Of a stretch of DNA of 64,000 nucleotides, positions 1 through 64,000 are shown one piece after another. Each line of letters starts with the position of its first letter. The stretch's first letter is position 1. A model generated the notes under the pieces. That model saw only the letters and a list, made by a program, of their open reading frames with translations, did no database searches and was not told the origin of the DNA. Source of the DNA: Gammaproteobacteria bacterium (GTDB lineage: Bacteria; Pseudomonadota; Gammaproteobacteria; Eutrophobiales; Eutrophobiaceae); NCBI GenBank assembly GCA_965215365.1, contig CBDCDS010000003.1:832001-896000 (forward strand), written 5' to 3'. The position numbers were made by a program, and so were the translations under genes.

Positions 1-1478
1 ACATGAATCTGCCTGGGTACTTTATAGTGCGCCAGCCGCTGCCGCAGCAAGTCTAACAGACCGTCAATGTTGAAATTCTTCGTGAGATTTTCCGGCACCA
101 GCGCCAAATGACCTGCCTCGCCCCATTGTTTGTCAGGGAGGCCGATCACGGCACAGTATCGTACACCTTCATAACCCAGCGCGATGTCTTCAATTTCGTG
201 CGGATAGACATTCTCGCCGCCGCTGATATACATATCTTTCTTGCGTCCCACAATATAATAAAATCCTTCTTCATCATGGACGGCTATATCACCTGTATGA
301 AACCAGCCGTTCTCATCAACTGCTTCGGACCTTCCGCCCTCAGGAGTAAAGTAACCGCTGCAGCAGGATGGCCCTTGCAGAAATAACTCGCCTTCCTGGC
401 CGGCCTTACATTCCCGGCCTTCATTATCTATCCGTACCTGGACGAAAAAATTTGGCCTGCCAATGGAACCTGCCTTACGTTGCGCGTCCTGAGGAGACAA
501 AGCAAATACTCCGGGCCCAAATTCCGTCATGCCGAAACCTTGCTTGAAACAGACCCCTTTTTCTTCTTCGTAACGCCTTATCAGAGCCAGCGGCAGAGCA
601 GCCCCTCCGGAAGTGCAAAACCGTAAGTGATTCAGCTTGGCCCGGTCCCAATCGGCACACTCCAAAAGCAAGCGATAAATTGTTGGCACCGACAGAAATA
701 CTGTTATCTTTTCTTCATCTAATTTTTTCAAGGTTACGTCTGCATCAAAACTCCTCAACAATACGGTAGCGCCGCCCAGGATAAATAGCGGCACTGTATA
801 AACCAGAAGCCCACCTGTATGAAACAGCGGCAACACATTCAAAAACCTGTCATCCTCCCCGAGGTCGTGAATAGTGGTATTCAGTGTATTCCAGGCAATG
901 TTCTCATGGCTGATACACACCGCTTTCGGGCACCCCGTGGTGCCGCCAGTGAACAGGATGACGGCGGTATCCCTTGGGCTTGTTTTAACTGTAGCCGCCC
1001 TAGGGGGGGTTACCGGCGCACCGGCGATGATAGCGTCATACTCGCACTCTTTGCTGCCTCCGATTGTCAGGATTCGCATCTTTTGAGACGATTTCAAAGC
1101 CGTTGATGCCCCATACAGCAAGTCTTTGAATTTCTTCTGGATAATTATGACTTTCGGGGTAGTGATTTGCAGCAGGTGCAACAATTCAGAAGCGCTGCAT
1201 CGCCAATTAAGCGGAACGTGAATTGCGCCGATCTTCCAGCTTGCAAAACAACATTCCAGCTGCTCTATTCCATTATCTGCCAAAATCCCCACCCGGTCTC
1301 CCGGCCCAACACCCACCTCGTGCAGGAATCCCGCAAGCCTGCTGGCCCTTTCATTGAAATGCCGATAACTGTATTCAAAACGCTTGCCGTCCTGAAAGTC
1401 AACAAACGCAGTCCGCTGCGGCGAGTAAGTCGCCCGACGCGCAGCGAGGTCTGTCAGAGTGGCGCCGAAAACTTCCAC
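1..1478 (-). CDS. Acyl-CoA synthetase / AMP-binding ligase, 3' end runs off the window
   Basis: Not in the ORF track because it has no stop in the window. Segments translated by hand from GTG 1478: MEVFGATLTDLAARRATYSPQRTAFVD...GDRVGILADN...GAIHVPLNWR...QGFGMTEFGP...LAHYKVPRQIH. The first and last segments are in the same frame. Confidence 0.88.
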   Translation of the reverse strand, partial: MEVFGATLTDLAARRATYSPQRTAFVDFQDGKRFEYSYRHFNERASRLAGFLHEVGVGPGDRVGILADNGIEQLECCFASWKIGAIHVPLNWRCSASELLHLLQITTPKVIIIQKKFKDLLYGASTALKSSQKMRILTIGGSKECEYDAIIAGAPVTPPRAATVKTSPRDTAVILFTGGTTGCPKAVCISHENIAWNTLNTTIHDLGEDDRFLNVLPLFHTGGLLVYTVPLFILGGATVLLRSFDADVTLKKLDEEKITVFLSVPTIYRLLLECADWDRAKLNHLRFCTSGGAALPLALIRRYEEEKGVCFKQGFGMTEFGPGVFALSPQDAQRKAGSIGRPNFFVQVRIDNEGRECKAGQEGELFLQGPSCCSGYFTPEGGRSEAVDENGWFHTGDIAVHDEEGFYYIVGRKKDMYISGGENVYPHEIEDIALGYEGVRYCAVIGLPDKQWGEAGHLALVPENLTKNFNIDGLLDLLRQRLAHYKVPRQIH

Positions 1479-1507
1479 CGGAGTACCGTGCAATACAAAC
1501 GATCAAA

Positions 1508-2500
1508 TTACAGCCATTTCCACAAGGATGAGGCCATAGTGATGCCGCCACCGCTGGCAGTAAAGAGAAGCAGGTCTCCAGACTTGGGTCCAATACCTTG
1601 TTCTATGGCATCATCCAAAGTCATTGGCAGACAGGCAGACCCGGTGTAACCGTATTTGTCCATGATGTAATGAGCTTTGGCTAATGGTTGACGCATATCG
1701 CGCATTACATGTCTAATCGTATGCAGGTTTAATTGAGTGAAATAAAAATGGTCCACCTGTTCCAAGGAAACACCCGCTTGCTCACAAGTGCTATCTATTA
1801 AAGCCGGCCAGTGTAAGCGGTTAAATTCCGCGGGTATCTTTTTGGCAAATTTCACCGCGGGGGCGCCGAAATTTGCTATATTTTCACTGGTTGCCGGGCA
1901 GTTCGCGCCGCCATAAAATATCCCCAGCGCATCATAGTTCTCATTAAATGATTTGAAACTCGAACCCAGCCAATGTTGTTTGTCTGCCCTCGACAAAATA
2001 ACCGCGCCAGCGCCATCAGCAAATAAAGTCGCTGTATATTTGTCTCGCATATCCAAAAACCTAGACATGGCGTAGGCTCCAGCAACCACAATATACCGAA
2101 TCGAGTTATCAGTCACTATGCGGCGCGCTGCAAGGTCCAAGGCATTGACCCAACCAGAGCAAGCGCTGTTTATGTCGAATCCAGGTATGTTGTTGGCTCC
2201 GAGTTTTGACAGAGTTGCACAGGCCGTTGCCGGCGAGAACCAGTCGGGCGTGTCAGTCGAGCAAATCAATAAGTCCATTTGATTTGCAGAAAGTCCTGCC
2301 CGATCTAAAGCAATCTTCACTGCTTCTACCACAAGATCGGATGTCGTTTGATCCTCTTCGATAAAATAGCGTTGTTTGATGCCAACATTTCTTTGCAGCC
2401 ACTCATCAACGGGTTGACCAACCAATGTTTCTATCTCTTGATTGGTCACCAGTCGTTCGGGAACATATTTTCCCGTAGCGATGATGCATGGAAAGCCCAT
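1508..2500 (-). CDS. FabH/KAS III-like protein with a non-canonical triad
   Basis: Thiolase-fold motifs GIKQRY, DINSACSG (catalytic Cys), LFADGAGA. The HQAN motif reads TQLN and GNT reads GYT. Confidence 0.85.
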   Translation of the reverse strand: MGFPCIIATGKYVPERLVTNQEIETLVGQPVDEWLQRNVGIKQRYFIEEDQTTSDLVVEAVKIALDRAGLSANQMDLLICSTDTPDWFSPATACATLSKLGANNIPGFDINSACSGWVNALDLAARRIVTDNSIRYIVVAGAYAMSRFLDMRDKYTATLFADGAGAVILSRADKQHWLGSSFKSFNENYDALGIFYGGANCPATSENIANFGAPAVKFAKKIPAEFNRLHWPALIDSTCEQAGVSLEQVDHFYFTQLNLHTIRHVMRDMRQPLAKAHYIMDKYGYTGSACLPMTLDDAIEQGIGPKSGDLLLFTASGGGITMASSLWKWL

Positions 2501-2532
2501 GGACCGGAAGCTCCTTCTGCTGGTGTAATGTC

Positions 2533-4800
2533 CTAGAAAAACCGGTAGCGTACCTGAAACCGGTAGGTCAGGGGTTGACCATAATAAGCCAAGCCTACAC
2601 CTGGAAATGCCGTCAGGTCAAAACCGTGGGTAATGTATTCCTCATCCGTCAGGTTCTTCACACCGAAAGACGCATCCCACTTGCCATTTTCAGCTTCCAG
2701 GCCGATAGAGGCATTGACAAGGGTAAAATCGTCCTGCCACAGGGCTTCCAGATTGTTGATATCGACGAAATAATCCGATCTGTAACTGACATCGGCGCCC
2801 ACAAGTAAATATGCAAAGCCCAGAGAGTGTCGGTACTGAAAGCCTAGGTTGCCCGTTAGTTCGGGCGAGTTGATAGGAGTCAAAGCGCCACTCACGTCCT
2901 GATTGGCGCTGTTGATGAATTCTTTGTACTCAGCTTCGAGGTAACCGACGTTCAGACTTACCAGAAAATTCGGCGCCGGATTGGCGAGCAGCTCCGCTTC
3001 CAACCCCCAGTTTTCCGCCTTGCCGGCGTTCGTGAATACGGTTGCAAAACCTCCTGTTGAGGTCGCCGAAAAACTGCTTAGCTGTAAGTCCTGATAGTCA
3101 TTATAAAACGCAGCCGCGCTAAGGCGCAGTCTGCCATCCGCAAGGCTGGATTTCCAGCCAATTTCATAGGTATCGGCAATTTCAGGATCATACGGCAGCG
3201 CCTGAGTGTTGACCGCGCCGCCGTCACTGGCGCCGTTATACCCGATGCGGCCATCAAACCCGCCACTCTTGAAACCCCGCGCATAAGTGAAGTAGGCCAT
3301 GCTGACATCGTTAAACCTGTAGCTGATGCCGGCTTTCGGCGTAACCTTACTGAAATCCTCATTCAAATCGAGATTAAGCGCAAACGGATTGGTGGAGTTC
3401 AAGGGAGGGTTGCATTCGTCTATGCTGGACAAAGGCGCCCCGAGGGCCTGACACGCCCTGCGTTTCAGTTCCTTCGATTCATGCGTATAGCGCGCGCCGA
3501 CAGTAAGCTCCAGCGCGGCTGTGATAAACCAGGATGCCTCACCAAAAACGGCAACCGCTTCCACAGACTGGTCATTTTCGCTGACCGTTTCATAAGGTGA
3601 AAAGAACAGCCCCGCCCCTCCTGTGAAATCGACTGGTTCGGTATTGTTGATCCCATCCGGGGTTACATCATCCTCGGAAAAATAATAGGCGCCCGCCAAG
3701 GCCTTAAGAGCGCCCCCCGCGTCATAAGACAACTGCAACTCCTGGCTGAACTGTTCCTGATCCTGGTCAACGAAAACCCCGAAAATATTGAATCCAGTGC
3801 CATCAAGGTCAATATTCGTTTTATGTTCAAGCTGTCTGAACGAAGTAATGGATTTCAGGCTGATGGCATCTGCAGCCTGATAATCCACGGTGAGCCCTAT
3901 GCCTTCCACTTTCAGCCGCTCCACATCATTGAAATCCGCTTCGACCTCAAAGGGATCATCCGTGGCCTGATAACCCGCAGTATTCTGAACCAGCGTCGGC
4001 CCGGGAGTCACCCTTGCAGGAGTGATAGAGCGTTCAGGGTCATTAACCGACCGGTCGAGGGTCAAGTTGAAACTCAGGTTATCATTCGGGAAGTACTGCA
4101 GGTGCAGGCGCCCTGCGAACGTTCGTTTATCGCCGTCGGCGCCGTTCCCTGCTGCGGCTCCGGTAAAGGTGTTGTCGTTATAACCGTCGTGCGCCACGTG
4201 AGCAAGGGAGAGGCGCCCAAGCAGACTTCCGTCGGCACTGAGCGGGCCGCTCCAAGTCGCTCTTAGCATATATTCACTGTAATTCCCAATCGAGGCTTCG
4301 CCCTCAAGGAACGGGGTATCCGTCGGCCCTGCCGACACATATTTTATGGCCCCTCCGATGGTATTGCGTCCGTACAAAGTGCCCTGTGGCCCTCGCAATA
4401 CCTCGATTCGCTCGACATCGATCACATCCAGAAACGAACCCTGCGCCCGGCCCATATAGACATCGTCAAGATAGACTCCGACCCCCGGATCTGCAAAAGA
4501 CAAGGAATCTCTTTGCCCCACACCGCGGATATAAATGATAGCGTTTGCCGCGTCACCCATGTTCAGGCTCAGGTTGGGAACGATATTCTGTATATCACCC
4601 AAATCATCAACCTGAAAACGGGCCAGCTCCGATGCAGAGAGTGCACTGACGGAAAGCGGTGCATCCATGATGCTCTCCTCTCGCTTACGCGCCGTTACCA
4701 CTACCTCTTCCAGCAAGCCATCAGCCAGAGCTACTGATGTAACAGGCGGTGAGAAAAAACCAATAGACAAAAGGCAAACCAGTATTTTTTTCATGATCAA
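2533..4800 (-). CDS. TonB-dependent receptor
   Basis: Signal peptide, LEEVVVTARKREES, plug motif IEVLRGPQGTLYGRNTIGG, C-terminal YRFF. Confidence 0.95.
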   Translation of the reverse strand: MIMKKILVCLLSIGFFSPPVTSVALADGLLEEVVVTARKREESIMDAPLSVSALSASELARFQVDDLGDIQNIVPNLSLNMGDAANAIIYIRGVGQRDSLSFADPGVGVYLDDVYMGRAQGSFLDVIDVERIEVLRGPQGTLYGRNTIGGAIKYVSAGPTDTPFLEGEASIGNYSEYMLRATWSGPLSADGSLLGRLSLAHVAHDGYNDNTFTGAAAGNGADGDKRTFAGRLHLQYFPNDNLSFNLTLDRSVNDPERSITPARVTPGPTLVQNTAGYQATDDPFEVEADFNDVERLKVEGIGLTVDYQAADAISLKSITSFRQLEHKTNIDLDGTGFNIFGVFVDQDQEQFSQELQLSYDAGGALKALAGAYYFSEDDVTPDGINNTEPVDFTGGAGLFFSPYETVSENDQSVEAVAVFGEASWFITAALELTVGARYTHESKELKRRACQALGAPLSSIDECNPPLNSTNPFALNLDLNEDFSKVTPKAGISYRFNDVSMAYFTYARGFKSGGFDGRIGYNGASDGGAVNTQALPYDPEIADTYEIGWKSSLADGRLRLSAAAFYNDYQDLQLSSFSATSTGGFATVFTNAGKAENWGLEAELLANPAPNFLVSLNVGYLEAEYKEFINSANQDVSGALTPINSPELTGNLGFQYRHSLGFAYLLVGADVSYRSDYFVDINNLEALWQDDFTLVNASIGLEAENGKWDASFGVKNLTDEEYITHGFDLTAFPGVGLAYYGQPLTYRFQVRYRFF

Positions 4801-6029
4801 TCCTCGCTGCTAAAATGATCGACGATCGCTTTTATCATGCGCATTTCAGTCCCCTCCTGGGTGTAATAGTTTTCTTTATCTTCTTCGTAGAAGGGCCAGA
4901 ACTCCCAGCAGCCATACGGATTTATGTCATCTTGGCCAGTCCCAATGTTGTATGCTTGAGGGTATAAAACGACTATCCCATTAGCTTCTGCAACTCCATT
5001 AAAGGGTCCGTTATAAAACAGGTCATCGAACTGTATTTTTTTACCTGCCTTTGGGCTGCCGACTTTGCCTGTAAATGTCCATTCAGGGAATTGTTGGCAA
5101 CCGTGAAGCGCGACATGCAACTTGTCGCACTGTTCGGGGTTGCTCTTACAAACACTCGGTGTATAAACATAAAGCGTCTCACCTATGCCATGTTTGTGTA
5201 AATCATCGACCGTCTTTATTTCCGGATTATCTACGAATTGCAGTTGTTCATACGAAGTAATTTCCCCGGATGGTTCAACAGCATCTTTAATATTTCCATA
5301 TATGTGGCCCAAAATATCTTGCGCCATGGAGTATCCACCTTTAACGGGGGTATATTCATTGGGATAAGGGCAGTGATACAGCCATGGATCATTTCCACGG
5401 TACAGTTCATTGGGGAACCAAGGGTAGCTTTGAGAATTAGCAGGTGCACAAGGGGTTCCTTGATCGGCGTAATCTATATATGCATCATATTTCTCCAGTT
5501 TGGTTGGCAACCCATGTGCAATCGCGTAATCGAAGTATCCAGGAATCGCGTTCCAGGCAAGAACATTAGAGGCCGGATTGGCTGAAAAATATTGAAAAAA
5601 TAGAACCGACAGATAGCCTAATCCGGGATTTATAACTTGATCCGTAGCAGAGTTAAATATGAACACTTTGGTTTGTTTCAAATTGGAGACATTATCAATC
5701 TTGCCGTCTTTGGATAGCTCAATAGCCTTATCCTTGTATGGTTCGTAATTATCAGGCACGATAGCAGCGCCACCCATGCACTTCAGTTTAATCGCGTTAA
5801 TATCCGTCATATTCTCTGCACAAAAATAGGGACCTCCTGCGACGGAACCCACCCCCATAAAGGTTTCGGAATAAGCCACTTGCAACTGCACTGCCATATA
5901 TGCTCCGGAAGAAACACCTGAGACGGACACCTTCTTGCTTGAATTTACGTCCGCAATAACAGCGCCACTCAAAAATAACCCCATTGCTACCAACGAGAGC
6001 AGCGGACTCAATAACGCCTTCATATACAA
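4797..6029 (-). CDS. Secreted PHB-depolymerase-family esterase
   Basis: Signal peptide, N-terminal lipase box GVSSG, AGGPYFCA, LHVALHGCQQ, NPYGCWEFW. It overlaps the receptor gene by 4 bp. Confidence 0.8.
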   Translation of the reverse strand: MYMKALLSPLLSLVAMGLFLSGAVIADVNSSKKVSVSGVSSGAYMAVQLQVAYSETFMGVGSVAGGPYFCAENMTDINAIKLKCMGGAAIVPDNYEPYKDKAIELSKDGKIDNVSNLKQTKVFIFNSATDQVINPGLGYLSVLFFQYFSANPASNVLAWNAIPGYFDYAIAHGLPTKLEKYDAYIDYADQGTPCAPANSQSYPWFPNELYRGNDPWLYHCPYPNEYTPVKGGYSMAQDILGHIYGNIKDAVEPSGEITSYEQLQFVDNPEIKTVDDLHKHGIGETLYVYTPSVCKSNPEQCDKLHVALHGCQQFPEWTFTGKVGSPKAGKKIQFDDLFYNGPFNGVAEANGIVVLYPQAYNIGTGQDDINPYGCWEFWPFYEEDKENYYTQEGTEMRMIKAIVDHFSSED

Positions 6030-6410
6030 TCCCCCTGATGATAGTTTTTTGAAAAACTGAGGACCGGCTTCGATAGTTCAGCCTGAGGTTGACTCAATTC
6101 ATCGAAGCGCGAAAATTAATCTTTTAGACCCCATCTTCAATAAATTCTAGGAGCGATACTAGGCTAATCAATAGAAAATATTTCACGTAAAAACTACGGA
6201 AATTATTTTATCTATCAGTAAACTGACAGGCAGAACCAAGACCAGCGAGAGCGCATCAAGCGCAGTGTGTTATGTGGAAAGAGTAGGAGTATTGTCATAA
6301 CTTATTGAGAGCAATCATGTTTCACAAGGCAACAAGCGACCTGGTGAGATATGCGGGTTAGAGGTGGCCTTATCGGAGATACCGTGGTGAGTGCATTGGA
6401 CCGGATTGAG

Positions 6411-7265
6411 ATGGTAACAGTAGCTTGCGCCGAACCGGGCGCGGTGGCGTACGCGTATCAGTGCTACTTGCATTACCGGCAGGTGGCGGCGGGTCAGGTT
6501 TCCACGCAACTGGCGCAGTTGTGGCAGCGAGATGCGCTGGCCGGCGCACCGTGCCTGCTGCTGGCGCCGGCTGCCGCTGGGCGGCACTTCGTGCGGTTGA
6601 TTCAAGTTGACGCCGACCCGGAATATCAGCCCTTCAGCGCAGCCGGGTGGAGCGCGGCCGAGATACTCGTCAACGATGTGGATCGTCTGGCGCGCGCGCT
6701 GGACGGTTCGCCGTTTACCCTTGTCGGCGCGCCTGCCGACCTGTCGTTTACCGATAAGATCCGCGCCTGCCAGGTGCTCGGGCCGGCGGCAGAAGCGCTC
6801 TACCTGACGCAGATCAAGGGTGATATTCCGGGTTTTGATTTGCCCCGCGCCCGTCAGGCCGTGGAGCACTGTTTTGTTACCATCCTGGCCACGGCTTCTC
6901 TGTCGACCAGCATGGCTTATTACCGGGCGCGCTTCGGTGTGGCCGAGGCGCCGGTTATTGAGGCGCGCATCACCTTGATGTCCGCAGCCTTTGACCTGCC
7001 GCGCGAGCGCCTGCACCGGCTCGCGGCGCTGACGCTGGGCGACCCCGCTTACCTGCTGGAAATGGATGAACTGCCGCCCGACTGCGCCCCCCGCCAGCGC
7101 CGCCCCGGGCTGTTGCCGTCTGGCATTGCCATGGTAAGTTTCAACTGTACCGGGCATCCGCACCATAACACCACCGTCACCCTGTCCGAACCTCCATACC
7201 ATGGCCGCCCGACAGGTTTCTGCACCGGTCCCTCCGGGGAACTGCTGGAATTGATCTATTCCTGA
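6411..7265 (+). CDS. Hypothetical protein, possibly VOC/glyoxalase-like
   Basis: Long ORF with host-like codon usage. C-terminal GPSGELLELI resembles VOC strands. Start uncertain (6351 or 6411). Confidence 0.55.
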   Translation: MVTVACAEPGAVAYAYQCYLHYRQVAAGQVSTQLAQLWQRDALAGAPCLLLAPAAAGRHFVRLIQVDADPEYQPFSAAGWSAAEILVNDVDRLARALDGSPFTLVGAPADLSFTDKIRACQVLGPAAEALYLTQIKGDIPGFDLPRARQAVEHCFVTILATASLSTSMAYYRARFGVAEAPVIEARITLMSAAFDLPRERLHRLAALTLGDPAYLLEMDELPPDCAPRQRRPGLLPSGIAMVSFNCTGHPHHNTTVTLSEPPYHGRPTGFCTGPSGELLELIYS

Positions 7266-7358
7266 CCGGACGACCCCTGCCCCCATCTTGGTGAGATCTG
7301 CGGGCTAAAATGTTATAGTCTCATAGCAACCTCTCAAAATGCCCTGAAAACTGTAACA

Positions 7359-8540
7359 ATGACGAATCAGGAACTGCCCCTCGCCGGGATCAAGGTAGTT
7401 GAATTTTCACACATGGTCATGGGGCCCAGCGCCGGATTGTTACTGGCTGATCTGGGCGCTGACGTCATCAAGGTAGAACCGTTGACGGGTGACAACACCC
7501 GCCGTTTGCGCGGGTCGGGCGCCGGCTACTTTTCCATGTACAACCGCAACAAGCGCAGTGTCTGTATCGACCTCAAATCTGCTCGCGGCCGGGATTTGGC
7601 TAAACGTTTGCTCAGCGCGGCGGATGTCTTTATCGAAAATTTCAGGCCCGGCGCCATGGACGCGGCCGGTTTTAGTTACGATGAACTGGCCGCGGATAAT
7701 CCCGGGTTACTGTATTACTCCGCTAGGGGCTTCCTGGCCGGGCCTTATGAGCACCGCACTGCGCTGGACGAGGTGGCGCAGATGATGGGTGGCCTGGCCT
7801 ACATGACCGGCCCGCCGGGGCAACCGCTCCGCGCCGGCACTTCGGTTATCGATGTGGTCGGTGGCATGTTTGGGGTGATCGGGCTGCTCTCGGCCCTGGA
7901 GCTGCGCCGCCGCACCGGGCGCGGTCAGCACGTCAACAGCGCCTTGTTTGAAAGCACGGCCTTCCTGGTCGGCCAGCACATGGCGCAACATGCCGTCACC
8001 GGGACGCCGGCCCCGCCCATGCCGGTGCGGGTGTCGGCCTGGGCAGTTTATGACATCTTCACCTGCAAGGACGAGCAGCAGGTGTTTGTGGCTGTGGTCA
8101 GCGATACCCAATGGCGCAAATTCTGCGCTGAGTTTGCCTTGGATGAGTTCGCCCGTGATGACACGCTGGCCGAAAACAACAGCCGCGTGCAACAGCGCGA
8201 CCTGATTCTGCCGCGGGTACGCGCATTGTTTCTTGAATTGAACTCAGCACAGCTCATGACGCAACTCAACCGGTGCGGCCTGCCCTATGCGCCGGTGTCT
8301 AGGCCGGAAGACCTGTCTGCAGACCCGCACCTGCTGGCCTCTGGCGGCCTGTTGGACGTGACTACGCCGGACGGCAAAGCCACCCGGCTGCCGGCACTGC
8401 CGGTGCAGCTGGACGGAAAACGTCCGGGCTTGCGGCGCGACGTGCCGAGACAGGGCGAGCACACCCGCGAGGTAATGCGGGAACTGGGGCTGACGGATGC
8501 CGCTATCGAGGCGCTGGTCAACGATGGGGTGTTAGCTTAA
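7359..8540 (+). CDS. CaiB/BaiF family III CoA-transferase
   Basis: PLAGIKVVEFSHMVMGP, LADLGADVIKVEP, NRNKRS, ENFRPG motifs. Confidence 0.93.
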   Translation: MTNQELPLAGIKVVEFSHMVMGPSAGLLLADLGADVIKVEPLTGDNTRRLRGSGAGYFSMYNRNKRSVCIDLKSARGRDLAKRLLSAADVFIENFRPGAMDAAGFSYDELAADNPGLLYYSARGFLAGPYEHRTALDEVAQMMGGLAYMTGPPGQPLRAGTSVIDVVGGMFGVIGLLSALELRRRTGRGQHVNSALFESTAFLVGQHMAQHAVTGTPAPPMPVRVSAWAVYDIFTCKDEQQVFVAVVSDTQWRKFCAEFALDEFARDDTLAENNSRVQQRDLILPRVRALFLELNSAQLMTQLNRCGLPYAPVSRPEDLSADPHLLASGGLLDVTTPDGKATRLPALPVQLDGKRPGLRRDVPRQGEHTREVMRELGLTDAAIEALVNDGVLA

Positions 8541-8588
8541 GGTCACCTCTAAAAATACCACGGAGGGTATTTTTAGAGGTGACCTTAA
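8537..8588. repeat. 44-bp palindromic element flanked by TTAA; MITE/REP-like and a probable bidirectional terminator
   Basis: TTAA-ggtcacctctaaaaatacc-acggag-ggtatttttagaggtgacc-TTAA lies between convergent stops. A related copy is at 46321-46358. Confidence 0.8.
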
Positions 8589-9205
8589 GGAAACCTTAAA
8601 TAAGCCCAGCTGCGCTGCTGTCGGTCTCTGGCCTGAAACTTCTCTATCGCATCTTGGCGTTGCAGGGTCAGGTCTATGGCGTCCATGCCCTGTAGCAGCA
8701 GCTCCCGGTAAAGCGGCTCGATCCGGAAGCGGTAACTCAAGCCGGTGGCAGTGGCAACCGTGGTGTTGTGCAAGTCGATAGTAATGCGCGCCGCGTCAGC
8801 ATGGCATAGGTTGAGGATGGTCGCCTCCGGCAGCCTTACCGGCAACAGGCCGTTGCGCATGGCGTTATGGTAAAAAATTGAGCCGAAGCCCGGGGCGATG
8901 ACCGCCCTGAAACCGTATTCCAGCAACGCCCACACCGCGTGCTCGCGGGAAGAACCGCAGCCGAAGTTGGCGCCAGCCAGCAAGATGCCGGCGTTGGCGT
9001 ACTGCGGTTGGTTGAGCACAAAATCAGGATTAAGGGCGCGCGCCTCGCGCGCCGTGTTCAGGTAACGCCAGCCGGCAAACAGACCGGCGCCCAAACCCCG
9101 TTTTGATACCAGGCGCATCTCCCGGGACGGGATAATGGCGTCGGTGTCGATATTATTGCGCAGTAACGGCACGGCGACGCCTTCATAGGTGCCGAAGGGT
9201 TTCAT
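8585..9205 (-). CDS. leuD: 3-isopropylmalate dehydratase small subunit-like protein
   Basis: NIDTDAIIP, NFGCGSSREHAVWAL, FGSIFYHNAMRNGLLP. It may be a catabolic paralog. Confidence 0.85.
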   Translation of the reverse strand: MKPFGTYEGVAVPLLRNNIDTDAIIPSREMRLVSKRGLGAGLFAGWRYLNTAREARALNPDFVLNQPQYANAGILLAGANFGCGSSREHAVWALLEYGFRAVIAPGFGSIFYHNAMRNGLLPVRLPEATILNLCHADAARITIDLHNTTVATATGLSYRFRIEPLYRELLLQGMDAIDLTLQRQDAIEKFQARDRQQRSWAYLRFP

Positions 9206-9249
9206 GAGCAGTTGCTCATGGGTTCTCACGCGCCGTGTTCGGCACCCGC

Positions 9250-10659
9250 TCAGCTGGCGGCAAAATCACGCGCATCCGCGATACGACCTTTAAGCGCCGA
9301 GGCCGCCACGGTCGCCGGACTCGCTAGGTGCGAGCGCACGCCGGGACCCTGGCGCCCTTCAAAGTTGCGATTGGTGCTGGTGATCACGCGGGCGCCGACC
9401 GGGAAGCCCTCACCACCGGCATAGAAACACAGCGAACAGCCCGCCTCGCGCCACTCAAAGCCAGCCTCCAAGAAGATCTCGTGCAGTCCCTCCTGTTCGG
9501 CCGCATGTTTGACCTGAGTGGAGCCGGGCACACAGATCGCCTTCACCCCCGCTGCAATTCTGTTGCCTTTGAGTACCGCGGCGGCCGCGCGCAGGTCACT
9601 GAGTCGGCTGTTGGTGCAGGAGCCGATAAACGCCGCGTCCACCGGCACCGAAGCAATGGCGCGCCCGGCCTGCAAGTCCATGTACTCCAGCGCCCGCTCC
9701 ATGCCGTTGCGGGTGAGCGCATCCGTCTCCGCGCCCGGGTCCGGTATCTGCTCACACACGCCTATCGTATGTTGCGGGCTGGTGCCCCAGGTAACACCAG
9801 GCGCAACCTGCGTCAGGTCCAGGCTCAGCGCCCTGTCATAGACGGCGCCGGCGTCAGTATGCAGTTTGCGCCAGTAATCCTGCGCCGCGTCCCAGGCGCG
9901 GCCGGTCGGTGTGTAGGGCCGTCCGGCAACATAGTTCAGCGTGGCCTGATCAGGTGCAATCAGCGCGCTGAATGCGGAAAACTCCACGGCCATGTTGCAC
10001 AAGGTCATACGGGCTTCCACGGAGAGTTGCCCGAGGCCCGGCCCATGGAACTCAAGCACGCAACCGCCGGCGCCGGCTGCCGTGTACTGTCCCGTCAGTT
10101 GCAGTATCACGTCCTTGGCCGTGACCCCCGGCAGCAGCTGGCCTTCCAGGCACACCCCCAACTGCCCCGGTTTGACGACCCTTAAGGTTTCGGTGACCAG
10201 CGCATGTTCGCAGTCGCCGGAACCGATGCCCCAAGCCAATGCGCCCAGCGCGCCCAGCGTGCAGGTATGGCTGTCGGGACAAACCAGGGTCAGGCCGGGC
10301 AGCGCGATCCCCTGTTCTGCGGCAATCACGTGGGAGATACCCTGGCGCCGGTCGTCGAGGTCGAACAGGGTAATGCCGGCGCGCCGGGCCTCCCCGCGCA
10401 GACGGGTGATGAACTCCTCACCGCCGGGCATGGTAGTACGGTCACCACGGCCGGGAAAGGTATCGACGATGTGGTCCATGGTGGCGAACACCTGTTGCGG
10501 ATTTTTTACCCGGCGGCCTTGTTCTGCCATGCAGCTCAGGGCAATGCTGCCGGTGCGCTCATGCAGGAAGACCCGGTCGATATGCAGCAGGCAGGAACCG
10601 TCTCCTAAGTCGGCGATCAGGTGGTCATCCCAGATTTTTTCAAATATTGTGTTTGGCAT
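9250..10659 (-). CDS. leuC: 3-isopropylmalate dehydratase large subunit-like protein (aconitase family)
   Basis: DSHTCTLGA, FIGSCTNSR, GCSLC, STNRNFEGRQG. It departs from canonical LeuC (HERTGS) and no leuA/leuB is nearby. Confidence 0.85.
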   Translation of the reverse strand: MPNTIFEKIWDDHLIADLGDGSCLLHIDRVFLHERTGSIALSCMAEQGRRVKNPQQVFATMDHIVDTFPGRGDRTTMPGGEEFITRLRGEARRAGITLFDLDDRRQGISHVIAAEQGIALPGLTLVCPDSHTCTLGALGALAWGIGSGDCEHALVTETLRVVKPGQLGVCLEGQLLPGVTAKDVILQLTGQYTAAGAGGCVLEFHGPGLGQLSVEARMTLCNMAVEFSAFSALIAPDQATLNYVAGRPYTPTGRAWDAAQDYWRKLHTDAGAVYDRALSLDLTQVAPGVTWGTSPQHTIGVCEQIPDPGAETDALTRNGMERALEYMDLQAGRAIASVPVDAAFIGSCTNSRLSDLRAAAAVLKGNRIAAGVKAICVPGSTQVKHAAEQEGLHEIFLEAGFEWREAGCSLCFYAGGEGFPVGARVITSTNRNFEGRQGPGVRSHLASPATVAASALKGRIADARDFAAS

Positions 10660-10714
10660 CGTATACCATAAAAGTATAGCATTAGAACTTTATCGATATT
10701 GCACGGGTAGCGCT

Positions 10715-12193
10715 ATGACAGTTGACTTGTTGATCAAGAACGCGAGAGTGGTCAGGCCGGGCGTCAGTCTGGTTGAGACCATGGACATTGCGATAGACCA
10801 GGGTAAATTCAGTCGTATTGCCCCGACCATCGACCCGACCGGCGCGCGCCAGGTGGTGGACGGCAAGCAATATCTGGCCTTCCCCGGCGTAGTCGATGCC
10901 CACATGCACACCGGCATTTACTCGCCGCTACCCGAAGATGCGGTTAGCGAAAGCCGGGCGGCGGCCATGGGCGGCGTGACTACCAGCCTGAATTACATGC
11001 GCACCGGCAAGTACTACCTGAACAAGAGCGGCCCTTACCGGGAGTTTTTTCCCGAAGTGCTGGAACAGTCCGCCGGGCGCTTCCATGTGGATTACGCCTA
11101 CCACCTGGCGCCGATGATGGCGGCCCACATCGATGAGATTGACGACCTAGTGGAACGCTTCGGCGTCACTTCGTTCAAAATTTTCATGTTCTACGGCTCC
11201 CACGGCCTGCATGGCAAATCCGAAGACCAGAGCGGCTTCCTTATGATCGACAGTGACGAGCATTATGATTTCGCCCACTTCGAGTTCATCATGCGCGGCA
11301 TCCGTCGAGCCATGGACCGCTTCCCTGACAAGGCGCAGCAAATCAGTCTGAGCATGCACTGTGAGACGGCGGAGATCATGCGCGCTTACACGCGCCTGGT
11401 CGAGGAGGAAGGCCGCCTCAGCGGCCTGCCCGCCTACCATGCCTCGCGCCCGCCACATTCGGAAGGGCTGGCGATATTCATTGCCTCTTATCTGGCCCAT
11501 GAAACGGATTGCGTGAATATCAACCTGTTGCATCTGACCTCGCGCAAGGCCGTGGAAGCGGCGCTGCTGATGGCCGAAGCGTTCCCCCATATCGATTTTC
11601 GCCGCGAGGTCACCATCGGCCACCTGGTGCTGGATATCGACGCGCCGACCGGGGCGCTGGCCAAGGTCAACCCGCCCATCCGCCCGCGCGCGGATGTGGA
11701 ATACCTGTGGGAAAAGCTGCTGGAAGGAAAAGTTGACTGGGTAGTCAGCGACCATGCCTGCTGCAAGCATGAACTCAAGGTCAACGCCGAGACGCCCGAA
11801 AACGTGTTCTTGGCCAAGTCCGGCTTTGGCGGCACCGAATACCTGCTGCCGGCATTGCTCACTGAAGGCACCCGGCGCGGCCTGAGTCTGAATCGCATTG
11901 CCGAGCTCACCAGCTACAACCCGGCCCGCCGCTACGGCCTCAACGGCAAGGGCGATATCGCCCCCGGCTGTGACGCCGACCTGGTACTGGTCGACCCCAA
12001 CGAAACCTGGGTCGTGCAGGCACAGAACTCTCCCTCCAACCAGGGTTACACCCCGTTTGAAGGCATCGAGCTAACCGCCCGGGTCAAACAAACCTGGCTG
12101 CGCGGTCGCCTCATCTATGACGGCAACGTCATCGGTGAACCTATGGGTAAATTCCTGAAACGGCCGTATCAGCACGGTTTGGCGCCAGCATGA
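10715..12193 (+). CDS. Cyclic amidohydrolase (allantoinase/dihydroorotase/hydantoinase family)
   Basis: Start MTVDLLIKNARVV at ATG 10715. Motifs PGVVDAHMH, HCE, KVNPPIR, SDHAC, DADLVLVDP. Confidence 0.88.
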   Translation: MTVDLLIKNARVVRPGVSLVETMDIAIDQGKFSRIAPTIDPTGARQVVDGKQYLAFPGVVDAHMHTGIYSPLPEDAVSESRAAAMGGVTTSLNYMRTGKYYLNKSGPYREFFPEVLEQSAGRFHVDYAYHLAPMMAAHIDEIDDLVERFGVTSFKIFMFYGSHGLHGKSEDQSGFLMIDSDEHYDFAHFEFIMRGIRRAMDRFPDKAQQISLSMHCETAEIMRAYTRLVEEEGRLSGLPAYHASRPPHSEGLAIFIASYLAHETDCVNINLLHLTSRKAVEAALLMAEAFPHIDFRREVTIGHLVLDIDAPTGALAKVNPPIRPRADVEYLWEKLLEGKVDWVVSDHACCKHELKVNAETPENVFLAKSGFGGTEYLLPALLTEGTRRGLSLNRIAELTSYNPARRYGLNGKGDIAPGCDADLVLVDPNETWVVQAQNSPSNQGYTPFEGIELTARVKQTWLRGRLIYDGNVIGEPMGKFLKRPYQHGLAPA

Positions 12194-14823
12194 AAAACCC
12201 AGCAAAATCCTCGCTGCTAACCTCTGAAAATACCCTGCGCGGCGGTGCCCTGATATTTGTGGCCGGGCTGGCGTTAGCGCTGGCTGGTTGTGGCGGTGGC
12301 GGCGGCGGTGGCAATGTCAGGCCGGCGCCGCCGGTGGTGGCGCCGCAGCCATCGCTACCGACCGAGCCAGCGCCGTCGGAAAGCGAGCTGCGGGCGGAGT
12401 TTGCCGAGCATCCGCAGTTTCGGAACCAGCCGGCGCTGGAGCAGGTCAACGCGCATTATGCGTACGCGCGCGGTGCCACCGGTGCCGGCATTACCATCGG
12501 CATCATTGACGACGGCGTCGATGCGGAACACCCGGCGTTGACCGGAAAAATCCACCCGGATTCGTTTTATGCCGATGGCTACGACCCGGACTTCAGCGCT
12601 TGCAACATGCGCGCGGCAGATGGTGCCTGCCTCGACGGTGGCCTGTCACACGGCACTTATGTGGCCGGCATCATGGCCGCGCGCCGCAACGAAAATGCGG
12701 CTGCCGTCACCGGTGACTCCCAGGCTGTACACGGCGTTGCCTTCGACGCCGAACTGTTCTCGGTGGGTATTGCTCTGAGTGAAGCGTCGGAGGTATATGA
12801 ACCCGTGACGCTTACCGGTCTTGGCGTTTACGGCCCGGATCTGGCCGATCTTGTTGCGGGAGTCCCCAGCGCCGTGACTGTGCTCAATCTGAGCATAGGA
12901 TTTCCCGGCAATATTGAGGAGTATTCCGCCGCGGAACTGCGCGCGGCGTTGCCGCGCTTGATAAACACCATGGCGCAGGCAGACACGCCGGCCGCGGCGC
13001 GCACCGTCTACGTCTGGGCTGCCGGCAACGCCCGCGGTGAGCGGCGGTCTGACGGCACTATCGAACAGGCTGACTCGGTGGAGGTCTTGTCGGGGCTCGC
13101 CGCCCGCATCCCGGAACTGCGCGGCCACTCTCTGGCTGTGGTTGCCACCGGCCCGGGCGGTGACATCGCGGGCTTTTCCAACCGTTGCGGCATTGCCGCT
13201 GATTACTGTCTGGCCGCACCGGGAATAGAGGTGCATGGCCCGTCCCCCAACAACTATTGCCCGACCGGCACGGCAGAATGTTACACCAGTGCTTCGGGCA
13301 CCTCCGCGGCCGCCCCCATCGTCAGCGGCAGTGTCGCATTGCTGGCGCAGCACTACCGTGAGCAACTGGGTCATGACGAGCTCGTGGCGCGCCTGCTGCA
13401 CACGGCCAACAAGGAAGGCATCTACGCAGACGCAGACCTGTACGGCCAGGGCTTGCTTGACCTGGACGCCGCCACCCGGCCCGTAGGGGAAACCAGATTG
13501 CTTATGGGCCAATCCCTGGGCGGCCCCGCCGCCCCGGTTCAACTCAGCGCCCTGGCCGCAGCGCCGGCTTTCGGCGATGCACTGGCGCGCGCGCTGGACG
13601 GCTACGCAGTGGCCGCTTTTGATACCTTGAATGCGCCGTTCTTCCACGCACTGGGTGAGTATATCCAGCCAGCCGTGGTGCCGGCGCGCCTGGAGGAGCG
13701 TCTCCACACCCTGGGCAATGACCCGCGCGGTGCCTTGTGGGAGACTGGGGAGTACCAGTTACGTGCCCGCCTAGAGCATGGCCGCGCAAGGTTCAACGCG
13801 TTTCCGGTCTGGCGCCGGGCGGGGCAGTATGGTTGGCCCGCTGGTTTACCCGACGCCGCGCGCAGCGCTGCGCGCCTGTTCCCGGGGCAGGTTTTGGGCC
13901 AGCTTCCGGGCGGCCCGCAACTGGAGTCCTTGTCACTGACCCGCCGCGTTGCGGCTGGAGAGTTCTATTTCGGCGTACGCAGCCATCCTGGCTGGCAGTT
14001 TGGCTTGCATGGGTTGGCGCGCGCCGCCGGCACCGGCCATGCCGCGCTCACCCCCGGGCTGTTCTCCGATGATGCAGCCTTTGCCAACCCATATCTCAAC
14101 TTTGTGCGCGATGGTGTCAGCGCCGGGTTGTCCGTGGCTGGCGGTAACGGCGCGTTCAGCATCGCCGGGTTCCACGGCGCCACGCAATACGGCGAACGGC
14201 GCGATCCCGATTCCAGCCACGCCGCCGGGGCGCTGGCTGAATACCGCTTTGATAATGGCTTCCTTGCCGGCACTGCCGTACAGGCCGGCTGGTTGATGGA
14301 ACCGCGCCAACTGGCCGGCAGCCGTTCCCGCGGCGCTTTCGGTGAACTCGGCAGTGCCAGCGGTTTCATAGGTGTTGCCGGACGCTATCCGCTGAGTGAC
14401 CGTTGGACCGCCTTGGGCAGCGTCCATGCCGGGCTGAGCCGGCCGCGGCTGGCGCAACCGGGTATGCTGCAAGACCTGTCGGTATTGTGGAGCAGTGCCT
14501 TCAGCCTCGGCATCATCGGCACCGACCTTGCCCATAAACAGGACCGGCTGGCCCTGCGCCTGTCGCAACCCCTACGCGTGGAGCGGGGAGACGCCCGCTT
14601 GGTCTGGGTCTCAGGCCGCACTCGGCAACGGCACGCGCTGCTCGAATATACGGCCTTGAACCTAGAGCCCTCCGGTCGCCAGCTGGACCTGGAATTCGCC
14701 TACAGCCGCCCCTGGAAAGCGGGGCGCGCCCACCTCGGCGCACTTGCCACACATCAGCACGGACATACTCGCGGCGCCCACGACTTGGCCCTGTTCATGC
14801 GCTACCAGCGCAGCTTTTACTGA
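12190..14823 (+). CDS. S8 subtilisin-like serine protease lipoprotein with a C-terminal beta-barrel-like domain
   Basis: Lipobox LAGC plus poly-Gly. Triad motifs IIDDG, HGTYVAG, SGTSAAAP; oxyanion AAGN; amphipathic C-terminus ending YQRSFY. Confidence 0.88.
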   Translation: MKNPAKSSLLTSENTLRGGALIFVAGLALALAGCGGGGGGGNVRPAPPVVAPQPSLPTEPAPSESELRAEFAEHPQFRNQPALEQVNAHYAYARGATGAGITIGIIDDGVDAEHPALTGKIHPDSFYADGYDPDFSACNMRAADGACLDGGLSHGTYVAGIMAARRNENAAAVTGDSQAVHGVAFDAELFSVGIALSEASEVYEPVTLTGLGVYGPDLADLVAGVPSAVTVLNLSIGFPGNIEEYSAAELRAALPRLINTMAQADTPAAARTVYVWAAGNARGERRSDGTIEQADSVEVLSGLAARIPELRGHSLAVVATGPGGDIAGFSNRCGIAADYCLAAPGIEVHGPSPNNYCPTGTAECYTSASGTSAAAPIVSGSVALLAQHYREQLGHDELVARLLHTANKEGIYADADLYGQGLLDLDAATRPVGETRLLMGQSLGGPAAPVQLSALAAAPAFGDALARALDGYAVAAFDTLNAPFFHALGEYIQPAVVPARLEERLHTLGNDPRGALWETGEYQLRARLEHGRARFNAFPVWRRAGQYGWPAGLPDAARSAARLFPGQVLGQLPGGPQLESLSLTRRVAAGEFYFGVRSHPGWQFGLHGLARAAGTGHAALTPGLFSDDAAFANPYLNFVRDGVSAGLSVAGGNGAFSIAGFHGATQYGERRDPDSSHAAGALAEYRFDNGFLAGTAVQAGWLMEPRQLAGSRSRGAFGELGSASGFIGVAGRYPLSDRWTALGSVHAGLSRPRLAQPGMLQDLSVLWSSAFSLGIIGTDLAHKQDRLALRLSQPLRVERGDARLVWVSGRTRQRHALLEYTALNLEPSGRQLDLEFAYSRPWKAGRAHLGALATHQHGHTRGAHDLALFMRYQRSFY

Positions 14824-14863
14824 ATCAAACGATGCTGATGGACGTAGCGCGCACTCGTTCACC

Positions 14864-16141
14864 ATGAACAGCCCCTTACTTCAGATCGACCGCGCGCTGC
14901 TATGGCATCCATATACCTCGATGGTGAACCCGCCGCCGGTATTCCCGGTGGTGTCCGCGCAGGGCGTGCGGCTCAGGCTTGCGGACGGGAGGGAACTGAT
15001 CGACGGTATGGCATCCTGGTGGTGCGCCATCCACGGCTACAACCATCCGGTGCTGAATGCAGCGGTCAGCGTACAGCTGCAGGATATGGCTCATGTCATG
15101 TTCGGCGGGCTTACCCACGAACCGGCGGTGCGGCTGGCGCAGAAGCTGGTGGACATGACCCCGAGCGCATTGCAGACGGTGTTCTTTGCCGACTCCGGTT
15201 CCGTCGCCGTGGAAGTTGCCCTCAAGATGGCCATCCAGTACTGGGCTGCGGCAGGACGCCCGGGCAAGCAGAAACTGCTCACCGTACGCGGCGGCTATCA
15301 TGGCGATACCTTTGGTGCCATGGCGGTGTGTGACCCGGTCACCGGAATGCACTCACTGTTCCGGGAGGTGCTGCCCGCCCATTATTTCGCCGACCAGCCC
15401 GCCACCCGTTTCGGCGCGGCCTGGCAGGAAAACGATATTGCCACCTTGGCAACACTGGCAGAAAATCACCACCAGGACCTCGCCGCAGTCATCATTGAGC
15501 CGGTGGTGCAGGGGGCCGGGGGCATGTGGTTTTACTCGCCCGAGTACCTCAACCGGTTGCGGGAAATCTGCGACCGCTATGACCTGCTGCTGATTTTCGA
15601 TGAGATCGCCACCGGCTTCGGCCGCAGCGGCAAATTGTTCGCCTGCGAACACAGCCGTGTCGCGCCCGACATTTTATGCCTGGGCAAGGCCTTGACCGGC
15701 GGCTACATGACCCTGGCGGCCACCCTGACGTCAATACCGGTCGCCGAGACCATCTCTGCCGGCGGCCAGGGCGTGTTCATGCACGGCCCCACCTTCATGG
15801 CCAACCCCCTGGCCTGTTCGGTGGCGTTGGCCAGTATCAAACTGCTGGAGCAGAGCGGCTGGCAGCAACGGGTGCAAAACATACAAAACCAGCTTCAGAC
15901 CGAACTGGCCCGCTGCCGCGACCTAGATAACGTGACAGAGGTGCGGGCGCTGGGCGCCATTGGCGTAGTGGAGGTTGACCGGCCCGTAGATATGCACACG
16001 GTTCCGCATTGGTTTGTGGAACAAGGGGTCTGGATCAGGCCCTTCGGCAGACTTATTTATGTTATGCCGCCTTACATCATAAACGCCGCAGATCTGACCC
16101 GATTGACGAGTGCGATTTATCATGTCGTGGGTAAATTGTAG
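14864..16141 (+). CDS. bioA: Adenosylmethionine-8-amino-7-oxononanoate aminotransferase
   Basis: LWHPYTSM, DGMASWW, GYHGDTFGAM, FDEIATGFGR, LGKALTGG, HGPTFMANPLAC. Confidence 0.96.
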   Translation: MNSPLLQIDRALLWHPYTSMVNPPPVFPVVSAQGVRLRLADGRELIDGMASWWCAIHGYNHPVLNAAVSVQLQDMAHVMFGGLTHEPAVRLAQKLVDMTPSALQTVFFADSGSVAVEVALKMAIQYWAAAGRPGKQKLLTVRGGYHGDTFGAMAVCDPVTGMHSLFREVLPAHYFADQPATRFGAAWQENDIATLATLAENHHQDLAAVIIEPVVQGAGGMWFYSPEYLNRLREICDRYDLLLIFDEIATGFGRSGKLFACEHSRVAPDILCLGKALTGGYMTLAATLTSIPVAETISAGGQGVFMHGPTFMANPLACSVALASIKLLEQSGWQQRVQNIQNQLQTELARCRDLDNVTEVRALGAIGVVEVDRPVDMHTVPHWFVEQGVWIRPFGRLIYVMPPYIINAADLTRLTSAIYHVVGKL

Positions 16142-16203
16142 CCGCTGATAATTTGCTCTGCCTGAAAACGTAGCGTGTCGATAAGCGCAGCCCATTCAAA
16201 GTA

Positions 16204-17606
16204 AGTATTTTCCAATACTGGAATGAGCCTGAAGTAGAGAGAGTCTGCCCCGATCTCAAGCCCGTTTGTATTCCTGTTCATGGATGGTGGTAAAGAGGGC
16301 CCGGCGCGCCTGTTGTAGGGCGTCCGCGGCCGCGTTGTCGCTGACTCGGTAAGCGACCTTATCCAGTATCTCAAAGCTTAAGTCCGGTTTCAAACAGGTC
16401 TGGGCATCATCCAAGGATTTAAGTTTTTCATAGGGGGTCATGAGGTTCTTGTAGGGGTAACGCTTGCGTTGTTTCCCTTTGTTGTCGGTGATGGTTTGTG
16501 GAAACAGGCAGGGTCGGTGGTAGTTGACATAGGGGTTGAGGTGCTGGCGGTGGAAGTCGTTCAACGGGCCGGCCCAGCGGCGCGGGATGTGGGCGTGGCC
16601 TAAGAGCTTGCGCACCACGTGTCCGTTTTTGCATTCCACCAGGGCGTTGTCGTTGCTGTGCCGGGGGCGGGACTTGGTCAGTTCGATACGCAGCTTCTCT
16701 AACAGTTGGGCCACCTGTTTATTGATGTACTCCGAGCCGTTGTCGGCATGGAAGCCCAGGAGGACAAAGGGGAACGCATCAAGCAGGTATTCAAGTGCCG
16801 GGATGAGGTAGACCTCGGTGATGCGCTCGACGCTGACGACCACTTCAAACTGGGTCACCTCATCGACCGCATTGATGTGATAGACCCCTTTTTCACCGTC
16901 TAAATCGCCCTGATGCACGGTATCGATGCGGATATAACCGCAGCGCCCGTCCGGCTGCGGTTTGCGCCGTACACCGATCTCACGCACCACCGGGCGGGTC
17001 TTGTCTATCGTGTGGCGCTGACGTTGGTAGGTCTTCGAGCGCCGTAAGTTGTACAGGTGCGAGACCGAGATCCCGGCCAAGCGTTCATACTCGACCTGAC
17101 CGAACACCTGATAGGCTCGCTCACAGAGCTTCTTTAGGGTCAACCCATTCGGGGTATTGTGGCGCTCGTCCATGGCCGCTAGCAGGCGGATATCGGCCTT
17201 CGTGTAGCGTCGGACAAAGCCCCGCGCCGTACACTGGCGCACCGCTAACGTACCGGTCTCCCGGTAGCGCCCAATCAGCCGCTTGACCTGTGCCCGGGAA
17301 TACCCGCTCACCTTCATCAGGTACGCCGTGAGCGCCCCTTTGTCCGCCTTGCTGCAGCCCAGGTAATCAAACGTCACCAGGGTGCGCCGTATCCAGTCAT
17401 ACCGACTCTGCTTGTCGCTGGCAACCTCAAACATCACCCGCTGGGTCCCGGCCAGAAAATCGCGCACCTGCTCAATACGCGTTAAGTCATTCGCATTCAT
17501 GATCGTTTTCATCCTCGTATCATGAACGGGAATACCGGCTCGTTCAGGCTCATTTCATGTTGGAATCACACCCGCCCTTCAGGCTCATTTCATATTGGAA
17601 AATACT
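16204..17606 (-). mobile_element. Complete insertion sequence with an rve/DDE transposase (family not assigned)
   Basis: Terminal inverted repeats agtattttccaata..aatgagcctgaag at both ends, 5-bp target duplication AAGTA (16199-16203, 17607-17611), and an extra internal IR copy near 17542. Confidence 0.9.
16256..17512 (-). CDS. Integrase-core (DDE) transposase
   Basis: IRIDTVHQGD, FHADNGSEY, SRPRHSNDNALVECKN. Confidence 0.9.
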   Translation of the reverse strand: MKTIMNANDLTRIEQVRDFLAGTQRVMFEVASDKQSRYDWIRRTLVTFDYLGCSKADKGALTAYLMKVSGYSRAQVKRLIGRYRETGTLAVRQCTARGFVRRYTKADIRLLAAMDERHNTPNGLTLKKLCERAYQVFGQVEYERLAGISVSHLYNLRRSKTYQRQRHTIDKTRPVVREIGVRRKPQPDGRCGYIRIDTVHQGDLDGEKGVYHINAVDEVTQFEVVVSVERITEVYLIPALEYLLDAFPFVLLGFHADNGSEYINKQVAQLLEKLRIELTKSRPRHSNDNALVECKNGHVVRKLLGHAHIPRRWAGPLNDFHRQHLNPYVNYHRPCLFPQTITDNKGKQRKRYPYKNLMTPYEKLKSLDDAQTCLKPDLSFEILDKVAYRVSDNAAADALQQARRALFTTIHEQEYKRA

Positions 17607-17679
17607 AAGTATTGACATCGTCGCCAACGACGAGTAGTATAGCCTCCTGACCTGCACTTAAAGTACTGAGGAAACCACC

Positions 17680-18039
17680 ATGGCCCCTGTTATCCATGCC
17701 CTGCTGACCCAATCGCCGCTGCTGCTGGCTATCGTTGTCTTGTACCTTCTGAATCGTAAGGACATCAAGCTCATCGAACAAAAAATCGACGGCATCAACA
17801 CTCGTTTTGATGATATCAACGCCCGTTTTCATGATTTGAAAGAAAGCATCAACAAACGCTTCGATGGCGTCAACAAGCGTATCGATGACGTCAACAAGCG
17901 TATCGATGACGTCAACAAGCGTATCGATGATCAGAAAGATGACATCAAAGCGCTGAGCCAAAAAGTGGATACTCTATCGGGTCAGGTGCATCGGATTGAA
18001 GGGCATTTGGGTTTGCCTGGTGTCGGTGCGGAGGCTTGA
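17680..18039 (+). CDS. Small membrane-anchored coiled-coil repeat protein
   Basis: GAGG RBS, N-terminal hydrophobic helix, heptad repeats (VNKRIDD)x3. Confidence 0.7.
   Translation: MAPVIHALLTQSPLLLAIVVLYLLNRKDIKLIEQKIDGINTRFDDINARFHDLKESINKRFDGVNKRIDDVNKRIDDVNKRIDDQKDDIKALSQKVDTLSGQVHRIEGHLGLPGVGAEA
17869..17931 (+). repeat. 21-bp in-frame tandem repeat, three copies
   Basis: Unit gtcaacaagcgtatcgatgac; the third copy ends in t. Confidence 0.9.
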
Positions 18040-18117
18040 AACAGCAGGCAACGCTTGCTTCTTAAAAATGAAAAGAAAAACCAAAAACCGCAGAGTTCTC
18101 TGTGCTATACTGGTGCC

Positions 18118-18633
18118 ATGGAACCTCACGTTCAAATTCTGACTGCAATCATTGGCGTCGGTGTCGCCTTGGCCGGGCTGATTCTGAGATTAGCCACGCG
18201 TATCGACGGGCTGAGCGAAAAGATTGACAAATCAGTTGCCGCGCTGATCGAGAAGATTGACAAGACACGTGCCGAGCTGAACGAAAGGATTGACAAGACT
18301 AATGAAAAAATTGACAAGATACGTGCCGAGCTGAACGAAAAGATAGACAAATCAGTTGCCGCGCTGATCGAGAAGATTGACAAGACACGTGCCGAGCTGA
18401 ACGAAAAGATAGACAAGTCAGTTGCCGCGCTGAGCGAAAAAATTGACAAGACTAATGAGCGGGTTGGCAAGACCAATGGCCGGCTGGGGCGGGTCGAACA
18501 AGGTCTGGCGGCGCTCAAGGCCACGGTGGAGACTTTCTTCCGGGTGCGCGTCGACCCGTTGGTTCCCCCGCCGGATTCTTCCACGGATTCCTCGCCCCCG
18601 GTTGAGCAGCGCCGGACCGGCACGGATGGTTAA
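18118..18633 (+). CDS. Membrane-anchored coiled-coil protein with 11-aa KID repeats (Bdr/DUF1640-like)
   Basis: N-terminal TM segment, KIDKSVAALIE and KIDKTRAELNE repeats. ATG 18118 lies 6 nt after TGcTATACT. Confidence 0.72.
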   Translation: MEPHVQILTAIIGVGVALAGLILRLATRIDGLSEKIDKSVAALIEKIDKTRAELNERIDKTNEKIDKIRAELNEKIDKSVAALIEKIDKTRAELNEKIDKSVAALSEKIDKTNERVGKTNGRLGRVEQGLAALKATVETFFRVRVDPLVPPPDSSTDSSPPVEQRRTGTDG

Positions 18634-18683
18634 AACAGCATTGCTATATCACTGAAAAAAGTACAAAAAAAGCCAAAAACTAC

Positions 18684-18712
18684 TTGACAATCTTGAGGGG
18701 GAATGCCATAAT
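18684..18712 (+). promoter_or_regulatory. Sigma70-type promoter of the giant adhesin gene
   Basis: TTGACA (18684-18689), 17-bp spacer, CATAAT (18707-18712) with an extended -10 TG and an A-rich upstream tract. Confidence 0.7.
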
Positions 18713-18714
18713 GA

Positions 18715-18826
18715 ACAGCCGCACAGCCGCACAGCCGCACAGCCGCACAGCCGCACAGCCGCACAGCCGCACAGCCGCACAGCCGCACAGCCGCACAGCC
18801 GCACAGCCGCACAGCCGCACAGCCGC
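18715..18826 (+). repeat. Simple sequence repeat (ACAGCCGC)14
   Basis: Perfect 8-bp unit over 112 bp, ending exactly at ATG 18827. Confidence 0.97.
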
Positions 18827-32393
<13,567 letters not shown>

Positions 32394-32664
32394 GCGACCG
32401 CTGCACCCTCACTGGTCTTGCCCTGCCTACGGGCAAGTGCTTTCTCGATCATAGCTACCGCTATGCTCATCGTCGCAGATGCCCGCAGGCAGGACCAATC
32501 CGGCGCGATCTTCCTCACTTGTCGATCATCACCGTCACCACTGACCGCACGGGCCAGTGTGGCAGGAACGGGCGCCGTGACGGGGGCGGCGGACCGGACC
32601 TCGGCCTTCTGTCGAATCCGGCCGATCCGGAGAACGCCCAGACGGCGGACTGAATGCTCCCTTG

Positions 32665-33059
32665 TCAATCATACAAAAACCCTGCATAGACAAATGCGCC
32701 ACTGATGCTTTCACGGTCGGTTTTCGATACGCCTGCTCTGTGGGCCGCGCCTTGCCAGGTATTCGCGATTTGTTCCCGCATATCATCTAGGAGTCTGGTC
32801 GCGGCAGCTTTATCAAGCAAAAAGCGGTTTGCTTGGGACAACAGGTTTGCTGCATTGGCGTGGCGGCCTTGGTCCCCGCAAATCAGCGCCAGGTCGCGCC
32901 GCTCAATACTGATCGGTGTGAAAGGTGTCAGGTCATAGGCGGGGGATAGCTGCCAATCATGCTCCCTAGCGATGACGGCGTGGTTGCGCGGATGGTCATC
33001 GATGTTCGATATTAACGCATTGAAACACATGCGCCGGAACAGTTCCGTTCAGAAATCAT
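32665..33059 (-). pseudogene. hipA: HipA-family kinase toxin with a large internal deletion
   Basis: Probable start ATG 33059 (MISE) overlaps the antitoxin stop and is joined out of frame to ELFRRMCFNALISNIDDHPRNH...LSPAYDL, the C-terminal kinase lobe only. Confidence 0.82.
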
Positions 33060-33390
33060 TGTCCAACTTTCTTGCGTGGCGGGCGCGTTCGCGCGCGTTC
33101 TCACTCAGGCCGGCAAGGCCGGTGGTGTCTGAGCTGGGGTCTGCCAGTTCTACTGCGGGTTCCAGCAAGTCATACGCCCATAGCAGGGCAACATAGACGC
33201 CGACTCCGGTTGCAACCTTACCTTGTTCGGCGGCACGGACGGCGCGCACTCCTGCACCGATTTTTGCTGCCACCTGTTCTAGGGTGAGGTTGCGTCGCAA
33301 ACGCGCGGCGCGCAGGTTGGCGCCAATCCGCTTGATGGTCTGCTCAACCGGGTAAGGCGGGGACGCCGTCAGTGTGTTTTGCATTGGCAT
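33049..33390 (-). CDS. XRE/HTH antitoxin (HipB-like)
   Basis: IGANLRAARLRRNLTLEQVAAKIG helix-turn-helix, directly upstream of the hipA remnant. Confidence 0.85.
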   Translation of the reverse strand: MPMQNTLTASPPYPVEQTIKRIGANLRAARLRRNLTLEQVAAKIGAGVRAVRAAEQGKVATGVGVYVALLWAYDLLEPAVELADPSSDTTGLAGLSENARERARHARKLDNDF

Positions 33391-33699
33391 AGTATCTTAA
33401 TAGCATTTTATGTTTTTTAATTTGCTTTTGAAAGCATAAATTTAATTGTCTGGTATTGCAAGAGTCCCGCTAATCAGGTTCAGCAAGACCTTTATTTGGA
33501 AAACAAAATCAGCCGAGTGGCAAATGAGTCCCGTAATTTCAAACACTCAGCCAGTTTGAATGGTACAATCGACGCTCAACTTTTGTCTCGAAAATCTTGC
33601 TCAAGGATTAAGTGGTCGCCTATTGTATTTTTGAAAATTCGATATTAAGGATTCCCTGTTAACCTTCGCCTTAATTACACAATTACGCCTCACTTAGAA

Positions 33700-35091
33700 A
33701 TGCCGATGACCGAATCCACACCCACTAAAGATATTTGTGGTACACCGTATAGTTTTGAAGAATCCCAGAAACCGCTTCTGGAGAAATTGTCAGAGCGTGT
33801 GCGGGATATGAGAAAAGCGGGAAAGCTGACTTCGGAGGTGCTTGGTAATATAAGAAAACACTTCAGGATAAAGAGTATCTATCATTCAAATGCAATCGAG
33901 GGTAATAATTTGGATGTTGGAGAGACTAGGCAAGTGGTCGAGTACGGGCTGACAATAACAGGCAAACCTCTTAAAGATCAAGCAGAAGCAAAGAATTTGA
34001 AGGACGCATTGGATTTTTTGGAGGAATTGGCGGGTTCATCAAATAATCCAATTACTGAAACTGATATTAGACAAATTCACAATTTAGTGCTGAAAGACAT
34101 AGACAATGATAACGCAGGACAGTATCGAAGCGTTTCGGTAGAAATTAGTGGCTCTGAATTTATACCTCCTCCGCCGGAATCAGTGCCGCCACAAATGAAC
34201 GAATTTGGAAATTGGTTATCATCGGTTTCGTCTGTAACTGAGAACTATGGATGGCTCGATGCGGTGCTTTATGCCGCAGTTGCTCATACTTGGTTTGTAT
34301 CTATTCACCCTTTTATCGATGGGAACGGAAGAGTAGCCAGACTGATCATGAACCTCATGTTAATGAGATATGGTTACCCCATAGCCATTATCACAAAAGA
34401 TGACAGACTGAGATATTACGATGCTCTGGAAATTTCTCAAAGCTCGGACTTGTCACCATTTATCGCTCTTGTCACAGAATGTATAAACGAAAGTCTGGAG
34501 GAGTATGAGGAAGCAGCCAAAAAGCAGATCGAAAAAATAGAGTGGGCGACAGCACTGGCCTCCAGATTTTCACAGTCAGAGCATGTTCGGATAAAAAACG
34601 ACTATGAAGTGTGGAGAAGTGCAATGGAATTGCTGAGAAGCTATTTCCGACAATCTGCAGAATTAGTTAATGAAGCCACTCCTCTGGCAAGTGTCCATTT
34701 TAGAGATTTCGGCGTATTGGAATATGAAAAATATCTCAGCCTCAGGGTGGGGGAATCCGCCAAGAAAACATGGTTTTTCAAAGTGGATTTCAAGAGTGGA
34801 GACAAATCAGCCCGCTACCTTTTCTTTTTCGGTTCGCCAACCAAGTATCTGAAAGGCAAATCTGACGTCACGCTTCATTTATGTCGTGAGGAACCTCCGG
34901 GCTCATTTAATTACGAAAAATTGGACCATATCGGGGCTCCAAACATCCCAAACATCGTTGAGATTGGATACCATGCTCGCGGTGAAAATTTTGTTTCAAG
35001 AGCAAAATCCAGACAGGGCAAAATAGATAAGATTGAAAAAATCGGGCAACGCTTTTTTGATGACGTAATATCGCTCCACTTCCAGTCGTGA
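33700..35091 (+). CDS. Fic-domain protein with a long C-terminal extension
   Basis: HSNAIEGN and the catalytic motif HPFIDGNGRVAR. Visibly AT-richer than the flanking rpe. Confidence 0.92.
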   Translation: MPMTESTPTKDICGTPYSFEESQKPLLEKLSERVRDMRKAGKLTSEVLGNIRKHFRIKSIYHSNAIEGNNLDVGETRQVVEYGLTITGKPLKDQAEAKNLKDALDFLEELAGSSNNPITETDIRQIHNLVLKDIDNDNAGQYRSVSVEISGSEFIPPPPESVPPQMNEFGNWLSSVSSVTENYGWLDAVLYAAVAHTWFVSIHPFIDGNGRVARLIMNLMLMRYGYPIAIITKDDRLRYYDALEISQSSDLSPFIALVTECINESLEEYEEAAKKQIEKIEWATALASRFSQSEHVRIKNDYEVWRSAMELLRSYFRQSAELVNEATPLASVHFRDFGVLEYEKYLSLRVGESAKKTWFFKVDFKSGDKSARYLFFFGSPTKYLKGKSDVTLHLCREEPPGSFNYEKLDHIGAPNIPNIVEIGYHARGENFVSRAKSRQGKIDKIEKIGQRFFDDVISLHFQS

Positions 35092-35120
35092 CCGTGTTTA
35101 CACCTACATAATTCACTACC

Positions 35121-35792
35121 GTGCCCGATTACCTCATTGCGCCGTCGATACTCGCCGCCGACATGGCCCGCTTAGGGCAGGAAGTGGCGGCTGTGCTCGA
35201 CGCGGGCGCGGATTATATTCACGTGGATGTGATGGATAACCATTACGTGCCGAATCTGACGTTTGGTCCGGTGGTGGTGCGGGCGCTGCGGGATTACGGC
35301 ATTACTGCGCCCATGGATGTGCACCTGATGCTCGAGCCGGTGGACCGGATCATCCCGGAGTTTGCCGCCGCCGGGGCCGACATTATCACCTTCCACCCGG
35401 AGGCCAGTCGTCATGTGGACCGCAGCCTGCAACTGATCCGCGACCAGGGTTGTCGCGCCGGCCTGGTATTCAACCCGGCGACGCCCCTGGATACTATCCC
35501 GCACGTTATCGACAAGCTGGATATGATATTGATCATGTCCGTCAACCCCGGCTTTGGTGGCCAGAGTTTCATTCCTGCGGCGCTGGACAAGTTGCGAGCG
35601 GCGCGGGCACTCATCGAGGCGTCAGGCCGGGACATCCGGCTGGAGATCGACGGCGGTGTGAACGCGGATAACATCGCCACCATTGCTGCGGCTGGCGCGG
35701 ATACGTTTGTCGCAGGTTCGGCGATTTTCGGCAGTGGTGATTACGCCGGCGCCATTGCGGCAATGAGAACGGCATTGACCGCTGCGGGGTGA
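35121..35792 (+). CDS. rpe: Ribulose-phosphate 3-epimerase
   Basis: [38 protein letters not shown]. Confidence 0.97.
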
Positions 35793-35865
35793 CAACGCCA
35801 TGCTGTTGCTGTTCGACCATTACCACTCCTCCCCGGCGCTTATGCCCGGATGCAGGTAGCCAATC

Positions 35866-36446
35866 ATGCTGTTAATGATCGACAATTACGATTCGTTCAC
35901 TTACAACCTGGTGCAATACTTCGGTGAGCTGGGTCAGGAGGTGGAGGTATATCGCAACGATCAGGTCACCTTGGAACAGATTCGAGCGCTGGCGCCGGAA
36001 TATATCGTGATCTCCCCCGGGCCCTGTACACCCAACGAAGCCGGGATCTCGGTTGACGTGATCAACGGGTTTATGGATAAAATCCCGATCTTGGGGGTGT
36101 GCTTGGGGCATCAGAGCATCGGCCAGGCGCTGGGCGGACGCATCGTTCATGCCGGCCGCATCATGCACGGCAAGACCTCTGACATCCACCATCGCAATAC
36201 CGATGTGTTCGCCGGCCTAGAAAGCCCGTTCGTGGCGACCCGTTACCATTCCCTAGTCATCGAACAGGACTCGCTGCCGGACTGTCTGGAAGTCACCGCC
36301 TGGACCTGCTCACAAGACGGGGACATGGATGAAATCATGGGAGTCAGGCACAAGGACTACCCCGTTTACGGCGTGCAGTTCCATCCCGAGTCGATACTGA
36401 CCACTTTCGGCCATCACCTGCTCAGGAACTTCCTGCAGTTGCACTG

Positions 36447-36447
<1 letters not shown>
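35866..36447 (+). CDS. trpG: Anthranilate synthase component II (glutamine amidotransferase)
   Basis: [31 protein letters not shown]; directly upstream of trpD. Confidence 0.93.
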
Positions 36448-37469
<1,022 letters not shown>

Positions 37470-37482
37470 ACGGGAATTTATT

Positions 37483-38277
37483 TTGCGCGCAGCCGACATT
37501 CTGGCAACCATTCTGGCCGGCAAGCGCGAATGGATTGCCGCCCGACAAGCCGCCGTGCCGTTGGCGCAGCTGCAGCGTCAGGCCGCGGCCGCCGCACCCT
37601 GTCGGGGGTTTTATCAGGCGTTGCGCAAGCCCATTGACCGCGGCCAACCTGCAATCATTGCCGAGCTTAAAAAGGCCTCGCCCAGTAAAGGCGTGATCCG
37701 CCCGCACTTCGACCCGGCTGCACTGGCCGGCACCTATACACAAGCCGGGGCCGCCTGCCTGTCGGTGCTGACCGATGAGAAATTTTTCCAGGGCGCCGAC
37801 GCGCACCTGCAACAGGCTCGGGCGGCCACCCACCTGCCGGTACTGCGCAAGGACTTCATCATCGACCCGTATCAGGTCTATGAGTCCCGGGCCATCGGCG
37901 CCGATTGTATCCTGCTGATTGTAGCCGCCCTGGAGGACTTGCTCATGCAGGAACTGGCGGCGCTGGCCGGCGAGTGTGGCCTGGAGGTGCTGGTAGAAGT
38001 GCATAACCGCGAGGAACTGGAGCGGGCACTGCTGCTGCGCACACCCCTGGTTGGCATCAACAACCGTAACCTGCATACCTTCGAGACCTCCCTGCAAACC
38101 ACCTTGGACCTGTTGCCGGACATGTTCCCCGATCGCACCGTAGTGACCGAAAGCGGCATCCACAGCCGCACGCAGGTCGAACTGATGCGCAACAATGACG
38201 TGCACGCCTTTTTAATTGGAGAGTCCCTGTTGCGCGCAGAAGACCCCGGGGTGGCGCTGCGCGCGTTGCTGGAGTGA
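37483..38277 (+). CDS. trpC: Indole-3-glycerol-phosphate synthase
   Basis: [41 protein letters not shown]. Confidence 0.96.
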
Positions 38278-38350
38278 TAGATCATCTACCTCTAAAAATT
38301 TGTGTAAAATACGTATATTATGCGGATTGCATAGTAAATAGGATTTCCTG

Positions 38351-38611
38351 ATGAATAGCGTAACAATCACTCAACTACAGCGTCATATCGGCAATATTCA
38401 AGACTTAGCTGCAAAAGAACCCGTCTCTATCACCCGAAATGGCCGAGAAAAATATATTTTGCTGTCGGCCGAGGAGTACCAGCGCCTCAAACGTCGCGAC
38501 AGACAGGTCCTGGGCATTGAGGACTTAAGCGAGGACGAGGTCCGTGCTATAGCTGCGGCAAAGGTGCCTGAAGAATACGCTTACCTGAACGACTTGCTCG
38601 GCGAAGAATAA
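38351..38611 (+). CDS. Phd/YefM family antitoxin
   Basis: EPVSITRNGREKYILLSAEEYQRL is the Phd signature. Confidence 0.88.
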   Translation: MNSVTITQLQRHIGNIQDLAAKEPVSITRNGREKYILLSAEEYQRLKRRDRQVLGIEDLSEDEVRAIAAAKVPEEYAYLNDLLGEE

Positions 38612-38624
38612 CCGAAAAACTCGC

Positions 38625-38786
38625 ATGACCCAATTCCCAGACCCATTTCCGGGTCCTGATATCAGACCAATTGGCAGGCAAGGCAATAAAACATACAGTT
38701 ATGGTGTTTTGCCTTCCAGGCTGTTTTCAAAAGTCACGAAAACTATCGTTCGTTCATTGGCAAAAACAGTGAGTCGCAGTGACTGA
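38625..38786 (+). pseudogene. Remnant of the cognate toxin (53 aa, probable internal deletion)
   Basis: Hand translation: MTQFPDPFPGPDIRPIGRQGNKTYSYGVLPSRLFSKV...VSRSD*. It resembles the fused N- and C-termini of a PemK-like Phd partner (from recall, unverified). Confidence 0.55.
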
Positions 38787-38879
38787 GTCCTGACAGAGGC
38801 ACAGAACGCGGACTGCCTTCCGCACAGTTAGCTGGGCACTGATCAGGGTTTAGATGGTTCTTCGTGATATATGCGGACT

Positions 38880-40112
38880 TCAAAACAAATCGGTCAGATC
38901 ATTCTCGTCCTCGACTTGGATTGGCTTGGAAGGCTTGGATGACTCCTTTGCCTGCCTCTGTATAGTGAGATTCCCATCCTGTTGGAGTTTTTCAAAACAC
39001 GTACGAAAAAGGATGTTATCGCTGTCCGTTGCGCTGAAATAAATCCACTTCGTTGCCCGGGTAATTCCGACAAACAGCCATTTATCCAGCCTCTCATCTT
39101 CCAGCCAATTTGGAAAACGGTCGAGGTTCAGGCAAGGCATGAACACGGAATCAACAGTGATGCCCTTGGCGCTTGGGTATGCTATCAGTTTTGGGACTGG
39201 GGTACTGAAATCAATACTGCCGTACCTATTGGCTACTTCTACTTCCAAGCCGGATTCTTGCAGGATATTTGCATAGTTGGAAATTTGGTTTCTGGCGGGA
39301 AACAGGATGGCGATGCGCTCCCCCCTGTCGATTCTGGAACGTAGCGCTTCAACCAGTTTTTTTTGTTCATCTTCATAACTATCTGCGAGGTAGCATAATG
39401 GAGATCGTCGTTCGCCTCTGTCAACAGGTCGATTTTGTTTGATAAATGCCTCTCTTTCCGCCGGATCTCGAATAAAGGAAGCAGCAACCCGCACGATATA
39501 CGGTGAACAACGGTAAGCATCAAGAAGTTGAACATTGCGTTTGTGCAATCCCAACGCAAATAAAATGTTTTTTTCATCCGCCCCATTATCGTACAACTGC
39601 TGTTTGTGATCCATGAATACGGTAACGTGGGCAGCCATTCTGTTGAGCGTTTCATACGCTCGGGTATCCATGTCCTGCCCTTCGTCAACCATAACGAAAT
39701 CATAAAGAGGCAGGGAAACGCGAGGCAGGGATGAAGTCACGCTTTCCCATACCGCCTGCCGAATAGCGTCGAAGTCGGGCCTGTTTTCCTTGCGGGGTAA
39801 AGGTTTATTGATATGTTTCTCATGGAAATCTTTAAACCAACTGTCAAACGTGGTGACACAGTTATCTGGAAGACCAAGATCACGTAACGCAGAGCGGATA
39901 TAGCCCTTCAGCACTTTTGTGTATACAAGGATCCGGTAGCGTTTATCAGGCGATCCGTATTCATCAATCAAATGTCGCGCGCGATGCAACAATACCAAGG
40001 TCTTGCCGGACCCCGGCGACCCTACGACCACGCGATGTTCCCTGGGATTTAATTCAACCGTACGGAGCTGGGCCGGGGTAAGTTCATTTCGAGGAATCAG
40101 CCAACTCATCAC
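38880..40112 (-). CDS. Superfamily 1 (UvrD-like) helicase/ATPase
   Basis: Walker A GSPGSGKT, Walker B VDEGQD, YRCS, AKGITVD, FVGITRA. Overlaps the upstream stop by 4 bp. Confidence 0.88.
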   Translation of the reverse strand: MMSWLIPRNELTPAQLRTVELNPREHRVVVGSPGSGKTLVLLHRARHLIDEYGSPDKRYRILVYTKVLKGYIRSALRDLGLPDNCVTTFDSWFKDFHEKHINKPLPRKENRPDFDAIRQAVWESVTSSLPRVSLPLYDFVMVDEGQDMDTRAYETLNRMAAHVTVFMDHKQQLYDNGADEKNILFALGLHKRNVQLLDAYRCSPYIVRVAASFIRDPAEREAFIKQNRPVDRGERRSPLCYLADSYEDEQKKLVEALRSRIDRGERIAILFPARNQISNYANILQESGLEVEVANRYGSIDFSTPVPKLIAYPSAKGITVDSVFMPCLNLDRFPNWLEDERLDKWLFVGITRATKWIYFSATDSDNILFRTCFEKLQQDGNLTIQRQAKESSKPSKPIQVEDENDLTDLF

Positions 40113-43100
40113 CCAACCTTCGTGATCCCACCAGCCTTGTCAGGCAGATGCCCAACTTCTGATGTTGTTCCTGTTGTTGTTTTTCGTCTGTTCTGTTCAA
40201 CTTCTGCCTGCCGGATACGGTCTTTGTCTCCGGCCAATTTAGCACCGTGCCGATACCAGCTCAGTTCCCAATCACACAGTTCGGACGGTGTATCATAATC
40301 TTCAAAGGCTTCGGCAAGTAACGCATCACGTTGTTCTGTCTGTCCAAGTCTGTCAGCGAGGCGGGCTTTGAGCACAAGATAGGAGGGCTCTCGTTCCACA
40401 GCAATTGCCTCATCAATGGTTTGCATGGCTGTTTGAAATTCTCCCTGTCCATCTTGAGACAGGGCAAGATTAAACAGTGAACCTGAGTGAGGGGAGTTTC
40501 TGGCAGCTTCCCGGTAAAACTTTTCTTCTCGTTTATAGTCCCGCATTTCACCGCTGATAGTTCCCATACGGTTGAGAATTTCTGCATCCTTGCACTGTCT
40601 GTTCAGTTCGGACAGATAATACAATGCTTTTTCATAATTACCCAGATTTTTGTCCAGGTTCAATACATATGAGACTCAGAGGCAGGCTGTGTGAGTTGTT
40701 GATAATACTCCATTGGGGTTAATAAACCAATACCGTCATGCGGGCGGTAGGTATTGTAGTATTGCTGATACTCTGCCAGTTTGCGGTTGATGGCGGCCAC
40801 GGTCAGTGGGCCCTCGTAGAACGGATAGAACTCATAGCGGCTGGTGGCATTGGCGCGTTCTACACAGCCGTTGTATTCGGGTTTTTTCGGGGGCAGCACG
40901 TACAGGGGGATTCCTAAGTCCTGGCAAGCCTGCTCGAACTCATCTCGGAACTCCGAGCCGCCATCGACCTGGATAGAACGGATGGGAAACGGCGCCTCAC
41001 CGAGCAGCGCTTTTAAGAAGCGCCGGGCATTGCCACTGGTGGCCCGACTGTAGGCTCGCAGCGCACTCCATTTGCTCACCGGACAGACGGCCTTGAACTC
41101 CTTCACCGTGATGCCGTCCGTGAAGCCGACACTCATGTGGTCTATCTGCATCAACTCCCCTGGCGCCTTAGCCTTCATCCCGTAGCGCCAGCGCTTGGCA
41201 TGATGGGTAAACGCCCGGCGGCGCTTAGGCTTCACCCGGCCATAGTAAAACGCCACCGGCTTGACCCGACCCAGCCGCACCAGCTTCGCCACGATGCGCC
41301 CGACCGTACTCTCGCTCAAAGTCCAGCCCTGCTCGCGCACCCCCACCCGCCAGAGCTTACGCTTACCCCATAACGGATAACGTTGGCGAAGGTGCAAGAC
41401 CTGCTGCTCGTGCTGGCGCGTCCATTGCGGCACACGCCGCCGCCGCGGCGCACGAGAGCCACACCCCAGACCCTTCAGCCCATGTTCACGATACCGCTTC
41501 AACCAACGGTAGTAGGTCGCCCTCGACCCACCTACTGCTGCCAGTGCCGTCGCCTCACCACACCCATCCTCGCGTAACGTCGCAACCAATTCCAACTGCT
41601 TCAAACGACCGCGCGCGTCAGCATCGGTAGTATCATCGACGCGCCAACTGCGATATGATTTCACCCGCAGGCTTTTGATCTGCATCGGGTAGTCCTCCTG
41701 TGTCAATTAGTTGAGATTAATTCACACACAGACTACCCGATTTCTTTATCTAAAGAGTCTCACTTGTTTCTGAACCCGGACAGATTTTTTTCTAACTCGG
41801 CAATCTTTTCAAGTGTTTCCCGTTGCTCCTTCCGGTCCATCGCCCCGGTATGCATCCGTTCTTTCAGTTCAAGAATTTTGTCACGATCAGCGTTGGGGTT
41901 TACGACGTTGGTTAGTGGATTTTCGATCCTTCCCTTAAACTCTGTCTGCTTTGGCTTATGCACCAAATTCAGGTGAACCTCCAACACCTGATTCTCATCC
42001 ATGCGGTACCGCAACTGTATCTGTTCTCCCTTGTTAACGGTTTCATGGATTGGCCAAAGCGCGGACATGAGATTTTTCCCAACCGAATTCAGCAGTTCGA
42101 TCCTGATCGGCTCATTACCCATAAAAATAGTCTTGGGAATGGTAAGGCTGTTATTCTCCTCCCAGCCTTCAGCAGACGGGAAGGGGAGCTTCACACCGGC
42201 GCCAAGCAACTCCACTGGCCCCTTTGATGTTTCAATACTGATACTGTCACTCGCCACTGTCGGCACTATGCCCTGACCGTACAGAGCCAGGGAAAGCGCC
42301 TGCAACGCCGCACCGCGAGCGGCGGCGGTCTGAATATGTTCCGCGTCTTCAAAATACAGGAATTGTGCACTATGGAAGTAACCGGCTACTGCTTCCGCCA
42401 CTTGCGGTATCAGACTGCTGCCACCCACCATCAGGCAGAGGTCAATGTCCCCTTTGTCAAGGCTGGCGCGCTCTAAGGCGTCTTGCAGAGGGGCAAATAT
42501 TGAGCAGGTCGTAAGATAATCGCTCTCTCGGGGATAGAGCAAATCGGGGTCCAGAAAAGGTTCAAGTACCTTGTCAAATTGCACTGCGCTTAGTGTCGGG
42601 CTTCGCAGATGGGTCTCCTTCCCATCAGGAAGGCGGCAGGGATAGGAACTCGGGAGTTTCTGAACCAGACGGGCGCGTTGTTCCTCGTCATAGCGATCAT
42701 GTTTTTTGAGGCGGGTGATTTCCTTGCAAAGACCGATTTTCAGGGACTCCGCTGCGCCTAGCAAAGCAGGGATCAGGAAGTCAGTTTTTGCCCTGTAATC
42801 GATGACATCGGGAGCAATCTCATTCTGAGCCATTAACTGAGGCAACAAAACATCGACTGTAATAGCACGGTCTATATCTCCGCCACCGATTCTGTGATAG
42901 CGGGAGACTGCAAGCGGTGCAATTCTGAACGGCTGACCGGATCCTGTTGGCAAAAGCTGGAATACGGCAACATCGCAAGTGCCGCCACCGAAATCAAATA
43001 CCGCGAGTTTCCGGGGAGATGATACCTTCATCTGTTCTTTGTGGGTCCAGCAATAATCAAGAAACGCGGCGACAGGCTCATCCAGCAGCGCTCCCTCCAT

Positions 43101-43631
43101 AATCCTGATTCCAGCAATTTCCGCGGCCTTTCTTGTGTCGACTCTCTGCGCCACTTGAAAAGAGGCAGGAACGGTAACGACAGTGGTTTCAACAGGCATG
43201 GACTCGTCTGTCAAGGCCGCATCCATGAGGGATTTGAGCACATGTCCGCCGATATCACTGGCTGAGCGGAAACCTTCCGGTGCCTTGCGATAGGTGCCTC
43301 GCACTCCTATATCATTCTTGCAGTCCCAGAAAATGTCCTTATTCCGAACTAATCCAAACTCCTTGAGACGAGGATGTAGCTCTCTGGCCCCCTCACCCAC
43401 GTACCATTTACCTTCGTGAAACGCTACGATTGACGGCACCAGAGTATGCGTGTACAACCCCCTCTGGGTTTCCTGCTCCACTTCAATACAACGCGCATCA
43501 GGCAAGGAGCTCTTGCCTGGCTGCATTACGATTTCGGCTATTGCGGAATTTGTCGTGCCCAAGTCAATACCTATGACACGTCGAGGCCTATCCGATGTGC
43601 TGACCTGAGTGTTATCGTGGATAATCAACAT
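40109..43631 (-). pseudogene. Hsp70/DnaK-like ATPase fused to a TPR C-terminus, split by IS481
   Basis: GIDLGTTNS, TVPASF, DEPVAA, FDFGGGTCD, VGGSSLIP. Removing the IS and one GATTTT copy restores ...ELEKNLGNYEKALYY... as one 794-aa frame. Confidence 0.9.
40651..41782 (-). mobile_element. IS481-family element, complete
   Basis: TGT...ACA ends with inverted repeats (tgtccaggttca / tgaacccggaca), 6-bp target duplication GATTTT, and a transposase at about 40660-41685 with QIDH, QVDGGSEF, NGCVERAN. Confidence 0.93.
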
Positions 43632-43735
43632 TGCGCGACTATAGCACAATTGCCCGGAGATTAGTGTCCAGATCGGGTAACATACCCGGAAGCCTGTTAA
43701 ACATTTATTCGCTTTACCTGTAAGATGAACCCAGG

Positions 43736-43954
43736 ATGAATACTGAACACATCTATACGGCCGGGCTGGGCAAAAACCAGGCCAACTACGCGCCACTGTC
43801 TCCCCTCACCTTCATCGAGCGGGCGGCTGCCGTTTATCCCGATTATGTTGCCGTGGTGCACGGTGAGCTGCGCTTCACCTGGGCCGAGACCTACGGCCGC
43901 TGCTGGCGTCACCCCGGACCTGGTGCGCATCTCGGTGGGATTAGAAACCATTGA
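43736..43954 (+). pseudogene. 5' fragment of an acyl-CoA synthetase
   Basis: [37 protein letters not shown] is a typical N-terminus; the frame then ends. Confidence 0.75.
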
Positions 43955-44011
43955 TGATATTTTATGGGACCTGAATCAGGCCTTGCGGAAATCCCAGTGA
44001 AGGAAAGCACG

Positions 44012-46318
44012 GTGAAAAAGTCAAAAACCATCCGGCAGAAAATCGGTGAGGTACGTGATGCCGCGCTTGACTACCACAGGAAGCCACCGCACGGTAAACT
44101 GACGATCCACCCCACCAAGCCGCTGACCAACCAGTATGATCTGGCCCTGGCTTATTCACCGGGGGTGGCTGCGGCCTGTGAGGAAATTGTACGTGATCCG
44201 GCACTGGCATCGACACTGACTACCCGCGGCAATCTGGTAGCGGTCATCAGCAACGGCACTGCGGTGCTGGGGCTGGGCGCCATCGGCCCACTGGCTGCCA
44301 AGCCGGTCATGGAAGGCAAGGCGGTGCTGTTCAAGAAATTCGCCGGCATCGATGTGTTCGACCTGGAAGTCAATGAAACCGACCCGGATCGGCTGGTGGA
44401 GATCATCGCCAGCCTCGAACCCACCTTCGGTGCCGTCAACCTAGAGGACATCAAGGCGCCGGAGTGTTTTATCGTCGAGCGCAAATTGCAGCAACGGCTG
44501 AGTATCCCCGTTATCCACGACGACCAGCATGGCACCGCCATCATCGTGGCCGCCGCCATCAACAACGGTCTGCGCCTGGTCGGCAAGGAGCTGGCATCGA
44601 TCAAGCTGGTCACTTCCGGTGCCGGCGCCGCAGCACTGGCCTGTCTGGATTTGCTGGTGGCCATGGGGCTGAGCAAGGAAAATATCATCGTCACCGATAT
44701 TGCCGGCGTGGTCTATCCCGACCGGCAGGAGGCCATGGACTCGTACAAGAAACGCTATGCGCGAAATATCCGGGCCCGGACTCTGGGTGCCGCCATCAAG
44801 GATGCGGATGTGTTCCTGGGCCTGTCGGTGGGCAATGTGCTCAAGCCCGCCATGCTCAAAACCATGGCGGACAAGCCTGTCATCATGGCGCTAGCCAACC
44901 CGGTGCCGGAAATCTCGCCGGAACAGGCCAGAGAGGCCCGGCCCGATGCCATTATCGCCACCGGACGTTCCGACTTGCCCAACCAGGTCAACAACGTGCT
45001 CTGCTTCCCGTACCTGTTTCGCGGCGCGCTGGATGTGGGCGCAACCCGCATCAACGAGGCGATGAAGATCGCCTGCGTGAAGGCCATCGCCGACCTGGCC
45101 ATGGCGGAATCATCCGAGGTAGTCAGCCGCGCCTACGGCGGTGGCGACCTGATATTCGGGCCTGACTATATTATTCCCAAACCGTTCGACCCGCGCCTGC
45201 TGGTGCGTCTGGCGCCGGCCGTGGCCCGGGCCGCCATGGACAGCGGCGTGGCGACCCGACCCATCGCCGATTTCAAGAGCTACCGTCAACGCCTGATCCA
45301 GTTCGTATTCCAGACCGGCACCATTATGCACCCGGTGTTCGATCAGGCGGCGCGGGACCCGAAACGGATTGTCTATGCCGAAGGTGAAGAACACCGCACC
45401 CTGCAAGCCGTGCAGCAGGTGCTTGATGAGGGCCTGGCGCGGCCGTTGCTGGTGGGGCGCGCGGAGGTTATCGATCGCCGTATCCGGGAGCTGGGTCTGG
45501 CCATGGTCAAGGACCAGGATTTCGACATCATCAATCCGATCAAGGACCGCCGCTGCCCGGAACTGGCCGAGCTGTACCATGGTATCAAGGGCCGCACCGG
45601 TATTTCGCCGGACGAGGCGCGGCGCATGGTGCGCACGCAATCCTCGGTGCTGGCCGCGCTGCTGTTATTGCGCGGCGATGTGGACGCCATGTTGTGCGGC
45701 ACCATCGGGCCGTTTATCAACCACCTGACCCATGTGCGCGACATCATCGGCAAACGCGCCGGGGTTGAGGATTTTTCCTCCGTCACCGTGCTGGTGTTAC
45801 CGGGCGGCACGTTCTTTCTGTGCGACACCCACGTCAACCCGGTGCCTGATACGGATGAAATTGTCGCCATGACCCTGCTGGCCGCCGAGGCGGTGCAGCG
45901 GTTTGGCATCAAACCCCGCATCGCCCTGGTCTCCCACTCCAACTTCGGCACGCGCGCCAACAGCTCTTCGGAAAAGATGCGCGCGGCGGTTCAAATTCTG
46001 CAACAGCGGGAACCGCAGCTGGTGGTGGAGGGCGAAATGCACGCCGATGCCGCCATCTCAGAGACTATCCGCGCCAACGTGTTTCCCCATTCCAGACTGC
46101 GCGGCCGCGCCAACACCTTGATCCTGCCCAATATCGACGCCGCCAACATCTCCTACAACCTGCTCAAGATGCTGGGCGGCGGCGTCACCGTTGGCCCGCT
46201 GCTGATGGGCGCCGCCAAACCTGCGCATGTCCTCACTAACGCCTCCACCGTACATGGCATCGTCAACATGTCCGCGCTCGCGGTAGTGGAAGCGCAGGGT
46301 CAGGTACAACAGGCGTAA
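44012..46318 (+). CDS. maeB: NADP-dependent malic enzyme with a PTA-like domain
   Basis: LAYSPGVA, KPVMEGK, HDDQHGTA, GRSDLPNQVNN, EGEMHADAA. Start is GTG 44012 or ATG 43964. Confidence 0.96.
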   Translation: MKKSKTIRQKIGEVRDAALDYHRKPPHGKLTIHPTKPLTNQYDLALAYSPGVAAACEEIVRDPALASTLTTRGNLVAVISNGTAVLGLGAIGPLAAKPVMEGKAVLFKKFAGIDVFDLEVNETDPDRLVEIIASLEPTFGAVNLEDIKAPECFIVERKLQQRLSIPVIHDDQHGTAIIVAAAINNGLRLVGKELASIKLVTSGAGAAALACLDLLVAMGLSKENIIVTDIAGVVYPDRQEAMDSYKKRYARNIRARTLGAAIKDADVFLGLSVGNVLKPAMLKTMADKPVIMALANPVPEISPEQAREARPDAIIATGRSDLPNQVNNVLCFPYLFRGALDVGATRINEAMKIACVKAIADLAMAESSEVVSRAYGGGDLIFGPDYIIPKPFDPRLLVRLAPAVARAAMDSGVATRPIADFKSYRQRLIQFVFQTGTIMHPVFDQAARDPKRIVYAEGEEHRTLQAVQQVLDEGLARPLLVGRAEVIDRRIRELGLAMVKDQDFDIINPIKDRRCPELAELYHGIKGRTGISPDEARRMVRTQSSVLAALLLLRGDVDAMLCGTIGPFINHLTHVRDIIGKRAGVEDFSSVTVLVLPGGTFFLCDTHVNPVPDTDEIVAMTLLAAEAVQRFGIKPRIALVSHSNFGTRANSSSEKMRAAVQILQQREPQLVVEGEMHADAAISETIRANVFPHSRLRGRANTLILPNIDAANISYNLLKMLGGGVTVGPLLMGAAKPAHVLTNASTVHGIVNMSALAVVEAQGQVQQA

Positions 46319-46320
46319 CA

Positions 46321-46358
46321 ACCTGAAAATGCCCTCCGTGGCATTTTCAGAGGTGGCC
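46321..46358. repeat. Second copy of the palindromic element; probable terminator between convergent genes
   Basis: Reverse complement ggccacctctgaaaatgccacggagggcattttcaggt has the same loop as 8541-8584. Confidence 0.75.
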
Positions 46359-46368
46359 TGAAGCCCCA

Positions 46369-46845
46369 CTAGCGGCGGGTAAATACGACGCTGTCGGGTT
46401 TGTTCCGCACCACCACTGTCCCCGACAGCTTGTCATGCCAGCCCTGTTTGCGCTTGTCGAACGCAATCCAGATAAAACCCAACCCAAGTGGCAACATCGA
46501 TAACAGATAACCGACATACCTGGCGATATACCGGGGCGCGGACGGCTGTTCCCCGGTCACGGCATCAACCACCTTGGCGGCGATGGCCATCTTGCCCGGA
46601 GTGGCGCCATTGAATACCCAGAACAGAATCACGTAGGCCGCCGGCAGCAGTGCCGAGATCAGAAAGTCTATAAAGAGAGCTGTCGATGCGATGTATGCGC
46701 CGCCGAAAATGATTGCAGAAAGAGGCGTAGTAACCAGCGCAATCAAAAAACCATCAATGAGAAATGCCCAGGCGCGCAGCCAGAAGCCAGCATATTCAAG
46801 ATCATCGCGTTCTGTCTTTTCCACCTGAATTATCCTCCACTGCAT
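46369..46845 (-). CDS. RDD family membrane protein
   Basis: YAGFWLRAWAFLID, GATPGKM, KQGWHDKLSGTVVV. Confidence 0.92.
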   Translation of the reverse strand: MQWRIIQVEKTERDDLEYAGFWLRAWAFLIDGFLIALVTTPLSAIIFGGAYIASTALFIDFLISALLPAAYVILFWVFNGATPGKMAIAAKVVDAVTGEQPSAPRYIARYVGYLLSMLPLGLGFIWIAFDKRKQGWHDKLSGTVVVRNKPDSVVFTRR

Positions 46846-47049
46846 TTGATATGTTACAGGAAACTGATTTTTAGAGGTGAGTTATTGACTATCTTACCTG
46901 TCAAGGCATAATTCCAGTATGAAAAATACACTGCAAATGCCCCAGTTGACAACAGTAAAACGACCGCAAGCCCAACAAGCCGAAGGGGTGCGCCTTGACA
47001 CTGAAACAAGAGAGAACCTGAAAGGACCAGGCTTTTGGCAGGATGAGTA

Positions 47050-47475
47050 ATGAACATTGACACAACTTTTCTACGTCGTTGTATTCAAAGTCTGGAAATG
47101 GGTTTTCACGAGCTCAATCAGGGTAAACAAGCGGACGATATTCTGTATGACATCTACCGCTCGGCCTGCGTCAAGGAATTTGAGTTGGTGCTGGAACAGA
47201 GCGGCAAGTTGTTGCGCAAACGCATCTCGGCCTACTTTGCCAGCAAGCGGCAAGTGGAGCGTCTGACGCTCAAAGATGTATTTCGCCACGCCGAGAAATA
47301 TGGACTGCTTGAACCCGACGCCGTGGAACGCTGGCTTGTTTATCGTGACAATCGCAACGACACCGCGCATAACTATGGTGAAAATTTCGCCGAGGGAACC
47401 CTGAAACTGTTGCCGTCGTTCATCACCGATGCCACGGCGTTGGCCGGGATAATCGAGGCAGCCAATGACGACTGA
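47050..47475 (+). CDS. HEPN-family protein (HI0074-like nucleotidyltransferase substrate-binding; putative RNase toxin)
   Basis: KEFELVLE and the Rx4HxY motif RNDTAHNY; coupled to an MNT start. Confidence 0.85.
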   Translation: MNIDTTFLRRCIQSLEMGFHELNQGKQADDILYDIYRSACVKEFELVLEQSGKLLRKRISAYFASKRQVERLTLKDVFRHAEKYGLLEPDAVERWLVYRDNRNDTAHNYGENFAEGTLKLLPSFITDATALAGIIEAANDD

Positions 47476-47582
47476 CAGGCTGTACCTGCAACCCAAACAT
47501 CGCCGGATACTGCAAGCATTACTGCAGGAACACCTGCCCGAAGTAGAGGTCTGGGCCTACGGCAGTCGCATCACCGGCCATA
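47465..47582 (+). pseudogene. Minimal nucleotidyltransferase (MNT antitoxin), truncated
   Basis: MTTDRLYLQPKHRRILQALLQEHLPEVEVWAYGSRITGH then runs into IS481 sequence before the DxD motif. Confidence 0.85.
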
Positions 47583-47800
47583 GTAAAACGCCACCGGCTT
47601 GACCCGACCCAGCCGCACCCGCTTCGCCACGATGCGCCCGACCGTACTCTCGCTCAAAGTCCAGCCCTGCTCGCGCACCCCCACCCGCCAGAGCTTGCGC
47701 TTACCCCACAACGGATAGCGTTGGCGGTTGAGATTAATTCACACACTTAACTACCCGATTTTTTTATCTAAAGAGTCTCACTTGTTTCTGAACCCGGACA
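47572..47800 (-). mobile_element. IS481 remnant (internal fragment plus one end)
   Basis: Matches about 41235-41388, then jumps to the terminal segment ending tgaacccggaca. Confidence 0.88.
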
Positions 47801-47889
47801 ACGCGCGTCGCTGTTGGTAGTGGCTCAACTTGAAATGTAACTACTCGCCCCCTCCCTCTAATTCTACTGAATTTTTTGTCAAGGCGTCC

Positions 47890-47918
47890 TTGACAACATA
47901 GCGTCATGGCGTTATGTT
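47890..47918 (+). promoter_or_regulatory. Sigma70-type promoter inside the IS66 element
   Basis: TTGACA, 17-bp spacer, TATGTT; ATG 47926 follows 7 nt later. Confidence 0.6.
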
Positions 47919-47925
47919 GGTCGTC

Positions 47926-48606
47926 ATGGGGAATGCGTACCGAGGGTCGAAAGCCACGACGGGTCTGTGCCAGCCGCTCATTGCGATGATGCCGCCGCAC
48001 AGTGTGTACATTGAGACACACTTAGGCGGCGGGGCGATTATGCAGCGCAAGCCGGCGGCGTTGCGCAACATTGGGATTGATCTTGATGTGCGGGCGTTGG
48101 CGGGGTTTACGTGTGGGTATCCGGTGGAGTTGGTGCAGGGGTGTTGTCACCGCTGGTTGGCGACTTTTCCGTTTGACGGCACGGAGTTGGTGTACAGCGA
48201 CCCGCCCTACCTGCACAGCACGCGCAAGTCACGGCACCGTTACCGGTATGACTACGAGGACTCAGACCATGAGGCGCTGCTGGCGTTACTGCAGGGGCTG
48301 CCCTGTGCGGTGATGGTGTCGGGGTATCCTTCGGCCTTGTATGATGAGGTGCTGGCGGGCTGGCGCAGTGTGTCCTTGCAGGTGATGAATCAGGGCGGGG
48401 TGGTGACCGAGCGGGTCTGGTTCAATTTTGTGCCGGACCGGGTGCACTGGGTGCGCTATGCGGGGCGCAACTTCACGCACCGCCAGCAGGTCAAGCGCAA
48501 GGCTGAGAACTGGGGGCGGCGTTATCGTGACTTGCCCCCGGCCGAGCGGCTGGCGGTGCTGGCGGCGATGATGGCGGTGGAGGCACAGTGCACATGGCCA
48601 CGGTGA
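47926..48606 (+). CDS. Dam-like DNA N6-adenine methyltransferase
   Basis: YRGSK, YIETHLGGG (motif I), IGIDLD, YSDPPY (motif IV), VSGYPSALY. Confidence 0.82.
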   Translation: MGNAYRGSKATTGLCQPLIAMMPPHSVYIETHLGGGAIMQRKPAALRNIGIDLDVRALAGFTCGYPVELVQGCCHRWLATFPFDGTELVYSDPPYLHSTRKSRHRYRYDYEDSDHEALLALLQGLPCAVMVSGYPSALYDEVLAGWRSVSLQVMNQGGVVTERVWFNFVPDRVHWVRYAGRNFTHRQQVKRKAENWGRRYRDLPPAERLAVLAAMMAVEAQCTWPR

Positions 48607-50111
48607 ACAAGGCCTCATTGCGTGCGGAGTTCGAGGCCATCCGAATGCGTTTTAAGGCGTTGTGCGCCGACGGCGCGCTGAGTCCCGAAGGGCGTGCGCT
48701 GTTCGAGTCGATGTTGCTGCTATTCGAGTTGCTGCTGGCGGTGTTCTTAGAGAAGACCACACCGAAGGGGGCGCACAACTCCAGCCTGCCCAGTTCCCGC
48801 ACCGACCCCGATGACAGTGCGCGCACACGGCCCGGCAAGCAGGGCAAGGGGCCGCAGACCGGGACGGTGCCCAGCGCGTCCCGGCGCGTGGTGGCTCAGA
48901 CCCGCACGGTGCCCGTGACCGGCTGCCGGGCCTGCGGGCATGATCTCAAAGGCACCGCCCCCACCGGCCATGTGCGACGAGTCAAGGTCGATATAGTCTT
49001 CGAGACGACCGAGTTGACCATTGACGCCGAGATAAAAACCTGTCCGCGCTGTGGCACTGAGACCCACGGGGCGTTTCCCGATGACATGCCGGGGCCTTTA
49101 CAATACGGCCCTGGCATCGTGGCTTTCGCCACGCACCTGTTAACGGCCCAAATGCTCTCGCTCAAACGTACGGCGCAGACACTTCATGCACTGACCGGGC
49201 GCGCCGTCGCCGAGGCGACCTTACTGGCCTGGCTCACGCGGGTGCATGAGGCCCTGGCCGGGTGGGAGCGGGCGGCTATCGCCCGCCTGCTCACAGAGCC
49301 CGTGCTGCACGCCGATGAGACCTCCTTGCGCATCGACCGCACACAACACTGGCTGCACAGCACCAGTGCCGGGAACCTGGTACTGAAACACTGCCACCGC
49401 AAGCGGGGCGGGGACGCCCTCAAGGACATCGGCATCGTCCCCCGCTACGGCGGTGTTCTCGTGCACGACCGCTGGGCCAGCTACTTCGCCTATGACAACT
49501 GCGAGCATGCCCTGTGCGGCAGTCACCTGTTGCGTAACTTGGCCTTTATCGAGGACGCCCACGGCCATGCCTGGGCCCAACGTATGAGCCGCCTCCTGCT
49601 CAAGACCTGCCGACAGGTGCGCACACATAAAAACAAGGCACTCAGCGAGACCGACTACCAGTCCCTGCGCACCCGCTACCGGACTATCCTGACACAAGCC
49701 AAACGGGAACTCCCCACACCCCCGAAACGGCTCACCGGCCAACGCGGACGGATTGCCCAATGTGAGGCACAAAACCTCCATGATGCCCTCGTCAAGTACG
49801 AAACCGAAGTCCTCCGCTTCGCCCGCGACCCCAACGTGCCGTTCACCAACAACCGCGCCGAACGCGATATCCGTATGGCTAAAGTCAAACAAAAAGTCTC
49901 CGGCTGCTTCCGAACCACCGCCTACGCCGACACCTACTGCCGCATCTCCAGCTACTTGCAGTCTATGACCCTGAAGGGCTACAATCCCCTCGCCGCCATC
50001 GAGATAGCACTCAAGGGAGACGCCGCCACCATGGTGGAAAAACCGCTCAAAAATAAAACGGTTAAGAAAAACCAGATCAGAACAAGAGATCAGGGTAAGG
50101 GGGGCGAGTAG
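48594..50111 (+). CDS. IS66 family transposase
   Basis: Zinc finger CRACG..CPRCG, LHADET, VHDRW, CGSHLLR, FTNNRAERDIRMAKVKQKVSG. Confidence 0.93.
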   Translation: MATVNKASLRAEFEAIRMRFKALCADGALSPEGRALFESMLLLFELLLAVFLEKTTPKGAHNSSLPSSRTDPDDSARTRPGKQGKGPQTGTVPSASRRVVAQTRTVPVTGCRACGHDLKGTAPTGHVRRVKVDIVFETTELTIDAEIKTCPRCGTETHGAFPDDMPGPLQYGPGIVAFATHLLTAQMLSLKRTAQTLHALTGRAVAEATLLAWLTRVHEALAGWERAAIARLLTEPVLHADETSLRIDRTQHWLHSTSAGNLVLKHCHRKRGGDALKDIGIVPRYGGVLVHDRWASYFAYDNCEHALCGSHLLRNLAFIEDAHGHAWAQRMSRLLLKTCRQVRTHKNKALSETDYQSLRTRYRTILTQAKRELPTPPKRLTGQRGRIAQCEAQNLHDALVKYETEVLRFARDPNVPFTNNRAERDIRMAKVKQKVSGCFRTTAYADTYCRISSYLQSMTLKGYNPLAAIEIALKGDAATMVEKPLKNKTVKKNQIRTRDQGKGGE

Positions 50112-50217
50112 TTACCTTGAAATAAATAAAGGCTTGATCAGTTCAGATTGCTCTATGAAATACAGTCATGCTACACTGCCGATTTATTCTGACCTTTCTG
50201 ATTCGGAGGAAACCACA

Positions 50218-51038
50218 ATGAGCACGTATTCCCCCCCCCCCCCCTTGCTAAATTAACAGCCGTCCTGCTGCTGGCAGTACTGGCGACCCCGGCGGGGGCG
50301 CAGGCACTGCCGGAGATTAGTCTGCAGATAACCGATCTTGCCAGGAACGCTGGCAGGACCGCTGAAAGCATTGTTGGACTATCATGCGGGAGAAGTGAGG
50401 GCGGAATGCCGGTCCAGATAAAAGCCAGCCAGGACGCAAGCGGCGTGACGGTCAACGTGATGGCGCATACCGTATCCGGCCATGACCGGTTTCGGGACCT
50501 TGGCGTGCCGGCCTACGTCAACAGAGGCGTCTACCGGTCGCGCACCACGGCGACCTTTGCGAGCAACTCGACGTCATGGGTTGACCTGAATTCCCTCAGC
50601 GGCAATACCGGATCGCCCTGTTTCCCGGACGACAACCTCATCACCGGAGAGAGCGTGATCCGTGTTGTCTTGCTGCCCGGAACGGGCTACACCATCAATC
50701 CGAATATGCGGATGGCTGAGGTCGTCATCTGGGACGGACCCGGCGAAGAGTGCAGCAGGGTGCGAGGCAATCAAAAACTCTATATGCCCCATCCCCAAGG
50801 CGGCATGGCCTGGGGCGTCTGCACCTGCGCCGCGCAGAGCCAGCACCCCAGCGTCCGGCGGGCCCTGGATCGAACCATCCCCACGCCCGGCGATGATGGG
50901 AGATACGGCACCGATGACGACGGGACAACCCCCGCGCCCGCACCGAGTGAGGGGTTCCTGAGCAACCTGGCCAAACAGTTTCATGATCCCTCTTACCTCT
51001 ACTGCGAGGGATCGCCGTACAGGGGGTTTGGATCATGA
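50218..51038 (+). CDS. Secreted Cys-rich protein, frameshifted at a C14 tract (phase-OFF or pseudogene)
   Basis: GGAGG RBS, ATG 50218, C14 at 50231-50244, then signal peptide LAKLTAVLLLAVLATPAGAQA in frame with the 50406-51038 ORF but not with the ATG. Confidence 0.72.
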
Positions 51039-51509
51039 AGCGTTCCTGATGCCGGCGGGCTGGAATGGTCAGCATGAAGGCATGAAAGAGGGTACTGTGT
51101 CGATAGCCTCGATTGCTGCCCGGGGCGGGAATCCAGTGGAAAAAAGTCCCGAAGGGACACTTTATAAGGTGTCCCCGGCTGACAACATGCCGGGGGCGGC
51201 GCGAGCGACGGTTTGAGCGAATGGATTCCTGCATTCGCAGGACCAATCGGCAGGATAGCCGAATTGCAAACTACATCCATGTAGTTTGCCCCGATGAGGC
51301 CAGCTACGCTGTCCAAATTCGTTCCAGACGAATTTGGACAGCAACAGCTGCCCGCAGGGTTGCGTCCAGAGCCTGCCTCGGTATGGAGTTGAGCCGGGGG
51401 AGGGACGCAATGAGTGACGGCCAGGGGGTGAGTAGTTACGAAACATGATTGCTATCAATAGGGGCAAACCACCTCCGCAACATGTCGGCGGTGTCGCCCA
51501 GGTTGAAGT

Positions 51510-53030
51510 TCATTTTTGCAGCTTGGCTATAATTGTTTCAATAATGTTTAACGCCTCTGCTGGAGACGGGGAAATTTCAATCAGTGTTTGAAATACTCTC
51601 TGATATATCTGTGTTTCAGGGGTGGCACTTCCGGGTAGCGCGTCCCGCCTAGGGAGATTTTTTAACTCAAGCAGACTTGCTGCTAATGTCTCAAGCGCGC
51701 CGAGCTCATTTTTTTTTCCGCCCGATTTTTCAAGACCCGCTTGCAACGTCGCAATATCGCCCAGTTTTTTGTCGATGAACCATTCCACCGTCTCTTCGGC
51801 AAGGTAAGGGGATGCTGCAAGCTCCGAACTTGCTTGCACTTCCTGAAGAAACGAGTGAAATTTTCGCTTTCTGTTGCGTTCGGCAGAAGCGGCGCGACAA
51901 CGCTTTTCTATATTGCACGTGATAGCACCAAGCTGATTTTCCAGGTTGCGGGTATGCGGGCCGGGTTCAAAATAATCCCGCTTCGCGTTGGGAATAATAC
52001 GCGCGTCAAGAACATGAATTTCCGCCACACACCAACGATTAAAGCGGTCTTCTGTAAAGAGGTGATCGAACAATGTCTCATCGCCAATCTGGATATTACC
52101 GATGCGAGCGCGAATCCCTCTGACAGCGGTCTTTTTCGGCAACGCGCCAGCATAAGACGAGTGTGCAATCCAACCGATGGCGGCAATCCGGTCTGTTTCT
52201 ACAGCCGGTATGGAGATACTTTCAAACTCGGTAAACTCGAACTGTTCCGGCAATGCTCCATTTTTGCCATGCGGCCTTGTTATCGACATGTCCTCCCCGT
52301 TGAGGTGAACGTTCAGTTCCAACGGAGGATGCTCTTCAGGAAAGATATTGGCGATGTTGCCGGTGTATTGAAAATTCGGAATAAACGGAACCGGACATGT
52401 TTCTCCAATATACTCTCGCACAACCTTTGCGTTCAGGATCGACCCTGCTGCGAAACGGGCTATCCCGTCAATGTCCACCTGAAAAAACCGCGCTGGCCAC
52501 TCACTTCCTGACGTGGTCTCAGTGCTGACGCATTCCGCAATGAGTTGTTCCACAGACAGACCAGCAGTCACCTTTTTTCGTAAACCTTTGCCGTCCCAAC
52601 GCACAGAAATAACGGGCTCATCATCCTGTTGACGGGTGTAGAAGGTGACTGAATCGCTGAAAGCCAATCCAGACAGTCTGCCTATGCCCCTGAAGCCGCG
52701 GTCAACCCCGACACGTTTGGTGCTGTTTGCAACAGGTGTCAGTTCCCGCAACGCTTGCGTGCGCGCTAGTCCCAGACCATTATCCCGTATGACTACGCGC
52801 CTGTCGGCAGGGTCGATGTTGATTTCCACCTTGCCCGTATTTGGCGCGTCTGACGCAACGATAGAGTCCGCCGCGTTTTGAATGTACTCGCGGTAAATGC
52901 TCAACGGCGCAGTATGTATGCCGGACGTGAGCAGACTTAACAGGTTACTCCCTGTCAATCTATCGGGCAGGAAGGCGTCTGTAATGATGAGGTTGTTGTG
53001 TTCCGGCATCTCGCACCTGTCAGGAGCCAA
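51510..53030 (-). CDS. GHKL (Hsp90/MutL/MORC-like) ATPase
   Basis: YREYIQNAADS, IRDNGLGL, GFRGIGRLSG, S5-like region GIRARIGNIQIG, coiled-coil tail. Confidence 0.87.
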   Translation of the reverse strand: MAPDRCEMPEHNNLIITDAFLPDRLTGSNLLSLLTSGIHTAPLSIYREYIQNAADSIVASDAPNTGKVEINIDPADRRVVIRDNGLGLARTQALRELTPVANSTKRVGVDRGFRGIGRLSGLAFSDSVTFYTRQQDDEPVISVRWDGKGLRKKVTAGLSVEQLIAECVSTETTSGSEWPARFFQVDIDGIARFAAGSILNAKVVREYIGETCPVPFIPNFQYTGNIANIFPEEHPPLELNVHLNGEDMSITRPHGKNGALPEQFEFTEFESISIPAVETDRIAAIGWIAHSSYAGALPKKTAVRGIRARIGNIQIGDETLFDHLFTEDRFNRWCVAEIHVLDARIIPNAKRDYFEPGPHTRNLENQLGAITCNIEKRCRAASAERNRKRKFHSFLQEVQASSELAASPYLAEETVEWFIDKKLGDIATLQAGLEKSGGKKNELGALETLAASLLELKNLPRRDALPGSATPETQIYQRVFQTLIEISPSPAEALNIIETIIAKLQK

Positions 53031-54675
53031 CGCGTTGTTTCCTGGGCGCTAGTCTGTTGTGCTCTGCTGTTGATCTTTGTCCGAACTCTTCCTGTTCGTA
53101 CAGCCCGGCATCTTCCACCATCTCTTCCGCGTCTGGCAATACCGGATCTGGATTGAGCCGGGGAAACAGTGCCACGACGCGTTGATCATCAATGATCGTG
53201 GTATCTTTTGTGCCTAGCGCGTGGTACCTGATGACCTCGCGCACCTGCGTATCCACGCCCAGCGAACCGGCGAGGCGCAGGTAGTAGTCAGCGCGCGCCT
53301 TTTCGCCACCGGTGGGTTCTGCAAGGTAAGTCAGCAATTCTTCTTCCTGGCTTTTTGACAGCTTCCGACGCAAGGCATCATAGGCCTCTTTAACAGGCTG
53401 ACCAGCCCCGCTTTCAAAATACTCCCGGTGGAATATCATGCCTGACGGATAGCTCAGAAGGCGCATAAATTCCTCGTTATTTTTACCAAACGCGCGTTGA
53501 AAAAAGGCGGGGTTCCCACTGACCATGCCGTGGGTGGCCTGCAGGATAACCTGGAACGTGCGCAGGTAGTAGCGGTTCCAGCGTGGCCCGACATGCGACC
53601 GATCTTTCAAAGTAACCGGCTGGTAGCGCATGGGGAAAGACCAGATACGAATGCCCAGTTCGTCATTCAGCTTTATGTTCAATGCCAGTCGCTCGTACAA
53701 GTCCTGCGGGGTATCCTTGAAATTGTAGAGCATATAGTTCGACAAAGAGGTAATCCTGTTGTCTGCCGCCATGCGCACCGACGTTTCATATACCTTGCGC
53801 ACGCCGATGTGGTCGAATGCAATACGCAGGGGGCTGAGGCAGATAGTAGCCATTTCCTTGAGATACATTGGCGACTTTGCCAGGATGCGGGCGTCCACCC
53901 CTTGGTTGAAGTCTACCCGGCGTTTTACCGGCCTGCCGTTGCGCGTCAGGGTAGCGCCCGGAGTGAAGCCCAGCGCCCTGATTTCTGCAATGATCTCCCG
54001 GTAACGGCTGGACGCAGTTATATTGTTGTCCATCAGGATCAGATCTTTCTTTTCACCGTGTCGGTCTGCAATATCTTGCACCAGAGCAGCCAGCGACGGC
54101 ATTTCCCTTTGTGTACCTTCCAGTTTGGGCACACCGCAGAAATGGCATTTGCGAATACAGCCCCTGGACGCATAGCAAAAATAGGCATCGTGGACCGGGT
54201 AAGTGTAGTCAATGTGCTCAAGGACACTGTAATCTGGAGTCTGTTCTTCAATGGGGACGCCGGTCGTGTCCTCTGCGCCAAAATCACCATCGGCGGCGGA
54301 CAGTGACAAAGCCTGTGCCGGCGGGCCATCCAGCAAGCCCGCAATAAACCGCACACCCGCCCAGCGTGGTTCGTTGATGAACTCCTGCAGCATAAGGGAA
54401 GCTGCGATACCCCCTACAAACACACGCTCCGACTGGTTGCCAGCGGCTTGTATGGCAAAGTCAATAGCTTGCGCGGTGCGCTTCCATTCAAAACTGAACA
54501 GCGTGGTCACATAGACCCGGTCCCACACCTCAAGCAACACTGCCCTGTCATCGCCCTTGACAAGTCTGACGAAATCGCCCCGCTTACGGTGATACGCCGC
54601 TAGCTTCATCAGGCCGAGGGGCGGATATTTATTGCGGTAGCCGGGTTCTACCAAGAGGACTCTGAAGCGGGTCAT
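53020..54675 (-). CDS. Radical SAM protein with an N-terminal Rossmann/B12-binding-like domain
   Basis: CxxxCxxC in SRGCIRKCHFCGVPKLEG; N-terminal KYPPLGLMKLAAYH, VFVGGIAASL; LMDNN; VDFNQGVDAR. Confidence 0.9.
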   Translation of the reverse strand: MTRFRVLLVEPGYRNKYPPLGLMKLAAYHRKRGDFVRLVKGDDRAVLLEVWDRVYVTTLFSFEWKRTAQAIDFAIQAAGNQSERVFVGGIAASLMLQEFINEPRWAGVRFIAGLLDGPPAQALSLSAADGDFGAEDTTGVPIEEQTPDYSVLEHIDYTYPVHDAYFCYASRGCIRKCHFCGVPKLEGTQREMPSLAALVQDIADRHGEKKDLILMDNNITASSRYREIIAEIRALGFTPGATLTRNGRPVKRRVDFNQGVDARILAKSPMYLKEMATICLSPLRIAFDHIGVRKVYETSVRMAADNRITSLSNYMLYNFKDTPQDLYERLALNIKLNDELGIRIWSFPMRYQPVTLKDRSHVGPRWNRYYLRTFQVILQATHGMVSGNPAFFQRAFGKNNEEFMRLLSYPSGMIFHREYFESGAGQPVKEAYDALRRKLSKSQEEELLTYLAEPTGGEKARADYYLRLAGSLGVDTQVREVIRYHALGTKDTTIIDDQRVVALFPRLNPDPVLPDAEEMVEDAGLYEQEEFGQRSTAEHNRLAPRKQRVGS

Positions 54676-55676
54676 TGGCTTATTTTTTCAATCATACTGT
54701 ATATTCTGTCGACTTCCCGCTTAAGTTTACGAGTATCCTGTTTTATTGCATTTAGTGTGTTCTGGTCTGATTTTTTCAACTCTTTTTCTTCAATAGTCTC
54801 GATGGTGCCAAGTGCGCGTCTGACCCGTTGCTGTACCTTGCTGGTTTTTGCTTCTTGATAGGCGTCATCAAAAGTCAAATCTTCTTCAATATATTTTTTC
54901 AGAATCTTGGGTTTGCCTATGATTGCTGGGAGCTTGTTTCTCAGTTCCAGAGCTGTGAAATCATTTTCATCATTATCTAGGCCAGCATGCCTGATCCTTT
55001 TCAAGAGAAGATTTTTCAAGCGTCCATCTTCTTCGGTTGCCTGCACAATTTTCCGTGTTGTGACCATAACCTCGTAATAGCTGAAGTGAGATGGCTCCTC
55101 ATCCCCATTTCTCTTCATTTGATCAATAACTCTGACCCTGTTGCTGATAGTTTTCTCAGTCTCACCAAACAACTTGGCGATATTTGTTTCTGTCCAACCC
55201 CTCTCTTTCCTTACATAGGCAAGATTGGCTTTTTCATACGCTGACCATTGCGTCTTGCCTTTTACGTGAATCTGGTTAAGAAATGCAAATTGCTGTTCAT
55301 CCGTTAGCTTGCTGACTATGTCGCATTGGATCAGTCCCCAATCCTTTTCGGGCTGCTTTTTGTGGAGTTTACGATAGACGGCAAGCCGAGAATTGCCCTC
55401 GATAACTTCCATAGTGTCGTGGCGAACCAATATCGCTTCCAGGAGGCCCCCGTGTCTTTTTATCTCAGGCTCCAGATTTTTAACGCTGGCCTCCTTTAGA
55501 AGTTTTTCGTATATGAGATCTTGCTGTTCCTCTTCCGATAATTCGTTAAATTCCGATATTCCATGGGTACACGCATACACCCGCGGATTGTCGGACAGGA
55601 ATTTCAGTTTGTGTATTTCCAGAAAATCAGAAGAAACTTCGATGTTCTCTCCCATTATTTTTATGGAACGAGTCAT
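54672..55676 (-). CDS. ParB/Sulfiredoxin-like N-terminal domain protein
   Basis: DNPRV, GGLLEAILV, VIEGNSRLAVYRKL, WSAYEKA, followed by an HTH-like segment. Confidence 0.78.
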   Translation of the reverse strand: MTRSIKIMGENIEVSSDFLEIHKLKFLSDNPRVYACTHGISEFNELSEEEQQDLIYEKLLKEASVKNLEPEIKRHGGLLEAILVRHDTMEVIEGNSRLAVYRKLHKKQPEKDWGLIQCDIVSKLTDEQQFAFLNQIHVKGKTQWSAYEKANLAYVRKERGWTETNIAKLFGETEKTISNRVRVIDQMKRNGDEEPSHFSYYEVMVTTRKIVQATEEDGRLKNLLLKRIRHAGLDNDENDFTALELRNKLPAIIGKPKILKKYIEEDLTFDDAYQEAKTSKVQQRVRRALGTIETIEEKELKKSDQNTLNAIKQDTRKLKREVDRIYSMIEKISQ

Positions 55677-57175
55677 GTGATCGGTGTCTCCTCAAAGTTT
55701 TGGTTTTGGTTGCGTTTGCTGGGTGCCAGAATACGTTTCAGTTCGCCAGACAGATCAGCGTTAAACATCTGAGTAAATTCGGTGCCAGATATGTCTCCCT
55801 GCACCAGCTGCGCCGCTTGATGCTTCGCATTCAACAACGTATCCACCCATTCGTCAATAGTATTGTTCGCTGTCAGGTTATGCACGAAACAGTCGTCAGT
55901 TTGGGAAATTCGGTGAATGCGGTCCTGGGCTTGCAAGTAATCGTCGAGGCTGAAACTGCGGTCAAAAAATACCGCATGGTTGGCAACAGTGAGCGTCAAA
56001 CCCTCCTTTGCTGCACCAGGTGTGGCAATCAATATTCGATTGTCGTTATCGGTTTTGAATTTCCCGACCGCTTCATTGCGTTCTGCAATAGTCAAATTGC
56101 CGTGCAGTTTTTGTGGATTGTAATGTTGCAACCTGTCACTCAGCCACTCCACATTAGCAATAAAACTGGTCCATACTATAGCTTTGCTTGACGAAAGAAT
56201 GTCTATTTCCTGAAACAACTCGAACAGTTTCGTATATTTCCCCGGATCGCTTTTGTACGCTTTGTCCACCAGCGCGGGATTCGAAGCACATTGCACCAAC
56301 CGCAGAAGTTGTTTCAGGATACTTTCCACCTCATCAATAACTACCTCTCCATCAACCACAAATTCGTGTGCAAGAGTATCTCTATAAGACTCATAAATGG
56401 CGGCTTGTCTAGGCTCCATTTCAACAGGATGTGTCAAGATCATTTTGTCTGGCAGTTCCAATCCCGCAGTTTTTTTTGTCTTGCGTATGGAGAACGGCTT
56501 TAGTTTCTGCAGGATACCGGAGAGTCGGTCAGCGTACTCATGTCCGGTATGTTGTGTTTTCGGTAGATCAAAATCATTTTCAAATTCGGCGAAGGAACTG
56601 CCGAGCGCTTGCCCATCATCAAGGAATCTGATCTGCGACCAGATGTCGTAGGGACGATTAGCAACAGGTGTGCCGGTCATAATAATGCGGCGCGTAAAAC
56701 CATCTGCAATGGTGAGAAAGTCCTTTGTAATCCTGGCTTCTGGATTTTTTATTTTTTGGCTTTCGTCCAGAATGGCGCCAACCCGGCAGGTATCAAGGAA
56801 CAGCCTTAATAACTCAAAATTCGCCGAGACCAGTTCATAGTTCGTAATGTAAACCAGTATGGGAGAATTTAACGCGATGCTGTTTTCACGTCGATTACCG
56901 GATAAGATTTTTGGAGTTATGTGTGAATGAGCGACCACTTCTTCGAACCAGTTTTGTACCAGCATTTTCTTGGTTATAACAAACACCGTGTCAATAACAT
57001 CTGCCTCCAGCCAGTGTAATAATAAATCGACCGCTATCTTAGTTTTTCCCAATCCTTGTTCGTGAAATATCGCGGCGTAGGAAAGCGATTTAACCGCCCT
57101 TACAGCGTCAACCTGATACGGGTAGGCATCCAGTTTGGGCGTTAACTTCGGGGGTTTTCTTAGGTTAAAAGCCAC
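55673..57175 (-). CDS. SNF2-family (SF2) helicase/ATPase
   Basis: YPYQ, EQGLGKT, LDESQKIKN, MTGTPVAN, EGLTLT, QAQDRIHRISQ. Confidence 0.92.
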   Translation of the reverse strand: MAFNLRKPPKLTPKLDAYPYQVDAVRAVKSLSYAAIFHEQGLGKTKIAVDLLLHWLEADVIDTVFVITKKMLVQNWFEEVVAHSHITPKILSGNRRENSIALNSPILVYITNYELVSANFELLRLFLDTCRVGAILDESQKIKNPEARITKDFLTIADGFTRRIIMTGTPVANRPYDIWSQIRFLDDGQALGSSFAEFENDFDLPKTQHTGHEYADRLSGILQKLKPFSIRKTKKTAGLELPDKMILTHPVEMEPRQAAIYESYRDTLAHEFVVDGEVVIDEVESILKQLLRLVQCASNPALVDKAYKSDPGKYTKLFELFQEIDILSSSKAIVWTSFIANVEWLSDRLQHYNPQKLHGNLTIAERNEAVGKFKTDNDNRILIATPGAAKEGLTLTVANHAVFFDRSFSLDDYLQAQDRIHRISQTDDCFVHNLTANNTIDEWVDTLLNAKHQAAQLVQGDISGTEFTQMFNADLSGELKRILAPSKRNQNQNFEETPIT

Positions 57176-57603
57176 TGTATTCCGCCGTGAGAGTCAAGCA
57201 GCCACAAATCACAGGTGTCAAACACTTCCAACTTCGTGTTCTTGACTTGCAATTCCATACGCATAAACCGGAGCAGAGTTTTAGCGCGAGTTGCGCCAAC
57301 ACCCGTTACCACGAGAATAAAATAACCCAGTTTTTGCCTTTCCAGATGGCTTATGAAAGAGGTCAGTTGCGCGCGGGTATGCGGGCTGTCAATGTCATTA
57401 TCTGTTTTAGCCTCTGCGATAACAACCAACCCCTCACAATCTTGCCGAGCATATACATCCGGCCTGTAACCACCAATGAATGGCGGCAGTTCGTCGCCGG
57501 GAGACTGTTGCAAATCAGCGTTGAGCTTGAGCCCCGGGTAGCGTTGCACAAGTTTCTCGACGATTGACTGAACTAGACTCCTGTGGGCATCACTTTGAGA
57601 CAT
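57160..57603 (-). CDS. Small PD-(D/E)xK restriction-endonuclease-fold protein
   Basis: YRPDVYA...VIAEAKT...QL; overlaps both neighbours. Confidence 0.62.
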   Translation of the reverse strand: MSQSDAHRSLVQSIVEKLVQRYPGLKLNADLQQSPGDELPPFIGGYRPDVYARQDCEGLVVIAEAKTDNDIDSPHTRAQLTSFISHLERQKLGYFILVVTGVGATRAKTLLRFMRMELQVKNTKLEVFDTCDLWLLDSHGGIQWLLT

Positions 57604-58624
57604 TACTTAACAGGTGTTGCAACTGTTCTTCCAGATCTTCAAGTGCTTGTACTTGTTCTTTGGCATCATCGTGTTCTCTATCCATAAGGTGACGCAGTTC
57701 GGAGAGGGGCATGTCGTCTATACGACGCGCCAGCGTCTCCGCCAACTGGTAAATCGATGCACTCCGTAGCGTTACCTTGCTCGGCGCTCCTCCCTTCTTT
57801 TTGTCGGCCTTGTTGTCACATACTTTGATCGCGTCCTCTATTGAACGAGGCCCACCGTCAAGAAACTTTTCCTTTGCTTCTTCGTCGCGCAAAACTTTCG
57901 GTAACTGACGTACATCGGCCAGACGGTATATTTTGCCATCCTTAATCCATCCGCCAAAGTCCTCCATCTCAAGTCCGGCTTCAAAAATAGCTTCCTTGAT
58001 GCCCGGTTTTTGTAACTCAACGAAACCGCTGAAACGGTCAATGTGGAACGCGGCATCGTCAACCAGCTCTCGGTAGTAATCATTCATATCGTGGTATGCG
58101 TCAATTTGCCGCTCGATATCCTTTCTATTGCCACCGCAGAGGGCGATCATCTGGTCGTAGTCCATAAACTTCTGGTTGCGTAGATAATGCAGATACCTCG
58201 CTTTTTCGTAAGCCGGCCACTCTCGGGTGCCGACAAGATGCGTCGACACGCGAATTGCTTCAATGTCTTCCTGCCTCGCGTTATCAAGCACTATGGCATT
58301 GATCTCATACCAGTTGCCGGGCGCACCTTCCTTGAACAGTTCCTTATAGATTGCAAGCCGGGTATTCCCGTCTATGCAAACCCTTCTCTTTCCATCGTGG
58401 TTGACGGTAATCGGCACAGTGATTCCGCCGTTTGCCCGAATTGAGCCTCTGAGGCGGTTATACGACGAGGCGCCATTGGATTCTTCTGTGGCAGAGCGCA
58501 AAGCAAAATGAATACGTTCTGCGTTCAACCCATCACCGTATTTTTCGAGGGCTTTTTTTATTCGGGGGTTGTCCGTGTCGAAATCTATGGTTTCGACTTT
58601 CAGCATTTCAAACTTTTCTCTCAT
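57590..58624 (-). CDS. ParB/Sulfiredoxin-like N-terminal domain protein (paralog of 54672-55676)
   Basis: DNPRI, SIRANGGITVPITV, CIDGNTRLAIYKEL, WPAYEKA. Confidence 0.78.
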   Translation of the reverse strand: MREKFEMLKVETIDFDTDNPRIKKALEKYGDGLNAERIHFALRSATEESNGASSYNRLRGSIRANGGITVPITVNHDGKRRVCIDGNTRLAIYKELFKEGAPGNWYEINAIVLDNARQEDIEAIRVSTHLVGTREWPAYEKARYLHYLRNQKFMDYDQMIALCGGNRKDIERQIDAYHDMNDYYRELVDDAAFHIDRFSGFVELQKPGIKEAIFEAGLEMEDFGGWIKDGKIYRLADVRQLPKVLRDEEAKEKFLDGGPRSIEDAIKVCDNKADKKKGGAPSKVTLRSASIYQLAETLARRIDDMPLSELRHLMDREHDDAKEQVQALEDLEEQLQHLLSNVSK

Positions 58625-58710
58625 CGTCTGTCACCTGACGTTAATGTGATCTTCCTGTATTTTGTCAGAATCAACCTATGCGTTGGCTGACAAGTGTAAC
58701 TATGCCGGTC

Positions 58711-58739
58711 AGTATATCTTTGTGACCAACTGATTGCAA
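58711..58739 (-). promoter_or_regulatory. Sigma70-type promoter of the six-gene operon
   Basis: Minus strand TTGCAA (58739-58734), 17-bp spacer, TATACT (58716-58711). Confidence 0.62.
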
Positions 58740-58743
58740 GGAG

Positions 58744-59877
58744 TGTCCAGGTTCAATACATATGAGACTCAGAGGCAGGCTGTGTGAGTTGTTGATAATA
58801 CTCCATTGGGGTTAATAAACCAATACCGTCATGCGGGCGGTAGGTATTGTAGTATTGCTGATACTCGGCCAGTTTGCGGTTGATGGCGGCCACGGTCAGT
58901 GGACCCTCGTAGAACGGATAGAACTCATAGCGGCTGGTGGCATTGGCGCGTTCTACACAGCCGTTGTATTCGGGTTTTTTCGGGGGCAGCACGTACAGGG
59001 GGATTCCTAAGTCCTGGCAAGCCTGCTCGAACTCATCTCGGAACTCCGAGCCGCCATCGACCTGGATAGAACGGATGGGAAACGGCGCCTCACCGAGCAG
59101 CGCTTTTAAGAAGCGCCGGGCATTGCCACTGGTGGCCCGACTGTAGGCTCGCAGCGCACTCCATTTGCTCACCGGACAGACGGCCTTGAACTCCTTCACC
59201 GTGATGCCGTCCGTGAAGCCGACACTCATGTGGTCTATCTGCATCAACTCCCCTGGCGCCTTAGCCTTCATCCCGTAGCGCCAGCGCTTGGCATGATGGG
59301 TAAACGCCCGGCGGCGCTTAGGCTTCACCCGGCCATAGTAAAACGCCACCGGCTTGACCCGACCTAGCCGCACCAGCTTCGCCACGATGCGCCCGACCGT
59401 ACTCTCGCTCAAAGTCCAGCCCTGCTCGCGCACCCCCACCCGCCAGAGCTTGCGCTTGCCCCATAACGGATAACGTTGGCGAAGGTGCAAGACCTGCTGC
59501 TCGTGCTGGCGCGTCCATTGCGGCACACGCCGCCGCCGCGGCGCACGGGAGCCACACCCCAGACCCTTCAGCCCATGTTCACGATACCGCTTCAACCAAC
59601 GGTAGTAGGTCGCCCTCGACCCACCTACTGCTGCCAGTGCCGTCGCCTCACCACACCCATCCTCGCGTAACGTCGCAACTAATTCCAACTGCTTCAAACG
59701 ACCGCGCGCGTCAGCATCGGTAGTATCATCGACGCGCCAACTGCGATATGATTTCACCCGCTTACCTTTTGATCTGCATCGGGTAGTCCTCCTGTGTAAG
59801 TTAATCGAAATCACTTTACACACTTCACTACCCGATTTCTTTATCTAAAGAGTCTCACTTGTTTCTGAACCCGGACA
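58744..59877 (-). mobile_element. IS481-family element, second copy, with a damaged transposase start
   Basis: Near-identical to 40651-41782. The start reads atg cag atc aaa agg TAA instead of atg cag atc aaa agc ctg. No target duplication (aaggag / gctaca). Confidence 0.9.
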
Positions 59878-59930
59878 GCTACAAATATCAACTAGGCACT
59901 ATAACTGCCTGTTCCAAAAAACGTTTTGAT

Positions 59931-60311
59931 TTACAAGAGATTTTCAGATAAAGTAAGCACCAGACCGTCGAAGTCGGGAGCTCGGTAGGCAGATCGAGCC
60001 GTTTTTTGATGATCGCGACCAGGACATAAACGCCAGTTGCGGGTTTGGTTGGCATGGGCCAGGGTATTACGGGCGACCCTGCCGCGTAGTCCTAAGTGGT
60101 AGAGTTTGTCCGGGTGTGCGCGCAGGCAGACCTCGATATCGCGCAGGCTCTCGCGGTGGGTGAGTTGGGCGAAGGCCAGGCATAGGAACTGGTCGAGGCA
60201 GGTAAAAGACTTGACGTAGCGGTTACCGTGGTAGCGTTGGACGCAGCGGCGGAATGCTTTCATGGGTAGGTGGTCCATGACTTGCGAGAAGACAAATTGG
60301 CCGGTGGGCAT
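59931..60311 (-). pseudogene. IS4-family transposase remnant (DUF4372-like N-terminus, internal deletion)
   Basis: GQFVFSQVMDHLP..YVKSFTCLDQFLCLAFAQLTHRESLRDIE; the DDE core is absent. Confidence 0.85.
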
Positions 60312-60465
60312 GGTGATTTCTCCTGATGATGATGAACATCGGGAGGGTAACATCAACCGGCGGCGGCAGTTTTAATCGATACCCCTGAAAAATCTCTGAT
60401 TTATGAACAAAATGAATGAGTTATACTACATCAATATGATTTTCTTGGGACACTAATGATAAATC

Positions 60466-61557
60466 ATGGCTAAACTGGAAAGTCTCACCGTTCACGGCTT
60501 CAAATCGATCCGGTCACTGGAGGACTTCAAACCCGGGCCTCTTAATGTTCTTATCGGGGCAAATGGCGCTGGGAAGAGTAATTTCATTAGTCTGTTCAAT
60601 ATGCTGGCACGTGTTGTCGAGCGGCGCTTTCAGGTTTTTGTTGCTGAACAGGATGGCCCGGAAGCAATGCTTTTTGGCGGCAGGAAGCGGACTGAGCGTA
60701 TGGAAGTCGAGCTCACCTTTGGCAAAAACGCTTATGGTTTCTCTCTTGTTCCGGCAGGTAACCGGCTGATATTCGATCAGGAGAAAATGCGTGTTTTTGG
60801 CGACTGGAAAACGTCCACGCACACACTAGGCAGCGGTCATGACGAATCCAGGCTGAAAGATGCAGAAGATACCGGGCAGAGCAGCTTTGCCTCTTACGTG
60901 TCGGCTGCGGTAAGGAGTTGGCGGGTGTACCATTTCCATGACACCAGTGCGACAGCGCCGATGCGCCAGTCACAGGCAGTTCGGGACAATATGTATCTCA
61001 AACCTGATGCAGGCAACCTGGGGCCTTTTCTGCGCTATTTGCGCGAGCAGCACCCGGAACATTACCGGCAAATCATGGAAACAGTCCGGTTGGCAGCGCC
61101 ATTCTTCGACGATACGATTTATCGAAAGAATACCGATGAGCGGATGGAACTGGAATGGTCCCACAGGAATGACCCTGATACGGTACTGGGACCGCGTCAG
61201 CTTTCAGACGGGACACTTCGTTTTATCTGCCTCACGACTCTACTTCTGCAACCACCAAGCCTGCTGCCGGACTTGATACTTGTCGATGAACCTGAGCTGG
61301 GCTTGCATCCTTACGCGCTCAGCTTATTGGCTGAGATGTTAAGACAAGCCTGCGATGCAAGACAGCTTATTGTTTCAACACAATCCGCCGACCTTGTTAG
61401 TGAACTTGCTCCCGATGACATCGTTGTGGTCGACCGCCAAGATGAGGCGTCCTGCTTCAGAAGACTGGATGCTGATAACCTGGAGGAGTGGCTGCAAGAC
61501 TATGCGCTGGGCGATATGTGGAAGATGAATATCCTTGGTGGCAGGCCTGGCCAGTGA
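60466..61557 (+). CDS. ABC/SMC-like AAA ATPase (AAA_21 type)
   Basis: HGFKSI, GANGAGKS, LSDGT, VDEPELGLHP, STQS. Confidence 0.92.
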   Translation: MAKLESLTVHGFKSIRSLEDFKPGPLNVLIGANGAGKSNFISLFNMLARVVERRFQVFVAEQDGPEAMLFGGRKRTERMEVELTFGKNAYGFSLVPAGNRLIFDQEKMRVFGDWKTSTHTLGSGHDESRLKDAEDTGQSSFASYVSAAVRSWRVYHFHDTSATAPMRQSQAVRDNMYLKPDAGNLGPFLRYLREQHPEHYRQIMETVRLAAPFFDDTIYRKNTDERMELEWSHRNDPDTVLGPRQLSDGTLRFICLTTLLLQPPSLLPDLILVDEPELGLHPYALSLLAEMLRQACDARQLIVSTQSADLVSELAPDDIVVVDRQDEASCFRRLDADNLEEWLQDYALGDMWKMNILGGRPGQ

Positions 61558-62240
61558 TAAATATCATTGTCGTCTGCGAAGGCCAGACTGAAGAGGTTTT
61601 TGTAAATAAGGTGCTACTGCCAGAACTGTTAACACGAGACGTATTTATCCAGCCGAGACTGATTGCAACATCCAAGCGGTCGAAAGGGGGGGCGCTTGCC
61701 GGACAAAGGGTGCTACGCTTTCTCCGTAATACTTTGCGAGAACGCAAAGATGCTTATGTGACAACACTCTTCGATATGTACGGGTTGCCCGCCGGCTTTC
61801 CCGGCCTTTCGGCTGCTATTTCTGAAACCGATCCATTGGCTCGGGCTACAGCAATTGAAGTCGGTTTCCATGCAGAGGTCATTAGTGAAGCAGAGTGTCG
61901 TGAAGGCCGGTTCATACCACATATTCAGCCGCACGAATTTGAGTCCCTGCTTTTCTCAGACGTATCGCAGTTTGCCCAAGCCGAGCCGACATGGAAACCG
62001 TTCGTCAGCCAGTTTGAAACACTTGCACAATCCGCCTCAAGCCCTGAGCACATTAACGATGGACCTGAAACACATCCTTCGGCGCGTCTCCGACAGCTGC
62101 GTCCTCCATACAAAAAGGTGAGCCATGGGTATGCCATCTCTTCAAGGATTGGCCTTGAGTGCATTCGAAATAAATGTCGCCATTTTAACAAGTGGTTATC
62201 ACGCATTGAAAGCGTTCAACCGTTGAAACAGGCAGGGTAG
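61554..62240 (+). CDS. DUF4276-family TOPRIM-like protein
   Basis: GTG overlaps the ATPase stop. Motifs [44 protein letters not shown]. Confidence 0.82.
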
Positions 62241-62244
62241 CTCC

Positions 62245-64000
62245 ATGAGCGTGTTTACGGAGTCAGTCGTAGAAGACGCCGCCCTCGATTGGCTTCGAGG
62301 GTTGGGCTACAACGTCATCGCCGGGCCGGATATGCCGCCGGGGCCTCATGCGCTGCGGGAAAGTTATTCCGAGGTGGTTTTTGCTTCAACCTTGCGCGGC
62401 GCCGTGAGGCGTATTAACCCGAACCTGCCGGATGAGGCCGTGGATGACGCTTGCCGCAAGCTGCTCGGCCCGGAAGGCGCCACGTTGGCGGCTCGTAATC
62501 GGGCTGTTCATCGCATGCTGGTGGATGGGGTCACAGTGGAGTATCGGGACGCTGACGGCGCAGTCCGGTGGGCACAGGCGCAGGTGCTTGATTTTGATGA
62601 TCCCGATAATAATGACTGGCTGGCTATCAACCAGTTCACAGTCACCGAGAACGGCCATGAGCGTCGTCCCGACCTCGTGCTGTCCGTCAACGGCCTGCCG
62701 CTGGCGCTGATTGAACTCAAGAATCCGGCCAGTGAGGAAGCCACGATCTGGAGCGCCTGGCAACAACTCCAGACCTACAAGAACGAGTTGCCAACCCTGT
62801 TTGCTTTCAATGTGGCTCTGATAATCTCGGATGGCGTCCAGGCCCGTATCGGTTCGCTCACTTCCGGTAAGGAATGGTTCAAACCGTGGCGCACAATTGA
62901 TGGCCAGAAACCAGCGCCGGTGTTTCTGCCCGAACTCCAGGTATTGATCGAAGGTGTGCTGGAAAGGCGCCGCTTGCTCTCCCTGTTGCGTGACTTCATT
63001 GTCTTTGAGGATGACGGCAGCGGCGCGCTGGTGAAGAAGTTGGCCGGCTACCACCAGTTTCACGCGGTGGCAGTGGCGGTAGCAGAAACCTTGCGAGCCG
63101 CTGAACTCAGGTTGGCTGAGGAACCGGGGCGGCATGAAACAAGGCGTAACCCGGGTGGCGCCGCCGGCGATCGTCGTATTGGTGTCGTCTGGCATACTCA
63201 GGGTTCAGGCAAGAGCCTGACCATGGCGTTTTATGCGGGACGAATTGTCCGGGAACCGGCGCTGAGGAACCCGACCGTCATAGTATTGACCGACCGTAAT
63301 GATCTGGACGACCAACTGTTCGGCATGTTTGCCAGGTGTGGGGACTTGTTGGGACAACCACCTGCACAGGTGGAGGATCGGGCGGATTTGCGGGCGAAAC
63401 TGGCGGTAACATCGGGTGGCGTGGTATTTACCACTATCCAAAAGTTTTTTCCGGAGGAAAAAAGCAGTCGCTACCCGGTGCTGTCCGAGCGCCGCAATAT
63501 CGTGGTCATTGCCGATGAGGCCCATCGCAGCCAGTACGATTTCATTGATGGCTTCGCCCGCCACCTGCGGGATGCGCTCCCCAACGCTTCTTTTATCGGT
63601 TTCACCGGCACGCCGATTGAACTCCAGGATGCGAACACCCGGGCCGTGTTCGGTGACTACATCAGCGTTTACGACATTCAGCGGGCGGTTCAGGACACTG
63701 CGACGGTGCCCATCTACTACGAGAGCAGGCTTGCCAGACTCGCACTTGATGAGCATGAACGCCCGCATATCGATACCGGTTTCGAGGAAGCTACCGAAGG
63801 GGAAGAAATTGCGTGCAAGGAAAAGCTCAAAACCAAGTGGGCGCAACTCGAAGCGATAGTGGGCGCCCATAAGCGTCTGGCGCTGGTGGCGCAGGACATC
63901 GTTGCACATTTTGAAGATCGCCTCGAGGCTATGGCCGGCAAGGCGATGATCGTTTGCATGAGCAGGCGTATCTGTGTCGAGCTTTATCGCGCACTGGTGC
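62245..64000 (+). CDS. hsdR: Type I restriction enzyme R subunit, 3' end outside the window
   Basis: Not in the ORF track because it has no stop in the window. Segments translated by hand: [17 protein letters not shown]...[22 protein letters not shown]...[12 protein letters not shown]...DEAHRSQY...GFTGTP. Confidence 0.95.

Follow-up and report, generated by a model that had tools for sequence, protein, structure and literature searches.

A radical-SAM enzyme and an HSP90-like ATPase form the constant core of an apparent modular conflict system

A radical-SAM enzyme (gene E) and an HSP90-like ATPase (gene F), encoded by adjacent genes, are the constant core of a gene family found across many bacterial phyla. 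The four-gene block A-D that accompanies them in the DNA analyzed here, a stretch of 64,000 nucleotides referred to as the window, belongs to a set of partner modules that can replace one another. The six-gene cassette looks like a variant of a modular conflict system that is widespread, moves horizontally, and is as yet unnamed. It is very likely that its genes form a real, conserved functional unit, and a role against phages or plasmids is fairly probable.

A discrete cassette between mobile elements

The cassette consists of six minus-strand ORFs (51510-58624), all intact in the ORF list of the window (Table 1). Consecutive genes overlap by 14, 16, 4, 4, and 11 bp from A to F, so that a single overlapping operon holds all six, as the sequence-only reading had described (overlaps of 4-16 bp). 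Alignments with homologues indicate that the catalytic motifs of all six proteins are intact. The cassette is a discrete unit: blastn aligned window positions 51476-58743 to positions 13201-5937 of locus L001, from the same genus, while the flanks are unrelated between the two. With a GC content of 0.47-0.48 across 54-58 kb, as opposed to about 0.58-0.71 for most of 6-32 kb, the block is AT-richer than that part of the window. Its setting, between IS elements and near an ABC-ATPase/DUF4276/hsdR locus, was likewise borne out by an rve-type IS, an IS66 element, and an AAA_21, DUF4276, and HsdR cluster. The promoter that had been proposed, TTGCAA-17-TATACT, fared less well. It is present at 58739-58711, and the 5' region from the TTGCAA hexamer on is kept throughout in the L001 cassette (where the -10 is CATACT), but the pattern is weak, with matches at 9 of 12 positions, and is not significant; promoter-like sites number 13 in the region vs. 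7.8 +/- 2.9 in shuffles.

Table 1. Features of the cassette and its flanks in the window.
Feature	Position	Strand	Description
Mobile cassette	51476-58743	.	Block common to L001, 85% identity; flanks unrelated
Candidate promoter	58711-58739	-	TTGCAA-17-TATACT; 5 bp from the near end of the upstream IS copy
Gene A, ParB1	57590-58624	-	344 aa; ParB/Srx-fold N-domain protein; motifs D..NPR, (E/D)GNTR
Gene B, small PD-(D/E)xK nuclease, AHJR-like	57160-57603	-	147 aa
Gene C, minimal SNF2-family helicase/translocase	55673-57175	-	500 aa
Gene D, ParB2, paralogue of gene A	54672-55676	-	334 aa; motifs NPR, EGNSRLA
Gene E, radical-SAM enzyme	53020-54675	-	551 aa; Rossmann (B12-binding-like) N-domain, helical C-domain, acidic tail
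Gene F, HSP90-like GHKL ATPase	51510-53030	-	506 aa, TTG start; N-domain, middle domain, long C-terminal helices
IS copy, rve-type	58744-59878		Upstream flank
IS66 transposase	48588-50111		Flank
AAA_21 + DUF4276 + HsdR	60466-63999		Flank
Transposase fragment, DUF4372	59931-60356		

The cassette is patchily distributed, being present in 4 of 41 related genomes and in 3 of 23 within the genus, the window's own genome counted. Among 111 ORFs neighboring 26 loci, integrases, transposases, and relaxases are abundant, and strong PADLOC matches include PbeA, a type I MTase, IetS, a DRT reverse transcriptase, and PDC-S02. These mobile neighbors would also suit a non-immune role, in which the cassette acts for its mobile elements, for example in repairing DNA, in partition or in maintenance, or has a regulatory function through modification of DNA or RNA. 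ParB is the classic partition factor, some radical-SAM enzymes repair DNA, and spore photoproduct lyase appears among the distant fold matches of gene E. However, neither a ParA partner nor centromere-like repeats were noted, and the intact nuclease and SNF2 proteins, the HEPN variants at other loci, the patchy distribution, and the defense neighbors better match conflict systems, making a non-immune role improbable.

Proteins of the A-D block and the HSP90-like ATPase

The domain calls of the sequence-only reading were broadly right, with the SNF2 and GHKL families recognized by Pfam, the radical-SAM enzyme and the nuclease by invariant motifs, and ParB by a PDB profile search. A Pfam search returned no match for ParB1 or ParB2. 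A profile built from 13 homologues of ParB1 matched Noc (7ol9, E 1.1e-5) as well as SbnI, sulfiredoxin, and ParB chains, and the residues N19-P20-R21 and G86-N87-R89 are invariant. Genes A and D align with a probability of 100% over 307 columns (hhalign, E 9e-39), and invariant columns were also found on alignment of the ParB2 homologues. Gene B matches the Pfam AHJR-like family under the cut-off (E 3e-4); it is nonetheless taken to be a PD-(D/E)xK nuclease because its PD...(E/D)AK motif is invariant, with P48-D49 and A65-K66 found in 10 of 10 homologues and E or D at position 64. Gene C exceeds the Pfam cut-offs for SNF2-rel_dom (2.1e-28) and Helicase_C (6.1e-16), and its homologues carry GLGKT (14 of 15) and DE[SA][QH] (11 of 15). 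Its PADLOC matches, to the helicase cores of ZorD, DpdE, and DrmD, are generic.

Gene F, which may in fact start at the ATG of codon 8, matches HATPase_c_3 above the Pfam cut-off (2.9e-7), and E48, N52, D55, D83, G85, and G112-R118 are invariant. It had been described as a GHKL/MORC ATPase. The GHKL assignment holds, but the protein is not specifically MORC-like, since HSP90/HtpG is closer both by profile (HtpG 2ior, 4.9e-12) and in a Foldseek search with the predicted model (pLDDT 84.3; HSP90 8gae, 2.2e-14, vs. MORC4 7k7t, 1.7e-12). Among PADLOC families, a weak match to TmtA (4.3e-5) covers only the N-domain. Tiamat, paraMORC, and HSP90-like effector fusions resemble gene F in having an intact N-terminal Bergerat ATPase, a middle domain, a dimerizing C-terminus, and an immune context. 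Unlike these defense ATPases, gene F carries neither a nuclease nor a phosphoesterase fusion, and its partner is in every case a radical-SAM enzyme. Co-folding predicted an E-F complex weakly, with an ipSAE of 0.42 vs. 0.00 for the best control and one of three runs scoring 0.01.

The radical-SAM enzyme

The Pfam radical-SAM match of gene E falls under threshold, and the assignment is made because the CxxxCxxC motif is invariant and the predicted fold (pLDDT 82.9) agrees. C173, C177, and C180 are the only invariant cysteines; with three invariant Cys and no second cluster, identity as a methylthiotransferase was considered and rejected. The closest folds are AprD4 (Z 17.7, 361 residues aligned), MgmA (16.6), TsrM (15.7), and MiaB (15.1), the lead of AprD4 over the methylases being only about 1-2 Z units. 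Gene E thus shares the two-domain fold of the B12-binding-domain radical-SAM clade (the class B methylases TsrM, MgmA, TokK, and CysS; AprD4; MiaB/RimO), with a Rossmann-like N-domain, a radical-SAM barrel, and CxxxCxxC. It differs from this clade in having only 12-16% identity to it, no second cluster, and invariant motifs of its own (MDNN, DFNQGxDAR, PLRIAFD, SNYMLYNF, and FPMRYxP) together with a conserved acidic tail. Across phyla, mean column identity is 43%, many motifs are invariant, and the substrate-side surface is strongly conserved. A stand-alone homologue of gene E is found in phages (phrog_9298, about 310 aa, 26% identity) and has the family motifs in common. There are about 39 such short forms, and at the two loci inspected the gene adjoins primase, ATPase or exonuclease genes.

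Prokaryotic viperins are radical-SAM defense enzymes, and with this precedent gene E could instead leave DNA untouched and act on a nucleotide, forming an analogue with antiviral or toxic action by a radical dehydration in the manner of viperin or AprD4. The HSP90-like ATPase and the ParB-family NTP binders would then be switches, and A-D an added DNA-degrading arm. That the top structural match is a radical-SAM diol dehydratase, AprD4, is in line with such chemistry, as is the binding of CTP, ATP or GTP by ParB folds reported in PMC12704722. However, all recurrent partners are nucleic-acid enzymes or DNA-binding families (ParB, DGQHR, SNF2, PD-(D/E)xK, HEPN, and HerA-like), and gene E is unmatched by any PADLOC family, viperin included. 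Such an effector would also be of little use to a phage, yet stand-alone E homologues lie in phage replication modules. A nucleotide effector appears unlikely.

A constant core with interchangeable partners

Of the 31 genome loci retrieved with E, 30 have gene F right next to it, and the remaining locus is a 3-kb contig. A ParB-superfamily protein accompanies E in 24 of the 31, as A/D in 14 loci plus one broken locus, and in nine as c5 (a DGQHR, DndB/DpdB-like protein) and/or c6 (a DGQHR-HEPN fusion). The A-D block occurs with the pair in about half of the loci and is missing in 16 of 31; alternative partners are the DGQHR protein, the DGQHR-HEPN fusion, a HerA-like ATPase with an unknown protein, and c7, a membrane protein with 3-4 TM segments. 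The phylogenetic tree of E cuts across phyla, and near relatives carry either A-D or c6, including one starred clade with four A-D and three c6 rows; the partner labels require 12 changes vs. a minimum of 6.

Viewed from the other side, 47 of 80 ParB1-anchored metagenome loci have a complete A-D block, and E/F is present at every one of the 23 complete loci that have flanks of 3.5 kb or more to either side. The genes thus co-occur well beyond the window, and of the earlier proposal that the six constitute one system the linkage stands, but not the indivisibility: E-F is constant and A-D is swappable. Taken alone, the 16 loci with E-F and no A-D could suggest two unrelated systems sharing one island, as could the several relative orientations seen at 40 loci with both (E/F downstream of A-D on the same strand in 22 and the opposite strand in 5; upstream on the same strand in 3 and the opposite in 10). 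This is highly improbable given that E/F lies within a few kb of A-D in all 23 roomy loci, that the only roomy locus with an A homologue but no E/F (L037) also lacks B-D, and that the six genes overlap as one operon in the window.

Proposed DNA marking and restriction

A modification-restriction logic analogous to Dnd, Ssp, and Dpd is put forward tentatively, in which the E/F core would mark DNA and ParB-nuclease modules would restrict DNA that is unmarked. Genes E and F are translationally coupled, and a dimer of the gene F ATPase would clamp DNA. A ParB-family NTPase (ParB2 here, the DGQHR protein elsewhere) may load or activate gene E on duplex DNA, where the radical-SAM enzyme would place a covalent self mark. 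Incoming DNA without the mark would be attacked by a swappable read-and-destroy module, putatively ParB1, the PD-(D/E)xK nuclease, and the SNF2 translocase in the window, and the DGQHR-HEPN fusion or membrane protein elsewhere. The sequence-only reading had given gene E the place of a methyltransferase, as a marker of DNA or maker of a modified nucleotide, the ParB pair a part in sensing NTP or DNA, and the motors the delivery of the nuclease. With E as a marker of DNA, these roles are plausible by analogy, and gene E homologues encoded by phages lend some support. DNA as the substrate is weakened by the functions of the nearest folds, which modify small molecules, peptides or tRNA: an aminoglycoside in the case of AprD4, amino-acid residues for MgmA and TsrM, and tRNA for MiaB. 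The cassette has no obvious sequence-specificity subunit. Loci in which the core is accompanied by the DGQHR protein only (L011, L026) or by no recognized partner (L008, L025) fit a modification-only module, but also an effector or sensor.

The restriction reading is further weakened because HEPN and membrane-protein partners typify abortive-infection effectors. In a guarded, toxin-antitoxin-like arrangement, E/F would sense infection or restrain an effector, and the variable partners (nuclease and SNF2, HEPN, membrane protein, PAACC cyclase) would be freed on infection, with abortive infection and no self mark. The exchange of partner modules on the E tree is consistent with this, as are the classic suicide effectors among them (HEPN and c7) and the divergence of gene F, the most divergent of the six between relatives (46% identity to L002, vs. 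70% for gene E). A single sentence in section 32 of an October 2026 preprint (10.64898/2026.10.19.760177) interprets a PAACC, HSP90, and Radical SAM triad likewise, with the HSP90 and radical-SAM pair as regulators of an effector, the PAACC cyclase. An intact radical-SAM active site and a conserved substrate-side surface would, however, be costly for a mere regulator, and the four loci L008, L011, L025, and L026 have the core with no recognizable effector; a guarded effector is accordingly judged quite unlikely.

Relation to named systems

The cassette matches no named system among the models of PADLOC v2 or NCBIfam. The earlier description of it as undescribed holds for PADLOC-DB v2 and NCBIfam and is qualified by that one preprint sentence; no other printed mention linking an HSP90-like protein to a radical-SAM enzyme in immunity was found in the literature searched. 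As described, the triad resembles the cassette in this link and in its immune context, and the sentence gives no ParB, SNF2 or nuclease partners for it.

Among the closest parallels are modification systems. Dpd (7-deazaguanine) resembles the cassette family in combining a DGQHR protein, a DNA modifier, and SNF2-type helicases; c5 matches DpdB models (1.4e-18 and 2.3e-17, under the curated cut-off) and gene C matches DpdE models (2.2e-38). Unlike Dpd, the cassette lacks both the DpdA transglycosylase and genes of the preQ0 pathway, and the ParB-like proteins of the window are not DGQHR proteins, gene D having no detectable similarity to those of other loci. Dnd/Ssp (DndABCDE with DndFGH or PbeABCD; SspABCD with SspE) likewise have a constant core with a ParB-superfamily (DGQHR/DndB-type) protein, restriction modules that are variable and often absent, and a defense-island context, and PbeA genes adjoin some of the related loci. 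The cassette differs in having no DndA/C/D/E or Ssp protein by PADLOC, a radical-SAM enzyme as candidate modifier, and an HSP90-like ATPase rather than an ABC or AAA+ one. That Dnd, Ssp, and Dpd come with ParB/DGQHR proteins is described in PMC10853773. The phage thymine dioxygenase 5mYOX requires a ParB activator on dsDNA, according to PMC13229309. 5mYOX systems, as presented there, are phage-encoded, use an Fe/2OG dioxygenase rather than a radical-SAM enzyme, and lack an ATPase, nuclease, and helicase, but the dependence of a base-modifying enzyme on a ParB-fold partner parallels the role suggested for ParB2 or the DGQHR protein beside gene E.

Organization of the Cassette and Its Partner Block

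The six genes lie on the minus strand with successive overlaps of 14, 16, 4, 4, and 11 bp, in agreement with the six ORFs overlapping by 4–16 bp that the sequence-only reading had described. Residues 1–28 of the gene F product are poorly modeled in the structure and show no conservation in the homologue alignment, and the true start of this gene may be the ATG at codon 8. The block had been called AT-richer than the housekeeping genes, and GC content across genes A–D is indeed 0.47–0.48 vs roughly 0.58–0.71 over most of 6–32 kb. The promoter proposed for the operon, TTGCAA-17-TATACT, is present and conserved, but the pattern itself is little above shuffles (13 such sites in the region vs 7.8 ± 2.9). 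The hexamer pair was therefore rejected as a promoter by pattern alone, since many sites arising by chance match as well; the one argument for it is L001, a related locus in the same genus, which conserves the stretch from the TTGCAA hexamer through the start codon.

Coordinates of the cassette genes (from the ORF listing) and of other features of the window
Feature	Coordinates	Strand	Length	Description
Gene A	57590-58624	-	344 aa	predicted ParB-family protein (ParB1)
Gene B	57160-57603	-	147 aa	predicted nuclease
Gene C	55673-57175	-	500 aa	predicted SNF2 helicase
Gene D	54672-55676	-	334 aa	predicted ParB-family protein (ParB2)
Gene E	53020-54675	-	551 aa	predicted radical SAM enzyme
Gene F	51510-53030	-	506 aa	HSP90-like GHKL ATPase; TTG start
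C-terminal tail of E	53020-53120			carries (D/E)ExVEDAGL
Hexamer pair	58739-58711			TTGCAA-17-TATACT
Stretch shared with L001	51476-58743			85% identity
rve-type IS copy	58744-59878		1135 bp	abuts cassette
Second rve-type IS copy	40651-41783			direct; 98% identical to the first
IS66 transposase	48588-50111
AAA_21 ATPase, DUF4276, HsdR-type subunit	60466-63999			HsdR-type subunit runs off the window
UvrD-like ORF, TPR protein, Hsp70-like protein	38880-43796			beside the second rve-type IS copy
Tandem repeats	23869-25599			288-bp units, about six copies

The four proteins of the partner block agree by fold, motif, and Pfam evidence with the ParB, nuclease, SNF2, and ParB identities first assigned to them. 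Gene C is predicted to be a minimal SNF2 helicase, with an SNF2 N-domain (99.7 bits, 2.1e-28) and Helicase_C (59.1 bits, 6.1e-16) both above the Pfam cut-offs; its matches to ZorD, DpdE, and DrmD cover the common helicase core only and lie far under the NCBIfam equivalog cut-offs. Gene B matches the Pfam AHJR-like family under the cut-off, and its catalytic motif, P48-D49 with (E/D)64-A65-K66 in 10 of 10 homologues, places it in the PD-(D/E)xK nuclease family. Genes A and D have zero Pfam matches. The gene A profile matches Noc, ParB, sulfiredoxin, and SbnI in the PDB (best 1.1e-5), while gene D alone gives a marginal ParB match (4umk, E-value 0.15). The two are paralogues (hhalign probability 100%, E-value 9e-39) and share the NPR and GN(T/S)R motifs, which are invariant in homologues. 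By N-terminal fold and motifs, they are thus assigned to the ParB/Srx superfamily, gene D through its paralogy to A. A further candidate identity, that of DGQHR/DndB proteins, was ruled out, since neither protein matches the DGQHR models TIGR03187 or PF14072 and the gene D alignment shows no similarity to the profile of c5, a DGQHR protein found in other loci.

The Core Pair

The radical SAM identity claimed for E is borne out by the CxxxCxxC motif, which reads CIRKCHFC and whose three cysteines (C173, C177, and C180) are shared by all 25 sequences, and by fold matches to many radical SAM structures; the Pfam radical SAM match itself is under the cut-off (20.1 vs 29.5 bits). The E model (pLDDT 82.9, pTM 0.81) comprises a Rossmann-like N-domain, a radical SAM barrel, a helical C-domain, and a disordered tail. 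Its best structural neighbors are AprD4 (Z 17.7), MgmA (16.6), TsrM (15.7), and MiaB (about 15), followed by CysS, TokK, and OxsB, and because of these neighbors the model suggests that E belongs to the B12-binding-domain radical SAM clade, a fold that does not reveal the substrate. TsrM, MgmA, OxsB, TokK, and CysS, at Z 13–17, point to a class B fold, and the cobalamin-free AprD4 scores best; Pfam B12-binding has no match on E and is sub-threshold in three of the nine longer relatives scanned. That AprD4 is the top match favors one alternative, that E makes a nucleotide analogue, which we consider unlikely.

Two other assignments for E were rejected. The cysteines of CxxxCxxC are the only invariant ones, so E lacks the second cluster of methylthiotransferases such as MiaB/RimO. 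It also has no match at E-value ≤ 0.01 among PADLOC families, which include a pVip (viperin) model, and this speaks against a prokaryotic viperin; viperin is absent from the fold matches listed for it as well, an absence that decides nothing by itself. The tail of E carries an acidic motif, (D/E)ExVEDAGL (columns ~795–812 of the E-family alignment), in 21 of 25 sequences, the four without it being the most divergent; this tail has the look of a docking peptide. A search for E in fused or extended forms (966–2755 aa) found none, which is weak evidence, and the extensions of relatives of 687–824 aa in the representative library have no Pfam family.

Gene F had been described as a GHKL/MORC ATPase, and the first half of that description holds. 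The Bergerat motifs (ExxxNxxD, DxGxG, GxxGxG) are intact, with E48, N52, D55, D83, G85, and G112–G117 invariant. By sequence profile, the match is to HtpG (4.9e-12), and the chains listed are of the HSP90 family only. The fold, with an N-domain, a middle domain, and long C-terminal helices, matches HSP90 at 2.2e-14 and MORC4 (7k7t) at 1.7e-12, but MORC4 ranks below some 38 rows, all HSP90 or TRAP1 chains. By profile and fold together, F is a GHKL ATPase of the HSP90 branch.

Co-folding of E residues 1–530 with F residues 30–499, with a separate alignment for each, three runs, and three controls, scored 0.42 vs 0.00 for the best control, a result classed as weak support. Of 80 solved complexes, 58 pass the mark used, as do 2 of 110 mismatched pairs; passes at 0.60 or under comprise just 7 of the 80 solved complexes plus both passing mismatches. 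A single run of the three gave 0.01, agreement in contacts was at least 0%, and partner pLDDT was at least 77. The predicted complex would thus raise the odds of E–F binding slightly, with no interface shown.

A Constant Core With Exchangeable Partners

Relatives of E are numerous. Among 1.84 billion representatives, a profile search returned 2973 proteins at E-value ≤ 0.001, 1635 at ≤ 1e-10, and 537 at ≤ 1e-30, and in a collection of 90% clusters, 7469 of the 8000 scored candidates match E, the sole source name being “radical SAM protein.” When one genome per species was scanned, 31 E-anchored loci emerged in eight or more phyla, as judged by record titles. F adjoins E in 30 of these, the exception being a 3-kb contig. 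What accompanies the pair varies, as is evident when neighbors are sorted into classes by clustering and HMM labeling.

Partner classes of E-F in the 31 E-anchored loci
Partner	Loci
A-B-C-D	10
A-B-C-D + DGQHR protein c5	4, plus 1 broken
c5 with or without c6	5
c6 alone	4
Protein c9 of unknown kind + HerA/mad8-like ATPase c8, gene order F-E	4
None recognized	2
Contig too short	1

The c6 protein, about 760 aa long, fuses a DGQHR domain to a Swt1-like HEPN domain; DGQHR models match c5 at 5.6e-33 (TIGR03187) and c6 at 8.3e-59. A ParB-superfamily gene stands beside E-F in 24 of the 31 loci, and three consecutive ParB paralogues occur at L017:5616-8801. A divergent branch (L022, L023, L029, and L030), with the order c9 (~380 aa), c8 (~560 aa), GHKL, radical SAM, lacks any ParB-family gene; many members of it lie on IMG/VR contigs (viral loci L127–L136). 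A second F-like GHKL paralogue lies beside the system at L006:17468-19405, L011:14017-15681, L022:6758-8326, and L026:7117-8676.

An independent scan anchored on ParB1 found 580 metagenome relatives, and among the best 80 of these, 47 loci have complete A-D. Flanks of 3.5 kb or more on each side are available for 23 of those 47, and E/F is present in all 23; L037, the sole roomy ParB1 locus without E/F, also lacks B-D. In the 40 loci with both blocks, E/F is downstream of A-D on the same strand (22) or the opposite strand (5), or upstream on the same strand (3) or divergently (10), and c5 precedes E in 21. The linkage of the genes is thus conserved elsewhere. Since E-F often occurs without A-D, the partner block depends on the core and not the reverse. 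The proposal that all six genes form one system is not supported as it stands: A-D comes with E/F in all 23 roomy loci, but the core also occurs with other partners or on its own. The same 23 loci count against the notion of two unrelated systems sharing one island, to which we give hardly any credence.

In an IQ-TREE phylogeny of 30 E proteins, the partner labels need 12 changes, between the minimum of 6 and the shuffled mean of 17.7. One clade with 99/100 support and very short branches mixes four A-D loci with three c6 loci, and rows from Chloroflexota, Verrucomicrobiota, and Acidobacteriota are nested within Pseudomonadota. Taken together, these observations indicate that partner modules are exchanged and that the system moves horizontally.

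Mobility and Genomic Context

The window and L001 have exactly the stretch from 51476 to 58743 in common, and their flanks are unrelated. Of 41 related genomes, 4 have E; within the genus the figure is 3 of 23, the window’s own genome included. As the sequence-only reading had it, the cassette sits between IS elements close to an ABC-ATPase/DUF4276/hsdR locus: one rve-type IS copy ends 5 bp from the −35 hexamer, an IS66 transposase lies on the other side, and the AAA_21 ATPase, DUF4276, and HsdR-type genes are upstream of the abutting IS. L002 (a Gammaproteobacteria MAG) and L003 (a Nitrospira MAG) carry identical cassettes. The flanks are identical too, and a recent transfer between them is less likely than one contig binned twice; the two are not counted as evidence of transfer.

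Neighboring ORFs of at least 200 aa were scanned in 26 loci (the nearest 111 of 169 eligible; five near-duplicate loci left out). Pfam identifies integrases, transposases, relaxases, and ResIII, DEAD, and UvrD helicases among them, and strong PADLOC matches include PbeA (two ORFs), a type I MTase, IetS, a DRT reverse transcriptase, PDC-S02, and others. These defense genes are supportive of a defense context, as a raw listing without background rather than a measured enrichment. A non-immune function serving the mobile element is an alternative that we regard as improbable.

Relatives of E also occur in phages. Among 69 in IMG/VR, 7 are accompanied by E-F with A-D, 9 have the c9-c8-F-E arrangement, and about 39 are short and without F. 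These short stand-alone forms are about 310 aa long (loci L142–L180), and the two inspected (L143:8007-8942 and L149:7917-8855) are phrog_9298, “radical SAM domain protein,” with primase, ATPase, exonuclease, portal, and head genes near one or the other. They are 26% identical to E, and the family’s own motifs are included; therefore phages carry a compact version of the E enzyme, which may be a DNA-modification or counter-defense enzyme.

Relation to Known Systems

A match to an already named system was looked for with PADLOC, and scans of all six proteins against PADLOC-DB v2, NCBIfam r20, and Pfam gave none at the system level; A, B, D, E, and F are named by no PADLOC v2 or NCBIfam model. 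The five proteins other than C do not match the signatures of Zorya, DISARM, BREX, Dpd, or Hma (ZorA/B, DrmA/B, PglZ/PglX, DpdA, HmaB/C), and the six do not match the Nsn, Mza, or mad models (Menshen, Mza, MADS). The Tiamat protein TmtA matches F at 19.7 bits over the ATPase N-domain only, and the mad8 and HerA matches belong to c8 of other loci and not to window proteins. Unlike Dnd and Ssp, the cassette lacks their signature proteins; c5 of other loci matches DpdB models, whereas the cassette is without the DpdA of Dpd.

In the literature covered, no description of the six-gene or core system was found, the exception being a single sentence on what may be the same family in the main text of a preprint (10.64898/2026.10.19.760177, section 32). 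There, a PAACC + HSP90 + Radical SAM triad is read as a guard or sensor for suicide effectors, and an E-F pair guarding or sensing in this way is an alternative that we find quite unlikely. In four loci (L007:13221-13826, L012:6697-7317, L013:13199-13873, and L028:1264-1899), F is followed by c7, a protein of ~210 aa with three to four predicted TM segments, which has no family match in Pfam, NCBIfam, or PADLOC and may be a membrane effector. It is probably not the PAACC cyclase of the preprint, because it is a 3–4 TM protein whose Atlas lead is to 8xMP/RipA-like membrane protein clusters.

Proposed Function

The data contain a constant E-F pair with interchangeable nuclease-bearing partners and intact catalytic motifs, which is mobile and lies among defense genes. 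We read this as a modular, modification-restriction-type defense system with ParB-family components. E would modify DNA, writing the self mark, with the F clamp and a loader of the ParB fold bringing it there, while the ParB-plus-nuclease modules (A-B-C in the window, DGQHR-HEPN elsewhere) would read the mark and attack unmarked DNA. The role of E is suggested because the Dnd, Ssp, and Dpd systems, which modify DNA, come with ParB/DGQHR proteins (PMC10853773), because c5 matches DpdB models, and because a phage thymine dioxygenase requires a ParB activator on dsDNA (PMC13229309). The constant core with variable or absent restriction modules, as in Dnd/Ssp, the core-only loci, and the phage enzyme copies all fit modification. 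E acting as a DNA modifier in such a system is nonetheless a tentative reading, to which we assign somewhat less than an even chance. The fuller version, in which the self mark would be a radical SAM, possibly cobalamin-dependent, C–H functionalization beyond the reach of any SAM methyltransferase, with an HSP90-like clamp and ParB loader, interchangeable ParB-nuclease readers, and phage copies as the answer, is rather doubtful.

If E does mark DNA, the chemistry would be categorically new, and this would be the first defense system with radical SAM chemistry on DNA itself. Many environmental bacteria would then carry an unrecognized DNA modification (537 clusters or more at 50% identity, from at least eight phyla by record titles), and ParB-fold and HSP90-like proteins would gain a clear function in loading a DNA-modifying enzyme, a role that ties in with the recent thymine dioxygenase and its ParB activator. 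Even if the mechanism differs, a core with swappable partners offers natural variants with which sensing could be separated from killing.

Other Features of the Window

Besides the six-gene cassette, the ~17 kb between the two rve-type IS copies hold an IS66 element and genes for an Hsp70-like protein and a malic-enzyme/PTA fusion, and the whole may be a composite transposon. The group beside the second IS copy, made up of a UvrD-like ORF that matches helicase-domain ends only, a TPR protein, and a 678-aa Hsp70-like protein, may be the remnants of another conflict system. Farther away, the 288-bp tandem repeats are 82–95% identical, with high GC and a strong AT skew, and this stretch is probably a repetitive protein-coding gene.
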